64,000 nucleotides of DNA from Actinomycetes bacterium (GCA_037619625.1 JASJMK010000046.1:711-64710); one strand, 5' to 3'; counted from the first letter of the stretch, positions 1-64,000 are shown. Numbers and translations: made by a program. The notes: generated from the sequence alone by a model not told the origin.

Positions 1-19
1 AATCTGATTAGCTTTTCCT

Positions 20-1213
20 GTGGAAGGGTTTGATTTAGCTACGTTTGCGGAATCAATTACGGTTGCGGATCTTGATCGTGATCCGTACCCAATTTATGCC
101 AGGTTGCGAAAAGAAGCACCGGTAGCTTATGTTCCCGCAGTTAACTTATGGCTGGTAACTCGAGCTGAAGATGTTGAGTTTGTAACAACACACCCGGATC
201 TCTTCACTGCGCAAGTAACAGATTCGACTCTCGATCGATCCTTTAATGGCAAAAGCCTCCTCACCATGGATGGTGAGGAGCACCTTCATATGCGCAAGAG
301 CCTAGATAGCAAGTATCGCCCTCGCATGGTTTCCACCTACATTGATGATTTAGTAATGCCGATAGCAACGCAACAACTTACTGACATCATTTCTAATGTT
401 CGTCGTGAACTAGTTGCTTCATATTTTGAGCCAATTTCGGTTTTGAGTCTTGGTGCAGTCTTGGGCCTTGGCCACTTGAGTGCTGATACATTGCAGCACT
501 GGTTTCATGGGTTAGCGATGGGTGCCACTAACTTTGAACGCGACCCCGAGAAGCAAAAGATTTCAGATGCAGTTGAATCCGAGATGAATGATGAACTGCT
601 GCCTATTATGGCGCGGTTGCTGGCGACGCCCGATGATTCAACAATTTCGCACATGCTGCATTCTGGAATGCCAGATGGTGAGAAGCGCAGCGCCGAGTAT
701 ATTTTGCCAACTCTGAAACTTACGATTTTGGGTGGTATGCAGGAGCCGGGCCATGGAGCAGCAGCTACATTTTTCGCATTAGCAAACATTCCAGGGGCAT
801 TTGATCGACTGCGTCGAAGTCCGGAACTTTGGGATGACGTAATCCAAGAAGGCTTGCGTTGGATTGCACCAATTGGAACTCAGACTCGCCAGACTACCCA
901 GGACGTTGAGTTAGGTGGAGTTGTTATTCCTGCTGGTTCAGCGGTCGCGGCGGTCATCGCTAGTGCGTCAAGAGATGAAACAGTATTTACGCAACCAGAT
1001 GTTTTCGATATGGATCGACCTCGTGAATCAAATGCTTCATTTGGTTATGGCCCACATTTTTGTGCCGGGCATGCATTTGCGCGCGGCGTTGAGAGAATTT
1101 CACTTCAGGTTCTTGTTGAAGGTTTACCAAGTATCTCATTGCGCGACAGCGACGAAGTTGAATTTGCTGGTTGGGAATTCCGAGCACCTACAGCGTTGCA
1201 TACAACTTGGTAG
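20..1213 (+). CDS. Cytochrome P450, GcoA/CYP255-like aromatic O-demethylase
   Basis: Heme motif FGYGPHFCAG, ExxR (EGLRW), I-helix LGGMQEPGHG, plus DDSTISHMLHSGMP and EFAGWEFRAP blocks characteristic of GcoA as recalled. An in-frame stop at 5-7 shows the ORF is complete. Confidence 0.85.
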   Translation: MEGFDLATFAESITVADLDRDPYPIYARLRKEAPVAYVPAVNLWLVTRAEDVEFVTTHPDLFTAQVTDSTLDRSFNGKSLLTMDGEEHLHMRKSLDSKYRPRMVSTYIDDLVMPIATQQLTDIISNVRRELVASYFEPISVLSLGAVLGLGHLSADTLQHWFHGLAMGATNFERDPEKQKISDAVESEMNDELLPIMARLLATPDDSTISHMLHSGMPDGEKRSAEYILPTLKLTILGGMQEPGHGAAATFFALANIPGAFDRLRRSPELWDDVIQEGLRWIAPIGTQTRQTTQDVELGGVVIPAGSAVAAVIASASRDETVFTQPDVFDMDRPRESNASFGYGPHFCAGHAFARGVERISLQVLVEGLPSISLRDSDEVEFAGWEFRAPTALHTTW

Positions 1214-1684
1214 TTATACCTCGATGGTGACGGTCATTGGGCCATCACATACTGCGCTAATTCGCATATCAGCACCGAATTTTCCAGTTTCCACATTCGC
1301 GCCTAAGTCGCGAAGTGCACGAACAACTTCATTTACAAGTGGCTCTGCTTGTGGTCCGCGCGCCGCTTGTTGCCAAGTTGGTCGACGCCCGTTTGAGGTG
1401 TCTGCGAAAAGTGTGAACTGACTGATGGCAAGTATGGGTAGGGAAGCATCTGCAGCGGCAACCTCGACAGAGTTTGAGGTAACTTTTTTACCTGCAAGTT
1501 TTAAACTTGCTGATTCAAAAATTCGTAGTTTCCAAATTTTGTCAGCCAAAAGTGCGCATTTAGTTTCATCATCGTCAACACTTACCCCGATCAAAACCAA
1601 CAAGCCAGGTCCAGTGAATTCGCCAATAACTGTGTCATCCACTTCAACGCTGGCACCATCAACTCGCTGGATAACTGCACGCAT
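1214..1684 (-). CDS. dtd: D-aminoacyl-tRNA deacylase
   Basis: MRAVIQRV start (ATG at 1684), SQFTL and GKFGADM..DGP motifs. Confidence 0.93.
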   Translation of the reverse strand: MRAVIQRVDGASVEVDDTVIGEFTGPGLLVLIGVSVDDDETKCALLADKIWKLRIFESASLKLAGKKVTSNSVEVAAADASLPILAISQFTLFADTSNGRRPTWQQAARGPQAEPLVNEVVRALRDLGANVETGKFGADMRISAVCDGPMTVTIEV

Positions 1685-1756
1685 GAGTACATTCTGGTGG
1701 ATAACGCGGGGCAGGCGCATTAGGTATTAGGTATTGGGTCGTGGAACTATAGTCGC

Positions 1757-2701
1757 ATGTCTGTTCCTGTTGCATATGTGGTTCGAAGTGGCCTGGTCGA
1801 AGGCACTCATTTTGGCAATGCCGTTGTAGTGGATGCCCAAGGAAAAGTTGAGTGGTCCATAGGTGATGTATCAAGCGCTATGTTTCCCAGGTCCTCTAAC
1901 AAACTAATGCAAGGTTTGGCTATGGTCCGTAATGGGTTACCGCTCAAAAATGAACTATTAGCTTTAGCGTGCGCATCACATAGCGGTGAGGACTTCCACC
2001 TAGATGGTGTGCAAGACATCTTAAATGGGGCAAATCTAGAAACTGACTCATTAAAATGCCCACCAGATTGGCCGTTAGACGAAGTTGAGCGAGATACTTT
2101 TATAGCTGCCGGAATTGGTAAAGCACCGCTCTATATGAACTGCAGTGGAAAGCACTCGGCGATGCTTTTCACCAGTGTTTTGAATGGCTGGGATACCGAA
2201 ACTTACTTAAATCCAAATCATCCGCTACAAGTTGCATGTAGAGAAACGATCGAATCTGTAACTAGTGAAAAGGTAGAGCACATCGGTGTTGATGGTTGCG
2301 GCGCGCCATTAATGTCGATGTCGCTAACAGGACTTGCAAGATCGTTTTCTCAGTTTTCTGGACCAGCCGCAGATGCGGATCAAAAGAAGATCGCAACTGC
2401 GATTAAAGAAAATCCCCAGTACCTTGGCGGCACTAGGCGAGATGTCACCCATCTGATGCAAGGAGTCCCAGGTCTAGTAGCCAAAGATGGCGCTGAAGCC
2501 GTTTATGGAATTGGCTTGGGCGATGGGCGCGCACTTGCTTTAAAGATTGAAGACGGCGCAGACCGAGCCCGTATCGTCGTGGCAATGTCAGTTTTGCAGA
2601 AAATTTTAGGCGTTGTATCTCAAGAAGTTGAACGTCAGTTGGATAGCCAGGAACTTTTCGGCGGCGGCGTTCATGTTGGAAAAGTAATCTCAGCGTTATA
2701 G
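1757..2701 (+). CDS. Rhizobium-type (class 3 / asparaginase II) L-asparaginase family protein
   Basis: RSSNK, ASHSGE, NCSGKH, DGCGAP and KDGAE motifs. Confidence 0.88.
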   Translation: MSVPVAYVVRSGLVEGTHFGNAVVVDAQGKVEWSIGDVSSAMFPRSSNKLMQGLAMVRNGLPLKNELLALACASHSGEDFHLDGVQDILNGANLETDSLKCPPDWPLDEVERDTFIAAGIGKAPLYMNCSGKHSAMLFTSVLNGWDTETYLNPNHPLQVACRETIESVTSEKVEHIGVDGCGAPLMSMSLTGLARSFSQFSGPAADADQKKIATAIKENPQYLGGTRRDVTHLMQGVPGLVAKDGAEAVYGIGLGDGRALALKIEDGADRARIVVAMSVLQKILGVVSQEVERQLDSQELFGGGVHVGKVISAL

Positions 2702-2707
2702 ATCTAA

Positions 2708-3913
2708 CTAGGTACCAAGAAGTTGCTTGCGGTACTTCATAACTTCTGAAGTCATTCCAATACCAACAACACCGATTAAAACATCATTTCGGAAATAAGC
2801 CATAACTAGTTCACCTGATAACTCGCCATCAACTAATTCGTATCGATCAGCAAGTCCAGGCATGCCAAAACCTTGAATCTTCATGTCATATTGATCTGAC
2901 CAAAAGGATGGTAAAGGTGCGAAAGCTTGGGCTGCTAGTTCAGCAAAGTTGTCTGCCTGCGCCAAGTAAGCAGATAACACGGCGCCTACTCGTTTTCCAG
3001 TTTCGGTAGGGATGTTCCAATGCTCAATTCTTCTCGCCTCATCATCAAAAAGCGGATTCGCGAATCTGGCCAAGTCGCCAACGACATAAACTCCCTCAAC
3101 TGATTGCCCTTCCGTTGTAACTGCCCGAAGTGCGGAATCAGTCAGTACTCCGTTAGAAATATCAAGATTGGTATTTGCTAGCCATTCAACGTTGCAGTGT
3201 GAGCTAATCGCTTCAACCAGTACGGTGGCTTCCAATGATTCACCATCATCGAGTATTAACCCAGACAGCGAATCTGTTCCTATTAAGTCCTTTATGCCAT
3301 GGCCTAATCGAAAACTTACGCCATGACTTTCATGTCGACGCTGTAGTTCTGCTGAAAGCTTTTCCCCAAGCGGACGGATCATCGGAAAACTGTCAATTGC
3401 AACATTTGTGACTTCACAACCTAAACCTCTTGCGGTAGCTGCAACTTCACAGCCGATAAATCCGGCTCCGGCTACTATGACGCGAGCGCCAGGGACGAGG
3501 TCGGCCCGCAATCCAATTGCATCATCCAGCGTGCGCACAGTATGACGACCCGACAATTTATCGTTTGGGAGATCAAGTGTCCGTGGCCGCAATCCGGATG
3601 CAATAACTAGACCGTCGTAGTCAATAGCTTTTCCGGAATTCGTTGTTACGACCTGTGTTTCTAAATCGACGGAAGTTGCTGGATCACCCAGATGCCAAAT
3701 GACATCTTCGACTTGGGCTCGCAGCTTAAAAGCCACGGCATCGTGAGTTACTTCTTTAGCCAACACCTCTTTCGAAAGTGGTGGGCGGTTATACGGAGCA
3801 TGAACCTCCGCACCGATTACCGTAATTTGACCTTCGAAACCGTTATTGCGAAGTGCCTCGGCCGCCCGAAGACCACCCATTGAGGCCCCAACAATGACGA
3901 CAGATTTTGACAT
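2708..3913 (-). CDS. FAD-dependent ferredoxin reductase
   Basis: GASMGG FAD motif, PYNRPPLSK, GAGFIGCE NAD motif, EHW, FWSDQYD; directly follows a ferredoxin gene. Confidence 0.9.
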   Translation of the reverse strand: MSKSVVIVGASMGGLRAAEALRNNGFEGQITVIGAEVHAPYNRPPLSKEVLAKEVTHDAVAFKLRAQVEDVIWHLGDPATSVDLETQVVTTNSGKAIDYDGLVIASGLRPRTLDLPNDKLSGRHTVRTLDDAIGLRADLVPGARVIVAGAGFIGCEVAATARGLGCEVTNVAIDSFPMIRPLGEKLSAELQRRHESHGVSFRLGHGIKDLIGTDSLSGLILDDGESLEATVLVEAISSHCNVEWLANTNLDISNGVLTDSALRAVTTEGQSVEGVYVVGDLARFANPLFDDEARRIEHWNIPTETGKRVGAVLSAYLAQADNFAELAAQAFAPLPSFWSDQYDMKIQGFGMPGLADRYELVDGELSGELVMAYFRNDVLIGVVGIGMTSEVMKYRKQLLGT

Positions 3914-3927
3914 ATAGCAGGTGTCAG

Positions 3928-4119
3928 TTATTCAACAATAGATATTGCCTGCATTGGGCAAACATCCACGGCGCTTTCAACATCGCTTCGCCGACTGTCA
4001 TCAGCGGTAGCAACAAATTCAAGTTTGTCATTGTCATTCAACGCAAAAATGTCTGGCGCCTCGAAAACACATTGCCCGTAATGTTGGCACTTATCCATGT
4101 CGACATCGATGGTTATCAT
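3928..4119 (-). CDS. [3Fe-4S]-type ferredoxin (P450 redox partner)
   Basis: 63 aa, CQHYGQC...CP motif. Confidence 0.9.
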   Translation of the reverse strand: MITIDVDMDKCQHYGQCVFEAPDIFALNDNDKLEFVATADDSRRSDVESAVDVCPMQAISIVE

Positions 4120-4994
4120 TTCTTCTCCTCAACAGTTGATGGATATAAATCCTTGGAAGGAGTTCGAATTCCACGGAACTCCCAATCACCACCCAAGGCA
4201 GTGGAAACCACTTCTTCACTTTCTGTTGGCTGGGCGCCTACATCAGTACGGATTGCAGTTGGCCCCGTGACGATTGTGTTGGTCAGTTTGCCAAGGCCTT
4301 CAACTTCTACTTCAACCACGTCACCGGGTTCAACGGGACGTGAATTGGCCGGAGTTCCGGAGAACAAAATGTCACCTGGAACTAACGTGATCGTTCGGGC
4401 AATGTCAGCAATCAAGTAATGCATATCCCATTCCATGTTGCTGGTGTTGTCATCTTGCTTAACAACGCCATTAACTAAAGTTCGTATCTGCTTTCCTCGG
4501 AAGTCCCAATCTGTAATTAAGCCAGGACCAACAGGCGCCAATGTATCGCTTCCTTTTACTCGAAGCATGGATCCAGCATCGGTATCGCGGAAGTCATGAA
4601 GACCGTAATCATTGCCGATGGTGTAGCCAGCAATGTAATCCCCAGCTTCGGCAGGGCTGATGTTGCGGCAAGTCTTGCCAATCACGATTACGATTTCGCC
4701 TTCGTAGTTCAACCATTTACAACCTTGCGGGCGAACAATTGAACCTAAATGACTATTCAGTGCGGTAATCGGCTTGTGAAAGTACGTTGGTGCCGATGGA
4801 AGCTTAGTCATGAACTCCTGAGTACGACTGTCGTAATTCAGATGAACCGCAATAATTTTTGTGGGCTCACTTGGTGGCAAATGAATCGCGTGAGCAATTT
4901 CTACTTCTCTGCCATCTGGCGCAACGAGAGTTTCGCCGTGGCGAATCGTTTGAACCGCAAAACCATCAAGCAGAATGCGACGATACTCAGCCAC
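4116..4994 (-). CDS. Fumarylacetoacetate hydrolase family protein (HpaG-like isomerase/decarboxylase)
   Basis: KIIAVHLNY, YFHKP, YEGE, GNDYG, PGDILFSGTP. Start placed at GTG 4994, which overlaps the upstream stop codon. Confidence 0.85.
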   Translation of the reverse strand: MAEYRRILLDGFAVQTIRHGETLVAPDGREVEIAHAIHLPPSEPTKIIAVHLNYDSRTQEFMTKLPSAPTYFHKPITALNSHLGSIVRPQGCKWLNYEGEIVIVIGKTCRNISPAEAGDYIAGYTIGNDYGLHDFRDTDAGSMLRVKGSDTLAPVGPGLITDWDFRGKQIRTLVNGVVKQDDNTSNMEWDMHYLIADIARTITLVPGDILFSGTPANSRPVEPGDVVEVEVEGLGKLTNTIVTGPTAIRTDVGAQPTESEEVVSTALGGDWEFRGIRTPSKDLYPSTVEEKK

Positions 4995-5895
4995 GTGACA
5001 CCACTGGGTGTTTAACAGATGGGAAACCTTCGGCTGGTTTATCGAACCAAATGTGAACCTGGCCGGTACCAATCGAGTTTTCGTATTCTCCGTATTGACG
5101 ACCAGGCGCAGTGCAATCCGCTTCACCCATTGCGCCGTGCATCATCATGCCGTGTCCATACCGAGCCTCTGGCTTGTACTTGTGAAACTCGTCCATAGTG
5201 TCGAGCACTTTGGCATGTTTGCCTGCTAGGTACCAAGCAATCCGTTCTTCGTCGGCAGCACGTGCTGCTGGTGTATAAATGGAATTCAAATCTGCAGACT
5301 CATGTTTGCGTAGTTCACGCAACGGCCAAAACGTATGTGACAAAGCACCAGAGGCAATTAGCAAAACTTTGCGATCTGAATTTGCGATTGCTTCGCCAAC
5401 TGCGCGCCCTAATCGTAAATTATCTTCGTCATCACCGGTTTGGCACATACCAATGCTGATCCAGTTTTTATCCAAGCCTTTACCGAGATACATCCAGAGA
5501 TTTAAGGTCGCGTAGAAAGTTGGCAGGTGAGCGTTGTCAATCGGGGTGATCCAAGTCCCATGCTTTTCACCAAGTGAGGAAATTTCCTTAGCTAGCGCGG
5601 GGTCACCTTTCCAGTCATAAGGTACCGATGACATTCCTCGAGGCAGTTCTTCGCTGGTATAAAATCCCTCGCGCCGATCATGTGAGGTGACTACGAACTC
5701 AACCGTAGTTGCCCAATGCGAGTCAAAGACTATGACGGTGTCGTATTCAACTTTTTCAAATACGTCTTTACGCAGTCGCTCCAATCCTGCGACCAGCGTG
5801 AAGTCTTCCCCATTGTTGAGCTCCTTACGAATCTCAAGTGGCAAGACAATGGTAGGCACATGTGCCAATAGGCCAGCTCCAACAATTTCACCCAT
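4987..5895 (-). CDS. LigB-family extradiol dioxygenase, 3,4-dihydroxyphenylacetate 2,3-dioxygenase-like
   Basis: AHVPT, DSHW, ASGALSH and YENSIGTGQ motifs; sits between an ALDH and an FAH-family gene as in hpa clusters. Confidence 0.82.
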   Translation of the reverse strand: MGEIVGAGLLAHVPTIVLPLEIRKELNNGEDFTLVAGLERLRKDVFEKVEYDTVIVFDSHWATTVEFVVTSHDRREGFYTSEELPRGMSSVPYDWKGDPALAKEISSLGEKHGTWITPIDNAHLPTFYATLNLWMYLGKGLDKNWISIGMCQTGDDEDNLRLGRAVGEAIANSDRKVLLIASGALSHTFWPLRELRKHESADLNSIYTPAARAADEERIAWYLAGKHAKVLDTMDEFHKYKPEARYGHGMMMHGAMGEADCTAPGRQYGEYENSIGTGQVHIWFDKPAEGFPSVKHPVVSRG

Positions 5896-5898
5896 GAT

Positions 5899-7362
5899 TT
5901 ATTCCTTCCAACCGTTAGGCGCAAAGACCGTGTTCTTTACGTCTGCATAAAAATCAAATGACCAGATTCCACCTTCGCGGCCGATACCTGATTTTTTGGA
6001 TCCACCAAAAGGTGCACCAAGATCTCGTACAAAGAAACAGTTAACCCAAATCGTGCCAGCAACGAGCCGATTAGTGATGTCTTCAGCTCGCTTCTTGTTT
6101 CCACAAACGACTACTGCAGCTAACCCGAATTCAGTTCCGTTAGCCATCTCAATTGCCTCTTCGTCGGTGTCGAACTGCTGCATACTCAGCACTGGTCCAA
6201 ACACTTCTTGAGTTACGATTTCGCTGCCGACCTTTGGATTATCAATCAAAGTCGGCATAAAGAAGTTGCCACCCAATTCTGTATTAGGGCCACCACCCAA
6301 AACTACTGTCTGTCCTTCGGCTACTGCGCGGTCGACGAATCCCTTAACACGTGCAAAATGTTCTGGATGAATTTGCGGTCCGATGTCAGTAGCTTCATCG
6401 CGCGGGTCACCCTGCTTGATTTGCTTGGCTCGTTCGATAAATGCGGCTTTGAATTTCTCTGCGATTCCGCGCTGCACCAAGAATCTAGTTCCAGATAAAC
6501 AAACCTGACCGGCGTTGTCATACTGTTCAACTGCAACCGTCACTGCAATATCCAAGTCAGCGTCATCAGTAATGATGAGTGGACTCTTGCCACCAAGTTC
6601 GAAGGAACATGGCACAAGATTTTCCGCTGCTGCTTTAGCGACAAGTTTGGCAGTAGGAACTGAACCAGTAAATGAAATTCGGGATAAGTCTGGATGCGCA
6701 GTTAGCGCTGCGCCAGCTTCTTCACCAAAACCTTGCACAACATTAAAAACTCCCGGTGGCATTCCTGCCTCGGCAGTTATGTCTGCCAGTAGGGAAGAAG
6801 TGAGCGGTGCCCACTCAGGTGGTTTTGCTACAACAGTGTCGCCAGCCGCAAGCGCTGGACCAATTCGCCAAGTTGCGAGCATAAGTGGTGCATTCCACGG
6901 CGTGATGATTCCGGTAACCCCTGCTGGATCCCAAGTTACGTGATTTGTGTGTCCGCGAGTTTCAAAGTCAGGATAGTTAAGTTGATTTACTGCGTAGTCA
7001 GCAAAAAATCTAAAGTTCATTGCAACTCGAGGCATGACACCGCGACGATGCGAACGAAGTAGGGAACCGTTATCTGTGGTCTCAACAATGGCGAGATCTT
7101 CAATGCGGGATTCGATAATGTCAGCAACCCGATTCAAAATCGCGCCTCGTTCAGCTGGCGACATTTGAGACCAAATTGGAAAGGCTGCTTTTGCTGCGGC
7201 GACAGCTAAGTCAACCTCTAGTTTTCCACCACGAGAAATGTCTGCCAGAAAAGTGCCATCTATTGGGGAATGATCTGCGAACGTGGAATCAGAGGCAACC
7301 CGCTTGCCACCAATGAAATGCCGAGTATCTACTTCAACCCCAGCAACTGTTGCCATTGTCAT
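5899..7362 (-). CDS. Aldehyde dehydrogenase, HpaE / hydroxymuconic semialdehyde dehydrogenase-like
   Basis: ITPWNAP, FTGS, ELGGKS, GQVCLSG, EVFGP; the NCFFVRDL..PFGG..SGIGREGG tail is typical of HMS dehydrogenases. Confidence 0.85.
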   Translation of the reverse strand: MTMATVAGVEVDTRHFIGGKRVASDSTFADHSPIDGTFLADISRGGKLEVDLAVAAAKAAFPIWSQMSPAERGAILNRVADIIESRIEDLAIVETTDNGSLLRSHRRGVMPRVAMNFRFFADYAVNQLNYPDFETRGHTNHVTWDPAGVTGIITPWNAPLMLATWRIGPALAAGDTVVAKPPEWAPLTSSLLADITAEAGMPPGVFNVVQGFGEEAGAALTAHPDLSRISFTGSVPTAKLVAKAAAENLVPCSFELGGKSPLIITDDADLDIAVTVAVEQYDNAGQVCLSGTRFLVQRGIAEKFKAAFIERAKQIKQGDPRDEATDIGPQIHPEHFARVKGFVDRAVAEGQTVVLGGGPNTELGGNFFMPTLIDNPKVGSEIVTQEVFGPVLSMQQFDTDEEAIEMANGTEFGLAAVVVCGNKKRAEDITNRLVAGTIWVNCFFVRDLGAPFGGSKKSGIGREGGIWSFDFYADVKNTVFAPNGWKE

Positions 7363-7378
7363 GCCATCCCCTGAAAAA

Positions 7379-7396
7379 TCGTTCGGGTACTAACGA
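7379..7396. promoter_or_regulatory. Palindromic operator copy 1 (TCGTT-N8-AACGA), probable MarR site
   Basis: TCGTTCGGGTACTAACGA, 16 nt upstream of the ALDH start in a divergent promoter region. Confidence 0.7.
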
Positions 7397-7463
7397 ATTA
7401 CGATACGTTAAATTTAGTGATTTGGGAACCAAATTTAAGTAATTCTTTCATTAGGCTGGTGAA

Positions 7464-8144
7464 ATGTCGTTACGTCCCAGAATCGCACTAATAGGGCGGT
7501 TTACAAACTCGGCTTCGGCGCTTCGATACGCCGGCGTCGTGAGCTCAAGAGCGCTCTTGGAATCACTATGGAATGCCGGAGCTGAACCGGTAACCCTTAT
7601 GGCAGCGCCGGATAGTAATTGGGAACAGCGGCTCCGCGACTATCAAGGGGTATTACTTGCTGGCGGTGGTGATATCAATCCTGCCAGATACGGTCAAACA
7701 CCAGATGCGAGTGTCTATGACGTAGACGATCTCCAGGACGATTCAGATTTTGGAATGACCGAGTACGTATTGCAGCAGGGGATTCCTACCTTGGCAGTAT
7801 GTCGAGGCTTGCACGTCGTAAACGTTGTTCGCGGCGGAACTTTGATTCAAGATATGCCAGCTAATCATCGACATGTGGTTCAAGAAGTAAAAGTTAGCGA
7901 TTATGAATCTTTTGGATTTACTTCAGAGTTGGTAGGAACTTCGTGTTACCACCACCAAGCAATCGACAAGATTGGCGCTGGATTAGAAGTTCTCGGACGC
8001 GGTCCAGATGGAACCATTGAAGCTGTTGGAATTGAATCAACTGGCTGGGCTCGTGGCGTGCAGTGGCACCCCGAAGACACCGCAAAATCAGATGCAAACC
8101 AACACGGACTATTTATTCGGTTAGTTAAAGAAGCTAGTGCTTAA
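7464..8144 (+). CDS. Gamma-glutamyl-gamma-aminobutyrate hydrolase family (PuuD-like, peptidase C26)
   Basis: GGGDINP..YG, AVCRG nucleophile, HHQA, VQWHPE. Confidence 0.88.
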   Translation: MSLRPRIALIGRFTNSASALRYAGVVSSRALLESLWNAGAEPVTLMAAPDSNWEQRLRDYQGVLLAGGGDINPARYGQTPDASVYDVDDLQDDSDFGMTEYVLQQGIPTLAVCRGLHVVNVVRGGTLIQDMPANHRHVVQEVKVSDYESFGFTSELVGTSCYHHQAIDKIGAGLEVLGRGPDGTIEAVGIESTGWARGVQWHPEDTAKSDANQHGLFIRLVKEASA

Positions 8145-8646
8145 TTAGTTTTTGAGAATCTACGGTGATTGTGACCGCTCTTAGCAGGTCAGCAAATGAG
8201 CCGAGATCTGATCGCTTTAAATCAGCTACTGCCAGCTGCTCACCCTTATTGAATTCTGGGAATAGCTTCAACATCATTTTGCGACCCTTAGCCGTTAGCT
8301 TTACTAGAACCAAGCGACCATCTTTATTGCTGCGAGTTCGCGTAATAAGACCGCGTCCTTCGAGTGTTTGCATTACGCCTGTTAACGTCGCTTTGGAAAA
8401 CCCACCCTCCTCGGCAATAACCCGGGATTCAACTGGCTCCCAAATCCAAACCACCCATAGGACCACAAACGCTGTCCAAGATAAATCATGTTCAGCAAGA
8501 ACTGTGCGCTCCAGGTAATTGCGCACCGCGTTAGCAGCTCGGAAGAGGTTCGAGGCAACTGCCATAGCTTCGAAATCGATCTCTAAATCACCGAGTCGGG
8601 CCTGAACTTGGCGTTCAGTTTCGTCTAACGTGTGCTGACCAGCCAT
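8134..8646 (-). CDS. MarR family transcriptional regulator
   Basis: Winged helix SKATLTGVMQTLEGRGLITR..DGR..LTAKG. Confidence 0.9.
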   Translation of the reverse strand: MAGQHTLDETERQVQARLGDLEIDFEAMAVASNLFRAANAVRNYLERTVLAEHDLSWTAFVVLWVVWIWEPVESRVIAEEGGFSKATLTGVMQTLEGRGLITRTRSNKDGRLVLVKLTAKGRKMMLKLFPEFNKGEQLAVADLKRSDLGSFADLLRAVTITVDSQKLIKH

Positions 8647-8732
8647 GAAACCTCAATTTTTAGTACCTACTCGAACTTTATCGGCTTTCTTGAAAATGAT
8701 CCCAGGATGGGTCAGAATCAGGTATCTTAAAA

Positions 8733-8750
8733 CTGTTCGTACCCGAACGA
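8733..8750. promoter_or_regulatory. Palindromic operator copy 2
   Basis: CTGTTCGTACCCGAACGA between divergent marR and P450 genes. Confidence 0.7.
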
Positions 8751-8778
8751 TTATTTCAACTTGGTGTGAGGTGAGTTA

Positions 8779-10029
8779 GTGTCAACCGCGACAGATATCA
8801 GCTTGGCAAACTTAGATCTATTTGAAGCACAAATCCCATGGCAAACTTTTGATGAATTACGCTCTAGCAAGCCTGTGCATTGGAGTGAGGAACCTGCACC
8901 GAACTCAGGATTCTGGTCGCTAACGCGATACCACGATATTGTTCGCGTGCTGCGCGATACTGAAACTTATTCAAGTGAAAAAGGCACGGTTAATCTTGAG
9001 GAACTAGACGAAGAGCAGATGGAAGCTAGAAAATCCATGATTGAGACTGACGGTATTCGTCACCGCGCGCTTCGTAAATTGATGCAAGATTCGTTCACGC
9101 CCAAAGCAGTTGCTGGGTATGAAACTTTTCTCCGAGGATTGACGGCCAGCACGCTTGATGACGCTTTTGCTAAAGGATCATTTGATTTTGTTAAAGAAGT
9201 CGCTGCAGATTTTCCAATTCGAGTTTTAGCGAGACTTATGGACGTTCCCGACACGGACATTGACAAGTTGATCGCTTGGGGAAACCGAATGGTTGGAAAC
9301 ACCGACCCAGAACATGCCGATGTTTTGCTGGATTCACCAGAATCAGAAAAATACCGAATGTTGCCATTTCGTTCCCCTGCGGCTCTGGAAGTTTGGGCAT
9401 ATGGCGATGACTTAGCAAAGCAAAGACTGGGTGGCAAAGGTGTGGACATTGTTTCCACGCTTATCAATCAGACACCAATTGATGGACTGCCACTTTCCAC
9501 CAGAGACTTCCATGCTTATTTCTTGCTCTTGATTGTTGCCGGCAACGAAACTACGCGTCACACGATTAGCCACAGCATGAACTACTTGATTGATAATCCA
9601 GATCAAATGGCATTGATGCAGGAACGCCCAGAGTTAATTGAGTGGGGTGTAGAAGAAATGCTTCGCATGGCTAGCCCGGTTTATCATTTCCGTCGGACTG
9701 CGGCTAAGGACACCGAAATTAATGGTCAAGCGATTAAGGAAGGTGACAAAGTTGTTACCTGGTTTGCCGCCGGAAATCGCGACCCAGAAGTATTCAAAGA
9801 TCCTTACCGTATGGACATAACTAGAAATCCAAATGAGCACATGACATTTGGTCGAGGTGGCCCGCATATGTGCTTGGGTAATTCGTTAGCCCGCCTTGAA
9901 ATAAAAATTATGTTTGAAGAATTGTTACCAAGAATTTCTAACATTAAGCGAACCGGTGAAGTAGAACGGCTGCGAAGTAATTTCGTTAATGGAATTAAGC
10001 GTTTTCCGGTTGAAGTAACGCTTAAGTAG
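8779..10029 (+). CDS. Cytochrome P450 (CYP124/CYP125-like clan)
   Basis: AGNETTR, EEMLR..SPV..FRR, FGRGGPHMCLG, RSNFVNGIK. Confidence 0.93.
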   Translation: MSTATDISLANLDLFEAQIPWQTFDELRSSKPVHWSEEPAPNSGFWSLTRYHDIVRVLRDTETYSSEKGTVNLEELDEEQMEARKSMIETDGIRHRALRKLMQDSFTPKAVAGYETFLRGLTASTLDDAFAKGSFDFVKEVAADFPIRVLARLMDVPDTDIDKLIAWGNRMVGNTDPEHADVLLDSPESEKYRMLPFRSPAALEVWAYGDDLAKQRLGGKGVDIVSTLINQTPIDGLPLSTRDFHAYFLLLIVAGNETTRHTISHSMNYLIDNPDQMALMQERPELIEWGVEEMLRMASPVYHFRRTAAKDTEINGQAIKEGDKVVTWFAAGNRDPEVFKDPYRMDITRNPNEHMTFGRGGPHMCLGNSLARLEIKIMFEELLPRISNIKRTGEVERLRSNFVNGIKRFPVEVTLK

Positions 10030-10737
10030 TTAAATCAATTTAGCAATATCTCGCAGGAACGCATCAACTAGTTGGTTGGTGCGTTCTTTTGCGTTTAATT
10101 GCTCGGCAGCAGTGTGTGCTAGCAATATGTCAGGGTCCTGGCCGTCTTTGATAACTAAGTCGCGTCCGCCATTGTTTAGCCATCCAGCGAGCATTTCGGT
10201 TGTTAGCTCGGGATGGAACTGAACTCCCAAATTCCGGGCGTGAGTAAATGCCTGACTTGCTGCGGAGTTTCGAGCAACTTCCGATGCGCTCTCTGGTAGC
10301 TGCCACCGGTCATAGTGAAACTGAAACCATGGACCAGCCGAAACTAAGTCCGGATTGTCGGTATGAACTACGGTCCAACCAATTTCAGGCTTAGGCCCCG
10401 GCGCTACGCTGCCTCCCAGTGCTCGAGCAAGTAGCTGACCACCAAAACAAATACCGAAGATGGGTACATCTTGCGCGATCGCATTGGTTAGGAATTCCAA
10501 CTCTGGGGCTAGCCAGTTTCCAATGCGATCATCGTCCCAAGCTCCCCATGGAGCGCCCATTGGAACTATTACTTCGTAGTCGCCAAGATTGGGAAACTCC
10601 CTAACTACGTTTGGTTCGGGGAAATCCGCCTCAGACACAACTAAATATTCGTCTACTTCAAAGCCGTGGTGACGAAACCTCTCGGCCACAGGGCCGGGTG
10701 GGCTGACGTGGTCATGCGCAATAATGAGTACCCGCAT
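10030..10737 (-). CDS. Class I glutamine amidotransferase-like protein (putative gamma-glutamyl amide hydrolase)
   Basis: GICFGGQ nucleophile elbow and QFHPE; stand-alone and divergent from a GS-like gene. Confidence 0.85.
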   Translation of the reverse strand: MRVLIIAHDHVSPPGPVAERFRHHGFEVDEYLVVSEADFPEPNVVREFPNLGDYEVIVPMGAPWGAWDDDRIGNWLAPELEFLTNAIAQDVPIFGICFGGQLLARALGGSVAPGPKPEIGWTVVHTDNPDLVSAGPWFQFHYDRWQLPESASEVARNSAASQAFTHARNLGVQFHPELTTEMLAGWLNNGGRDLVIKDGQDPDILLAHTAAEQLNAKERTNQLVDAFLRDIAKLI

Positions 10738-10812
10738 GGCTACCTCATTTCCAGGTAATAATTTCTACTATTCTGCCCTAAAAGGATCTCCAAACGATTA
10801 AAATAAAAAAAA

Positions 10813-10830
10813 TCGTTCATACCCTAACGA
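10813..10830. promoter_or_regulatory. Palindromic operator copy 3
   Basis: TCGTTCATACCCTAACGA just upstream of the GGAGG RBS of the GS-like gene. Confidence 0.7.
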
Positions 10831-10845
10831 ATATTCGGAGGAACC

Positions 10846-12192
10846 ATGTCGCTCGATCTTTCTGCGCTTCGTGCCCAACTGCATAGCGAGAACATTGATG
10901 TATTGCGGCTGGTTTATGCCGATGTACTGGGAATCCCACGCTCCAAAGATTTACTCGTTAGCCAAATGGAAAAAGCCGCTGCACATGGGCCAGCTTTTTG
11001 CCAAGGAGTTTGGGTCACAACCACCCGCGGTGGCGTGTTGGACGGACATGGAAGTATTTCCTCTGGGCTATCCGATTTCGTTAGCCGGATTGATCCAAGC
11101 ACGATTCGCAAGCTTCCTTGGGAGCCAGGAGTTGCATATGCGATCGTTGATGCGTTCGAGCCAAATGGTGATGAGAATCCAGTTGCACCTCGAACTGCTC
11201 TGCAGAGAGTACTGAAAGCGTATGAGGAAGTTGGATTGGTTCCGGTAATTGGACCCGAACTTGAGTTTTACTTGGCCAAGCAAGAGAACAATGAATGGGT
11301 ACGCCCGCTACATCGAACTGGTCGGGTTTACACAACTGGTGCAATTGTGGATCCAGATGGCACGTTTTTACACATGTTGCGCATGCTTGATCAAATGGCA
11401 ATTGGCGTCTTCGCTGGTAATCACGAGTTCGCTGCAGCCCAGTATGAAATTAATCTGTGGCACGGCGAGGCTTTGGAATCTACAGATAGAACTTTCTTAT
11501 TCAAGACAGCGATCAAAGATATCGCAGTGCGTCGAGGTTACAACGCAACATTCCTAGGAAAGCCTTGGGCTGAATCTGAAGGCAGTGGTTTCCATCTGCA
11601 TTTCTCGGTAGTAGATGCCAAGGGTAAAAATCAGATGCATAATGGCGAAGAGCTATCAGAAGTTGCAAATCATATGATCGCCGGAATCCTAAGCCATGCA
11701 AATGCGCTCACTGCATTTACTAATCCAACAATCAATGCGTTCAAGCGACTAGGACCCGATACTTTAGCGCCAAGTCGTGCGAACTGGGGTTATGACAACC
11801 GGGCTACGCTGCTGCGAGTTCCACCTGAGCGCGGGGAAGGCACTCGACTTGAAATTCGAATCGGTGATGGCGCAGCCAACCCGTACCTCATGGTTGCTTC
11901 AGTCTTAGCTGCTGGCTTAGATGGAATTAAGCAGAAAATGAAGCCGAATAAAGCTGCGGAAGGTTGGGCTTATGAAGATGAGTCAGATCCATTGCTACCA
12001 CTTACATTTACCGCAGCACTAGATGCTCTTGATGCCGACCCACTCTTTGCAGATCTGATGGGACCAATCGTGGTTTCAACTCACTTAAATTTGAAGCGCG
12101 ATGAAATTGAACGCTATGAAGCAGAAGTTCCAGATCCAAGTACTCGCGAGATAACTACCTGGGAACTAGATGAATATATCTGGGATTACTAG
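10846..12192 (+). CDS. Glutamine synthetase-like gamma-glutamyl-amine ligase
   Basis: GPELEFY, HE..QYE, GSGFHLHFS, WGYDNR, RLEIR..DGAANPYL; lacks the GYEAP flap (has DTLAP). Confidence 0.85.
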   Translation: MSLDLSALRAQLHSENIDVLRLVYADVLGIPRSKDLLVSQMEKAAAHGPAFCQGVWVTTTRGGVLDGHGSISSGLSDFVSRIDPSTIRKLPWEPGVAYAIVDAFEPNGDENPVAPRTALQRVLKAYEEVGLVPVIGPELEFYLAKQENNEWVRPLHRTGRVYTTGAIVDPDGTFLHMLRMLDQMAIGVFAGNHEFAAAQYEINLWHGEALESTDRTFLFKTAIKDIAVRRGYNATFLGKPWAESEGSGFHLHFSVVDAKGKNQMHNGEELSEVANHMIAGILSHANALTAFTNPTINAFKRLGPDTLAPSRANWGYDNRATLLRVPPERGEGTRLEIRIGDGAANPYLMVASVLAAGLDGIKQKMKPNKAAEGWAYEDESDPLLPLTFTAALDALDADPLFADLMGPIVVSTHLNLKRDEIERYEAEVPDPSTREITTWELDEYIWDY

Positions 12193-12998
12193 ATCGGCTT
12201 TGAGCGATCAGCAATTAATTTGCCACCTGCGAAAGTAACTCCAACTTCGCGGTAGTAGCCACCAAGTATTTTTTCAACGGGAAGTATCGAAGCTAGTTCA
12301 TCCCATTGCGAATCACCGAGGACTAGTTCGGCGTCGCCCTTCCAAGCTTGACCAAGGTCTGCATCTATTCCATGCATAGTTATTAATTGATCCATAGATA
12401 GGCCGGCATCTTTTGTAATTGACGGCATGAAGCGGCTATGAAGCATTGCATGACCATTTACAAATCCGTTAGTTTCGCATGGTTCGCGCAGCGTTACAAC
12501 AGCAGAAGCCAGCCTGTGATCGTAAGCAGACAAAGTTGCGCCAAGCTTTGCGCCAGCCTCTAGGCGAGGGGACGCTTTGCCACGATTAAAAATTCGAGTG
12601 ACATGTGCAGAGCCAATTTTCTTTGGATACCCCTGATACCAACCACGAGCAATTGCGAAATCCTTAGTGACCCAAATTGCAACACAGCGACTGTAAGTTA
12701 CGCCTTCGTAGGAGCAGCGAACTACTGCAAAGGTTTCGAGATACTGCGAGCGAATCGGATCCAGTAACTCAGCACCGCCCTCGCTGCAGGATTGCCAATC
12801 TGCCCAAATCAAAGCAACGGCGCCAGGCTGGTCTGGGGCGAGATCGATATCGGGTGGCAGGATCGCACGAACATTCGCAGGATCAGTTAAGTACTCGACA
12901 GTTAGCAAAGTACCGCTGTAGTACCAGGGCATTTGCGGAATAATTCCACTTTTGCCGGTTGGTGTAAGCGGGGGCATAAATCCATGTAGTTCAGGCAT
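12189..12998 (-). CDS. Acetoacetate decarboxylase-like superfamily protein (MppR/Sbi00515-type)
   Basis: PWYYSG, DWQ, DP.RSQY.E and RGWYQGYPKK Schiff-base lysine motif. Confidence 0.85.
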   Translation of the reverse strand: MPELHGFMPPLTPTGKSGIIPQMPWYYSGTLLTVEYLTDPANVRAILPPDIDLAPDQPGAVALIWADWQSCSEGGAELLDPIRSQYLETFAVVRCSYEGVTYSRCVAIWVTKDFAIARGWYQGYPKKIGSAHVTRIFNRGKASPRLEAGAKLGATLSAYDHRLASAVVTLREPCETNGFVNGHAMLHSRFMPSITKDAGLSMDQLITMHGIDADLGQAWKGDAELVLGDSQWDELASILPVEKILGGYYREVGVTFAGGKLIADRSKPI

Positions 12999-13021
12999 GC
13001 GCCCATCGTAGTACGAAATAT

Positions 13022-13039
13022 TCGTTAGGGCACGAAAGA
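13022..13039. promoter_or_regulatory. Palindromic operator copy 4
   Basis: TCGTTAGGGCACGAAAGA just upstream of a TACGAT -10 box serving the ADC-like gene. Confidence 0.65.
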
Positions 13040-13040
13040 T

Positions 13041-13235
13041 TCAGTGGTCATTGATAGAAATTGCCTGCATTGGGCAAAGATCAGCAGCAGCTTGTGCGTA
13101 CTTTTCGTTTTCATGAGTTACCCCAGCGACCACTATTTGGGCCCGGCCTGATTCGCTTAGCTCGAATATTTCCGGCGCCTCGTGAACGCATTGCGCATAG
13201 CCTTGGCATTTCCCTAGGTCTATTTCGATATCCAT
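13041..13235 (-). CDS. [3Fe-4S]-type ferredoxin
   Basis: CQGYAQC...CP; ATG 13235 is preceded by a GAAAGGGG RBS. Confidence 0.88.
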   Translation of the reverse strand: MDIEIDLGKCQGYAQCVHEAPEIFELSESGRAQIVVAGVTHENEKYAQAAADLCPMQAISINDH

Positions 13236-13336
13236 GGAAGCCCCTTTCATTACCAATGATGACGTGATGCGCGATGCCAAAGCCCCGCGATATGGATCAT
13301 TCCACACAGTGCTTTAAATGATGATACAAATAGTGA

Positions 13337-14491
13337 ATGGATTTGAAGACAAGTGCGGGTCACGAAGATTTACGTTCTGCGATAGCTGCATTGTGCGCAG
13401 ATTTTCCAGGGGAGTACTGGCGCTCTTTAGAGCCAGATAAGTATCCGGATGCTTTTGTTGAAACGCTGACCAAGAATGGCTGGCTTTCCGTTTTGATTCC
13501 CGAAGAATATGGCGGCGGCGGAGCAACCTTAACGGAGGCCTCAATCATCTTGGAAGAAATCGCAGTTTCGGGTGGAAACCCAAGTGCCTGTCATGCCCAG
13601 ATGTATGTCATGGGAACTTTGTTGCGTCATGGCAGCGACGCTCAAAAGCAGCAGTACTTGCCGAAGATTGCGGCTGGCGAATTGCGACTCCAAGCTTTTG
13701 GCGTAACTGAGCCAAGTGCCGGATCTGAAACCACCAAGATTCGTACTAAGGCAGAGCGCGTAGATGGTGGCTGGAAGATAAACGGCCAAAAGATTTGGAC
13801 CTCACGTGCGCTTCATTCCGACTTGATGTTATTGCTGGCGCGAACCTCACCATTTGATGAAAGTGGTAAACCATCTGCCGGTATGTCTGTGTTTATTTTT
13901 GATATGCGAAATCTTGAGGGATTAACCATACGTCCAATCAAAACAATGATGAATCACAACACTACGGAAGTATTTTTTGACAACGTTGTTATTCCTGAAG
14001 ACTCACTTATCGGCGAAGAAGGAAAAGGATTCAAATATATTTTGGATGGCATGAATGCCGAACGTATTTTGATTGCGGCTGAGTGCATTGGTGACGGTCG
14101 ATTTTTCCTCGACCGTGCGGTTTCTTACGCGAATAGTCGAGAAATTTTCGGTGGCCCTATTGGTAAGAATCAAGGAGTGCAATTTCCATTGGCGCGGTCG
14201 TACATGCAACTTCGGGCAGCGGATTTAGTTAGGTTTGATGCTGCTGCTCGCTTTGATGCTGGCGAAGATTGTGGCGCACAAGCCAACACTGCGAAGTTCC
14301 TGGCTGCGGAAGCATCTTGGGCCGCTGGAAATGCGGCGATAGATACGCATGGCGGCATGGGGTTCGCTGAAGAGTACGACATTGAGCGTAAGTTCCGTGA
14401 AACCAGGCTTTATCAAGTTGCCCCAATTAACAATAACTTAGTTATGGCTTACATCGGACAGCATGTGCTGGGCTTGCCAAAGTCTTATTAA
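13337..14491 (+). CDS. Acyl-CoA dehydrogenase family protein
   Basis: AFGVTEPSAGS, INGQKIWTS, ER..IAAE, R.IFG.PIG.NQ, HGGMG. Confidence 0.92.
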   Translation: MDLKTSAGHEDLRSAIAALCADFPGEYWRSLEPDKYPDAFVETLTKNGWLSVLIPEEYGGGGATLTEASIILEEIAVSGGNPSACHAQMYVMGTLLRHGSDAQKQQYLPKIAAGELRLQAFGVTEPSAGSETTKIRTKAERVDGGWKINGQKIWTSRALHSDLMLLLARTSPFDESGKPSAGMSVFIFDMRNLEGLTIRPIKTMMNHNTTEVFFDNVVIPEDSLIGEEGKGFKYILDGMNAERILIAAECIGDGRFFLDRAVSYANSREIFGGPIGKNQGVQFPLARSYMQLRAADLVRFDAAARFDAGEDCGAQANTAKFLAAEASWAAGNAAIDTHGGMGFAEEYDIERKFRETRLYQVAPINNNLVMAYIGQHVLGLPKSY

Positions 14492-15186
14492 GACTTTTCA
14501 GCGGCTACATATTCTGAAATAAACCAGTCGACCAAGACTTCGCAGTTTTGTGCAGTTTCATCAGAAATTTCATTTAATTCAGACATCAATATTTCAGTAG
14601 TCATCCCAGTTGGTAAATAGTTAGCCCCACCGATGTCTAACCAGGCTTGAACTAAGTCAGTTGTAGCTTCAGGATGAAACTGGAGTCCAACTGCGGTTTT
14701 GTGCCGGAAGACTTGCACAGCGGATGGAGTCTCAGCCAAAACTTCGATGTGATCAGGAAGGATCATTCGGTCACTGTGCCAAGAAAACCAAGGGCCCTCT
14801 GGAAATGGCAAACCGAGTGCGGTTTCCTTTATATGAAGTTCTCCTAGTTCAAGTTCATCAGACTTTTCAACACTGCCGCCGACCGCCTTTGCTAACACTT
14901 GACCGCCAAAGCAAACACCAAGAAATGGAACTTTCTGATCAAAAGTAAGATTTATCAATTCTTCTTCAGCGTCTACCCAAGTAGCGACCTCTGGATCATA
15001 CGCACTGTAGAAAGACCCAAATGAAATAATAAAATCAAATTCAGATGGATCAGGGAAATTCAAGTTCAGTTCACCATCTTCGCCAAGAATTACGTGTCGC
15101 TTCGTTTCGATACCGCGCGATTCTAGAATGTCGCCAATTACACCTGGTCGGCCAGCTTCTTCATGACTGATTAACAAGGTACGCAT
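14488..15186 (-). CDS. Class I glutamine amidotransferase-like protein (second copy)
   Basis: GVCFGGQ, WHSD, QFHPE; directly downstream of the second GS-like gene. Confidence 0.85.
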   Translation of the reverse strand: MRTLLISHEEAGRPGVIGDILESRGIETKRHVILGEDGELNLNFPDPSEFDFIISFGSFYSAYDPEVATWVDAEEELINLTFDQKVPFLGVCFGGQVLAKAVGGSVEKSDELELGELHIKETALGLPFPEGPWFSWHSDRMILPDHIEVLAETPSAVQVFRHKTAVGLQFHPEATTDLVQAWLDIGGANYLPTGMTTEILMSELNEISDETAQNCEVLVDWFISEYVAAEKS

Positions 15187-15189
15187 GAT

Positions 15190-16512
15190 CTAAATAATCT
15201 CCCGATAACGAGCAAGTTCCCAATCAGTAACTTGCGATGCAAACGTTGCTAATTCGACTCGTTGAACTGCGGCCCACATATCCACAAACGCATCACTAAA
15301 TGCACGTCGAGCAAAGGCACTGGCTTCCCAATTGTCAATCGCTTCCCCCGGATGACTTGGAAGCCGATCCCATTTATCTTCAGGGTGTGGGTCTCCAGTA
15401 ACCATTTCTGGCAGCGGTAAGTCGTTCGTAAGTCCTTCATAGCCTGCAGCCAGAGCACCGTTTAGAACTAAGTAAGGATGCGCGTCCGCAGCAGCCCAAC
15501 GCCATTCAATGCGATTGGAACTTTTTGCGCCATTAATGCAACGAACTCCAACTAAGCGATTATCCAGACCCCAGGTAACTTGCGTTGGCGAGAAACTGTA
15601 ATCCACTAATCGCTTGTACCCATTAATGGTCGGAGTGTTAACTACCTGTAAATCTTTGGTGTAAGCCATCAATCCAGTAAGGTACTTTTCCATCAACGCC
15701 GAATCAAGAGCACCTTTTCCGTCGTTTGCATCAAAAGCATTCTTGCCATCTTTGGTCACCAAACTTTGATGCACGTGCATACCGCAACCGGACTCACCCA
15801 GGATTGGCTTGGCCATGAAACTCGCTACTAAACCATGTTTCTGAGCAACCAATCGAACGATGTATTTGTACAGAACGGTGTCATCGGCCATTTTCATAGC
15901 TTCGCTGTAGCGTAAATTGATTTCGATTTGAGACGGTCCGTACTCAACGTTGCTGGCTTCAACAAGCATTCCAGTTTTTCTCAGAGCCTCTCGAATTTCT
16001 AGAATAATCGGCTCCAACTCTGCTCCTTTGTTTATTCCGTAACACTGCAAAGAAGTGAAGAGTGGCGTGCCATCTGGATTGAATAAATAAAACTCAAGCT
16101 CAGTTGCCGCATTCACTGAGTAGCCCAAATCAGCAAACTTCTTCAAAGTTGTTTTCAACATTTGTCGCGGGTCGATGTCTACCGGCTCGTGCGTATCAGT
16201 GGTGTAGGTATCGCATAACACAACGCCGATACCTTCATCCCAGCCAGCGACTCGGAACGAACTCAAGTCTGGTTGAACGTGAATGTCTTTCACTTCTTGA
16301 ACAGGGGTTACTTCAATTTCGCATCGAGGTTGCCAAGTGTGTACAACATTTGCAATCCCATAACCCTCATTTCGCAAGAACTGCTCAGTTGGTAAGCGCT
16401 TTCCACGTGGCACCCCCCAGTTGTCGACAATGATGCATTCGACAGTGTGAATGTTGTGTTTTTCGCATAAGTCTGCGACGCGCTTTAGATCTGTGGATTG
16501 AGTTTGCGACAC
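15190..16512 (-). CDS. Glutamine synthetase-like gamma-glutamyl-amine ligase (second copy)
   Basis: PRGKRL, ATELEFY, EYGPSQ.E, KP..GESGCGMHVHQS, WGLDNR; flap region reads YSFSP. GTG 16512 has a GGGGGA RBS. Confidence 0.85.
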   Translation of the reverse strand: MSQTQSTDLKRVADLCEKHNIHTVECIIVDNWGVPRGKRLPTEQFLRNEGYGIANVVHTWQPRCEIEVTPVQEVKDIHVQPDLSSFRVAGWDEGIGVVLCDTYTTDTHEPVDIDPRQMLKTTLKKFADLGYSVNAATELEFYLFNPDGTPLFTSLQCYGINKGAELEPIILEIREALRKTGMLVEASNVEYGPSQIEINLRYSEAMKMADDTVLYKYIVRLVAQKHGLVASFMAKPILGESGCGMHVHQSLVTKDGKNAFDANDGKGALDSALMEKYLTGLMAYTKDLQVVNTPTINGYKRLVDYSFSPTQVTWGLDNRLVGVRCINGAKSSNRIEWRWAAADAHPYLVLNGALAAGYEGLTNDLPLPEMVTGDPHPEDKWDRLPSHPGEAIDNWEASAFARRAFSDAFVDMWAAVQRVELATFASQVTDWELARYREII

Positions 16513-16632
16513 GAATTCCCCCAAAGTCAGGTTTTAGATATTCCTTAAGGGTAATGTGCCTTGAAACTGAATGTACTTGATTTCGCCTCGAAATTGATTT
16601 GATTTGGAAGCAAACGAAAGGAAGGCCGGCCA

Positions 16633-17589
16633 GTGAAAGCCGTAGTTTTGAGTGGTGTTGGCGCAACGCTTGAGTATTTGGACTACCCAGACCCGATTCC
16701 AAGTGGATCTGAAACCGTGATTGATGTGACGGCATGTGGCGTCTGCCATTCAGATTTACACGTGGTTGAGGGTATTTACCCAAGCCCGCTGCCAATGGTC
16801 ATGGGACATGAGGTGGTCGGGGTTCATGCCGAACTAGGTCCGGTAATGGTTTACCCATGCTGGGGATGTCTGAAGGCTGATTGCTGGGCCTGTTCGAGTG
16901 GTCAAGAAATGATTTGCCCAAACGCGACTGAAGCGGGCCTTTTTCGCAACGGCGGCTATGCCGAAAAAATGTTGATTAAGGACAAGTCATATTTGGTTCC
17001 ACTTGGCGATCTAGACCCACTCTCGGCTGCTCCTCTTGCTTGCGGCGGACTAACCGCTTACCGAGCGGTCAGTCATACTTTGCCAAACTTAACTAAGAAG
17101 AGTCGGGTACTAGTTATTGGTGCGGGGGGACTTGGGCAATTTGGAATTCAATTCCTAAAGTTGCAATCTGAAGCCAGAGTGGTTGCGACAGACTTGTCGA
17201 GCGACAAACTTAAACGCGCGCTAGCCGTTGGCGCAGATGAAGTTGCCAGTCCGACAGAGCTAGATGGAACTTTTGATGCGATTATTGACTTCGTTGGCGC
17301 CCAGAACACGCTTGAGTTGATGGCGAAGAATATTGCACGTCAAGGTACCGCTGTATTAGTTGGAATTTTTGGTGGCAAGATCCCATTTGGCTTTGGTGCC
17401 GTGCCGCATGAAGCACGTTTCATGACAAGCATTTGGGGAACGCAAGGCCAACTAGGTGAGTTATTGGCTCTAGCGAACAAGCATGAATTGAAACATTCCG
17501 TTGAAGCAATACCCCTAGCTAGCGCTCAAGAAGCACACGAACGACTTATAGCCGGCACTGTCGATGGTCGGATTGCCCTAATTCCTTAA
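16633..17589 (+). CDS. Zinc-dependent alcohol dehydrogenase
   Basis: CGVCHSD, GHE, structural Zn cysteines, GAGGLG. Confidence 0.92.
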   Translation: MKAVVLSGVGATLEYLDYPDPIPSGSETVIDVTACGVCHSDLHVVEGIYPSPLPMVMGHEVVGVHAELGPVMVYPCWGCLKADCWACSSGQEMICPNATEAGLFRNGGYAEKMLIKDKSYLVPLGDLDPLSAAPLACGGLTAYRAVSHTLPNLTKKSRVLVIGAGGLGQFGIQFLKLQSEARVVATDLSSDKLKRALAVGADEVASPTELDGTFDAIIDFVGAQNTLELMAKNIARQGTAVLVGIFGGKIPFGFGAVPHEARFMTSIWGTQGQLGELLALANKHELKHSVEAIPLASAQEAHERLIAGTVDGRIALIP

Positions 17590-17609
17590 ATAAAGATCTG
17601 GAGATTTTA

Positions 17610-18854
17610 ATGACCACCAAGGAAGCAATTAACATCGTTGATCCTGCAATTTATGAGCAGGGGATACCGCACGAAACATTTAGCTGGATGCGACACAACG
17701 CTCCGGTTTATCGTCACGAGTATGCAGACGGTGACTTCTGGGCAATAACGAGATACAACGACATCATTCAAGTAACCAGAGACTGGGAAACTTTTTCGTC
17801 TGCCCAGAAAATGGTAAATCTTTGGGACCTGCCAGATGAGGCTATGGCGTCTAGGCGCTCGATAATTGAAAGTGATCCGCCGATCCATGCCCGATTGCGC
17901 AAATTGGCCATGCCACCATTTACTTTGCGCAAAGTTGCAGATTACGAAGCGGCAACCCAAAAGATTGCAGCGACACTTCTAGACGCCGCGGTTGAGAACT
18001 CAGACGTAGATCTTGTTACTGCGATTTCATCTCCGTTGCCCATTCAGGTAATCGTAAACATTCTTGGTGTGCCGAGTGAAGATGCCGACTACATGGTTGA
18101 GCTAAGTGATCACTTAGTTGAAGGAACAACGGGCGAACCACTTGAACCAGATGCGTATGGAAATAAAACACCGCTAGAGCTATTACCTTTCAATAGCCCA
18201 GCCGCTTTTGCACTTTTTGAATACGGAAGGAAGTTAGGCGACGAGCGGCGAGCAAATCCTCATGAGGATGTGGTTAGCACTTTGGTGCACTCGCAAGTCG
18301 ACGGAGAGCATCTATCTGAAACTGAATTTGCAAATTTCTTTCAGGTTTTGGTTTTTGCTGGAAATGAAACGACTCGCACAGCGATATCAAATGGCCTGCA
18401 TGCATTTATGGACAATCCAGAACAGTTGGAAATGTTTTATGACAACCCAGATCTAATTGAAAATGCGGTAGAAGAAATAATTCGGTATGCCACCCCGGTT
18501 CTTCATTTCCGCCGCACGGCCACTAAAGACACCGAGATAGATGGCCACCCAATTGCAGCCGGGGACAAGGTTGTGATGTGGTACGCCTCATCAAACTTTG
18601 ATGAAGAATTCTTTGAAAACCCTTTAAAATTCGATGTTTCACGTCCGACACGCCCAAAGCACTTGGCTTTTGGTGCCCAAGGCCCCCATCACTGCATTGG
18701 AGCCTCACTAGCACGCCTGGAAATAAAGATTTTGTTGGTGGAAATGCGAAAAAGGCGGATTTTTTTGGAAAGAACTGGAACTATCGTTAGGACCCGTTCG
18801 AATTTTGTGAATGGGGTGTTAAGTCTTCCAGCCCGTGTTAAGCAGGGTGGATGA
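17610..18854 (+). CDS. Cytochrome P450 (paralog of 8779-10029)
   Basis: AGNETTR, EEIIR, FGAQGPHHCIG; shares a PFxSPAA segment with the 8779 protein. Confidence 0.93.
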   Translation: MTTKEAINIVDPAIYEQGIPHETFSWMRHNAPVYRHEYADGDFWAITRYNDIIQVTRDWETFSSAQKMVNLWDLPDEAMASRRSIIESDPPIHARLRKLAMPPFTLRKVADYEAATQKIAATLLDAAVENSDVDLVTAISSPLPIQVIVNILGVPSEDADYMVELSDHLVEGTTGEPLEPDAYGNKTPLELLPFNSPAAFALFEYGRKLGDERRANPHEDVVSTLVHSQVDGEHLSETEFANFFQVLVFAGNETTRTAISNGLHAFMDNPEQLEMFYDNPDLIENAVEEIIRYATPVLHFRRTATKDTEIDGHPIAAGDKVVMWYASSNFDEEFFENPLKFDVSRPTRPKHLAFGAQGPHHCIGASLARLEIKILLVEMRKRRIFLERTGTIVRTRSNFVNGVLSLPARVKQGG

Positions 18855-18920
18855 GCACGACAAGTTGTTTGCATCGGGCAGGCAACGTAAGGCGCAAGTT
18901 AAGGACTCTAGGAGGAGCCC

Positions 18921-20435
18921 ATGACAACACGTAATTCTGATCATGAAACACAAAATGAAAGTCTGCGCAAAGGGAGCATTGGCGTTCTTGGCATTGTCTT
19001 CTTCGTCGTAGCTGCCGCTGCACCACTTGCCGGTATGACTGGCGCTGCACCAGTTGCAATTGTTCTCGGTAGTGGATCCGGCACCCCAGGTGCATACCTC
19101 TTGGTGGGACTTGTTTTACTTTTATTCAGCGTTGGATATGCAGCGATGAGTCATCGTGTCACGAATGCTGGTGCATTCTTTGCATACGTTGGTAGAGGCT
19201 TGGGAACAAACATGGGCGTAGGCTCCGCTTTTGTTTCGATGGTTGCCTATCTAGCTGTCCAGTGGTGCATCTATGGCTTCTTTGGAGCTGTAATGGCTGG
19301 GCAGATGTCAGCAAAGTTTGGCCTAGATATCTCTTGGTACACATGGGCGTTAATTGCGCTCGTAATTGCCACAGTTCTGTCGCTATTGCGAGTAGATGTT
19401 GGCGCCAAAGTTTTAGGTACTTTCATGCTGGCAGAAATGGCCGCACTAGTTATCACTTCATTAGCAGTACTTGTTGATGGTGGGCCAGAGGGCTGGAATT
19501 TGGGAGCGTCTTTTTCCCCTAGCAGCATTTTTGCTGGTGGTTTACTTGGAACTGCTGGTATTGCATTTGCCTTCGCATTTGCCTCGTTCATCGGATTCGA
19601 AGCGACTGCAATTTATGGTGAAGAAACTAAAGATCCAAAACGTGCGGTGCCTCGTGCCACCTACTTCGCGGTAGGAGCAATTACCTCAGTTTTCGTTTTA
19701 GTTACTTTTGCAATGATCACAGCGATGGGTTCATCGGAAGCAGTGAATAAAACTGTTGAATGGTCGTCGGTTGATGGCGTACCTCTTGCCAACCCAGCAA
19801 ATGTATTGATTACAGTCGCAAGCACTTTTGTTGGTCCTTGGCTAGGAACGCTCATGGGCTGGCTGATTTTGTCGAGTTTGTTTGCGGCCGTTGTTGCATT
19901 CCAAAACTCTGCTAGTCGATATCTATTTGCCATGAGCCGTGGCGGAGTGCTGCCACCAGCACTTGCAAAGGTTAATAGTCGTGGAGCGCCCCAAAATGCT
20001 GCCATTGTTACTTCGGCACTTGCGGTGATTGTTATCCTCTACTTCCAGGTAAACGCTCTTGATCCAATCCTGAATCTGTTCTACTGGCTGAGCGCAACTG
20101 CCGTTATTGCAATTGTGTTGGTGGAAATTTTGGTCAGCATTGCAGTGATTGCATTCTTTGCAAAGAACAAGGTCGATGAAAACGTTTTCGTTCGCCTTAT
20201 CGCACCTGTTCTAGCTGCGATTGGGTTGGCTTTCGGTCAGTATTTGCTGATGTCACGTTTCTCTTTACTTGCAGGTACCGTAGCGCCAGACATTGACCCA
20301 ACCGTAACTCCCTGGGCACAAAATCTGACGGGCACAGTGTTGCTGGTTGTTCCGTTCGCAGCGCTATTACTCGGTTACCTAATCGGATTAGTTCGGAAGG
20401 AAAAGGATGAGGCAATCAAGGACCTTGTTGGCTAG
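18921..20435 (+). CDS. APC-family amino acid/amine permease
   Basis: About 12 hydrophobic segments, AAAAP, FIGFE..AIYGEE.KDP.R.VPRA, RYLFAM.R.GVLP. Confidence 0.9.
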   Translation: MTTRNSDHETQNESLRKGSIGVLGIVFFVVAAAAPLAGMTGAAPVAIVLGSGSGTPGAYLLVGLVLLLFSVGYAAMSHRVTNAGAFFAYVGRGLGTNMGVGSAFVSMVAYLAVQWCIYGFFGAVMAGQMSAKFGLDISWYTWALIALVIATVLSLLRVDVGAKVLGTFMLAEMAALVITSLAVLVDGGPEGWNLGASFSPSSIFAGGLLGTAGIAFAFAFASFIGFEATAIYGEETKDPKRAVPRATYFAVGAITSVFVLVTFAMITAMGSSEAVNKTVEWSSVDGVPLANPANVLITVASTFVGPWLGTLMGWLILSSLFAAVVAFQNSASRYLFAMSRGGVLPPALAKVNSRGAPQNAAIVTSALAVIVILYFQVNALDPILNLFYWLSATAVIAIVLVEILVSIAVIAFFAKNKVDENVFVRLIAPVLAAIGLAFGQYLLMSRFSLLAGTVAPDIDPTVTPWAQNLTGTVLLVVPFAALLLGYLIGLVRKEKDEAIKDLVG

Positions 20436-20442
20436 TTAGGTC

Positions 20443-20482
20443 AAAAAGTAGGGGTTACCGGTTGCGGTAGCCCCTGCTTTTT
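20443..20482 (+). terminator. Intrinsic terminator closing the catabolic region
   Basis: AAAAAGTAGGGGTTACCG-GTTG-CGGTAGCCCCTGCTTTTT hairpin with a U-tract, 7 nt after the permease stop. Confidence 0.85.
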
Positions 20483-20549
20483 GCTTTGCGCATGAACTAC
20501 TTGCTCGCGCCTACTGCAATAAAGCCCAATTGCTTTATACCGTGATCTT

Positions 20550-21236
20550 GTGACAGGTGTAGTTCATCCAATTGGCCCCGAGGAACCGGTGGTTTATTGG
20601 CGACGCAGATTACTGGTCGGGTTACTAGCCTTTTTAACATTATTTGCACTAACACAAATGTTTTCTGGTGGCGACGATGGGAATCCAGCCGCTGCCGCAA
20701 TTCCCGCTAGTGCTGCTTCAGCAACGCCGTTAGCCGCCGCTTCAGCCACTCCAGGCACGTCAGCTGACAGCACAGGACTTACTGAACCTGCCACACCTAC
20801 TGTCCAAACCCTGCAGCCAACTGCTCAGCCCACAGTTCAAGTTGTGGCAGAAGGGGAATGCTCCGACGCACAAATCTCAATGCAAGTTGAAATTGATCGC
20901 AACACAACAGATGTTGGTGAAGGCGTTCATATCAAGATGATTTTGAAAAATACTTCGACCACAACATGTAAGCGCGACGTTGGTAGCGGTGCAAACGAAA
21001 TAACTGTTATTTCTGGGCCAGCATTAATTTGGTCAACAGATCATTGCAATGCCAGTACTGAAAAAGATCTGCAAGAGTTCGCACCTGGCCAAGAGTGGAG
21101 CGTAAATGTGGTCTGGATTGGAAAGCAGACTGCTAAAGGTTGCAAAGTTCGAAACATGGCGCAGCCCGGTGCTTATTGGGCACATGGCCGCAACGGTAGT
21201 TTAAATAGCGACGGCATGAAGTTTGAAGTGCAATAA
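20550..21236 (+). CDS. Conserved membrane-anchored protein convergent with disA (Rv3587c-like)
   Basis: GP..P.VYWRRR N-terminus, one TM segment, Ala/Thr/Pro linker, Cys-containing C-domain (WS..DHC); synteny with radA-disA. Confidence 0.75.
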   Translation: MTGVVHPIGPEEPVVYWRRRLLVGLLAFLTLFALTQMFSGGDDGNPAAAAIPASAASATPLAAASATPGTSADSTGLTEPATPTVQTLQPTAQPTVQVVAEGECSDAQISMQVEIDRNTTDVGEGVHIKMILKNTSTTTCKRDVGSGANEITVISGPALIWSTDHCNASTEKDLQEFAPGQEWSVNVVWIGKQTAKGCKVRNMAQPGAYWAHGRNGSLNSDGMKFEVQ

Positions 21237-21326
21237 CTTCGAAGAAGTTATTGCAGCAGTAAGTACCGAAGTAACTTCGAAGAAGTTATTGCAGTAGTAA
21301 GTCCCTAAATAACTTTGAAGAAATTA
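21229..21326. repeat. 38-bp tandem repeat (~2.5 copies) carrying a hairpin, between convergent stop codons
   Basis: TAACTTCGAAGAAGTTATTGCAG recurs at 21234, 21272 and (degenerate) 21310. The first copy forms a perfect 12-bp stem TGCAATAACTTC/GAAGTTATTGCA. Confidence 0.85.
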
Positions 21327-22415
21327 AACGTAACGTTCTAACAAACTTGCTTCGGCAACTCTCGACAAGTTTTCCCGAATAGCCCGAGCTCTTGTTTCGC
21401 CCACACCTTCAACGTCACGCAATTCTTCGACAGAAGCAGAAAGTAGTTTTTGTAAACTGCCAAAGTGGGAAATCAAGTTTTCAAATATTTGTTCGGGCAA
21501 TCTAGGAACTCTGGCTAGTAGTCGGAAGCCACGCGGATGAACGGAGTTATCTAAGGATTCGGTATCACTTGGCAAGCCAATAACTTCAGCAATTTTTGAG
21601 ACATCCAACAACCCAGAAGCATCTAATTCCGAAAGGTTCGCCAAAACAGTTCCAGGTTTGTTGGCCTTTCTACCACCACTTGGCAAGTAGTCAGCAATGA
21701 TGTAACTCAAATCAGCGGCAGTTCCCGAAATAAGTTCCTCTAGCTGGAGTGACAATAATCGTCCATCAGAACCAAGTTCAATGACGTGTGCTGCAATCTC
21801 ATTTGAAATTCTTCGAACCATTTCATGACGTTGCACGACTGTTGAAACGTCACGGGCAGTAACTAAGTCTTCAATTTCCATAGTGGAAAGTGAGCCAGCA
21901 ACTTCGTCTAAGCGGGCTCGATATCGCTCCAAAGTTGCAAGTGCCTGGTTAGCTTTGGAAAGAATGGTTGCTGAGTCCTCCAACACATAACGCCGACCAT
22001 CCAGGTACAGCGCAATGATGTTCATTGATTTACTTACGCTAATAACTGGCAAGTTTGATTGACGGGAAACACGATCCGCGGTGCGGTGACGCGTTCCCTG
22101 TTCATCAGTTGGAATTTTAGGATCTGGCAGAAGTTGCACAGCAGCCGAAATAATCTTTAACGCCTCACGGTCACAAATAACGGCGCCATCCATTTTTGCT
22201 AATTCACGAAGGCGAGTTGCAGAAAAATCTATGTTGACATCAAAACCACCGCTGCTTATTGCGCTGATGGTCTTGTCTTGGCCAAGGACAATCAACGCCC
22301 CAGTGCTACCGCGCAGAATTCGCTCCAAGCCATCGCGTAGCGCAGTTCCTGGCGCTACTTGAGCGAGAACAGAGCGAAGAAGTTCAGCGGAATCAACTTG
22401 CTCTTTGATAACCAC
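21324..22415 (-). CDS. disA: DNA integrity scanning diadenylate cyclase
   Basis: APGT.LRDGLERI, KMDGA, GTRHRTA, C-terminal HhH (VEGVG..RA). Confidence 0.96.
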   Translation of the reverse strand: MVIKEQVDSAELLRSVLAQVAPGTALRDGLERILRGSTGALIVLGQDKTISAISSGGFDVNIDFSATRLRELAKMDGAVICDREALKIISAAVQLLPDPKIPTDEQGTRHRTADRVSRQSNLPVISVSKSMNIIALYLDGRRYVLEDSATILSKANQALATLERYRARLDEVAGSLSTMEIEDLVTARDVSTVVQRHEMVRRISNEIAAHVIELGSDGRLLSLQLEELISGTAADLSYIIADYLPSGGRKANKPGTVLANLSELDASGLLDVSKIAEVIGLPSDTESLDNSVHPRGFRLLARVPRLPEQIFENLISHFGSLQKLLSASVEELRDVEGVGETRARAIRENLSRVAEASLLERYV

Positions 22416-22487
22416 GACTGTTCTTTCTATCTGGAGTTGGAATGAGTCTATGTCGAAATCGAGAAAATGCTAGGTATTGAAAAGAAT

Positions 22488-23861
22488 TCAGACTGCGTTA
22501 ACCGCATCGCCAAGTGAACTTACTTCAATTAGTCGAATACCTTTTACTCCTGGTGGCAACTTGGTGCCTTTCGGGACCAAAGCAGTTTTGAAACCGATGC
22601 GGGCAGCTTCGCTTAATCTTTGATTCATTCCTGGAACTGGCCTAACATCGCCGCTCAAGGCGACTTCCCCAATTGCCACCAAGTCAATGGGTAAAGCCTT
22701 ATCGCGAGCTGAGGAAGTTATTGCTAAGCACATCGCTAAATCTGCACCTGGATCAGAAATCTTGGCGCCAGCAACCGTGGCCAAGTAAACGTCTTTATCC
22801 CAAAGCTTCAATCGAGCTGCTCGCTCCGTCACAGCAATTAACATTGCGGCTCGAGCATTATCAAATCCAGTAGTGCGGCGCATTGGATTATTGCCAGGAC
22901 TAGTTGTAGTTAGCGCCTGCACTTCCACCAATAGGGCGCGCCGACCTTCAAGGGTTATGGCAATACATGTTCCAGGGATTGCCTGGTCGCGCTGAGAGCG
23001 AAATAACGCAGAGGGATCAGTGACTTGACGCAACCCATCATCGGCTTGTTCGAAGCACGCAACCTCGTCCGCTGGACCGTAACGATTTTTATTTGCTCGC
23101 AATAGACGAAGCGGTGTGCCTCGGTCACCTTCAAATGTAAGAACGGTATCGACTAGGTGCTCTAGTGATCGAGGTCCAGCAACAGAGTTATCTCGGGTGG
23201 ACTGCCCTATTAGCAGCAGCGGCATACGGCGGCCTTTGGCTGCGCGCGTTAAAACTTGAGTCACCTCGTGTACTTGGGCAACGCCGCCTGCTCGACCATC
23301 AAGTTCTGCTGAGGCAATTGTTTGCACACTGTCAACGATCAATAAATCTGGATCAACATCTTCAACATGACCAAGCAGCACAGCTAAATCAGTTTCATCT
23401 GCGATCAATAGCGTCTGCGCATTAACACCAATCCGCCTGGCTCTAATTCCAATTTGCTCAGCCGATTCTTCGCCGGAGATATAAAGTACTTTTCGAGGCT
23501 TGGTACCTGCTCTGGCAAACTTATCGGCAGCTTCTAGCAACAAGGTTGATTTTCCAACCCCAGGTTCACCCGCCAGTAACACACACTGACCAGCGACGAG
23601 TCCGCCACCTAAAACTCGATCGAATTCTTCGATACCCGTTGAGGTACGTTCGACTTCTCCAAGCGGAATATCTTTAACTGGTCGGGCTGGTTTTCCAGGA
23701 GCAACCCCAGTTGTTGAGGTGCGAAGTCCGGCACTGCTGGCGCCGCCAGCTGACTCTGTGACTGAACTCCAGGCTTGGCATTCCGGGCAACGCCCGACCC
23801 ACTTGTGTCCCGTCCAGCCGCACTCAGTGCATTTGTAAGTTGGACGCGTTGCTTTTGCCAT
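22488..23861 (-). CDS. radA: DNA repair protein RadA/Sms
   Basis: CxxC..CxxC zinc finger, GEPGVGKST, KNRYG, Lon-like C-terminus. Confidence 0.97.
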   Translation of the reverse strand: MAKATRPTYKCTECGWTGHKWVGRCPECQAWSSVTESAGGASSAGLRTSTTGVAPGKPARPVKDIPLGEVERTSTGIEEFDRVLGGGLVAGQCVLLAGEPGVGKSTLLLEAADKFARAGTKPRKVLYISGEESAEQIGIRARRIGVNAQTLLIADETDLAVLLGHVEDVDPDLLIVDSVQTIASAELDGRAGGVAQVHEVTQVLTRAAKGRRMPLLLIGQSTRDNSVAGPRSLEHLVDTVLTFEGDRGTPLRLLRANKNRYGPADEVACFEQADDGLRQVTDPSALFRSQRDQAIPGTCIAITLEGRRALLVEVQALTTTSPGNNPMRRTTGFDNARAAMLIAVTERAARLKLWDKDVYLATVAGAKISDPGADLAMCLAITSSARDKALPIDLVAIGEVALSGDVRPVPGMNQRLSEAARIGFKTALVPKGTKLPPGVKGIRLIEVSSLGDAVNAV

Positions 23862-23867
23862 GCCCTT

Positions 23868-23889
23868 AGATTACGGGTTAGCGCCGACA
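23868..23889 (-). promoter_or_regulatory. PafBC-type (RecA-NDp) DNA-damage promoter of radA, leaderless
   Basis: Minus strand reads TGTCGG-CGCTAACCCG-TAATCT, 6 nt before the ATG. Confidence 0.8.
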
Positions 23890-23909
23890 GTTAAATACGG
23901 CGACTACGA

Positions 23910-24689
23910 CTATTTAGGAGTTGCTGGGTGGATCGCTAAGTACTTGATTGCTCGAGTGTTATTTGCTGCTTTTGCTGCGGCAATAACTTCTTCGCGGGCA
24001 CTGCAGTGCTCAGCTAAAATTTTGTAAGCTTTTTTGCCCATAAGCGCAGTAAGTTCTGGTTCGTAGGACTGGTAAACCGCGCGGGCACCGACATGGGCTT
24101 CCGTAGCTGTGGTGCAGTACCAGTCAAGATCTTCCCCGCCTGGACCCCAACCACGCCGAGTGTATTCCTCGATACCGATGACGGTTATTTCCACATCATC
24201 AGGGCGCTTAACTTCTTCGAAAGTGCGACGAATTGGAAGTTCCCAACAAACTTGTGGCTTTGTCACAAGAGGATTTACGCCAAGTTTTCCGGCCAGGATG
24301 TGTAGCGAGCAACCATCGCCACCTTCGAATTCGTTTCGGTTGTGAAAAATGCAGGCGCCGTTAAAGGCGCGAGTTTTGCGATCGCCTTCGTCATCTTTTT
24401 CAAACATGCCGTTTTTATGACCCTCTTTATGGTTTTGCCAAATGTCAGGAGTCAGCATCGCTGCATATTTTTTTGTATTTTTAAAATCTTCTTTGTCAGC
24501 GATGTGAGCCCCGAGTGTGCAACAACCAACATCAGGATTTTCTTTATCGATACCTTTGCAGCCGTTTCCCCAAATACAAGTCCAACGACTTGTGAGCCAA
24601 GTTAAATCGCAACGATATAAATTTGTGTCATTCTCAGGATCAACAAACTCGACCCAAGCGCGAGGGAAATCAGGATTCTTTTCAACCAC
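23910..24689 (-). CDS. Conserved Cys-rich actinobacterial protein (Rv0495c-like, putative metal binding)
   Basis: DLTWLTS.W.CI.G.GC, GCC..GAH, CIF.N, GC.LH, KP.VCW.LP; divergent from ppx. Confidence 0.75.
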   Translation of the reverse strand: MVEKNPDFPRAWVEFVDPENDTNLYRCDLTWLTSRWTCIWGNGCKGIDKENPDVGCCTLGAHIADKEDFKNTKKYAAMLTPDIWQNHKEGHKNGMFEKDDEGDRKTRAFNGACIFHNRNEFEGGDGCSLHILAGKLGVNPLVTKPQVCWELPIRRTFEEVKRPDDVEITVIGIEEYTRRGWGPGGEDLDWYCTTATEAHVGARAVYQSYEPELTALMGKKAYKILAEHCSAREEVIAAAKAANNTRAIKYLAIHPATPK

Positions 24690-24757
24690 GGATGAATCTT
24701 ATTATGCTTTGGTGTGCTTACGCACATTGCACTCATCTCACCAGTAACATTTCGACT

Positions 24758-25690
24758 ATGCGCATGGCGGTGTTAGATGTTGGTTCAAACACTGTTCACC
24801 TGTTAATCGTTGACGCTCATGCCGGTGCAGCCCCCATCCCAGCTATGTCCCAAAAGTATGAGCTGAGGTTGGCCCAGCAGCTTAAAGATGAAGGCAGCTT
24901 AACCAAGTCATCCGTTAAATCTTTAATTGAGGTGCTGCACGAATGCAATAACTACATCAAAGATCATGATTGCGATGAGTTACTTGCCTTTGCTACTTCG
25001 GCAATTCGAGAGTCAAGTAACTCTGATGCAATTTTGGCCAAAATAAAGGCAGAAACGGGAATCGAACTTCAGGTTCTAAATGGCGAACATGAAGCTGCCC
25101 TGACATTTTTAGCAGTTCGACGGTGGTTTGGCTGGTCATCTGGACGATTGTTAGTAGCTGATATTGGTGGCGGGTCTTTTGAAGTGGCGTTTGGCGCAGA
25201 TGAACACCCGGATCTCGCCATGTCAATCCCATTGGGCGCAGGCCGATTAACTCGAGACTTCTTTACGTCGGAAATTCCAAGCGGTGAAGAAATCAAATCG
25301 TTAAGGAAATATATTAAAAAAACTTTAGAAGAAAACTTTTCAAAACTACAAGGTGTCAATTTTGATCATGCCGTTGCGACCAGCAAAACTTTCCGGCAAT
25401 TAGCCCGAATTGGTGGTGCAGCCGCGTCAAGTGAAGGCCAGCGAGTTCAGCGCGAACTATCGCTTAAGACTTTGGATACCTGGGTTCCAAATTTAAGTGA
25501 AATGACCTACGCACAGCGCGCACAATTACCGGGGGTCTCAAGTGGGCGAGCTGAGCAACTAATTGCAGGTGCGATTGTTGCGCAAGAGGCAATGGCCTTT
25601 TTGGGGTTAACGATCCTGGAAGTTTGCCCTTGGGCACTTCGAGAAGGTTTGATTCTGCGCCGGTTGGACTGGTTCCCGGACGATGTGTGA
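24758..25690 (+). CDS. Ppx/GppA family exopolyphosphatase
   Basis: LDVGSNTVHL, ATSAIRE, DIGGGSFE, WALREG; start moved to ATG 24758. Confidence 0.93.
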   Translation: MRMAVLDVGSNTVHLLIVDAHAGAAPIPAMSQKYELRLAQQLKDEGSLTKSSVKSLIEVLHECNNYIKDHDCDELLAFATSAIRESSNSDAILAKIKAETGIELQVLNGEHEAALTFLAVRRWFGWSSGRLLVADIGGGSFEVAFGADEHPDLAMSIPLGAGRLTRDFFTSEIPSGEEIKSLRKYIKKTLEENFSKLQGVNFDHAVATSKTFRQLARIGGAAASSEGQRVQRELSLKTLDTWVPNLSEMTYAQRAQLPGVSSGRAEQLIAGAIVAQEAMAFLGLTILEVCPWALREGLILRRLDWFPDDV

Positions 25691-25750
25691 CTGAGCAATA
25701 AGCGTAAAGTTAAGCCTAGGCCGCTTAAGGCCAAATAGGTCAGGAGAATC

Positions 25751-26680
25751 ATGCTTCGCGAATTATTAGTTTCGGCGTCTCGAAGTAAAAAGTTGGAGCA
25801 CCTCGTTTCCACCTCACCATTGAGTCGAGGTGTTGTTAATCGATTTGTTGCTGGCACTACTACCGCCGACGTTATTGCCACAGTGCAGAGTCTGCATGAT
25901 GTTGGATTGCTAGCATCCGTTGACCGACTTGGCGAAGACACCTTAGATCGTGCGGCAGCAGAGACAACAGTTTCGGATTACAAAGATGTCCTCGGGGCAC
26001 TTTCCAGCGCTGGATTAACTGGCAGTTCCGAAGTGTCTGTGAAGTTGTCTGCAGTTGGCCAAGCGCTTGGAACAGATGGCGAAGCAATAGCCCTGGATAA
26101 TGCTCTTTCTATCTGCGCAGCAGCCAAAGCTGTGGGCACAACCGTTACTTTTGATATGGAAGATCACACCACAATTGACTCCACGCTTCGAATACTTTCC
26201 GCAATTCGAAATGAATTCCCTATGGCCGGGGGCGTGTTGCAAGCACAATTGATTCGTACCGAAGCTGATGTAGCCGCTTTTTCTTACCAAGATTCTCGAA
26301 TCCGGTTATGCAAAGGCGCATACGCGGAAGCATCTGACGTTGCTTATGTGGAGCGCATTGAAATCGACAAAGCATTTGTTCGCAGCATGCGGACATTACT
26401 TGAGTCCAGCGCGTATCCAATGTTGGCCACTCATGACCCTCGATTGATTCAAATCGGCCAGGCTTTGGCCCTTAGCGGTGGGCGCGATAAGTCCACATTT
26501 GAATTCCAGATGCTTCTTGGCGTGCGACCACAAGAACAACTTCGTCTTGCGGAACTTGGTCACAAAGTTCGCATTTACGTACCGTACGGTCAGCAGTGGT
26601 ACCCGTATTTGATGCGTCGAATGGCAGAAAAGCCAACAAACTTGGCGCTTTTCTTGCGGTCCTTAATTTCCAAAGACTAA
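25751..26680 (+). CDS. Monofunctional proline dehydrogenase
   Basis: RFVAG, D.LGE, SVKLS, DMED, RLCKGAY, ATHD, YVPYG..W..Y.MRR.AE. Confidence 0.93.
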   Translation: MLRELLVSASRSKKLEHLVSTSPLSRGVVNRFVAGTTTADVIATVQSLHDVGLLASVDRLGEDTLDRAAAETTVSDYKDVLGALSSAGLTGSSEVSVKLSAVGQALGTDGEAIALDNALSICAAAKAVGTTVTFDMEDHTTIDSTLRILSAIRNEFPMAGGVLQAQLIRTEADVAAFSYQDSRIRLCKGAYAEASDVAYVERIEIDKAFVRSMRTLLESSAYPMLATHDPRLIQIGQALALSGGRDKSTFEFQMLLGVRPQEQLRLAELGHKVRIYVPYGQQWYPYLMRRMAEKPTNLALFLRSLISKD

Positions 26681-26690
26681 TCTTGCGATC

Positions 26691-27488
26691 ATGACTATCG
26701 CAATCATTGGTGCTGGCGTAATGGGCGAAGCCCTGCTGTCTGGACTATTGCGCGCGGGTGTGCCGACAAGTGAATTGCTAATTGCAGACCGAAGATTGGA
26801 ACGTTCAGCGCAGGTCACACAAAAACATGGTGTCACAAATGGCACGAACCAAGAGGTTGCAGCAAAAGCGCAGACTGTGGTCTTAGTTGTTAAGCCGCAA
26901 GACATGGCAATCGTTCTGGCAGAAATTCGGGACTCGCTAAAACCAAACACGCTAGTTGTTTCGTTAGCCGCTGGAATAACGACTACGTTTATAGAGAATT
27001 TATTACCACCAGAAACCCCAGTAATCCGCGTTATGCCAAATACTCCGGCACTTGTTGACGAGGGTATGGCTGCAATCAATTCTGGTTCACATTGCACTGA
27101 AGAACACATGCAAACAGCAGAGAAATTGTTGCGAAGTGTTGGACAAGTAGTTCGGGTACCCGAAAAATATCAAGATGCAGTAACTGCAATTTCAGGTTCC
27201 GGGCCGGCCTACATTTTTTACGCCGTTGAAGCCATGATCGAAGGCGGGGTAATGCTAGGACTGCCGCGCGATGTAGCTAATGAATTGGTGCTGCAAACGG
27301 TTTATGGCGCCGCAACCATGTTGCGCGAAACTGGCGAGCACCCAACGGTATTGCGTGAGCAAGTTACCTCGCCTGGCGGAACTACAGTTGCGGCACTTCG
27401 ACAGTTTGATGATTTTAAAGTTCGGGCCGCTTTCTTGAGTGCGATGGAAGCAGCAAGGGATCGCTCAAAAGAACTGGGTATGCAATAG
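26691..27488 (+). CDS. proC: Pyrroline-5-carboxylate reductase
   Basis: IGAGVMG, VKPQ, RVMPNTP, SGSGPAY, VTSPGGTT. Confidence 0.96.
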   Translation: MTIAIIGAGVMGEALLSGLLRAGVPTSELLIADRRLERSAQVTQKHGVTNGTNQEVAAKAQTVVLVVKPQDMAIVLAEIRDSLKPNTLVVSLAAGITTTFIENLLPPETPVIRVMPNTPALVDEGMAAINSGSHCTEEHMQTAEKLLRSVGQVVRVPEKYQDAVTAISGSGPAYIFYAVEAMIEGGVMLGLPRDVANELVLQTVYGAATMLRETGEHPTVLREQVTSPGGTTVAALRQFDDFKVRAAFLSAMEAARDRSKELGMQ

Positions 27489-27579
27489 CCAGTTCTTTTG
27501 AGCGAATAAGAAAAGTTCTAAAACTTGTTCGCAGGCGAACAAAGTGAAACTGGGTATGCAATAGCCAGTTCTTTTGAGC
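27461..27579. repeat. 17-bp inverted repeat over the proC stop, plus a 32-bp direct duplicate of the proC 3' end
   Basis: Stem 27461-27477/27489-27505; AACTGGGTATGCAATAGCCAGTTCTTTTGAGC occurs at 27472-27503 and 27548-27579. Confidence 0.85.
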
Positions 27580-27738
27580 TAGCAAATAGAAATTACACGG
27601 CTGTAGTTTTAATTACTTTTCAAACCGACTTTCACTTGAGCCCCATTCGCCACTAATGTAAGCAACTACGTACAAGTGTGACGTTCAGCCCGGAGGGGAT
27701 GCCGGTGCTTAACCCACACAGAATGGTTTCGGTGACCC

Positions 27739-27945
27739 ATGGGTGCATCTAACGATCGGCCGCTCGGCGAAGTTCGCTTCTTAACAGTGGCTGAAGTTGC
27801 AACAGTAATGCGAGTATCAAAAATGACCGTGTATCGGTTAGTTCACAACGGTGAATTACCAGCAGTACAAGTTGGTCGCTCATTTCGAATTCCAGAACAA
27901 GCAGTTCACACTTACCTTCAAGAATCATTCGTCGAGGCTGGCTAG
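27739..27945 (+). CDS. Small excisionase-like HTH DNA-binding protein (Rv0500A/BdtA-like)
   Basis: FLTVAEVA..MRVSKMTVYRLVH.GELPA..VGRSFR.PE.AV; conserved position between proC and bS22. Confidence 0.9.
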   Translation: MGASNDRPLGEVRFLTVAEVATVMRVSKMTVYRLVHNGELPAVQVGRSFRIPEQAVHTYLQESFVEAG

Positions 27946-28039
27946 TTAGCTGGCTTAGAGCCCGCGCCTAGTGCGCAGTAATGACCTTCAAGTTAAGTGC
28001 GTAGACTCATAATTAACAACAGATGTAAAGGTGGTCCAA

Positions 28040-28141
28040 ATGGGCTCGGTGATTAAGAAGCGCCGCAAGCGCATGGCCAAGAAGAAGCATCGCAAGATGT
28101 TGAAGAAGACGCGTTCTCAGCGTCGAAATAAGGGTAAGTAA
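28040..28141 (+). CDS. 30S ribosomal protein bS22 (33 aa; not in the ORF track)
   Basis: Translates as MGSVIKKRRKRMAKKKHRKMLKKTRSQRRNKGK; AAAGGTGG RBS upstream. Confidence 0.95.
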   Translation: MGSVIKKRRKRMAKKKHRKMLKKTRSQRRNKGK

Positions 28142-28188
28142 CCCTTACCTCAAAAATCTAGGGTAAGTAACCCTTACCTCAAAAATCT
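28131..28188. repeat. Perfect 29-bp tandem duplication spanning the bS22 stop codon
   Basis: AGGGTAAGTAACCCTTACCTCAAAAATCT x2, filling the whole gap to the next gene's stop. Confidence 0.9.
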
Positions 28189-29037
28189 TCAGGCGCGGGA
28201 GCGTCGGGTTGCTGCAATTGCGATCCCGGCACCCGCGCCTACTAATGCAATGACTGTCGCGCCAGCTGGAATTCCATAACGTTTCACCAGTCGCTGGCGG
28301 CGGAAATCATGAACTGGCCAGTTATTAGCAGCTGCATGATTTCGCAACGTGGAATCAGGATTTATCGCAGTTGGATTTCCAACGCTACTGAGCAACGGAA
28401 TGTCATTACTCGAATCTGAATACGCAAAACTATGTTCGAGATTAATTCCCTTTTCCTTGGCAAGGCGAGAAACTGCCAGAGCCTTTTGCTCGCCGTGCAT
28501 GGGTGGATTTTTTAGCTTGCCGGTGTAAATGCCATTTTCGATTTCGCTTACAGTCGCGATCGCGCCCGAAAGGCCGAGTTTCGTTGCGATGATGTTGGCG
28601 AGTTCTATCGGTGCAGCAGAGACTAACCAAACTTGATGTCCAGCGGCGCGATGAGTATGAGCTAATTGAACGGTGCCTGGCCAAATTTTGTCGGCCATAA
28701 TTTCGTCAAAAATTTCTTCAGATAGCGCAGTTACTTCTGCGACGGATCTGCCAGTAACAAACGACAATGCATTTTCTGTGATTCTTGCCATATCGGAAAG
28801 ATTCTCAGATCCGTAAGTCAGAAACTTCCCTTGGGCAATCGCAAAGTTTGCTAAGTCTGTTGCGCTCAAAATTTTACGTGCAAAAAGTCCTCGGGCAAGG
28901 TGATAAATACTTGCCCCACGCATGATCGTGTTATCGATGTCGAAAAATGCACCAATGTTCTCAGGTTCAGGAAGAGTTTCGGCTACCGGATTCAGACGCA
29001 AATCTGCGTCGATATTGAGCCCATCACTCGTAGCCAT
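28189..29037 (-). CDS. HAD-IB family hydrolase (SerB-like)
   Basis: AFFDIDNT, LVSA, G.QK, AYSDS.ND.P.L..VG.P..INPD; start ATG 29037. Confidence 0.9.
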   Translation of the reverse strand: MATSDGLNIDADLRLNPVAETLPEPENIGAFFDIDNTIMRGASIYHLARGLFARKILSATDLANFAIAQGKFLTYGSENLSDMARITENALSFVTGRSVAEVTALSEEIFDEIMADKIWPGTVQLAHTHRAAGHQVWLVSAAPIELANIIATKLGLSGAIATVSEIENGIYTGKLKNPPMHGEQKALAVSRLAKEKGINLEHSFAYSDSSNDIPLLSSVGNPTAINPDSTLRNHAAANNWPVHDFRRQRLVKRYGIPAGATVIALVGAGAGIAIAATRRSRA

Positions 29038-29119
29038 ATTTAAAGGGTACTGCGAAAGTATTACTGGGAACTGGGAATGCAATGTGCCACACTTGGTACA
29101 ACTGGAAGGCAATAAAAAC

Positions 29120-29368
29120 ATGGATTCACGTGTGGTTCTCATTGGAAAACCAGATTGCCACTTATGCGAAAACGCGAGATTAACAATTGCCAAAGTTTGC
29201 GCTGAACTTGGCGAAACTTGGAGTGAATTATCAATTCTGGATGATGCGCAGCTAGCGGATCAATATTTTGAATCAATTCCGGTCGTATTAATCGATGGAA
29301 AAGTGCACGACAAGTGGCGGGTAGACGAGAAGCGATTACGCACAGCTTTGTTGAAAAAAAACAACTGA
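29120..29368 (+). CDS. Glutaredoxin-like protein
   Basis: GKPDCHLC..A and IPVVLIDG; conserved upstream of rex; start ATG 29120. Confidence 0.88.
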   Translation: MDSRVVLIGKPDCHLCENARLTIAKVCAELGETWSELSILDDAQLADQYFESIPVVLIDGKVHDKWRVDEKRLRTALLKKNN

Positions 29369-29520
29369 AAATACTTCAGTAGTCAAATCACATTAGTCAC
29401 GATTGTCACACCCAAAATCCTTAATTTACCTAGCACGAATTGGGGTATCTGCGCCAATTTTGCACTCAGCGAGATACCGCATAACCTGTTCGCCATAAGG
29501 ACACTAGAAGGGTGGTTTTC

Positions 29521-30225
29521 ATGGCGCTGTCACAGGCACCTAAAACGCACTTAAGTTCGCGCGGTGCAATTCCCGACGCAACTGTTAGTCGCCTTCCGAT
29601 GTACCACCGCAACCTAGTTTCGCTAACTTCTCGCGGTGTAATTCTGGTCTCGTCCGAAGAACTGGCCGAGGCCAGTGGTGTATCTAGCGCAAAACTTCGC
29701 AAGGATCTTTCGTTCCTTGGCTCGTATGGAACTCGCGGCGTTGGCTATGACGTTGATTTCTTGCTTTATCAAATTGCACGCGCACTTGGCCTTACTCAGG
29801 AGTGGCCTGTTGTCATTGTTGGTATTGGAAATCTAGGACATGCACTTGCTGGTTACCCAGGTTTTGCCTCGCGCGGATTTTCTGTTGTTGGATTATTCGA
29901 CAGTGACAAAAAACTGGTTGGCGAAACCGTAACAGTTGCCGGAAAAGAAATTGTCGTGCAAGACATTTCTAAGTTGGCGCAAGTTGTGTTGAGTTCCAAC
30001 GCATCCATTGGCGTAATAGCGACCCCAGAAGCAGCTGCGCAAGACATCTGCGACTTGATGGTGCGTAATGGCGTCACAAGTATTTTGAATTTTGCCCCAG
30101 TACAAATTGAAGTTCCAGCTGGTGTTGATGTGCGTCGCGTTGATCTCGCGACAGAGTTACAAATTCTTGCATTCCATGAGCAACGCAAATCTCAATCTGC
30201 GCTGACTCAGGCGAATGTGAGTTAA
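29521..30225 (+). CDS. rex: Redox-sensing transcriptional repressor Rex
   Basis: IP.ATV.RLP.Y, LRKDLS.LGSYGTRGVGY, GIGNLG.AL, ILNFAP. Confidence 0.96.
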   Translation: MALSQAPKTHLSSRGAIPDATVSRLPMYHRNLVSLTSRGVILVSSEELAEASGVSSAKLRKDLSFLGSYGTRGVGYDVDFLLYQIARALGLTQEWPVVIVGIGNLGHALAGYPGFASRGFSVVGLFDSDKKLVGETVTVAGKEIVVQDISKLAQVVLSSNASIGVIATPEAAAQDICDLMVRNGVTSILNFAPVQIEVPAGVDVRRVDLATELQILAFHEQRKSQSALTQANVS

Positions 30226-30273
30226 TAAATGACTTCCCAAAGCTGCAAGTACACAAACAAGGTAGGTGTGTAA

Positions 30274-31860
30274 ATGGCTAGCTCGCAGGTATCTGCTGCA
30301 GTCGGAGTCTCTTTTGTGGTGGCCGGACCTGGCGACCCAGAATTGTTAACGGTACGAGCCCATCGGTTGCTACAAGCCGCCGATGTCGTAGTCGTTGACC
30401 AAGAGGTCACCCGGCTCGCTGAGTTGGTTTCTTCTGGTCAAGTTTTGGTTGCCATCGATAACGTTGGTGCGCCGCTTTCATTAGCTGCCCGGACCAAAGT
30501 TTTAATTGATGCCCGAAAAGATGGCCAACAAGTGGTTCGACTGCTTTCTGGCGATCCTGTTCTGGACGGTCGACTTGCTATGGAAACTTCTGCATTGGCC
30601 AAGACAGGTCATGCATTTGAAGTGGCTGCTGGCGTTTCACCGTTGACTGCAGTTGCGGCACACGTTGGAGTATCGCTAACCGGCGGTCGCACCCGCGAAG
30701 TTCGCATAATTGACGCTGATTCACCGACTGTTGATTGGGCATCACACGTTGATCCGCTTGTCACACTTGTGGTGCACAACGCTGCAGATCGAGTAACTGA
30801 AGTTTCCAAGGCACTTATCAAAGCTGGTCGCGAGGGTGCAACACCAGTCGCGATTGTGCGCGATGGCGCCACGGTAGAACAGCGCTCGTTGCATTCAACT
30901 TTGGAAGCATTGCCAAACGCAGTAAAACTTGCCAAGCAAATGGGTGCAGGAATCGTAATCATTGGAGATGCCGTAGGCGAACGTATTTCGTGGTTTGAAA
31001 ATCGCCCACTCCACGGCTGGCGGGTACTTGTGCCACGCACAAAAGATTCAACTGAAAACTTGCGGGAACAAATAATTTCCTTTGGCGCGGTGCCATTTGA
31101 AGTGCCAACAATGTCAGTTGAGCCGCCGCGTACCCCACAGCAAATGGAACGTGCCATTCATGGCTTAGTTTCTGGCCGTTATGAATGGGTTGTCTTCACA
31201 AGCTTGAATGCAGTCCGCGCGATTCGCGAACGCTTCCAGGAGTGCGGCTTGGATGCACGCTCACTTTCCGGAATTCGCATCGCAGCGATTGGTGCAGATA
31301 CCGTTGCAGCACTGGTTGCAATGGGAGTTCTGCCAGACCTAGTCCCAGAGCTTGAGCAGACCACAGCTGGTTTGTTAGAAGAATGGCCAGAGTTTGATTC
31401 CATCAATGATCCAATCAACCGCATTTTCTTGCCACGTGCCGACATTGCAACTGACACTTTGGTAGCAGGTTTAACTGAACTGGGTTGGGAAGTGGAGGAT
31501 GTAACTGCCTTCCGAACCGTTCGTGCCTCGCCTCCTGCTGTTGAAACTCGGGAAGCAATTAAGAGTGGTGGGTTCGATGCAGTCGTGTTCACTTCAAGTA
31601 GCACGGTGCGCAATTTAGTCGGTATCGCCGGCAAACCACACCCTTCTACGATCATTGCTTGCATTGGACCAGCTACAGCCAAGACTGCGCAAGAACACGG
31701 CCTCAGGGTTGATGTGCTGCCCGAGGATGCCACCATTACTGCGCTTGCTAACGCACTAGCAGTTCATGGTGGGGCGCTTCGAGACGAAGCAGCAACCGCA
31801 GGATCGGTGGGCTGGCGACCTTCTCGCAAGCGCGCTTCTGCACGACGTCGCGCAACGTGA
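30274..31860 (+). CDS. hemD: Uroporphyrinogen-III C-methyltransferase / uroporphyrinogen-III synthase fusion
   Basis: N-terminal GPGDPELLT tetrapyrrole methylase-like domain; WFE.RPL.GWRVLVPR, FTS.NAV, FTSSSTVRNL, CIGP.TA HemD domain. Confidence 0.9.
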   Translation: MASSQVSAAVGVSFVVAGPGDPELLTVRAHRLLQAADVVVVDQEVTRLAELVSSGQVLVAIDNVGAPLSLAARTKVLIDARKDGQQVVRLLSGDPVLDGRLAMETSALAKTGHAFEVAAGVSPLTAVAAHVGVSLTGGRTREVRIIDADSPTVDWASHVDPLVTLVVHNAADRVTEVSKALIKAGREGATPVAIVRDGATVEQRSLHSTLEALPNAVKLAKQMGAGIVIIGDAVGERISWFENRPLHGWRVLVPRTKDSTENLREQIISFGAVPFEVPTMSVEPPRTPQQMERAIHGLVSGRYEWVVFTSLNAVRAIRERFQECGLDARSLSGIRIAAIGADTVAALVAMGVLPDLVPELEQTTAGLLEEWPEFDSINDPINRIFLPRADIATDTLVAGLTELGWEVEDVTAFRTVRASPPAVETREAIKSGGFDAVVFTSSSTVRNLVGIAGKPHPSTIIACIGPATAKTAQEHGLRVDVLPEDATITALANALAVHGGALRDEAATAGSVGWRPSRKRASARRRAT

Positions 31861-31873
31861 TCTGATTAGTAGT

Positions 31874-32509
31874 ATGCGAACAACAGTTCACTTACTGCGT
31901 CATGGTGAGGTACATAACCCAGACAAAATCCTTTATGGACGTCTTGCTGGGTTTCGACTTTCTGAACTTGGACACGAAATGGCGCAGCGCGCAGCAGATG
32001 CGCTAGCTAATCGAGATATCACAGTTATTACCGCTTCACCGTTAGAGCGGGCGCAACAGACAGCTGCTCCGATTGCGGGAATTCACGGCTTAACAATTGG
32101 CACTGACGAAGATGTGATTGAAGCCGACAATGTTTTTGAAGGTCAACGGGTTTCAGTTGGAGACGGCGTTCTTCGCCAGCCAAAGGCTTGGCGCCATTTG
32201 TATAACCCCGTCAAACCGTCTTGGGGTGAGCCTTATGTTGTAGTAGCAAAACGAATGCGGCAAGGCGTCGAGCGAGCTCGGGATGCCGCTCGCGGTCATG
32301 AAGCCGTAATTGTTAGCCATCAATTACCAATCTGGATCAGCCGTCTTGATTTTGAAGATCGTCGATTCCCACATGATCCTCGAAAGCGGCAGTGCAGTTT
32401 AGCTTCGTTAACTTCACTTACTTTCGATGACGATGAGTTAGTAGCAGTGCTCTACACCGAGCCGAGTGCCGATTTGCTGGCGAAAGCGAGCAAAGTTTCA
32501 GGTGCTTAA
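31874..32509 (+). CDS. Histidine phosphatase family protein
   Basis: HLLRHGEV.NP, SPLERA..TA, VSHQLPIW; start ATG 31874. Confidence 0.9.
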   Translation: MRTTVHLLRHGEVHNPDKILYGRLAGFRLSELGHEMAQRAADALANRDITVITASPLERAQQTAAPIAGIHGLTIGTDEDVIEADNVFEGQRVSVGDGVLRQPKAWRHLYNPVKPSWGEPYVVVAKRMRQGVERARDAARGHEAVIVSHQLPIWISRLDFEDRRFPHDPRKRQCSLASLTSLTFDDDELVAVLYTEPSADLLAKASKVSGA

Positions 32510-33071
32510 AGCAGGCGTAACTTCCTTGGCTGCTATTTCCATTTTGCTCCTGAGTGGTTGTAGCACAGCCTCGGTGTCCAACAATTCTGATACCGGATTT
32601 ATTTCAGGTAATGGCGCGACAGTTTTGGTTTCACCGCAAGAGCGCGGCGACGTAATCGAACTTGCTGGCGAAACTTTAGAAGGAGAGTCGCTCGATACGG
32701 CAGATTGGCGCGGCGATCCCATAGTCGTAAATCTTTGGGCTTCTTGGTGTGGCCCTTGTCGTGCGGAAGCCACTGATTTAGAAAATGTGTACCTGCAATT
32801 TGAATCAAGTGGTGTGAAGTTTTTAGGGCTAAATACCAGAGATGGACTAGCAGCGGCTAAAGCATTTAATACCCGATTCAATACTTCTTATCCCTCGATA
32901 CAGGATAAAGATGGCCAGCTGACTTTAGTTTTTGGAAACCTAGGTCCAGCAGCAACGCCTTCGACAATTATTCTGGATTCCCAAGGTCGAGTCGCCGCGA
33001 GAATTTTAGGCCCGACTACACAATCGCAATTGCGAGTTGTGCTGGAAGCTGTAATCGAGAGTGATAAGTAA
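32502..33071 (+). CDS. TlpA/ResA-like thiol-disulfide oxidoreductase lipoprotein
   Basis: Lipobox LLLSGC and WASWCGPCRAE; likely GTG start at 32502. Confidence 0.9.
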   Translation: MLKAGVTSLAAISILLLSGCSTASVSNNSDTGFISGNGATVLVSPQERGDVIELAGETLEGESLDTADWRGDPIVVNLWASWCGPCRAEATDLENVYLQFESSGVKFLGLNTRDGLAAAKAFNTRFNTSYPSIQDKDGQLTLVFGNLGPAATPSTIILDSQGRVAARILGPTTQSQLRVVLEAVIESDK

Positions 33072-33832
33072 TGTTTTCCGCTGGAATTGCAGAAGTTGTA
33101 ACTTCGGGCTCATTGTTACTTGCGATCCCGCTGGCATTTGCGGCTGGCCTAATTTCGTTTTTGTCTCCGTGCGTTCTGCCCTTAGTCCCTGGTTACCTGT
33201 CGTACATCACAGGTGTGGCCGGCGCGCGCGCAACTTCGAAGCGAACTTCAGTTTCTAAATCTCGCGCCGTGTGGGGCTCAATAATTTTTGTTGCTGGCTT
33301 CTCGGTAGTTTTCATTTCTTATGGCGCGCTTTTTGGAGGCATCGGACAAGTTTTGCTCGAGTATCAAAGATCTATCCAAATGGTGATGGGTGTTTTGGTG
33401 GTGATTTTAGGCCTGGGATTTCTAGGCGTGATACCTGCTTTTCAACGTGACATCAGGATTCACCGAATTCCGACGGGAACTTTAGTGGGCGCCTTTTTGC
33501 TGGGTGCGATTTTTGCAATTGGCTGGACACCTTGTATTGGGCCGACGCTAGCTGCTGTCCAAGTTATGGCACTGAGTGAGGCAAGCGCAGTGCGTGGGGC
33601 AATTTTGAGTTCGGCTTATTGCCTAGGACTTGGACTCCCATTCATATTTTTGGCACTGTTTTTTGAGCGAAGCATTCGAGCGGTTTCGATTTTGCGCAGA
33701 CATTCTCGAGGGATTATGTATTTTGGCGGTGTCATGCTTATTGTGATTGGAATGTTGCTTGTTACCGGGTTCTGGAATGAGTTAACTATCGGATTACGGG
33801 TGTGGGCTTCGCAATGGGGCGTGCCAATTTAA
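33071..33832 (+). CDS. ccdA: Cytochrome c biogenesis protein CcdA
   Basis: SFLSPCVLPLVPGYLS, GWTPCIGPTL, GLGLPF. Confidence 0.94.
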   Translation: MFSAGIAEVVTSGSLLLAIPLAFAAGLISFLSPCVLPLVPGYLSYITGVAGARATSKRTSVSKSRAVWGSIIFVAGFSVVFISYGALFGGIGQVLLEYQRSIQMVMGVLVVILGLGFLGVIPAFQRDIRIHRIPTGTLVGAFLLGAIFAIGWTPCIGPTLAAVQVMALSEASAVRGAILSSAYCLGLGLPFIFLALFFERSIRAVSILRRHSRGIMYFGGVMLIVIGMLLVTGFWNELTIGLRVWASQWGVPI

Positions 33833-33869
33833 ATGCGGATAGAAAGTACTAAGAAGCGGTGAGTAAGTA

Positions 33870-35354
33870 GTGGAAACTTTGCGCTGGTTATGGCGACAAC
33901 TTACAAGTATGCGAATTGCTCTAATTCTGTTATTTCTGCTTGCACTTGCGAGTGTTCCTGGTTCTATTTTTCCACAACGTGGCACATCACCTTTACGTGT
34001 AAATGAATTCTTGAAAGACAATCCAACTTCTGGCCCGATCCTGGATCGGTTTTACATGTTCGATGTTTTTGCTTCGCCTTGGTTTGCTTCCATTTACTTA
34101 TTACTTTTCATCTCACTAATGGGATGCGTATTGCCTAGAGCAGTAGAGCATTACAAAGAAATGCGAAGTCTCCCACCTGCAGCGCCAAGAAATTTGAGTC
34201 GCTTGCCTGTTCACTTGCAATGGAGTTCAAATACCTCGATTGAACAAGCAATTTCGGAAACACAAGTGGCTTGGAAGAAACGCGGCTGGCGAGTTCGCAC
34301 TGGCGATGACTGGATCTCTGCTGAAAAGGGATATTCCCGAGAGACTGGAAATTTACTATTTCACCTTTCCCTACTCGTACTTCTAATAGCTGTCGGCATC
34401 GGTGGCGTTATGGGATTTCGGGGAACAGTTATTGTGCGCGAGGGTTCTGGATTCGCCAATAATGTGACGCAGTATGACACTTTTACTTCTGGCCGAAACT
34501 ACAGCTCAGATAAGTTGCCACCAATTTCGTTCAAGCTTGAGGATTTTATTTCGTCATTCCAAAGAGGTGGCCAACAAAATGGTGCACCTCGGGAATTTTA
34601 TGCAGACTTATTAGTCAAAGATGATCCGTCGGCAACTCCGAGAGCAGTTCGAGTCGAAGTTAATTACCCGTTGCGAACTTCTGGAATTACGCTCTACTTA
34701 GTTGGCCATGGGTATGCTCCAGAATTTAGTGTTCGGGATGCAGCTGGAAACTTGCTCTGGCAGGATGCAGCAGTTTTCTTGCCCCAGGATGGTGGATTTA
34801 CTTCCAGTGGTGTTGTAAAAATTCCGGATACCGTTCCACAGTTAGGTTTACAGGGCTATTTCTTACCTACCGTTTCAACTGATTTCAGCAATGGACCTAT
34901 CTCAGCGTTTCCGGCGGCTGATGATCCAGGTGTTTATATCAGCGCCTGGCAGGGTGATTTAGGTCTCGATTCGGGAATGCCACAAAGTGTGTATCGACTA
35001 GATACGACAAACATGAAACGCATCGGAATTGAAGAATTAGCTCCAGGAGAAGTTTGGACGCTGCCAAATAGCGGTGTCACCGTTGAATTTACGGGTTATC
35101 GCCAATGGGCAACTTTTGCCATTACCCGAGATCCAGCAAAGGGTTGGGCGCTTGGCGCTGCTATTGCATCAATCGTTGGCTTGTCACTTTCGTTGTTAAT
35201 ACCTCGTCGTCGCGCTTGGTTGCGGGTGACGCCAGAAGCAAGTGGCGGTAATCTTTTTGAAGTTGCCGGGTTATCAAAAACTGAAGCACCTGGTTTAGCG
35301 GATGAAATTTCCCATCTTGCAAACTTAGTTAGCACCCAGAAGGAAAACGTATGA
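33870..35354 (+). CDS. resB: Cytochrome c biogenesis protein ResB
   Basis: WRQLTSMR.AL.LL, PGS.FPQ, GNLLFH, VN.PL, RRR.W. Confidence 0.92.
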   Translation: METLRWLWRQLTSMRIALILLFLLALASVPGSIFPQRGTSPLRVNEFLKDNPTSGPILDRFYMFDVFASPWFASIYLLLFISLMGCVLPRAVEHYKEMRSLPPAAPRNLSRLPVHLQWSSNTSIEQAISETQVAWKKRGWRVRTGDDWISAEKGYSRETGNLLFHLSLLVLLIAVGIGGVMGFRGTVIVREGSGFANNVTQYDTFTSGRNYSSDKLPPISFKLEDFISSFQRGGQQNGAPREFYADLLVKDDPSATPRAVRVEVNYPLRTSGITLYLVGHGYAPEFSVRDAAGNLLWQDAAVFLPQDGGFTSSGVVKIPDTVPQLGLQGYFLPTVSTDFSNGPISAFPAADDPGVYISAWQGDLGLDSGMPQSVYRLDTTNMKRIGIEELAPGEVWTLPNSGVTVEFTGYRQWATFAITRDPAKGWALGAAIASIVGLSLSLLIPRRRAWLRVTPEASGGNLFEVAGLSKTEAPGLADEISHLANLVSTQKENV

Positions 35355-36355
35355 CAGTGAATGAAACTCTTGCACAAGCAAGTAACGCTATGGTCTATGG
35401 CGCAATCACGGCATTCACTAGTTCCATGGTCGCCTTTAGCATTTCACTTGCTAAAGGTCGCAGACTTGAAACTTTAGAAACTTCTGCGCAGCGCACTAAC
35501 TCTTCTCACCAAGTTCGAATGGGCTCGACACAAACTTTAATCAAGCCAGCAGTTTCCACTTCAGTTTCTGTTGATGGAGACCGCGGTGAGGGTCGACGTG
35601 CCGGAAACATCGGCTTGGCTCTTACTTGGCTGGGCGCAATTTTGCTCGGGCTCGCTTTAGTATTTCGTGGACTTTCAGTTGGTCGTTGGCCGCTGGGAAA
35701 CATGTATGAGTTTTCTTTAGCGACTGGATTTGCAGTTTCCTTGGCCTACTGCGTGATGTCATTAACGCGAGATCTGCGCTGGCTCGGTTTATTTATCGCG
35801 ATACCGGTGCTGCTCGATTTAGGTTCTGCCATCACAGTGCTTTATGCAGAGAGTGCGCAACTTGTACCTGCCCTTAATTCCTATTGGTTGGCTATTCACG
35901 TAACTGCAGCAACTGTTTGTATTGGCGCATTCACGGTTGGGGCAGCGCTATCTGGACTTTATCTTGTGGCGCAAGCTGCCGAAGATCGAATTACCAACGG
36001 ACTTGAGCCCGGACGAAGTGCCGCAATTGCGCGACGCGTACCGCCGGCAGATCGTCTTGATTTAATGGCATATCGAATTCACGCATTCATGTTCCCGATC
36101 TGGACTTTTGCAGTTATTGCTGGTGCGATTTGGGCGGAAGCTGCCTGGGGACGTTATTGGGGTTGGGATCCGAAAGAAACTTGGGCATTTATCACTTGGG
36201 TTTTTTATGCTGCTTATCTACACGCCCGCGCAACTGCCGGTTGGCGAGGACGGAAAGCTGCATACATTGCAATTGCTGGATTTGCAGCAATTATTTTTAA
36301 TTACTTTATTGTGAATATTTATGTGCAGGGTCTGCACTCGTATTCGGGCCTCTAA
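35351..36355 (+). CDS. Cytochrome c biogenesis heme-handling protein (ResC/CcsA family)
   Basis: P.GNMYEF, SYWL.IHV, WWD motif WAEAAWGRYWGWDPKETW, GLHSY. Confidence 0.94.
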   Translation: MTVNETLAQASNAMVYGAITAFTSSMVAFSISLAKGRRLETLETSAQRTNSSHQVRMGSTQTLIKPAVSTSVSVDGDRGEGRRAGNIGLALTWLGAILLGLALVFRGLSVGRWPLGNMYEFSLATGFAVSLAYCVMSLTRDLRWLGLFIAIPVLLDLGSAITVLYAESAQLVPALNSYWLAIHVTAATVCIGAFTVGAALSGLYLVAQAAEDRITNGLEPGRSAAIARRVPPADRLDLMAYRIHAFMFPIWTFAVIAGAIWAEAAWGRYWGWDPKETWAFITWVFYAAYLHARATAGWRGRKAAYIAIAGFAAIIFNYFIVNIYVQGLHSYSGL

Positions 36356-36362
36356 ATTATTT

Positions 36363-36620
36363 TTAACGCTTCGGCGTTAGATCTCGCAAGAAACTCGGGT
36401 CATCATCTGGCGCAAAAACATCATCATCATCTCGGCGCCAACCCCGGCCACCTGGCCGTCCAAAAAGTAACCATAAAAGCGGTCCAATAATCGGCAGGAT
36501 CACAATTATCACTAGCCAGACAATTTTTGGAAGCGCTTTTGGAGTTGGGGTTTGCAGGCAATCAACAAATGCGTAAACCGATAGTCCAATGATTAGGACA
36601 TACAAAACGAATCTAGGCAT
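36363..36620 (-). CDS. Small membrane protein with a PLDc N-terminal-like domain
   Basis: Y...DC.QT, LPK..W...I...P..G..LW...GR, APDDDP.FL; start ATG 36620. Confidence 0.8.
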   Translation of the reverse strand: MPRFVLYVLIIGLSVYAFVDCLQTPTPKALPKIVWLVIIVILPIIGPLLWLLFGRPGGRGWRRDDDDVFAPDDDPSFLRDLTPKR

Positions 36621-36674
36621 GACTCCAGCGTAATTCAGAATTGGAAAGTTCGTGCACATGCCTAAACTAGGACT

Positions 36675-36920
36675 GTGAATCCTTTTATTTCCTACACCCT
36701 GGCGCGGATCGTACTGTTGGCGATCTTCCTTGGGCTCGGCTATTTAGCTGGCCTGCGCGGGGCAATTTTGCTGATTTTGTCGTTCCTGGGCTCAGGACTT
36801 GTTTCCCTGATAGTTCTCAATAACCAACGCTCTCAACTTGGAGCACGAATAGCTAATTATTTTTCTCGAATTAACGCCAAGATTGATGCGAATTCTCGCA
36901 AAGAGGATTTAGGCGACTAA
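36675..36920 (+). CDS. DUF4229-like small membrane protein
   Basis: YTLAR motif, two TM segments, C-terminal ED; usual neighbour of menA. Confidence 0.75.
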   Translation: MNPFISYTLARIVLLAIFLGLGYLAGLRGAILLILSFLGSGLVSLIVLNNQRSQLGARIANYFSRINAKIDANSRKEDLGD

Positions 36921-36923
36921 GAA

Positions 36924-37817
36924 CTAAAATCCGTTGGGCGATAGCCAGATCGCCACTGAAATAAAGCCCGAGAAAAGTAAAAGCAGGCGAGCCGTGTCAC
37001 TTAGTACTGGTATCAAAGCCATTCCAGTTGCGCCACTTCGAATAATTTGCAGCGGTCGACGCGCACTCAAGATTGCAAATAGTCCAATGTAAGCACTAAC
37101 TGGTCCGTTAGCTAAAAAGTTCATAGCAAGTGGCATCGCGAAGCCAACGACAATACAGATGCGATAGAGATCTCTCGTTTTAGCATCGCCCAATCGGACT
37201 GCGAGAGTCAATTTTCCGGAAATTTTGTCGCTTGGGATGTCCCGCAAGTTATTAGCCACCAAGATCGCAGTAGCTAAAGCACCACATGAGACACCACCTA
37301 ACAGCGCGAGTGGAGTAACTTGTCCTGTTTGACTTGCGCTTGTGCCGGCGACTGCAACAAGTCCGAAAAAGACAAATACGAATAACTCTCCGTAACCGGC
37401 GTAACCATATGGCTTGGTGCCCCCGGTGTAAAACCATGCTGCTGCGATTGCTGCAAGACCAATTGGCATTAAGAGCCAAACTTGACTCAATAAAACCATC
37501 GCTAAGCCAGCGCTGGCACTGACTAGAAAAGAAATTATTGCAGCGCGTTTTACTTGCGAAGGGGTAGCAAGTTTTTGTCCAACTAACCGAATGGGTCCAA
37601 CTCGATCATCATCAGTTCCTCGGATACCGTCGCTGTAGTCGTTTGCGTAATTTACGCCCACTTGAAGGCCAAGTGAAACTACCAATGCAAGCAGCGCAAG
37701 AAGTGGTCGAAAAGATCCTTCAAATTCTGCAATTGAAGTGCCCACAAGTACTGGGGCAATTGCAGCTGGCAAAGTTCTAGGTCGAGCGCCATCTAGCCAT
37801 TGTTCGCGGGTAGCCAT
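36924..37817 (-). CDS. menA: 1,4-dihydroxy-2-naphthoate polyprenyltransferase
   Basis: GARPRTLP, NYANDYSDG.RGTD, NNLRDI..D...GK.TLAVRLG. Confidence 0.96.
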   Translation of the reverse strand: MATREQWLDGARPRTLPAAIAPVLVGTSIAEFEGSFRPLLALLALVVSLGLQVGVNYANDYSDGIRGTDDDRVGPIRLVGQKLATPSQVKRAAIISFLVSASAGLAMVLLSQVWLLMPIGLAAIAAAWFYTGGTKPYGYAGYGELFVFVFFGLVAVAGTSASQTGQVTPLALLGGVSCGALATAILVANNLRDIPSDKISGKLTLAVRLGDAKTRDLYRICIVVGFAMPLAMNFLANGPVSAYIGLFAILSARRPLQIIRSGATGMALIPVLSDTARLLLLFSGFISVAIWLSPNGF

Positions 37818-37850
37818 GTAAATCCTTAACGAAACTATGCAAGTTCCAAA

Positions 37851-39152
37851 TTATCGAGACGATCCTGGGTGCGGGAATCTTCCTTCGGTGATGTCAGAAG
37901 CTGTTTGTAAGCGCAAACTTATCCGATCAATCTTTCCAGAATCGAGCATGGGTAGGTATGTCGCGAAATACATGGCGCGTGGCACTGCAGCACGCCCAAT
38001 TTTGTTTCCTATTGTCTCTTGAAGTTCGGCAATTAAGTTAGCGGGATCGCTTATCTGGGTGCGCGTTACTAAATGCGCAATCGGAATTGAACCCCATAAT
38101 TCATCTTGGATGTCGATTAGTGCAACATCTTGGATAAGTGGGTGGTGTCTGATCAGCGACTCAACTGCGCTTAAGGAAACGTTTACGCCACCGACAATCA
38201 CAACGTCATCCAGACGCCCCAGAATGTGAAGGAGTCCACTTGAATCAAGTTTGCCAGCATCATGAGTTTGCACTTGGCCAGATATAAAACTAAGCGCGTC
38301 TAAATCGGGGCGAAGCCGGTAGCCACTCGCATTGACGTCGCCGGAAATTGTAATTCGCCCTGGCTCTATATCGTCCTGGGTACCAAGAGAAATCCGAACC
38401 CCATCAAGCGGTCGTCCATCAAATACGCAGCCACCACAAGTTTCTGTCATGCCGTAGGAAATTGAAACGTTAATTCCTAATTCGCGCAGACGTTGCAGCA
38501 TAGGTTGTGGGGTAGCAGCAGCGCCACTAAGAACTAAGTCATAAGTTTGCAGCGCCTCGATACCTACGCTGCCAGCTTCTAGAAGTCGGGCAATTTGGGT
38601 TGGCACAAGTGAAACCATTAGCGCGCGACCATCTTTATTACTTTCTCGTTTGGCGCTAAGTGTTGTTGCGGCAAATGCGGCAGCAGCAAACGGGCGAGCA
38701 CCCCCAACGCTGGGATCAATTTCAAGCGGACTTTCATGAAACCAAGATCTAACTAAAACCATGATCCCAGCGATTCGATGCGCTGGCATCGACATCACCC
38801 AACGATTGTTAGTACCAAATCGCGCGCCAAACGCGAAGGCAGATGCCTGAAGTGCTTGCTGACTTAGCAACACCCCACGCGGGGCGCCAGTTGAGCCAGA
38901 AGTTGCGCAAACTATTGAGATGTCATCGGACTCAAGTGGGAAATTGGAATCATCGGGTTTAAGACTTTCCAGACTCTGCTGCAAAATTTGCTCGGGTTGG
39001 GTTGCGATGGGCAAAATTGCTGGGCCAGTGCCATCCAGCGCGGGGCCCATCATCGAGACGAGCTTGCGAACTCCGCCCATGCCAGGTGGCACCGTTACCG
39101 CAGTGAGTTTGCGGGCTAACGGATTTTCCCTAAATATGTCAGATTGCGTCAT
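37851..39152 (-). CDS. menE: o-succinylbenzoate-CoA ligase
   Basis: TSGSTG.P, SLVPTQ, YGMTETCGG, GRLDD; men context. Confidence 0.88.
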   Translation of the reverse strand: MTQSDIFRENPLARKLTAVTVPPGMGGVRKLVSMMGPALDGTGPAILPIATQPEQILQQSLESLKPDDSNFPLESDDISIVCATSGSTGAPRGVLLSQQALQASAFAFGARFGTNNRWVMSMPAHRIAGIMVLVRSWFHESPLEIDPSVGGARPFAAAAFAATTLSAKRESNKDGRALMVSLVPTQIARLLEAGSVGIEALQTYDLVLSGAAATPQPMLQRLRELGINVSISYGMTETCGGCVFDGRPLDGVRISLGTQDDIEPGRITISGDVNASGYRLRPDLDALSFISGQVQTHDAGKLDSSGLLHILGRLDDVVIVGGVNVSLSAVESLIRHHPLIQDVALIDIQDELWGSIPIAHLVTRTQISDPANLIAELQETIGNKIGRAAVPRAMYFATYLPMLDSGKIDRISLRLQTASDITEGRFPHPGSSR

Positions 39153-39205
39153 CGAGACTAGCCTAGAGCGAAGAACTGTCCCACAAGATTTTCCTAAGGT
39201 TTGCT

Positions 39206-40138
39206 ATGGATACCCGCACAAAGTACGTTCTACCGCCAGTAGTTTCTGATGGTAGCCCAGCCAAGACTGACCCAAGTCACTCCTCAATCACACTTGCCTG
39301 TAACTGGGTTAGCTCGGGTGACTACACCGACATAATTTTGGAACGTTCAACTGGCGAAGATTCTGGCATTGCCAAAATCACTATTAATCGTCCAGAAAAG
39401 CGAAATGCGTTTAGACCGCAAACCGTTAAAGAATTAATTCATGCCCTTGATGTGGCGCGTGATGACCCAAGCGTTGGTGTGGTGATTCTCACCGGAAAAG
39501 GTGACTGGGCGTTTTGCAGTGGCGGCGATCAAATGATTCGCGGAGATGATGGTTACATCGGCGATGACGCAGTTGCGCAAGCTGGAGTTGGACGACTAAA
39601 CGTGCTTGATCTGCAGGTTGCAATTCGGCGCATCCCAAAACCAGTTGTTGCGATGGTTGCTGGATATTCAATCGGCGGCGGACATGTGTTACATGTCGTA
39701 TGTGATTTAACAATTGCGGCTGACAATGCGCGCTTCGGTCAAACTGGCCCGATAGTTGGTTCCTTTGATGGCGGATATGGTTCAGGATTACTCGCACGTC
39801 ACATTGGACAAAAACGGGCGCGTGAAATTTGGTTCTTGTGTCGTCAATATGGAGCCGAGCAAGCGTATGACTGGGGTTTAGTAAATTCGGTAGTTCCGCT
39901 TCCTGACTTAGAAATTGAAACTGTGCAGTGGTGTCAAGAAATGCTTCAGCTATCACCACTTTCACTTCGCATGTTGAAAGCAAGTCACAACGCTGCCGAT
40001 GATGGCTTAGCTGGAATTCAACAACTAGCTGGCGATGCCACGCTTTTGTTCTACATGAGCGAAGAAGCGCAAGAAGGTCGCAATGCATATAAAGAGAAGC
40101 GTCAACCAGACTTCAAGCAGTTTCCAAAGCGACCTTAG
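39206..40138 (+). CDS. menB: 1,4-dihydroxy-2-naphthoyl-CoA synthase
   Basis: [29 protein letters not shown]. Confidence 0.97.
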
Positions 40139-40185
40139 TCAAATACTAATTATTTAATTGCTGTACATATGAGTAGCGCATTCTG

Positions 40186-41238
40186 ATGTCGATTGAATTA
40201 GTTGCGCAACAGTGTGTGCCATTTTCGCTAGATCTAACTAATGAATTCCGCGGAATTAAAGTGCGAACTGGCGCATTAATAAGTGGCTCAACTGGTTGGG
40301 GCGAATTTGCGCCATTTCCAGAATATGGTGATGCCATCGCAGCTCGCTGGCTAGCTGGCGCACTAGAGGCAGCATTTGGAAAATTTCCCGAACGTGTTCG
40401 GGCATCGGTTCCAGTGAATGCAATCATTCCAATCTTGAGCCAAGCTGAAACAAAATCTGCAGTTGAAGCTGCAATAACTAATCATGGAATGACAACTTTC
40501 AAATTAAAAGTTGGTGACGGTGGGGCAGATTCACTTGCTGCTGATTTAGTCCGCTGCAATATTGTCCGAACCACACTTGACGATTTGGGTGTTGTTGGCA
40601 AAATTCGAATTGATGTAAATGGCAACTGGTCAGTAGAGCAGGCGCTTGAGTCCTTGAAGCAAATAGTTCAGGTAGTTGGAGATTTGGATTATGTGGAACA
40701 ACCATGTGCAGAGATAAAGGAATTAGTTAGTCTGCGAAACGAAATGAGTAACTGGTCGGTGCCAGTTCGAATTGCCGTCGATGAATCAATTCGGATGTCC
40801 ACGCAGATCAATACTCAAGCTTTGCGAGAAGTAGCAGACCTCGTCGTGGTTAAGGCCATCCCGTTGGGTGGAGTGCAGCGTTCCCTAGATCTAATTAATG
40901 AAATTGGATTGCCAACTGTTATTAGTGGTTCACTTGATAGTTCGGTAGGACTATCAAGTGCTATTGCGTTAGCAGCAGCCGTGCCACAGCTCTATGGTGC
41001 CTGCGGACTCGGAACTGGAACACTTTTTGCGCAAGATTTAGTGACACCAACTACTCTGCCAGTCAACGGTGAGTTGCCAGTAAGACGGAGCTCGCCTGAT
41101 GCGCAACTATTGGCTAGCGCTACATCGCAAGTTTCCCAAGCCGATCGCATTTGGTGGCAGGAACGAATCGTGCGCGCATGGGATAGTGGAGCAAAAGACT
41201 TGGTAAACGATGAAGTTCGAGAAGCGGTGCTGGCATGA
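40186..41238 (+). CDS. menC: o-succinylbenzoate synthase
   Basis: GWGEFAPF.EY, KLKVG, RID.NG.W, EQP, DESIR, CGLGT. Confidence 0.92.
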   Translation: MSIELVAQQCVPFSLDLTNEFRGIKVRTGALISGSTGWGEFAPFPEYGDAIAARWLAGALEAAFGKFPERVRASVPVNAIIPILSQAETKSAVEAAITNHGMTTFKLKVGDGGADSLAADLVRCNIVRTTLDDLGVVGKIRIDVNGNWSVEQALESLKQIVQVVGDLDYVEQPCAEIKELVSLRNEMSNWSVPVRIAVDESIRMSTQINTQALREVADLVVVKAIPLGGVQRSLDLINEIGLPTVISGSLDSSVGLSSAIALAAAVPQLYGACGLGTGTLFAQDLVTPTTLPVNGELPVRRSSPDAQLLASATSQVSQADRIWWQERIVRAWDSGAKDLVNDEVREAVLA

Positions 41239-42890
41239 CGATAAATAATGCAACGCGCAGTGCCAGGGAAATTGTCCAAGCCTGTATCTCCCAGGGAGCA
41301 AAGCACGTCGTAATTGCTCCAGGTTCTCGTAACGCGCCGCTTTCGTGGGCTTTTGCCCAAGCTGAAAAAGCGGGTGCTATCAAAATACACATTCGAATTG
41401 ATGAACGAGATGCTGGCTTTCTTGCCCTTGGCATCGCAAAAGCAACTAACCAACTTGTTCCAGTGGTAGTTACTTCGGGTAGCGCAGTTGCTAATTTGCT
41501 GCCAGCTGTGGTTGAAGCGTTTCAAAGCGCTGTGCCTTTGGTAATTTTAAGCGCAGATCGTCCTGCCAAATTTCGCGGACTGAGTGCGCCGCAGACAATT
41601 AGGCAATTTGAAATTTTCGGAAGTTTTGCCAAGGTAAGTATTGATCTTGAGCCAAATCCAAAAGATTTTAATCATGTAATCCAGGCACTCAGTGCTGCTC
41701 AGAGTTCGCGTCGTGGCCCCGTTCAAATCAATGTGCAATTCGATGTGCCACTTATGCCCGATGCCAGCGAACTCGAATGGTCGCCAGAATTTGCAACAAA
41801 AGACATAACTAAAGTTACAAATCAAAAAGCAAATGATTCAGCTCGCACAGCATTAAACGTTTCCACTAAAGGTGTCTTCGTTATCGGTGATAATGCAGAT
41901 CCAGATGCAATTCAAGAAATAGCAGAACTAGCAGTGCAATTAGCATGGCCAATAATTTGGGAGCCAAGTGCAAACGCACACTCCTTGGTTAACTCAATTT
42001 CACATGGGGTACTGCTGCTGCAGGCCGGAATTGCGCCGCAACCAGAATGGGTAGTAACGCTTGGAACTGTTGGATTATCGCGCGCAGTTTTGACGCTGTT
42101 AAAGAATTCTCCAAATCACATTGCAATACATAGTTCATATTCAGGACCAGATTTACCGAATCCTGTTTCGAGTGCAACACAAATTCTGGATCAAGTGCCA
42201 CTGCTGAAAAATACCCCAGATAGCAATTGGCTAATTCAGTGGCAGAATTTGGCTGCCCAGACACATGATGTGATTGCAAGTTTGTTGAGCCTTGATACCT
42301 TGAGCGGACCAAGTGGTGCTTTAACACTTTGGAATAGTGCGCAAGATGATGATCAGATATTTGTTGCTGCGTCTTGGCCCGTACGTCACCTGGAAGCGTA
42401 TGCTCCAACACGAAAAGGCTTAACGGTATTTGGCAACCGAGGAGCAAATGGAATTGATGGGTTGATTTCAACTGCGGCGGGCGTAGCAATCGGCTCGGCT
42501 AAGCGGACATATTTACTGATGGGAGACATCGCGTTCTTACATGACTTAGGTGGCTTAAATCTTGGCACCGATCAAGACGAACCAGATTTAACCATCGTGG
42601 TGCTCGATAATGATGGCAGTGGAATTTTCAGTCAATTAGAACAAGGTGCTAGCGAATATCGAGAACACTACGAAAAAATTTTTGGAACCCCACACGGTAA
42701 GGACCTATGGGTAATTGCTGAATCTCTTGGAATTCCGGCTAAACAGGTATCAATTGTTACTGACTTAAAGTTTGCCTTAACGAATTTTAAGAATATTCCT
42801 GGAATAAAAGTTGTAGTTTGCCTGACAGGCAACCGAGTTGATGAGAACAATTTGATTAAGAAGATACTCGACCAAACTTCAAAGAGTTAA
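41235..42890 (+). CDS. menD: SEPHCHC synthase
   Basis: PGSRNAPL, DER.AGF.ALG, TSGSA.ANL, NRGANGIDG, GD..FLHD. Confidence 0.95.
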   Translation: MTINNATRSAREIVQACISQGAKHVVIAPGSRNAPLSWAFAQAEKAGAIKIHIRIDERDAGFLALGIAKATNQLVPVVVTSGSAVANLLPAVVEAFQSAVPLVILSADRPAKFRGLSAPQTIRQFEIFGSFAKVSIDLEPNPKDFNHVIQALSAAQSSRRGPVQINVQFDVPLMPDASELEWSPEFATKDITKVTNQKANDSARTALNVSTKGVFVIGDNADPDAIQEIAELAVQLAWPIIWEPSANAHSLVNSISHGVLLLQAGIAPQPEWVVTLGTVGLSRAVLTLLKNSPNHIAIHSSYSGPDLPNPVSSATQILDQVPLLKNTPDSNWLIQWQNLAAQTHDVIASLLSLDTLSGPSGALTLWNSAQDDDQIFVAASWPVRHLEAYAPTRKGLTVFGNRGANGIDGLISTAAGVAIGSAKRTYLLMGDIAFLHDLGGLNLGTDQDEPDLTIVVLDNDGSGIFSQLEQGASEYREHYEKIFGTPHGKDLWVIAESLGIPAKQVSIVTDLKFALTNFKNIPGIKVVVCLTGNRVDENNLIKKILDQTSKS

Positions 42891-42899
42891 GGAATTCAA

Positions 42900-44027
42900 A
42901 TGCGCGCTCGCGAATTAGGAATAGTTTGCGATGGCACCCCAGGTAAGTTAAACGCCATCACGGATGTTCCCGGTCTTGAAGTAGGCATGGTCACTTTAAT
43001 TTCGGGCGAGGGTGAATTAGTTCCTGACGTGGGTCCAGTTCGAACTGGGGTAACAGCAATTTTGCCCATCGGCGCAGACCGAATGCAACAGGCAATCCCA
43101 GCTGGAATCTATTCCCTCAATGGCAATGGTGAGATGACGGGCTCACATTGGATATCTGAAACGGGTGGGCTATCTGGGCCCGTAATGCTGACAAACACTC
43201 ATGCTGTTGGCACAGTTCACCGCGGTGTCATCGAATGGGTTAAGAAAAATAATCCGCAAGCTGCCATGGAGTGGTTGCTACCCGTTGTGGCCGAAACTTG
43301 GGATGGTTACCTCAACGACATAAATGGACCACACGTAACAACGCAACATGCAATGACCGCAATCGATACCGCAACAAGTGGTGAAGTGCTCGAGGGTTCA
43401 TTTGGCGGTGGTACTGGGATGAACTGCTATTCGTTTAAAGGTGGAAACGGCACAGCTTCACGGGTTTTAGATTTTGGCGGCAAAGAATATGTAGTTGGCG
43501 CATTTCTCCAAGCAAATTTTGGTGACCGAAAGGAGCTGCGAATAACTGGTATCGACATGTCAGATTTAGCAGTCCCCAATCCCATGACAGATTCAGCGTG
43601 GGTAGCCAAGGATAAATCACGAACTGCACCTAGTGGTGCTGGCTCAGTTATTGCAGTGATTGCGACAAATGCCCCGTTACTTCCAGATCAGTGTCGAGCG
43701 CTAGCACGCCGCGTCCCACTTGGCTTAGCGCGCACCGGAACAGCTGGGGGACATTTCAGCGGAGATATCTTTTTAGCTTTTTCAACTGCAAACCCTGGAC
43801 CCCTTTCCAGCGGCTTTCCTACTAAATCCCGTCACGAAGCCAAGTTGAATTCAATCGAATTCATTCCGTGGAATTATCTGGATGCTTTCTACACTGCAGT
43901 TGTGCAAAGTGTTGAAGAAGCCGTATTAAATGCTCTGGTAAACAACGCAACAATGGTCGGCCGGGATGGCAACATTTCACACGCTATCCCGCACGATCAA
44001 ATTAAATTGCGTCTGGCGGCTCGCTAA
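42900..44027 (+). CDS. P1 family (DmpA/BapA-like) aminopeptidase
   Basis: NAITDVPG..VG, NGNGEMTG, ETWDG.LND, G-S autoprocessing site (GAGSVIAV), SGDIFLAFST. Confidence 0.88.
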   Translation: MRARELGIVCDGTPGKLNAITDVPGLEVGMVTLISGEGELVPDVGPVRTGVTAILPIGADRMQQAIPAGIYSLNGNGEMTGSHWISETGGLSGPVMLTNTHAVGTVHRGVIEWVKKNNPQAAMEWLLPVVAETWDGYLNDINGPHVTTQHAMTAIDTATSGEVLEGSFGGGTGMNCYSFKGGNGTASRVLDFGGKEYVVGAFLQANFGDRKELRITGIDMSDLAVPNPMTDSAWVAKDKSRTAPSGAGSVIAVIATNAPLLPDQCRALARRVPLGLARTGTAGGHFSGDIFLAFSTANPGPLSSGFPTKSRHEAKLNSIEFIPWNYLDAFYTAVVQSVEEAVLNALVNNATMVGRDGNISHAIPHDQIKLRLAAR

Positions 44028-44037
44028 AACGCGATTT

Positions 44038-44059
44038 TGTCAGTTTTGGCAAGTACGGT
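44038..44059 (+). promoter_or_regulatory. PafBC-type (RecA-NDp) DNA-damage promoter
   Basis: TGTCAG-TTTTGGCAAG-TACGGT matches TGTCRG-N10-TANNNT, upstream of the nuclease gene. Confidence 0.72.
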
Positions 44060-44083
44060 TAAGGCAGTCAGAAGGGCATCAAT

Positions 44084-44941
44084 GTGGCGACTAACGCAAT
44101 GCGAGTTGAAGTAGAGCAATCAGCCAAAGCAAGTCTGCCCAAACGAGTTTCATATTCCCAAATGTCGCTGTACCAACAATGCCCCCTGAAATATTTCTTC
44201 TCATACATTGCGCACTGGCGGGAACCGCCAACTGCAGCGCTAGCTGGCGGTTCAATAACCCACGAGGTAGTCGAGTACTTATATCGACTTGAACCACAAG
44301 ATCGAACTCTGGAAACCGCGATGGATCTGTTGCGAGAGCATGGACCGCGGATGCTTCGATCAAATGAATATAAGCCCTTTGAAAATGACTTAAAGATGAA
44401 ACACAGCGTCAAGGAAGCGATTGAAAATTTATTTAAAGTCGAGGATCCTAAGCAAGTTGTAGTACAGCCCGAACATATTGAAATGGAACTTAACGTCGAG
44501 ATCAATGGCGTTAACTTTTTTGGAAAAGTTGATCGATTTACAGTCGATGGCATAAATCGAGTTACTGATTACAAAACGGGAAAAAGTCCAGGTAAATTTA
44601 TTGATGACAAGTTAGCGCAGCCTTACCTTTACGCGCTGGGGTTTAAAACTCAACACGATATTGATGTTGACGAAGTGGAATTAATTTTCTTAAATGCCCA
44701 GGAAGTCGTGCGGCGCCCAGCTGATTCTGGCTTAGTTTTAGCGCAAGGTGAAAAATTGGCGCAGATGCGTACCGATAGTGAGTTTGATGTGGCAAATTCT
44801 TCCTGGGAAGCTCGGGTTTCACGTCTGTGCGACTACTGCGCATTCCAACGAGTTTGTCCAGCGCGCACACCAGATGCTCCGATACCTGGTTCGCCGCAAA
44901 GTGACACACAATTAGCAGAGGCGGGCTTACTACATAAGTAG
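44084..44941 (+). CDS. RecB-family PD-(D/E)xK nuclease with a putative Fe-S cluster (Rv2119-like)
   Basis: S.S....Y.QCP, G...H, G.VDR, DYKTGK, Q...Y, C-terminal CDYC.....CP. Confidence 0.85.
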   Translation: MATNAMRVEVEQSAKASLPKRVSYSQMSLYQQCPLKYFFSYIAHWREPPTAALAGGSITHEVVEYLYRLEPQDRTLETAMDLLREHGPRMLRSNEYKPFENDLKMKHSVKEAIENLFKVEDPKQVVVQPEHIEMELNVEINGVNFFGKVDRFTVDGINRVTDYKTGKSPGKFIDDKLAQPYLYALGFKTQHDIDVDEVELIFLNAQEVVRRPADSGLVLAQGEKLAQMRTDSEFDVANSSWEARVSRLCDYCAFQRVCPARTPDAPIPGSPQSDTQLAEAGLLHK

Positions 44942-44986
44942 TCCACTCGGGCACATGAGGAGCTAACCAAGTTCTACACTTGTGAC

Positions 44987-45403
44987 ATGCGTAATTCTCG
45001 ATATCGATACTCCCGGCTCGTGATGGTAATTGGTGCCATCGTGTTTGCTGGCAGTGCCGCTGTTTTATTAATTGATCCGAATTCTTTTTTGGCATTCATC
45101 GGATTAGCAATTAACGATTCCACAATCTGGTCGTTTCGATTAATCGGATTGCTGCTTTTGGCGCTTGCCGCTCACATGGCAACAACCTCCCGGCATGCAG
45201 CTGATCCAGCATTTAGACGTGCCGCATCTGTGATGGTTTTAATTTCAGGTGGCCTAAGTGCGCTGACGTATATGGCACCAGGGACCGCAACCACTGGAAG
45301 ATGGATTTTCATTGGAATAGGTGCCGGGTTTTCCGCGCTGTATCTAATTACGCTGCCGATTAAATCAATAGGTTACAAAGAAGCGCAGCCACACAACTCA
45401 TGA
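44987..45403 (+). CDS. Hypothetical four-TM membrane protein
   Basis: Four hydrophobic segments; leaderless TACACT -10; stop overlaps the P450 start (ATGA). Confidence 0.7.
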   Translation: MRNSRYRYSRLVMVIGAIVFAGSAAVLLIDPNSFLAFIGLAINDSTIWSFRLIGLLLLALAAHMATTSRHAADPAFRRAASVMVLISGGLSALTYMAPGTATTGRWIFIGIGAGFSALYLITLPIKSIGYKEAQPHNS

Positions 45404-46599
45404 GTTTTGGCGACATCCTGGATACCAGGGACCCTGCCACCGTTGTAAATCCATATGAAATTTACCGCGAACTTCGCTCCCATCGTGATTTAGTTTGGAG
45501 CGATCGACTCAATCTCTGGCTAGCACCTACTCATGAAACTGCGAATGCAACTTTGCGGAATAAAAATCTTGGTCGAATCTATAACGCGCAGGAGCCGTCT
45601 GACGAGTGGGAAATTTTTAACTGGTTGCACTCGGATTCCATTTTGGATAGTGAACCTCCAAAGCACACCAGACTTAGATCTCTAATTCAAAAAGCTTTTA
45701 CTCCAGGTCGCATCAACGCCTTGGAGCCAAACATTATCGAAATCTGCGAACAACTCTTAGCAGGTGCGGCAGCGAAAATTAAAGCTGAAGGCCAATTCGA
45801 TGTGCTTGCTGATTTTGCTGAGCCACTTCCAGTTCTTGTTATTGCAGATTTGTTGGGCGTCCCGCGAGATAAAGCAAATGATCTGCGTCGCTGGTCGCAA
45901 GACATCGTAAAAATGTATGAGTACGGTCGCACGCGCGAGCAAGAATTAGCAGCTCAGCAATCGGGCGCTGAGTTCAGTGCTTATATTTCACAGCTTGCAG
46001 CGCAGCGCAAAATTGAACCAAAGCCAGATCTGATCACGGCCTTGGTGGAAGTAGAAGAACAAGGCGAAAAACTAAATGAACATGAGTTGATTGCGATGTG
46101 TGTACTTTTGCTCAATGCGGGCCATGAAGCATCTGTTAACGGTTTTGGCAATGGAATGGTGGCAATGTTTAGGCACGCCTCTCAATTAGACCTGATGAAG
46201 AAAACTCCTCGCGAGTATGCAAAGACTGCACTCGAGGAAATGATGCGATTTGATTCGCCGCTTCACATGTTTGAAAGAACTGCAACTTCACAAACCACAA
46301 TTGGCAATACCACTGTTGAAGTTGGGCAAAAAGTAGTTTCCATGTTGGGAAGTGCAAATAGGGACGATGAAGTTTTTGTACAAGCGGACACTTTCGATAT
46401 CACCAGAGAATTAAATCCTCATATAGCTTTTGGGGCCGGTATACATTTTTGTATTGGCGCACCACTTGCCCGCCTCGAAATGCAAAATTCATTACCAATG
46501 CTGTTTGAAAAATTTCCCAATTTAACTCTTGTGGGGGAGCCGGTGCAGCGACCAACTTTTGTATTGCGAGGCTGGGAAAGTATTCCAGCCACTGGTTAA
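45400..46599 (+). CDS. Cytochrome P450 (CYP107-like)
   Basis: EPPKHTRLR, NAGHEASVN, EEMMR, FGAGIHFCIGAPLARLE. Confidence 0.93.
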   Translation: MSFGDILDTRDPATVVNPYEIYRELRSHRDLVWSDRLNLWLAPTHETANATLRNKNLGRIYNAQEPSDEWEIFNWLHSDSILDSEPPKHTRLRSLIQKAFTPGRINALEPNIIEICEQLLAGAAAKIKAEGQFDVLADFAEPLPVLVIADLLGVPRDKANDLRRWSQDIVKMYEYGRTREQELAAQQSGAEFSAYISQLAAQRKIEPKPDLITALVEVEEQGEKLNEHELIAMCVLLLNAGHEASVNGFGNGMVAMFRHASQLDLMKKTPREYAKTALEEMMRFDSPLHMFERTATSQTTIGNTTVEVGQKVVSMLGSANRDDEVFVQADTFDITRELNPHIAFGAGIHFCIGAPLARLEMQNSLPMLFEKFPNLTLVGEPVQRPTFVLRGWESIPATG

Positions 46600-46602
46600 G
46601 CC

Positions 46603-47865
46603 TTAATCCAGCGCAACTTTCATTGCTGCAAATTTTGCTTGCGATTCTGCAACTTCAGATTCTCCGGTCGAGCCGGCAACAATTCCACAGCCAGCAAAAA
46701 GGCGCAATTTAGTTCGCTCGTCATTCTCAATCAATGCACATCGAAGCGCGATTCCAAATTCGCCGTCACCGTTAGCAGCTAACCAACCAACTGGCGCAGA
46801 ATAACGACCTCGATCCATGCCTTCGAGTTCACGAATAACTTGCGTAGCGCGCTCTGTTGGTGTGCCACATACTGCGGCAGTTGGATGCAGCGATGCAGCC
46901 AATGCCAGAGCTGGCGCGGCATCAACAAGTTCACCAGTTACATCCGTGGCTAAATGCTGCACGTTAGCGAGCCGCAAAATAAATGGGCGTGCTGGAACAT
47001 TCAAGTCAGTGCAGTGAGTTGCCAACGCGGCAGCAACTGATTCAACGGCATAGACGTGTTCTTCTTGATCCTTATCGGAACCAAGTAACTCCGCCGCCAG
47101 TTGGCCATCTCGATCACTGTCTCTGCTTCGGCGCATTGTCCCGGCTAGAACTCGGCTTGTGACATGTTCACCTTCACGCTTGATCAACAATTCAGGCGTA
47201 GCGCCCACTAGTCCATCAACACAAAACGTCCAACATTCTGGAAACGCTTCATTTAGTCGGAGCAAAAGCGAACCGATATGAAGAGGCTGATCAAGTTGGG
47301 CAACTATGTCGCGGGCCAGCACGACTTTGTCTAGCTCACCGGAATTAATTCGAGCTACGGCCATATCAACGGCGGCTTGCCATTGAACCACTGGACGTGA
47401 GCCATCGAGCCAAGTTACTTGATTCAATCCGCGAGACAGAACATGTGGACCGCTAATTTTTGCAATTAAATCTGAGATTTCTAAATCCGTAATTGGTGCA
47501 TCACTGGTCATGGTCATCGTGGTGCCGAGAGCATCTCTTTTTACACAAACTTTTGGGACAACAACTACCGAAGTTCCAGGTTGTTTGTCGAAGGCAAAAG
47601 AGGCAAATGCAATTGGTTGATCACCTTCAGAAATTGCGCACTGCTGGGACCACCATCTTTGGGCTCGGCTAAATCGCTCTGGACCAGAAATTGTGATTCG
47701 AGCTATTTCATCCCAGCCAACGATTCCATGCTGATCTGTTGCTGCGCCATGTACCCAAGCTAAACCGCCTTCTGCTGGCAGTAACGACAAGATGTTTTTG
47801 ATATCTGGAAGTGGCGCACTTCGGACAAAAAGTTTTGTGGCAAGATCCACAGCTAAGGACGTCAT
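46603..47865 (-). CDS. menF: Isochorismate synthase
   Basis: KVVLARD, GATPELL, LAGT, KD.EEH, LHPTAAVCGTP, FAGCGIV; men context. Confidence 0.88.
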   Translation of the reverse strand: MTSLAVDLATKLFVRSAPLPDIKNILSLLPAEGGLAWVHGAATDQHGIVGWDEIARITISGPERFSRAQRWWSQQCAISEGDQPIAFASFAFDKQPGTSVVVVPKVCVKRDALGTTMTMTSDAPITDLEISDLIAKISGPHVLSRGLNQVTWLDGSRPVVQWQAAVDMAVARINSGELDKVVLARDIVAQLDQPLHIGSLLLRLNEAFPECWTFCVDGLVGATPELLIKREGEHVTSRVLAGTMRRSRDSDRDGQLAAELLGSDKDQEEHVYAVESVAAALATHCTDLNVPARPFILRLANVQHLATDVTGELVDAAPALALAASLHPTAAVCGTPTERATQVIRELEGMDRGRYSAPVGWLAANGDGEFGIALRCALIENDERTKLRLFAGCGIVAGSTGESEVAESQAKFAAMKVALD

Positions 47866-48022
47866 AACTAGATAAGCCTACGAGATCATGACTCACACAG
47901 CATTTTCACATGCCAACCCAAGATTTTCAGCTATGCGAAGTCTCATTAATGCCAAGGATTTGGGCTGGCCACAAGTCCACTACCGGAAATGCAACTTAGT
48001 TAATAACTGACAGAATGGGGGG

Positions 48023-48712
48023 ATGTCTCGTGCTTATTTGAACAAGGAACCACATGAAGTGGCAGCCATGTTCGATGCAGTTGCAAAGAAATATGACTTC
48101 ACGAATGATGTTTTGTCACTCGGGCAAACTCGCAGTTGGCGTAAGGCTGTAGTCGCCGCGGTAGCGCCGCTTACCGGTGAAGACATTTTGGATTTAGCTG
48201 CTGGAACAGGCACCAGTACACAGCCGTTCTATTTAGCAGGGGCAAATCCAACAGCATGTGATTTTAGTACTGGCATGCTCGAAGTTGGTCGAGAGCAATA
48301 TCCGCACTTAAATTTCGTGCAAGGTGATGCCATGAAATTGCCATTTGCAGACAATTCTTTTGATGCCGCAACAATCTCATTTGGGCTTCGAAATGTGCAA
48401 GACCCAGCTAAAGCCCTGGCTGAAATGGCTCGCGTCACTCGACCAGGTGGTCGGCTAGTGGTTTGTGAATTTAGCCATCCAACTTGGGTACCTTTTCGTA
48501 CTTTGTATTTGGAGTATCTGATGAAGGCGCTGCCAAGTGTTGCAACCAAGATTTCGAGTAATCCAGATGCCTATGTTTATTTGGCCGAATCAATTAGAGC
48601 TTGGCCAAACCAGGTGGCATTAAGCGAAATGATTTTGGCTTCGGGCTGGCAGACGTGCGAATATCGCGATCTGACCGGAGGAATCGTGGCTATTCACCGA
48701 GCCACCAAGTAA
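48023..48712 (+). CDS. menG: Demethylmenaquinone methyltransferase
   Basis: [31 protein letters not shown]. Confidence 0.95.
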
Positions 48713-48801
48713 TTCCCGTGGCTATTCACCGAGCCACCAAGTAATTCCCGTGGCTATTCACCGAGCCACCAAGTAACTCCCGTGGCTATTCACCGAGCCA
48801 C
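48685..48801. repeat. 32-bp tandem repeat (~3.7 copies) of the menG 3' end including its stop codon
   Basis: CGTGGCTATTCACCGAGCCACCAAGTAATTCC at 48685, 48717, 48749 (1 mismatch) and 48781 (partial); internal stem GTGGCT/AGCCAC. Confidence 0.92.
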
Positions 48802-48855
48802 TGACCCCACCTAGAAGATGCCAATTTAGCCCGAGCAAATAAACTGTTGAAGTAA

Positions 48856-48873
48856 AAGTGAATCTTTTCACAA
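48856..48873. promoter_or_regulatory. Rex operator upstream of nuoA
   Basis: AAGTGAA-TCTT-TTCACAA versus consensus TTGTGAA-N4-TTCACAA; rex is present in the window. Confidence 0.72.
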
Positions 48874-48961
48874 AGACACAAACTTCGATTCTTTCCGCGT
48901 CTTTTCGGCTCTAGAATTGAGTGGATTAAGCGTTGAATAGCAAGCGAGAGGTGGCCGCAAA

Positions 48962-49330
48962 GTGGGTCAGGGCAATGTCTACCTCCCCATTTTTTTCTTG
49001 GGTCTTTTAGCATTTGGCTTTGCTGCTTTTTCTGTCACGATCGCTTCCGTAACTGGGCCAAAAAGATATAACCGAGCAAAAGTTGATGCCTATGAATGTG
49101 GAATTCAACCCGCTCAAGTGCAACTGGGTGGTGGCAGATTCCCAGTCAAGTACTACATAACTGCAATGCTTTTTATTATTTTTGATATTGAAATCGTTTT
49201 TCTTTATCCGTGGGCAGTTTCGTTCGACATGCTGGGTCTCTTTGGTTTAATTGAAATGATAATTTTCGTCCTAACCGTATTTGTTGCGTACATTTTTGTT
49301 TGGCGCCGCGGCGGACTTGAGTGGGATTAA
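48962..49330 (+). CDS. nuoA: NADH-quinone oxidoreductase subunit A
   Basis: YECG, FDIE.VFLYPWA. Confidence 0.96.
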   Translation: MGQGNVYLPIFFLGLLAFGFAAFSVTIASVTGPKRYNRAKVDAYECGIQPAQVQLGGGRFPVKYYITAMLFIIFDIEIVFLYPWAVSFDMLGLFGLIEMIIFVLTVFVAYIFVWRRGGLEWD

Positions 49331-49360
49331 GAATAAAAGAAACTGGGGCTTGAGGAAAAC

Positions 49361-49912
49361 ATGGGATTAGAAGAGAAGTTACCAAGTGGGGTTCTACTTA
49401 CCACCGTTGAAGGACTTGCTGGTTATGCCCGAAAGAATTCACTTTGGCCTGCCACATTTGGTTTAGCTTGTTGCGCGATTGAGATGATGGCAACTGGTGC
49501 CGGTAGATATGACATTGCTCGCTTTGGCATGGAAGTATTTCGCGCTTCACCGCGACAAGCAGATCTTATGATTGTGGCTGGCCGAGTCAGTCAAAAAATG
49601 GCTCCAGTTCTTCGCCAAATTTATGACCAAATGCCAGAACCTAAATGGGTGCTGGCAATGGGTGCCTGCGCATCATCAGGTGGAATGTTTAACAACTACG
49701 CCATTGTCCAGGGTGTAGATCACATTGTGCCAGTAGATATTTATTTGCCGGGCTGCCCACCTCGCCCAGAGATGCTTCTTGATGCACTTATGAAACTTCA
49801 GGAACAAATTGGAGATACAAAACTTGGGGCAAATCGCAAGCGTCAAATAGTTGAATTGGAGCAAGCGGCACTACTCGCAACTCCGGTAACTGCTGCGCGG
49901 GGTCGAATTTAA
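49361..49912 (+). CDS. nuoB: NADH-quinone oxidoreductase subunit B
   Basis: [24 protein letters not shown]. Confidence 0.97.
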
Positions 49913-50622
49913 TGAGTGATGATTCGATGAGTGGAGAACTTGTTCACGCAGGGCAACCACTGTTAGAAGTTTCTGGAGTTAGCCAAGGAATGTTTGGCGC
50001 ATCTGGATCGGGCGACACTTCTGGTTTTGGCGGCTTGGTAACGCTCATTCCCGTACCAGCGCCATCAGCTCGACCATTTGGAAGTTATTTCGATGTAATC
50101 GCAGATGAATTGAACGCAGCACTTCCAGATTTCGGAACTACCTGGGATAAAGCAGTTGAAAAAGTTGTGGTTGATCAAGATGAATTAACCATCCATGTTC
50201 GTCCAACTGAAATTGTTGCATTTGCAAAAGCTCTACGTGATGAACCTGGTTTACGTTTTGAACTTTGCTTGGGAGTCAGTGGCGTGCACTACCCAGGTCA
50301 TGCAGGTCGTGAATTGCATGCGGTTTATCACTTTAAGTCAATCACCCATAACCGAAGAGTTCGAATTGAAATTAGCGTTCCAGATGCAACTCCTCACATT
50401 CCATCGATCATGACGGTCTATCCCACTAATGACTGGCATGAACGTGAGACCTATGACTTTTTTGGAATTATTTTTGATGGCCACCCGCACCTAACTCGCA
50501 TCTTGATGCCAGATGATTGGCAAGGTCACCCCCAGCGCAAGGATTACCCGCTGGGTGGAGTTCCCGTTGAATATAAAGGCGCAACTATTCCACCTCCTGA
50601 TACTCGGAGGTCTTACAGCTAA
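49912..50622 (+). CDS. nuoC: NADH-quinone oxidoreductase subunit C
   Basis: WHERE.YDFFG..F.GHP.L.RI, GHP.RKDYP. Confidence 0.96.
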
Positions 50623-51941
50623 TGACTGATGCCTACGCACCAACTTACGAAACCACTGATGGCCGAGTTCACACTGTCATGGGTCAAGACTGGGATTCAG
50701 TTCTTGGCGCAGCTGAAGGTGAGCACGAGCGCGTGGTCATCAACATGGGTCCCCAGCACCCATCAACACACGGAGTATTGCGCCTGATTTTAGAACTGGA
50801 AGGCGAGACTGTCACCGAGGCACGCTGTGGCATCGGATACTTGCACACTGGTATCGAAAAGAATTTGGAATATCGCACCTGGACACAGGGTGTAACTTTT
50901 GTAACTCGAATGGATTACTTGTCACCATTCTTTAACGAAGCCGCTTACTGCTTAGGAGTTGAAAAACTTCTCGGTATCACAGATCAGATTCCAGAACGCG
51001 CCCAAATTATTCGGGTAATGATGATGGAACTAAATCGAGTTTCTTCACACTTAGTTGCACTTGCCACGGGTGGAATGGAACTTGGCGCATTAACTGCAAT
51101 GATCTTCGGTTTCCGCGAACGCGAATCAGTTCTGGACTTATTCGAGTTAGTAACGGGATTACGCATGAATAGCGCTTACATCCGCCCGGGTGGGGTAGCG
51201 CAAGATTTACCACCAGGGGCAGAGCAGCAGATTCGTGACACGATTATGGCCCTGCCGCGCCGCATGAAAGACACCGCAGATTTGCTAGTAGACAATTCGA
51301 TTTGGTTAGCGCGCACCTCAGGAATTGGAAAATTAGATCTCGCAGGTTGTATGGCACTTGGAATTACTGGACCGGTTTTGCGGGCAACTGGACTACCAGA
51401 AGATTTACGCAAGACGCAGCCTTACAGCGGATATGAAAATTACGAATTTGATGTGAAGACCCAAACATCCGCCGATGCATATGGGCGCTTCTTAATTCGA
51501 CTAACGGAAATGGGCGAATCACTGAACATCGTCGAGCAATGTTTAGATCGTCTGGCGCCAGGGCCTGTGATGGTTGAAGATAAAAAAATTGCCTGGCCAG
51601 CGCAACTCTCTATTGGTTCAGACGGTCAAGGAAACTCCCTGGATCACATTCGACACATCATGGGCGAGTCCATGGAAGCACTAATTCATCACTTCAAACT
51701 CGTCACTGAAGGTTTTCAAGTTCCAGCAGGTCAGGTTTACAGCGCTGTCGAATCGCCGCGGGGCGAATTGGGAGTGCACATAGTTTCTGACGGCAGCACA
51801 CGTCCTTACCGGGTTCATTACCGTGATCCATCGTTCACAAATTTGCAAGCTGTTGCAGCAATGTGTGAAGGCGGACAAATTGCGGATGTAATTGCCGCTG
51901 TGGCTTCCATTGATCCAGTAATGGGAGGCGTGGACCGCTAA
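50622..51941 (+). CDS. nuoD: NADH-quinone oxidoreductase subunit D
   Basis: [26 protein letters not shown]. Confidence 0.97.
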
Positions 51942-52589
51942 ATGTCAATCTCAGAAACAACTCGTGAACAAGCGCGCGAAATTATTGCCCGCTATCCGCA
52001 AGCTCGCTCGGCATTACTTCCGATGCTGCATTTAATGCAAGCCGAAGAAGGCTATGTAAGCGCGGACGGCATTTCACTCTGCGCCGAAGAACTAGGACTT
52101 ACCACTGCGGAAGTTGCAGCAGTTGCAACTTTTTACACCATGTATCACCGCAAGCCAGCAGGTGAATATCACATAGGTGTCTGCATTAACCCGAGTTGTG
52201 GAATCTTAGGCGGCGACGCAATCTGGGAAAAGGTGAGTGGGCGCTTAGGTATTGGCCATGATGAAGTTACCCCTGATGGAAAAATTTCGTTGGAGCGCAT
52301 TGAGTGTCAAGCCGCCTGTACTCACGCGCCAGTGATGACCGCTAACTGGGAATTCATGGACAACATGACGCCGGAATCTGCGATTGATGTCATCGAAAAA
52401 TTGGCAAGTGGAAAAGAAGTAACTAGTACTCGTGGACCTCGCATTCGCACATTTAAGGAAAACTCATTGACCCTTGCTGGCTTTAATGACGGACTTGTTG
52501 ATGACGGCGGGCAAGCAGATGAACAAATGTTAGCTGGCTTGAAACGTGCCAAAGAACTTGGTCAAAGTGCACCGGGAGTAAAAATATGA
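51942..52589 (+). CDS. nuoE: NADH-quinone oxidoreductase subunit E
   Basis: RSALLP.LH, VATFY, C....C and EC..AC 2Fe-2S ligands. Confidence 0.95.
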   Translation: MSISETTREQAREIIARYPQARSALLPMLHLMQAEEGYVSADGISLCAEELGLTTAEVAAVATFYTMYHRKPAGEYHIGVCINPSCGILGGDAIWEKVSGRLGIGHDEVTPDGKISLERIECQAACTHAPVMTANWEFMDNMTPESAIDVIEKLASGKEVTSTRGPRIRTFKENSLTLAGFNDGLVDDGGQADEQMLAGLKRAKELGQSAPGVKI

Positions 52590-53887
52590 CGCTAACCCCA
52601 GTACTAAGCGCGCATTGGGACGAGCCTGATTCTTACAAAATCTCGGGTTACCAGCGCCATGGCGGCTATACCGCATTTAAGAAAGCATTTGCCACTGGTC
52701 CTGATGAGATCATTTCGATTGTTAAAGATTCAGGATTACGCGGTCGCGGAGGCGCAGGATTTCCAACTGGATTGAAGTGGAGTTTCGTGCCACAAGGCGA
52801 TGACAAGCCACACTACTTAGTTGTTAATGCTGATGAATCTGAACCAGGTGCTTGCAAGGACACGCCATTAATGATGGCAAACCCACACTCTTTAATTGAG
52901 GGCGTAATCATCGCGGCTTATGCGATGCGCGCAAATCATGCATTCATTTACATCCGCGGAGAAATTCCTCATGTATTCCGCCGAGTTGATAATGCAATTC
53001 GGGAAGCTTATTCGGCTGGTTACCTTGGTAAAAATATTATGGGATCCGGCTTTGATCTTGAAGTTGTGTTACACGCTGGTGCGGGAGCTTACATTTGTGG
53101 TGAGGAAACTGCGCTACTTGATTCCCTTGAGGGGCGCCGCGGTCAGCCTAGATTGAAACCACCGTTTCCTGCAGTATCGGGACTTTACGCTTCACCATCT
53201 TGCGTTAATAATGTTGAAACTATTGCGAATATTCCATACCTAATTAACAATGGCGTGGACTGGTTTAGATCTTTTGGTACTGAGAAGTCACCTGGGTTCA
53301 AACTATTCGCAGTTTCGGGACACGTGAATCGTCCAGGTATTTATGAAGCCCCACTTGGAATTACGATGCGCGAACTTCTTGAACATGCTGGTGGTGTTCG
53401 AAACGGACACACCGTTAAATTCTGGCTGCCAGGTGGTTCGTCAGTTCCAATGTTGACGCCAGATCTTTTGGATACGCCATTAACTTACGAAGACATTGCT
53501 GCTGCCGGTTCGATGCTAGGAACTGGCACGCCGATGATTTTTGATGAAACAACTTCAGTGGTGCGAGCAGTAACGGGTTGGATCTCGTTTTACAAGCACG
53601 AGTCCTGTGGCAAGTGCACACCTTGTCGCGAAGGCACTTGGTGGTTAAGCGATGTACTTCATCGGTTTGAAGCAGGCCATGGAACTGAATCCGACTTAGA
53701 TAAGTTGATTGATATTTGCGAGCAAATTGCAGGCAGATCATTCTGTGCACTTGGCGATGCTGCTGCCACACCATTCCCAGCAGCGCTTAAATATTTCCGC
53801 GATGAATTTATTCAAGCAACTTCGACTCCAGCAAATGTTTCTTACGATCCGGTAGCAGCCACAGTTTTTGCAGGTGCATCGCTATGA
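52586..53887 (+). CDS. nuoF: NADH-quinone oxidoreductase subunit F
   Basis: GRGGAGFPTG.KW, NADESEPG, ESCGKCTPCREG. Confidence 0.97.
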   Translation: MTLTPVLSAHWDEPDSYKISGYQRHGGYTAFKKAFATGPDEIISIVKDSGLRGRGGAGFPTGLKWSFVPQGDDKPHYLVVNADESEPGACKDTPLMMANPHSLIEGVIIAAYAMRANHAFIYIRGEIPHVFRRVDNAIREAYSAGYLGKNIMGSGFDLEVVLHAGAGAYICGEETALLDSLEGRRGQPRLKPPFPAVSGLYASPSCVNNVETIANIPYLINNGVDWFRSFGTEKSPGFKLFAVSGHVNRPGIYEAPLGITMRELLEHAGGVRNGHTVKFWLPGGSSVPMLTPDLLDTPLTYEDIAAAGSMLGTGTPMIFDETTSVVRAVTGWISFYKHESCGKCTPCREGTWWLSDVLHRFEAGHGTESDLDKLIDICEQIAGRSFCALGDAAATPFPAALKYFRDEFIQATSTPANVSYDPVAATVFAGASL

Positions 53888-56103
53888 CAGTAACCACCCA
53901 GACCGTTATGGTCACTGTCGATGGAGTTGTAGTAGAAGTTCCTGCTGGCACGTTAGTTATTCGAGTTGCCGAAATGCTTGGCACTGCAATCCCGCGTTTT
54001 TGTGATCACCCGTTGCTTGCGCCAGTAGCCGCATGTCGCATGTGTTTAGTTGAAATTGAAGGCCAGGGTAAACCGCAGCCATCGTGTGCGATTGTGGTGT
54101 CCGATGGCATGGTAATTAAAACTCAGCACACCAGTGAATTAGCGGAAAAAGCGCAAGCCGGCGTCATGGAATTTCTTTTGATAAATCACCCATTGGATTG
54201 TCCAATTTGCGACAAGGGTGGCGAATGTCCGTTGCAAAATCAGGCCATGACAAATGGTCAAAGCGAAACAAGATTCCTGGGAACCAAGCGCACATTTCCA
54301 AAACCTATCAACGTCAGCGCACAAGTACTTTTGGATCGCGAACGCTGCGTCTCCTGTGCACGCTGTACTCGCTTCGCTGATGAAATAGCTGGCGATCCAT
54401 TCATTGAATTACTTGAACGCGGTGCAAACCAACAAGTGGGTATTTCGGAAGATCAACCATTTGATTCTTATTTCTCAGGCAACACGATCCAAATTTGTCC
54501 AGTGGGCGCTTTAACAAGTGCGAAGTATCGCTTCCGGTCGCGCCCATTTGATTTAGTAAGTGCGCCGACAGCATGTGAACACTGCGCCAGTGGCTGCGCA
54601 TTGCGCACTGATGTTCGTCGAAGTTCTGTCATGCGCCGATTGGCATGGGACGCCCCAGAAGTTAATGAAGAATGGAACTGCGACAAGGGTCGTTTTGCTT
54701 TCCCTTACACGGGGCAAGCTCGCTTGAGCCAGCCATTAGTTCGCGATCAAGACGGCAATTTAGTTCCAACTTCTTGGCCTGAAGCACTTCGAATTGCTGC
54801 TGCTGGGTTAGCTAAGTCTGGGGCAGCAACTGGAGTTTTAACCGGTGGGCGAATCACAATCGAAGATGCTCAGGCTTACGCCTCCTTCGCGCGCGAAGTT
54901 CTTGGCACAAGTGATGTGGACTTTAGAGCTCGCGCAGTAAGTAATGAGGAAACTGCATTTTTGGCCAATTACGTTGCTGGTACGCCGCTTGACGTTACTT
55001 ATGGCGACTTAGAAACTGCGGCAAGTGTGCTGCTGGTTGGGTTTGAACCCGAAGATGAATCCCCAATCATCTTCTTGCGTCTTCGTAAAGCAGCCCTCAA
55101 GGCAAATACCAAGGTCTACTCGGTGGCTCCTTACGCGAGTGCGGGTCTTGCCAAAATGAAGGGCACACTTTTAGTTGCAGGACCACAAGAAGAAGTTTCA
55201 GTAATTAACCAAGCTGCTGCAAATCTTTCGGGTAGGGACAGCATTATTTTGGTCGGTGAACGTGCTGCACAAATACCGGGAGCACTCAAGGCGGTTGTTG
55301 ATTTAGCACAGGCAACTGGTGCTCGGCTTGCTTGGATTCCACGTCGTGCCGGAGATCGCGGCGCACTTGATGCTGGCTTACTTCCAATCGGCGGTCGTAA
55401 CACAACAGATATTATTTCAGCGGCTGGAACAAAAATTAAGGGCTTGCTTGTCGGAGGAGTTTCGCCGGAGGATGTAGTTGGCGATTTACTAACTGCAATC
55501 GACCGAGCAGACTTTGTCGTGTCACTAGAAACGCGACACACAGACGTAACTGCACTTGCTGATGTGGTTTTACCTGTTGCCGTTGTCACAGAAAAGAGTG
55601 GTACTTTCCGAAATTGGGAGGGCCGCGATCGCAGCTTTAATGCAGTAACACCAGCGCCTGGAGTGATGAGTGATGCTGCGGTACTTGGCGAGATCGCAAC
55701 TGAATTAGGCAAGAGTTTAAGTGTTGGTGACTACTGGGCAGCAGTTGCTAAACCAACATTGGTTGCCGAGTCCCCAGTTACCGCTGCCATTTCATCTGGC
55801 CAGGCCGTGTTGTCTTCCTGGCGACATTTACTCGACAAAGGTGCGCTGCAAACTGGTGAACCATATCTAGCGGCAACTTCTAGAGTTGCAGTTGTTAGGG
55901 TAAGCCCAGCAACCGCGCAAGCTTTAGGTTTACAAGACGGCGCGAGCACCGACGTAAGTTTTGCTGGCAACATCGCAACTGCGCCATTAGTTGTTACTGC
56001 AGGAATGGCTGACGATGTCGTTTGGATTCCAGCAAACAGTGAAGGAAGCTCCTTGAATTTACCTTCAGGATGCGTAGTCGCCGTATCGCAGGTGGGCAAA
56101 TAA
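53884..56103 (+). CDS. nuoG: NADH-quinone oxidoreductase subunit G
   Basis: [43 protein letters not shown]. Confidence 0.96.
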
Positions 56104-57440
56104 TGTCAATCAAACAAGCAAAAGGTGACCTTGGTATTTTTGGCACTGATCCTGGCAGCGTGATAGCCATAAAAGTTCTCGGAATTTTTGTGATCATGGT
56201 TGTGATGACCCTGCTTACTATCTGGGCAGAACGTCGCATAGTTGGGCGAATGCAGATGCGAATTGGGCCAAACCGAGTTGGGCCATTTGGGTTACTTCAG
56301 TCGCTCATGGATGGCGTCAAACTTGCGCTTAAAGAAGAGATAATTCCAAAGGGGGTTCACTTTGCGGTTTATGCAATTGCGCCAGTGATTGCAGTAACTG
56401 CCGCGTTCCTCACTTTCGCAGTTATTCCGTTTGGGCCTGAAGTTTCAATTCTTGGGCATGTAACGCCACTGCAATTAACGGATTTCCCAGCCTCTGTTTT
56501 ATACGTTCTTGCTGTGGCATCCGTGGGAATTTACGGGATTGTGCTGGCGGGTTGGTCTTCGGGCTCAATTTACCCGCTACTGGGTGGCTTACGGTCATCA
56601 GCACAAATGATTAGTTATGAAATCGCAATGGGACTTTCGTTTGTTGCGGTTTTCTTATACGCCCAATCGATGTCGACATCACAGATTGTTGCTGCGCAAG
56701 AACCAATGTGGTACATCGTTTTACTTTTGCCGTCATTCGTTATCTACACCACAGCCATGGTCGGTGAAACCAACCGAGCTCCATTTGATTTACCCGAAGC
56801 AGAAGGCGAACTTGTAGCAGGCTTCCATACCGAATACTCATCGCTAAAGTTTGCCCTATTTTTCCTCGCTGAATACATCAACATGGTGACAGTCTCCGCG
56901 CTTGCCACCACATTATTCCTTGGCGGTTGGCGAGCCCCGTGGCCAATTTCATTATGGGATCAAGCCAACGTCGGTTGGTGGCCAATGATTTGGTTCTTTG
57001 GAAAAGTATTTGCCTTCATATTTGTGTTCATTTGGCTGCGTGGAACATTGCCGAGACTTCGCTACGACCAATTCATGAAGTTTGGCTGGAAAGTATTGAT
57101 ACCAGTTTCAATTGTTTGGATTTTGATCGTTGCGATAGCTCGTTATCTTCGAAGCACTGGTGGGATTGAGTCACGAAACTTACTTTTTGCGGCTAGCGCG
57201 GCGCTGTTTTTAGTCGTAATGATTTCCTACGCGCTAGATTTACGCCGTAAAAAGTCGGATGAAACTGAAGCTGACCGCTTAGCGATTGCGGCGACGCAAG
57301 AATTCGATCCATTCGCGGCCGGTTTTCCAGTCCCGCCAATGCCTGGACAAGTTGCCCAACCATCGCGCCACTCCGTCTTAGCAGTTCAAAGCCCTGCGGC
57401 TAAAGTTGGAATCAACATGGAAGTTACAGAGGACAACTAA
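56103..57440 (+). CDS. nuoH: NADH-quinone oxidoreductase subunit H
   Basis: [31 protein letters not shown]; start ATG 56103. Confidence 0.96.
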
Positions 57441-57983
57441 ATGCCTAAAGTTCCACAAGTAATCCGCGGTTTCGGAGTGACTTTCCGATCTATGTTTAAA
57501 CGAGTTACTACTGAGCAGTACCCAGAAGAGCGGGAAAAGTATCCACCAAAGCCGCGCTTCCATGGTCGCCATCAGCTCAACCGTCATCCTGATGGTCTGG
57601 AGAAATGCATTGGTTGCGAACTATGCGCTTGGGCATGTCCAGCTGATGCCATTTATGTAGAGGGCGCAGACAACACTGACGAACAAAGATTTTCGCCAGG
57701 TGAAAGATACGGCGTCACTTATCAAATTAACTATCTTCGCTGTATTTTATGTGGGCTCTGCATTGAGGCCTGCCCTACTCGCGCACTGACAATGACGAAT
57801 GAATATGAATTAGCTGATGATAGCCGCGAAAAGCTTATTTTCACCAAAGAAGATTTGTTAGCGCCATTGTTAGCAGGTATGGAATTGCCACCGCATGACA
57901 TGGCTCCTGGTACTACTGCAATTGATTATTACGAAGGAAAGATTAAAGCCAGTTCAAAGTCGGCAATGGTTGGTGACCAATGA
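57441..57983 (+). CDS. nuoI: NADH-quinone oxidoreductase subunit I
   Basis: Two CxxCxxCxxxCP motifs. Confidence 0.97.
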
Positions 57984-58708
57984 CCGGTGAGAGTTTAGTC
58001 TTTGGAGTTTCGGGAACTTTCGCAATAGTCGGTGCGGTCGGAATGGTGATTTCACGCAAGGCTGTGCATAGCGCACTGTGGGTTGCGTTCGCGATGATTA
58101 ACATCGCAATCCTGTATTTCTCCTTAGAAGCGCCGTTCCTGGGGACAATTCAAATCATCGTTTATACCGGAGCGATAATGATGATGTTCCTTTTCGTTCT
58201 AATGATGGTCGGCGTGGATTCATCTGACTCTCTGATTGAAACCATTAAAGGTCAGCGCGTATTGGCCTCACTTTTTGGATTAACTTTTGGCGCCATGTTA
58301 GTCAGCGGGATCACGAGTTCCCTTGCATCACCATCTGCAGGTTTAGCGACTGCGAACGCAAACTCTGGGGGACACATCCAGGCTATTGCCAGACTAATTT
58401 TTCGTGATTATGTTTTTGCATTCGAGGCACTCTCAGCAGTACTTATCACAGCTGCAGTTGGCGCAATTTTGTTGGCACACAATGAACGTTGGGCGCCACG
58501 TAAAACTCAGGATCAAATGCAGCGCGAGCGCACGCTTGGCACGCACATAACTCCACTTCCAGCCCCTGGTGTACTCGCCAGCACTAACGCAGTTGATACC
58601 CCAGCGCTGTTACCTGATGGCTCGATCTCTACAACTTCGCTGCCAGGAACATTTGGAATTAAAGGGCAAGTTGATGCAGCCCGAAGTATTACGGAGGAAG
58701 GTAAGTGA
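57980..58708 (+). CDS. nuoJ: NADH-quinone oxidoreductase subunit J
   Basis: AVHSAL, Q..VY.GAIM. Confidence 0.94.
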
Positions 58709-59004
58709 ACCCAAATAATTACTTACTCCTTGCTGCAATCTTGTTCACGATAGGCGCCTATGGCGTATTAGTAAGGCGCAATGCGATCATCGTATTTTTG
58801 AGTGTCGAATTGATGTTAAATGCAGCCAATTTGGCATTCGTGGCGGCCGCCCGCAACACCGGCACCCTTGATGGACTAGTTGCTGCCTTCTTTGTAATGG
58901 TGGTTGCGGCAGCTGAGGTAGTTGTTGGCCTTGCAATTATTGTGACAATTTTCCGTACTCGTCGATCAGCCTCGATCGATGAAGCAAGTCTGATGAAGTA
59001 CTAG
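58705..59004 (+). CDS. nuoK: NADH-quinone oxidoreductase subunit K
   Basis: RRNAI, ELMLNA, AAAE..VGLAI. Confidence 0.96.
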
Positions 59005-59015
59005 AGGAACTTGAA

Positions 59016-60875
59016 ATGATTGCCGCACTTATTGGACTGCCCTTATTTGGCGCCGTAGCACTTCTGCTTGGTGGTCGTCGCACAAATGCTTGGGGACATT
59101 TACTTGCTGTTGCCATGTCTGCTTTGTCGTTTTTCATTGCAGCGATACTTTCTGTTCAGATGATTGGTAAGCCAGAAGAAGAGCGCGAAATCAGCCAACA
59201 CTTATTTGATTGGATAGCTGTTGGCGCATTTCAAATTCCGTTTGGCTTTCACTTAGATCAACTAGCCATAGTTTTTGTTCTGTTGATTACCGGCGTTGGA
59301 ACTTTGATCCACATCTACTCAATTGGCTACATGGCGCACGAACCAAATCGCCGCCAATTCTTTGGGTATCTAAATCTTTTCATCGCAGCAATGTTGCTAT
59401 TGGTTTTGGCGGACAATTATTTCTTGCTTTACCTCGGCTGGGAGAGTGTGGGCTTAGCCTCTTATCTCCTTATTAGTTTCTATCAACAGAAACCATCAGC
59501 TGCAGCTGCAGGAAAGAAAGCATTCATTGTTAACCGAGTTGGAGACGTGGGTCTGGCCCTTGCGATTCTGTTGATGTTTGTCACTTTTGGAACATTAAGT
59601 TTTGAAGGGGTAGCAGCAGGAGCAAGCGCCGCTTCGCCATCAACGGTGACCTGGATCGGTCTAGCACTGTTGCTTGCAGCCTGCGGTAAGAGTGCGCAGT
59701 TCCCGTTGCAATCCTGGTTACTTGATGCAATGGAAGGACCGACACCTGTTTCAGCATTGATTCACGCTGCAACTATGGTCACTGCTGGCGTGTATTTAAT
59801 CGTTCGCGCGCATGCAATTTTTGATCTTTCAGAAACAGCTAGAACTGCCGTAGTAGTTGTCGGTGCAATCACGCTCTTGCTTGGTGCGTTTATTGGTACC
59901 GCAAAAGATGACATCAAAAAGGGACTGGCTGGTTCCACTATGAGTCAAATTGGTTACATGATTTTGGCGGCAGGCCTTGGACCTGTCGGTTATGTGTTTG
60001 CAATCTTCCATTTACTAACTCACGGCATGTTTAAGGCCGGACTATTCTTGGGTGCCGGCTCGGTGATGCACGGCATGCATGATGATGTAAACATGCGGCA
60101 CTATGGCGCACTTCGAACCATGATGAAGGTAACTTATGCCTCTTTTGGCTTGGGATTTTTAGCAATCATTGGTATTCCACCATTCGCCGGATTCTGGTCT
60201 AAGGACGAAATTATTCATGCAGCGTTTGGACAAAACTTGTTCATTGGACTTGCAACTCTGCTTGGCGCGGGCGTCACTGCTTTTTACATGACTCGAATGA
60301 TGGCCATGACATTCTTTGGGGAAGCGCGGTGGGAGCAAGATGTTAAGCCACATGAATCACCAGCTGTGATGACAATTCCTATGATTGTGCTCGCACTAGG
60401 TTCAGCATTTGGTGGCATGGCAATGCTATTCATAGGTGACATCGAACATTGGTTGGAGCCAGTTACTGGATTTGCTTATCCACAAAACTCAGTTTCAAAT
60501 GCGGTGCTAATTCCAATAACACTTGCTGTAGTTCTTGGTGGTGCTGGCTACGCTTGGCTCCGCTATGGTCGCCGGCCAATCCCAGTGGTTGCTCCGGCAA
60601 ATGTAAGTTTGTTAACTAGAGCTGCGCGCGCAGATGCCTACGGCGATGCAATCAATGAAAGTTTGTTTATGCGTCCAGGACAATACTTAACTCGATCTTT
60701 AACTTGGTTTGATGCCAAAGCGATAGATGGATTTGTTGGCGGTATCGCAGCAGCCGTTGGCGGTTTGTCGGCGCGTAGTCGCCGATTGCAAAACGGTTAC
60801 GTCCGTTCTTATGCATTAACTATGTTTGGTGGAGCCACCTTGATTGCGCTAGTTCTTCTCTTAGTGAGGCTTTAA
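59016..60875 (+). CDS. nuoL: NADH-quinone oxidoreductase subunit L
   Basis: [28 protein letters not shown]. Confidence 0.97.
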
Positions 60876-60877
60876 TT

Positions 60878-62404
60878 ATGCTGTTAACAATCATGCTGCT
60901 CATTCCACTTGTGGGATCGATCGTAGTTTTCTTACTGCCTGTTGCGAAAGCAACATTGGCAAAGCAAGTTGCTCTTGCATTTGCACTTGTCACCTTGGTG
61001 GTTTCATTATTTGTGGTAGCTGGTCTTGATAATTCAACTGGACTTCTGCAATACGTAGAGTCCTATGAGTGGATTGCAGCGTTTGGGATCTCTTGGACAC
61101 TTGGGGTAAATGGCATTTCGGCGTTACTAATTGTGATGTCTGCGATTTTGGTACCAGTAGCCATGATTGCGGGTTGGTGGGATGCCGAAAATGCATCTCG
61201 AGGAACTGCCAAAGGATATTTTTCGCTTATTTTGATCCTTGAGTCCTGCATCATTGGCGCTTTTGCTGCAAATGATTTGTTCTTGTTCTACGTATTTTTC
61301 GAAGCCATGCTATTTCCTATTTATTTCTTAATTGGAAGATTTGGTGGACCGCAACGAGCTTATGCCGCTATGAAGTTTTTACTGTATTCATTAGTCGGTG
61401 GCTTATTCATGCTTGCGGCAATGATCGGGCTATATGTAGTTTCGGCTCGCGAACTGGGTGCGGGAACTTTTGATGTAGTAACGCTAACTTCCTTAAACAT
61501 TGATCCAGGTACCCAAAAAATGTTGTTCCTTGGTTTCTTTTTCGCCTTTGCAGTTAAGGCTCCGATGGTTCCGTTTCACACTTGGTTGCCAGATGCTGCG
61601 GCTGAGGCAACTCCGGGCACCTCAACTTTGTTAGTGGGCGTTCTAGATAAAGTCGGAACTTTTGGAATGCTTCATTTCTTGCTGCCAATTTTCCCAGAAG
61701 CCAGTAAGTTCTACGCCCCAGTTATTATTGTGCTTGCCGTTATAAGTATTTTCTATGGCGCGCTGGTTGCTATTGGCCAAACTGACGTAATGCGATTGAT
61801 CGCTTTCACTTCTATTTCACACTTCGGTTTCATAGTTTTGGGCATTTTTGTATTTACTTCACAAGGTTTAACTGGAGCTTCGTTCTACATGGTTAATCAT
61901 GGATTCTCCACAGGAGCACTTTTCTTAGTTATGGGTTACTTAGTTTCGCGCCGTGGTTCAAAGCGAATTGCAGATTTTGGTGGCGTCCAAAAAGTTGCCC
62001 CGGTAATGACAGGAGTTTTCTTGCTCTCGGGTCTGTCTTCGTTAGCTCTGCCGGGCATGTCTAGTTTCGTTTCAGAATTTCTAGTTTTAGCTGGAGCTTT
62101 TGCGGTTAATCAACCGGCTGCGATATTTGCAACTCTTGGAATTGTGCTTGCTGCGGTATATATCCTGTGGATGTATCAACGGATGATGACTGGTGTCCCA
62201 CCACAAGAAATCACTGAAACCGTAACGGAAATCACCCGACGTGAGTTAACAGCAGTCGTGCCACTTTTAGTGCTTTTGATTGGCTTGGGATTCTTCCCTC
62301 AGGTCGCGCTCAATGCCATAAATCCAGCAGTGCAGCAAGTTCAAGAATATGTTGGTTTCGCTGACCCACAAGCTGCAGTTGTAATTGAGGGGAGTGGCTC
62401 ATGA
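60878..62404 (+). CDS. nuoM: NADH-quinone oxidoreductase subunit M
   Basis: FYVFFE, K.PM.PFHTWLPDA. Confidence 0.96.
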   Translation: MLLTIMLLIPLVGSIVVFLLPVAKATLAKQVALAFALVTLVVSLFVVAGLDNSTGLLQYVESYEWIAAFGISWTLGVNGISALLIVMSAILVPVAMIAGWWDAENASRGTAKGYFSLILILESCIIGAFAANDLFLFYVFFEAMLFPIYFLIGRFGGPQRAYAAMKFLLYSLVGGLFMLAAMIGLYVVSARELGAGTFDVVTLTSLNIDPGTQKMLFLGFFFAFAVKAPMVPFHTWLPDAAAEATPGTSTLLVGVLDKVGTFGMLHFLLPIFPEASKFYAPVIIVLAVISIFYGALVAIGQTDVMRLIAFTSISHFGFIVLGIFVFTSQGLTGASFYMVNHGFSTGALFLVMGYLVSRRGSKRIADFGGVQKVAPVMTGVFLLSGLSSLALPGMSSFVSEFLVLAGAFAVNQPAAIFATLGIVLAAVYILWMYQRMMTGVPPQEITETVTEITRRELTAVVPLLVLLIGLGFFPQVALNAINPAVQQVQEYVGFADPQAAVVIEGSGS

Positions 62405-63969
62405 AGGTAGATATTTCTTATCAAGCTTTAGCTCCAATTATTATTTTGCTAACTTCTGGCGTACTTTCGGTACTCATTGAAGCGCTAGTACCAAGAACTT
62501 TCCGCAGGCCAGTACAACTGGTTTTGGTGCTTAGTTCAATCGTTTTGGCCTTTGCCTATCTCGTCTTCAATTCAACGGTTGCCTTAACTGCAGATCCGGC
62601 ATTTAGTGGTGGCCAAGTTAAGGGCTTACGCGAAATCGCAGCAGCCGGCGCAATTGCAATTGATGGTCCTGGCATGGTGATTCAGGGAATTATTTTATTA
62701 ATCTCCTTTTCGGCCGCACTTCTACTTGCAGAGCGACAGATTGACCCCCAGGGTGACGCATTTACAGCGCGCGCTTCAACCCTTCCAGGAAGTGAAGACG
62801 AGCGTCAGTTCACTTCAAACGGATGGATGCAGACCGAAATTTGGCCGCTGTATTTATTTTGCGTTGGTGGCATGTTGCTATTCCCAGTGGCAAATGACTT
62901 CTTGATTATGTTCGTAGCTCTAGAAGTTTTCTCACTGCCGCTTTACTTGTTGGCCAGTATGGCTCGCCGCCGGCGCCTGTTGAGCCAAGAAGCAGCGTTA
63001 AAGTATTTTATTTTGGGCTCTTTCTCTAGTGCATTCTTTCTATTTGGCGCGGCACTTATCTATGCAGCGACCTCATCTGTTAATTTCAGCGTCGTATCTG
63101 TTGCAATGGAAAACTCATCCCAAGATGGCTTAATCATTTCTGGTATCGCAATGATTGCTGTTGGCTTGTTATTTAAAGTTGGTGCGGTGCCATTTCACCA
63201 GTGGGTCCCAGATGTTTATCAAGGATCGCCAACTCCATTAGTTGCCTTCATGAGCGCGGCCACAAAAGTTGCTGCGTTCGGAGCCCTACTTCGCGTTTTT
63301 TACGTCGCATTCGGTGGCATGCGTTGGGATTGGCGACCAATGATGTGGGTAATTGCGGGCCTGACCATGATCATTGGCTCACTACTTGCAGTTACGCAAA
63401 CTGACATGAAGCGGATGTTGGCATTCTCTTCCGTAGCCCATACTGGATTTCTCCTACTTGGCGTTGTGGCCTCAAGCGCAGCAGGACTTTCAAGTTCACT
63501 GTTTTACTTACTTGCTTATGCATTCACTTCACTCGGAACCTTTGCGATTGTTGGCTTAGTACGCGACGCATCAGGGGAAGCAACACATTTGTCGCAATGG
63601 GCCGGGCTTGGTAAGAAGTCCCCTTGGATTGCGAGTATTTTTGCCTTGTTCCTATTGGCGCTAGCTGGCATCCCATTAACAAGTGGTTTCACCGGCAAGT
63701 TCGCAATCTTCACCGCAGCTGTGGAGGGTGGCGCAACGCCACTTGTCATCATTGCCGTACTGGCAAGCGCTGTTGCCGCATTCTTTTATGCCCGAGTTAT
63801 AGTTTTGATGTTCTTTACTGAGCCACCGATAGATGGTCCTGCAGTAGTAATTCCAAGCGGCTTAACAACAGTTGCCATTGGAATAAGTGCTGCCTTCACT
63901 CTGTTACTGGGAATTGCGCCCCAACCAGTACTGGAATTAGTAATTAACGTTGGACTATTCATTCGTTAA
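62401..63969 (+). CDS. nuoN: NADH-quinone oxidoreductase subunit N
   Basis: EAALKYF, FKVGAVPFH.W.PDVYQGSPT, KRMLAFSS. Confidence 0.96.
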   Translation: MKVDISYQALAPIIILLTSGVLSVLIEALVPRTFRRPVQLVLVLSSIVLAFAYLVFNSTVALTADPAFSGGQVKGLREIAAAGAIAIDGPGMVIQGIILLISFSAALLLAERQIDPQGDAFTARASTLPGSEDERQFTSNGWMQTEIWPLYLFCVGGMLLFPVANDFLIMFVALEVFSLPLYLLASMARRRRLLSQEAALKYFILGSFSSAFFLFGAALIYAATSSVNFSVVSVAMENSSQDGLIISGIAMIAVGLLFKVGAVPFHQWVPDVYQGSPTPLVAFMSAATKVAAFGALLRVFYVAFGGMRWDWRPMMWVIAGLTMIIGSLLAVTQTDMKRMLAFSSVAHTGFLLLGVVASSAAGLSSSLFYLLAYAFTSLGTFAIVGLVRDASGEATHLSQWAGLGKKSPWIASIFALFLLALAGIPLTSGFTGKFAIFTAAVEGGATPLVIIAVLASAVAAFFYARVIVLMFFTEPPIDGPAVVIPSGLTTVAIGISAAFTLLLGIAPQPVLELVINVGLFIR

Positions 63970-64000
63970 ATCTCGAGTCGCAACTTGCCTCGCAAAGTGG

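What the first reader, a model, noticed from the sequence alone, without database searches (positions are those of the whole stretch)
2708..12998. Candidate new pathway: aromatic-amine ring fission under gamma-glutamyl protection, ending in the Puu intermediate
Seen: an hpaE/hpaD/hpaG-like meta-cleavage operon with ferredoxin and reductase is divergent from a PuuD-like hydrolase. MarR, a P450, a class I GATase, a GS-like ligase and an ADC-fold enzyme follow. All these units share one operator, and there is no amine oxidase or transaminase in the window. Established: homoprotocatechuate meta-cleavage gives pyruvate + succinic semialdehyde, and GS-like ligase/GATase pairs add and remove gamma-glutamyl groups in the Puu (putrescine), Ipu (isopropylamine, with a P450) and Atd (aniline) pathways. 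Inference: if the side chain is -CH2CH2NH-gammaGlu (gamma-glutamyl-dopamine, e.g. made from tyramine by ligation then P450 hydroxylation), the same chemistry yields pyruvate + gamma-glutamyl-gamma-aminobutyraldehyde. That is the Puu intermediate whose acid PuuD hydrolyses to Glu + GABA, which would explain why PuuD is co-regulated with ring-fission genes. N-acylation would also stop the catecholamine or its ring-fission aldehyde from cyclising. A benzylamine-type substrate would give beta-alanine instead. Gaps: no clear PuuC here, and the P450 clan is better known for aliphatic oxidation, so oxidative deamination of the glutamyl amide is an alternative. I do not know of a characterised pathway with this architecture.
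Basis: partly seen in the sequence, partly recalled or inferred. Interest (0 to 1): 0.88.

Follow-up and report, generated by a model that had tools for sequence, protein, structure and literature searches.

The report
Glutamyl-masked aromatic amine breakdown cluster
A gene cluster shared by many actinobacteria seems to open the ring of dopamine-like amines while the amino group stays capped with glutamate, a route that has not been described and can be tested in culturable strains.

Summary
Window 2708-12998 encodes FdR, ferredoxin, an HpaG-like FAH enzyme, an HpaD-like LigB dioxygenase and an HpaE-like ALDH. These are divergent from a PuuD-like C26 hydrolase. MarR, a CYP125-like P450, a class I GATase, a GS-like ligase and an MppR/Sbi00515-like ADC-fold enzyme follow. 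An 18-bp palindrome (TCGTTM-N6-KAACGA) precedes every unit, and a fifth copy precedes the amino-acid permease at 18921.

The set is not local. In an even sample of 393 good genomes of the class, 25 hold the LigB ortholog and 25 hold the GS ortholog; 24 hold both. The genes lie together in Streptomyces, Mycolicibacterium, Nocardioides, Actinomadura and Salinibacterium, and the operator recurs in many non-Streptomyces loci. Several clusters lack the P450 yet keep GS, both ALDHs, C26 and the ring-fission genes. No deaminating enzyme turned up in what I scanned of the fetched loci.

Best reading (about 0.5): a catecholic amine is gamma-glutamylated, ring-cleaved with the amide intact, and ends as pyruvate plus a gamma-glutamyl amino acid that C26 hydrolyses. 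Substrate and side-chain length are untested. My literature searches found no such pathway.

The parts
20..1213 (+). P450 'a'; possible accessory monooxygenase, membership uncertain
   Evidence: Pfam p450. Homologs at 48% and 63% identity sit inside the cluster in L037 and L124. I saw no operator in the 55 bases upstream.
2708..3913 (-). Ferredoxin-NAD(P) reductase, the P450 redox partner
   Evidence: Pyr_redox_2 187.9 bits plus Reductase_C. It follows the ferredoxin in 31 of 56 full related loci.
3928..4119 (-). Small single-cluster ferredoxin (63 aa)
   Evidence: Fer4_15 and Fer4_13.
4116..5126 (-). FAH-family enzyme, HpcE/HpaG-like; inferred isomerase/decarboxylase of the ring-fission acid
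   Evidence: PF01557 186 bits. PDB 1GTT HpcE C-terminal half, 200 bits. 64-87% identical in other orders. The listed ORF overlaps the LigB gene by 140 nt.
4987..5895 (-). LigB-type extradiol dioxygenase, HpaD-like
   Evidence: PF02900. Best solved relative is the 3,4-dihydroxyphenylacetate 2,3-dioxygenase 8IQ8 (65.8 bits alone, 94.8 with the profile). H12, H60, H187 and E243 are invariant in 8 orthologs.
5899..7362 (-). HpaE-like aldehyde dehydrogenase; inferred to oxidise the ring-fission semialdehyde
   Evidence: Aldedh 500.7 bits. Best NCBIfam model is HpaE at 518 bits, cut-off 638.
7379..7396 (.). Operator 1, between the ALDH operon and the C26 gene
   Evidence: Exact match to TCGTTMN6KAACGA. 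The same position is occupied in L028, L029, L037 and L123-L125.
7464..8144 (+). Peptidase C26, a PuuD/SpuA-like gamma-glutamyl hydrolase
   Evidence: PF07722 127.4 bits. PDB hits 3FIJ, SpuA 7D4R and PuuD 6VTV. The translation contains AVCRG and WHPE; reading these as the triad motifs is from recall.
8134..8646 (-). MarR-family regulator, HpaR-like; presumed repressor that binds the palindrome
   Evidence: PF01047. HpaR 52.4 bits, cut-off 121. Present in 50 of 56 full related loci.
8733..8750 (.). Operator 2, between MarR and the P450
   Evidence: 2 mismatches. The same position has 1-mismatch sites in L029, L125 and L126.
8779..10029 (+). CYP125/124-clan P450 'b'; inferred to oxidise the gamma-glutamyl amide to the catechol
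   Evidence: PDB CYP125MRCA 378 bits, CYP125 258, CYP124 231. Next to the GS gene in most related loci; present in 50 of 56.
10030..10737 (-). Stand-alone class I GATase; second gamma-glutamyl amide hydrolase or glutaminase
   Evidence: PF00117. PDB 7D54, the M. smegmatis GATase crystallised with Gln, 177.8 bits. GICFG and FHPE are in the translation. Present in 24 of 56 related loci.
10813..10830 (.). Operator 3, between GATase and GS-like ligase
   Evidence: Exact match. The same position is occupied in L028, L029, L103, L105, L113, L114, L123-L126, L019, L020 and L021.
10846..12192 (+). GS-like glutamate-amine ligase
   Evidence: Gln-synt_C 300 bits. Below the cut-offs of GlnA, type III GS and GGputSyn. 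The cluster-linked copies form one group apart from 4 own-genome paralog rows (quick tree, SH-aLRT 99).
12189..12998 (-). MppR/Sbi00515-like ADC-fold enzyme; inferred hydratase-aldolase
   Evidence: PF06314 190 bits. PDB 4JM3 160 bits and 4ZBO 152 bits; K126 aligns with K156 and K122. Present in 54 of 56 related loci.
13022..13039 (.). Operator 4, 24 nt upstream of the ADC-fold gene
   Evidence: 1 mismatch. The same position is occupied in L028, L029, L124 and L125.
13041..18854 (.). Second module, inserted between operators 4 and 5: ferredoxin, acyl-CoA dehydrogenase, GATase, GS-like ligase, Zn-ADH, P450. Not part of the conserved cluster.
   Evidence: Pfam. It is missing from the otherwise collinear L028, L027 and L029, where the permease abuts the ADC gene.
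18784..18801 (.). Operator 5, 120 nt upstream of the permease
   Evidence: 2 mismatches. L028 carries a similar palindrome-like sequence in front of its permease; I read this from the printed sequence.
18921..20435 (+). APC-family amino-acid/amine permease, the likely uptake system
   Evidence: AA_permease 99.6 bits. 54-76% identical copies flank the cluster in L027-L029, L037, L103, L105, L020 and L125. Any homolog is present in 39 of 56 full loci.

Best explanation
A MarR-controlled catabolic regulon for catechol-forming aromatic amines, in which the amino group stays masked as a gamma-glutamyl amide through ring fission.

Proposed steps (only gene presence, family membership, conservation and the operator are shown; every chemical step is inferred):
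1. The permease imports the amine.
2. The GS-like ligase uses ATP to join it to the gamma-carboxyl of glutamate.
3. Where needed, the CYP125-clan P450 with its ferredoxin and reductase makes the catechol. In other genomes a VanA/VanB-type Rieske oxygenase or an F420-type LLM enzyme may do this.
4. The LigB dioxygenase cleaves the ring extradiol.
5. The HpaE-like ALDH oxidises the semialdehyde.
6. The HpcE-like FAH enzyme isomerises and decarboxylates.
7. The MppR/Sbi00515-like ADC-fold enzyme hydrates the product and splits it into pyruvate plus a gamma-glutamyl-omega-amino aldehyde.
8. A PuuC-like ALDH oxidises that aldehyde. This gene is in the cluster in most genomes but not in this window.
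9. The PuuD-like C26 hydrolase releases glutamate and the amino acid.
10. The GATase is a second hydrolase.

With a two-carbon side chain (dopamine, or tyramine after hydroxylation) the product is GABA. Other chain lengths would give beta-alanine, glycine or glutamate.
For: Gene families are as stated.

Co-occurrence at genome level. In the same evenly drawn set of 400 class genomes plus G000, LigB orthologs (E<=1e-60) are in 25 and GS orthologs (E<=1e-90) in 25, with 24 shared. Both discordant genomes have the gene at a contig end.

Physical linkage.
- Of 56 related loci with at least 8 kb on both sides: GS 53, ADC 54, P450 50, C26 46, MarR 50, FAH 55, second ALDH 34.
- In the 25 loci of the class sample: GS 21, P450 20, ADC 19, C26 18. 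The 4 loci without a GS hit are L110, L111, L022 and L023. Three are cut by a contig end. In L111 (G154) GS lies on another contig.

One regulon. The palindrome recurs before ALDH, C26, P450, GS, GATase, ADC and permease genes in distant genera, with wrong-spacing controls near zero.

Puu-like end. The second ALDH is adjacent to C26 at 34 of 59 C26 genes, and the two examples scanned match PuuC best. In L032 and L043 the order is (ADC-)ALDH-LigB-FAH-ALDH2-C26, all on one strand.

The core works without extra oxygenases. L065, L069, L077, L087, L048, L032 and L043 have no P450b, VanA or LLM hit in the fetched DNA, yet keep GS, C26, ALDH2 and the ring-fission genes. L032 has only a 28% P450 hit at its edge. 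Ten of their flanking ORFs are transporters, regulators and hydrolases; none is an oxygenase, amine oxidase or aminotransferase. These P450-less loci sit in at least three places in the GS tree, among P450-bearing ones.

Aldolase. ADC K126 aligns with the lysine of MppR (K156) and of 4ZBO (K122). No HpaI family match was found in the genome. MppR-like proteins were proposed as the meta-pathway aldolase in S. solfataricus (PMC7820114, passages).

No deaminating enzyme appeared among the recurrent unassigned ORF families of the loci. Those with 5 or more loci, and two of the four with 3 loci, were scanned with Pfam.
Against: - There is no biochemical evidence of any kind.
- All equivalog models score below cut-off, so no function is assigned by a curated rule.
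- The ring-fission enzymes and the regulator resemble the homoprotocatechuate set most closely (HpaD/E/G/R). That fits a free arylacetate substrate at least as well as a glutamylated one.
- The P450's solved relatives oxidise terminal methyl groups of sterols and lipids, not arenes.
- The window itself lacks the PuuC-like ALDH. The best own-genome ALDHs are only 41-43% identical to it.
- The genome has a copper amine oxidase elsewhere (contig C55), so a classical route for arylethylamines exists.
- P450-less clusters could be decaying remnants.
- The related genomes are kin, the 80 loci were chosen by likeness to LigB, and only 10 flanking ORFs of the minimal clusters were scanned.
- Streptomyces-type loci lack the palindrome and carry a TetR gene instead.
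Confidence: 0.5

Rival explanations
1. Ipu-like 'handle' model. Glutamylation only presents the amine to the oxygenases. C26 or the GATase then frees the catecholamine. An unlinked amine oxidase and an ALDH convert it to homoprotocatechuate, which goes down an ordinary Hpa-type meta pathway to pyruvate and succinic semialdehyde.
For: The lower enzymes and the regulator match HpaD/E/G/R best. The Ipu pathway (recalled, not read here) hydrolyses the gamma-glutamyl group straight after P450 hydroxylation. The genome holds a Cu amine oxidase on contig C55. For the two second-ALDH examples scanned, the second or third best model is phenylacetaldehyde dehydrogenase StyD.
Against: Clusters with no P450, VanA or LLM still keep GS, C26 and the second ALDH, so a handle would have no client there. 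No amine oxidase or aminotransferase recurs in the fetched loci. The order FAH-ALDH2-C26 on one strand suggests that these act after ring fission.
Confidence: 0.15
2. Two separate pathways that are merely co-regulated or co-inherited: a Puu/Ipu-like alkylamine or polyamine module (GS, P450, ALDH2, C26, GATase, permease) and a homoprotocatechuate module (LigB, ALDH, FAH, ADC). They might, for example, handle an amide conjugate of an amine and an aromatic acid.
For: Each half resembles a known self-contained system. The P450 clan prefers aliphatic termini. An Amidohydro_3 gene occurs in 7 related loci.
Against: The two halves co-occur almost perfectly, 24 of 25 each way in 400 sampled genomes plus G000. 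They share one operator. They are interleaved in one operon in many genomes. The amidohydrolase is in a minority of loci.
Confidence: 0.1
3. Aniline- or aminophenol-type pathway, with the nitrogen on the ring. As in Atd/Tdn, the arylamine is glutamylated, an oxygenase makes a catechol or aminophenol, and the LigB enzyme cleaves that.
For: The GS-like/GATase pair resembles AtdA1/A2 and TdnQ/T (recalled). The next solved relatives of the LigB protein are 2-aminophenol 1,6-dioxygenase beta subunits.
Against: There is no Rieske aniline dioxygenase in the window cluster. The HpaD structure scores far higher than AmnB (94.8 against 50.8-57.9 bits). The conserved PuuC-like/C26 pair has no role, unless the glutamyl group also stays on here; that would be a variant of the best explanation giving glycine.
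Confidence: 0.08
4. P450-driven oxidative deamination. The P450 hydroxylates the carbon next to the amide nitrogen of the gamma-glutamyl amide, releasing an arylacetaldehyde and glutamine. An ALDH then gives homoprotocatechuate, and the GATase recycles the glutamine.
For: It explains the lack of an amine oxidase. The closest solved relative of the GATase was crystallised with glutamine. GS and P450 are adjacent in most loci.
Against: The P450 is missing from 6 of 56 full loci and from several compact clusters that keep everything else. C26 would be superfluous, yet it is in 46 of 56 loci.
Confidence: 0.07

Closest known systems
Puu pathway of E. coli (PuuA, PuuB, PuuC, PuuD; putrescine to GABA). 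Recalled; not read here.
   Same: ATP-dependent gamma-glutamylation by a GS-like ligase. A gamma-glutamyl aldehyde is oxidised by a PuuC-type ALDH and the product is hydrolysed by a C26 hydrolase. In relatives the ALDH and the hydrolase are adjacent.
   Different: There is no PuuB-type oxidase. Here the aldehyde would come from aldol cleavage of a ring-fission product. PuuA, PuuC and PuuD models all score below cut-off.
Ipu pathway of Pseudomonas sp. KIE171 (isopropylamine to L-alaninol). Recalled.
   Same: A GS-like ligase, a P450 with ferredoxin and reductase acting on the gamma-glutamyl amide, a GATase-type hydrolase, an ALDH and a permease in one cluster.
   Different: Ipu has no ring-cleavage genes and frees the amine straight after hydroxylation.
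Atd/Tdn aniline pathway (gamma-glutamylanilide synthase, GATase hydrolase, Rieske dioxygenase). Recalled; review PMC4539516 seen only in a search listing.
   Same: A GS-like ligase and a stand-alone GATase are linked to aromatic ring degradation by meta cleavage.
   Different: There, the glutamyl group leaves when the catechol forms, before ring fission. This window cluster has no Rieske dioxygenase.
Homoprotocatechuate (Hpa/Hpc) meta-cleavage pathway
   Same: A LigB-type dioxygenase, an HpaE-like ALDH, an HpcE-like FAH enzyme and an HpaR-like MarR are the best matches.
   Different: All are below equivalog cut-offs. The FAH enzyme has a single domain. There is no room for an HpaF tautomerase gene. 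No HpaI-family aldolase was found in the genome; HpaH was not searched. An ADC-fold enzyme stands in for both.
MppR and Sbi00515, the MppR-like branch of the acetoacetate decarboxylase-like superfamily
   Same: Full-length alignment at 152-160 bits, with the Schiff-base lysine conserved. The known activities are aldol and dehydration chemistry on pyruvate adducts (PMC7820114 passage on MppR; Sbi00515 recalled).
   Different: The MppR equivalog model is not met (180 bits, cut-off 380). The context is catabolic, not enduracididine biosynthesis.
CYP125/CYP124 sterol and lipid omega-hydroxylases
   Same: These are the closest solved relatives: 378 bits to the reconstructed CYP125 ancestor and 258 bits to CYP125 (PMC12100521 passages).
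   Different: No sterol catabolic genes are nearby. The gene is paired with a GS-like ligase in most related loci.

Membership tests
Hpa/Hpc homoprotocatechuate meta-cleavage pathway | HpaD (TIGR02298) at or above the curated cut-off | tested here: not met
   125.5 bits against 315.95. It aligns end to end with 8IQ8.
Hpa/Hpc homoprotocatechuate meta-cleavage pathway | HpaE (TIGR02299) at or above cut-off | tested here: not met
   518.2 bits against 638.35; it is the best of 41 ALDH models.
Hpa/Hpc homoprotocatechuate meta-cleavage pathway | Two-domain HpaG/HpcE isomerase-decarboxylase | tested here: not met
   There is a single FAH domain. C-terminal model 190.7 against 276.4; full-length PRK15203 151 against 811.
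Hpa/Hpc homoprotocatechuate meta-cleavage pathway | HpaI-type (PF03328) aldolase | tested here: not met
   No match in the 78.6%-complete genome. The control search matched in 10 of 14 reference genomes.
Puu pathway | PuuA-type gamma-glutamylputrescine synthetase (NF045547) | tested here: not met
   255 bits against 650.
Puu pathway | PuuD hydrolase (NF008471); C26 fold with a Cys-His-Glu triad | tested here: inconclusive
   The equivalog scores 58.8 against 266. Pfam C26 scores 127.4 against 20.5. AVCRG and WHPE are present; reading them as triad motifs is from recall.
Puu pathway | PuuC aldehyde dehydrogenase | tested here: not met
   None is in the window cluster. In relatives the C26-adjacent ALDH scores 564-568 against 850, although PuuC is its best model.
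Puu pathway | PuuB-type flavin amine oxidase | tested here: not met
   The PF01593 matches lie on contigs C12, C63, C66 and C78, none on C46.
Ipu pathway | GS-like ligase, P450, ferredoxin, reductase and gamma-glutamyl hydrolase in one cluster | tested here: met
   Met at the level of domain architecture only.
Atd/Tdn aniline pathway | Rieske aniline dioxygenase large and small subunits next to the GS-like and GATase genes | tested here: not met
   No Rieske domain is in the window cluster ORFs. VanA-type Rieske genes occur in 16 related loci.
MppR-like ADC superfamily branch | ADC fold with the Schiff-base lysine | tested here: met
   PF06314 scores 190 against 29.8. K126 aligns with K156 of 4JM3 and K122 of 4ZBO. 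That these are the catalytic lysines is recalled.
MppR (enduracididine biosynthesis) equivalog | TIGR04460 at or above cut-off | tested here: not met
   179.7 bits against 380.
CYP125 family | More than 40% identity to a named member (the P450 nomenclature rule, recalled) | tested here: inconclusive
   Only bit scores were seen: 378 to CYP125MRCA and 258 to CYP125. Identity was not computed.
MarR/HpaR regulators | MarR winged helix; HpaR equivalog | tested here: inconclusive
   PF01047 is met at 46 against 24.6. HpaR scores 52.4 against 121.2. Binding to the palindrome is not testable here.

The most novel reading that the evidence does not exclude
A widespread actinobacterial pathway degrades dopamine- and tyramine-type amines without ever deaminating them. 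The amine is capped with glutamate, and the capped catechol goes through a complete extradiol ring-fission sequence. In that sequence an ADC-fold enzyme replaces the usual hydratase and aldolase. The pathway then joins the Puu route as gamma-glutamyl-gamma-aminobutyraldehyde, giving pyruvate, GABA and glutamate. A branch of the 'sterol' CYP125 clan would then be arene or O-methyl oxidases of gamma-glutamyl amides.
Probability: 0.35. Interest if true: 0.85.

Novelty: new variant of a known kind. Interest (0 to 1): 0.78.

Why it matters
If true, this adds a third logic for bacterial use of aromatic amines. The known two are oxidative deamination to the arylacetate, and the aniline route in which the glutamyl group leaves before ring fission.

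It would give a physiological role to several protein groups that are now only loosely annotated:
- the MppR/Sbi00515-like aldolase-dehydratases;
- many 'CYP125-like' P450s outside sterol degraders;
- one large orthologous group of GS-like ligases;
- a HpaD-like LigB clade, with at least 572 genomic relatives found in one scan.

The cluster occurs in about 6% of sampled Actinomycetes genomes, from 9-11 Mb genomes whose counterparts among named records are Streptomyces to 1.7-Mb freshwater plankton. It may therefore matter for the turnover of plant, algal and animal biogenic amines in soil and water. It is directly testable in culturable carriers.

Tried and rejected
Steps that led nowhere or changed my view:
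- The first, looser operator pattern (TCGTTN8AACGA, at most 1 mismatch) was not significant in the window: 4 matches against 2.2 expected. I replaced it with the refined pattern and with conservation tests.
- P450 oxidative deamination as the general mechanism was rejected because P450-less clusters exist.
- I first recalled PDB 7D54 as a Pseudomonas PauD2. PMC12958103 (passages) names it a Mycolicibacterium smegmatis GATase, and I corrected this.
- I saw no operator upstream of P450a, so its membership stays open.
- No LLM ortholog and no clear ALDH2 ortholog were found in the 78.6%-complete genome.
- I did not map the substrate-binding residues of HpaD, because I found no paper on 8IQ8 that names them. 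The dioxygenase pocket therefore could not be used to choose between a carboxylate and a glutamyl-amide side chain.
- The careful GS tree did not finish in 300 s. The quick IQ-TREE tree was used, and its only outgroups are four rows for own-genome paralogs. In that script I labelled rows as 'cluster' by at least 40% identity to the window ligase. All GS-like hits of at least 380 aligned residues in the LigB loci met this, so the grouping is partly circular.

Literature. Searches for a gamma-glutamyl route for tyramine, dopamine or phenethylamine found no bacterial catabolic pathway in the held library (CC-licensed PMC plus bioRxiv). Subscription journals are not covered, and supplements are closed. 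The only actinobacterial mention was a metabolomic annotation of gamma-glutamyl tyramine in two marine actinobacterial extracts (PMC12391250, one passage). A search for Sbi00515 found nothing. The MppR paper PMC3743547 is not held, so whether its authors discuss this gene neighbourhood is unknown to me. The Puu, Ipu, Atd/Tdn, Sbi00515, MppR and LigAB facts are recalled, not read here.

Full report
WHAT IS THERE.
- On the minus strand: reductase 2708-3913, ferredoxin 3928-4119, FAH enzyme 4116-5126, LigB dioxygenase 4987-5895, ALDH 5899-7362.
- Then: C26 hydrolase 7464-8144 (+), MarR 8134-8646 (-), P450 8779-10029 (+), class I GATase 10030-10737 (-), GS-like ligase 10846-12192 (+), ADC-fold protein 12189-12998 (-).
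The best curated models are HpaD, HpaE, HpaG C-terminal (after the unnamed FAH-family model PRK12764), HpaR, PuuD and MppR. Every one is below its cut-off.

Solved relatives:
- LigB: 3,4-dihydroxyphenylacetate 2,3-dioxygenase 8IQ8, then 2-aminophenol dioxygenase beta subunits.
- FAH: HpcE.
- C26: Lin1909, SpuA and PuuD.
- GATase: 7D54, which PMC12958103 (passages) names a Mycolicibacterium smegmatis GATase crystallised with glutamine.
- P450: the reconstructed CYP125 ancestor at 378 bits, then CYP125, CYP268, CYP124 and CYP153 (PMC12100521 passages).
- ADC-fold: MppR (4JM3) and a 265-aa 'acetoacetate decarboxylase' (4ZBO/6EEJ). K126 aligns with their K156 and K122. That 4ZBO is Sbi00515, a pyruvate aldolase-dehydratase, and that these are the Schiff-base lysines, is from recall.
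- GS-like ligase: true GS at about 200 bits, GmaS at 179 bits, PA5508 at 85 bits.

OPERATOR. TCGTTMN6KAACGA matches exactly at 7379 (ALDH/C26) and 10813 (GATase/GS). It matches with one mismatch at 13022 (24 nt before the ADC gene) and with two mismatches at 8733 (MarR/P450) and 18784 (120 nt before the permease). The window count alone is weak: 13 against 6.4 expected. In related loci the N6 palindrome gives 14 exact and 62 sites with at most 1 mismatch in 1.45 Mb, against 0 exact and 2-6 for N4, N5, N7, N8 or reversed halves. In the independent class sample it gives 6 and 36 against 0 and 0-3. In the 80 loci, 61 of the 62 sites lie outside the query-gene hits, mostly just before cluster genes. 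The sites read roughly as TCGTTCGGnnCCGAACGA (my reading). Streptomyces-type loci have none, and carry a TetR gene between FAH and the permease.

EXTENT. A congener locus, L028, is collinear with window 1-13045 at 88% identity and resumes at 18969. There the permease directly abuts the ADC gene, and I read a palindrome-like sequence in front of each of the two genes. So 13041-18854 (ferredoxin, acyl-CoA dehydrogenase, GATase, GS-like ligase, Zn-ADH, P450) is a second, inserted gamma-glutamyl/P450 module. The permease 18921-20435 belongs to the regulon.

CONSERVATION. Within the genus the cluster is accessory: the LigB ortholog is in 12 of 36 congeners. Beyond the genus, a scan of one genome per species with a LigB alignment found at least 572 relatives. 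The best 80 loci include Streptomyces, Kitasatospora, Mycolicibacterium, Nocardioides, Actinomadura, Actinoplanes, Lentzea, Amycolatopsis, Kineosporia and Salinibacterium.

I ran tblastn of the window proteins on these loci (E<=1e-10, at least 50% of the query). For the 56 loci with at least 8 kb on both sides the counts are: GS 53, ADC 54, P450 50, C26 46, MarR 50, FAH 55, ALDH 56, a second ALDH 34, permease 39, Fd/FdR 31, GATase 24. Only L104 has no GS, C26 or GATase. These loci were picked by likeness to LigB and are kin, so I also used an even draw of 400 class genomes plus G000 (393 of high quality).
- LigB (E<=1e-60) is in 25 genomes besides G000, from 16 of 162 genera besides the window's own.
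- GS (E<=1e-90) is in 25.
- 24 genomes hold both. G194 has only LigB, 571 nt from a contig end. G151 has only GS, cut at a contig start.
- In the 25 LigB loci: GS 21, P450 20, ADC 19, C26 18, GATase 17, MarR 17, an F420-type LLM 15, permease 15, VanA/VanB 7.
- In G154 GS lies on another contig.
In a quick tree the 81 cluster-linked GS proteins form one group apart from four rows for own-genome paralogs (SH-aLRT 99).

WHAT RELATIVES ADD.
(a) A second ALDH lies within 300 bp of C26 at 34 of 59 C26 genes. Two examples match PuuC best: 564 and 568 bits against 483-515 for StyD, with a cut-off of 850. The window lacks it. The genome has 11 ALDH matches, none above 43% identity to it. One of them (C22:38-1375) shares a contig with a second C26 paralog (C22:3343-3921).
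(b) Variable 'upper' genes occur among the top-80 loci: VanA-type Rieske oxygenase (16 loci) with a VanB-type reductase (10), an F420-dependent LLM (7; TIGR03619 176 bits against 166.9), Amidohydro_3 (7), SDR (5) and TetR (13).
(c) Compact clusters exist with no P450, VanA or LLM hit: L065, L069, L077, L087, L048, L043 and L032 (L032 has only a 28% P450 hit at its edge). They read GS | ADC-ALDH-LigB-FAH-(TetR/permease)-ALDH2-C26 | MarR, or close variants. Ten flanking ORFs there are transporters, regulators, a SnoaL-like protein, a peptidase S58, a prenyl transferase and a HAD hydrolase.
(d) No amine oxidase or aminotransferase family recurs.

MECHANISM. The invariant core is ligase, extradiol dioxygenase, two ALDHs, FAH enzyme, ADC-fold enzyme, C26 and MarR. 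It has exactly the activities needed for a dehydrogenative meta-cleavage of a 4-substituted catechol whose side chain ends in NH-gamma-Glu. From established homoprotocatechuate chemistry, the aldol products are pyruvate and OHC-CH2-(side chain). With -CH2CH2NH-gammaGlu the aldehyde is gamma-glutamyl-gamma-aminobutyraldehyde, the PuuC substrate, and its acid is the PuuD substrate. All chemical steps are inference. What is shown is family membership, co-occurrence, gene order and the operator. The same logic fits side chains of other lengths, so the substrate is open. The VanA/VanB genes hint at methoxylated amines in some hosts. A CYP125-clan enzyme oxidising an O-methyl or an arene terminus held by a glutamyl 'handle' is plausible but untested.

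RIVALS. These are set out in the Rival explanations section. The main one keeps classical homoprotocatechuate chemistry and uses glutamylation only as a handle. It is favoured by the Hpa-likeness of the lower enzymes and by the Cu amine oxidase on contig C55. It is disfavoured by the oxygenase-free clusters and by the absence of any linked deaminase.

NOVELTY. Five full-text searches found no bacterial pathway of this kind in the held library. One passage reports gamma-glutamyl tyramine as a metabolomic annotation in marine actinobacterial extracts (PMC12391250). MppR-like proteins have been proposed as the meta-pathway aldolase in an archaeon (PMC7820114 passages). I rate this a new variant of known kinds: gamma-glutamyl amine catabolism fused to an Hpa-type meta pathway. 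It is well supported as a conserved regulon. The chemistry is unproven.

Noticed in passing
window 13041-18854: A second gamma-glutamyl/P450 module: ferredoxin, acyl-CoA dehydrogenase, GATase, GS-like ligase, Zn-ADH and P450. It is Ipu-like in make-up and inserted between the ADC gene and the permease. It is present in G001 (L026) and absent from L027-L029.
   Followed up: partly
window 20-1213, 8779-10029, 17610-18854, 45400-46599; genome contigs C85, C29, C15, C78: The window holds four P450 genes. A search of this roughly 1.7-Mb-class genome with the window ligase gave six GS-type matches; that count includes the window's two GS-like ligases and presumably the true GlnA. This is an unusual density of amine-glutamylation and P450 genes.
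   Followed up: no
window 4987-5126: The listed FAH ORF overlaps the end of the LigB gene by 140 nt. Overlaps of 85-136 nt, with the FAH N-terminus still aligning, recur in L021, L026, L037 and L103 but not in Streptomyces loci. This is either a conserved dual-coding stretch or a later true start.
   Followed up: partly
G000 contigs C55:23230-24438 and C12:34828-45586: There is a copper amine oxidase on C55. On C12, two flavin amine oxidase matches, a class III aminotransferase and an ALDH lie within 11 kb, so other amine catabolic routes exist.
   Followed up: no
G000 contig C22:38-3921: An ALDH 43% identical to the PuuC-like ALDH of relatives lies 2 kb from a second C26 paralog. This pair could supply the missing PuuC step in trans.
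   Followed up: no
L028 (record title names Bifidobacterium breve): This record is 88% identical in DNA to the window over 13 kb, and its cluster proteins are 90-99% identical. The window's next-nearest named relatives in the GS tree are Salinibacterium. The title looks like a mislabelled MAG.
   Followed up: no
L112, L116, L117, L120 and Streptomyces/Kitasatospora loci among L049-L106: Streptomyces-type clusters lack the palindrome and carry a TetR gene between FAH and the permease. The regulator system seems to have been supplemented or swapped there.
   Followed up: partly
window 18784-18854: Operator 5 lies inside the last 70 nt of the ORF of the inserted module's P450. The insertion junction therefore runs through that gene's 3' end.
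   Followed up: no
window 1757-2701: An asparaginase II family gene and a Dtd gene lie between P450a and the reductase. They are conserved only in congeners (L025, L026, L028). Any role in the pathway is unknown.
   Followed up: no
window 36924-47865 and 48962-63969: Several ORFs carry families that fit menaquinone biosynthesis: UbiA, AMP-binding, enolase-like, TPP enzyme and chorismate-binding; that reading is mine. The following series of ORFs was not scanned. By order and size I guess it is a nuo operon. I see no link to the finding.
   Followed up: no
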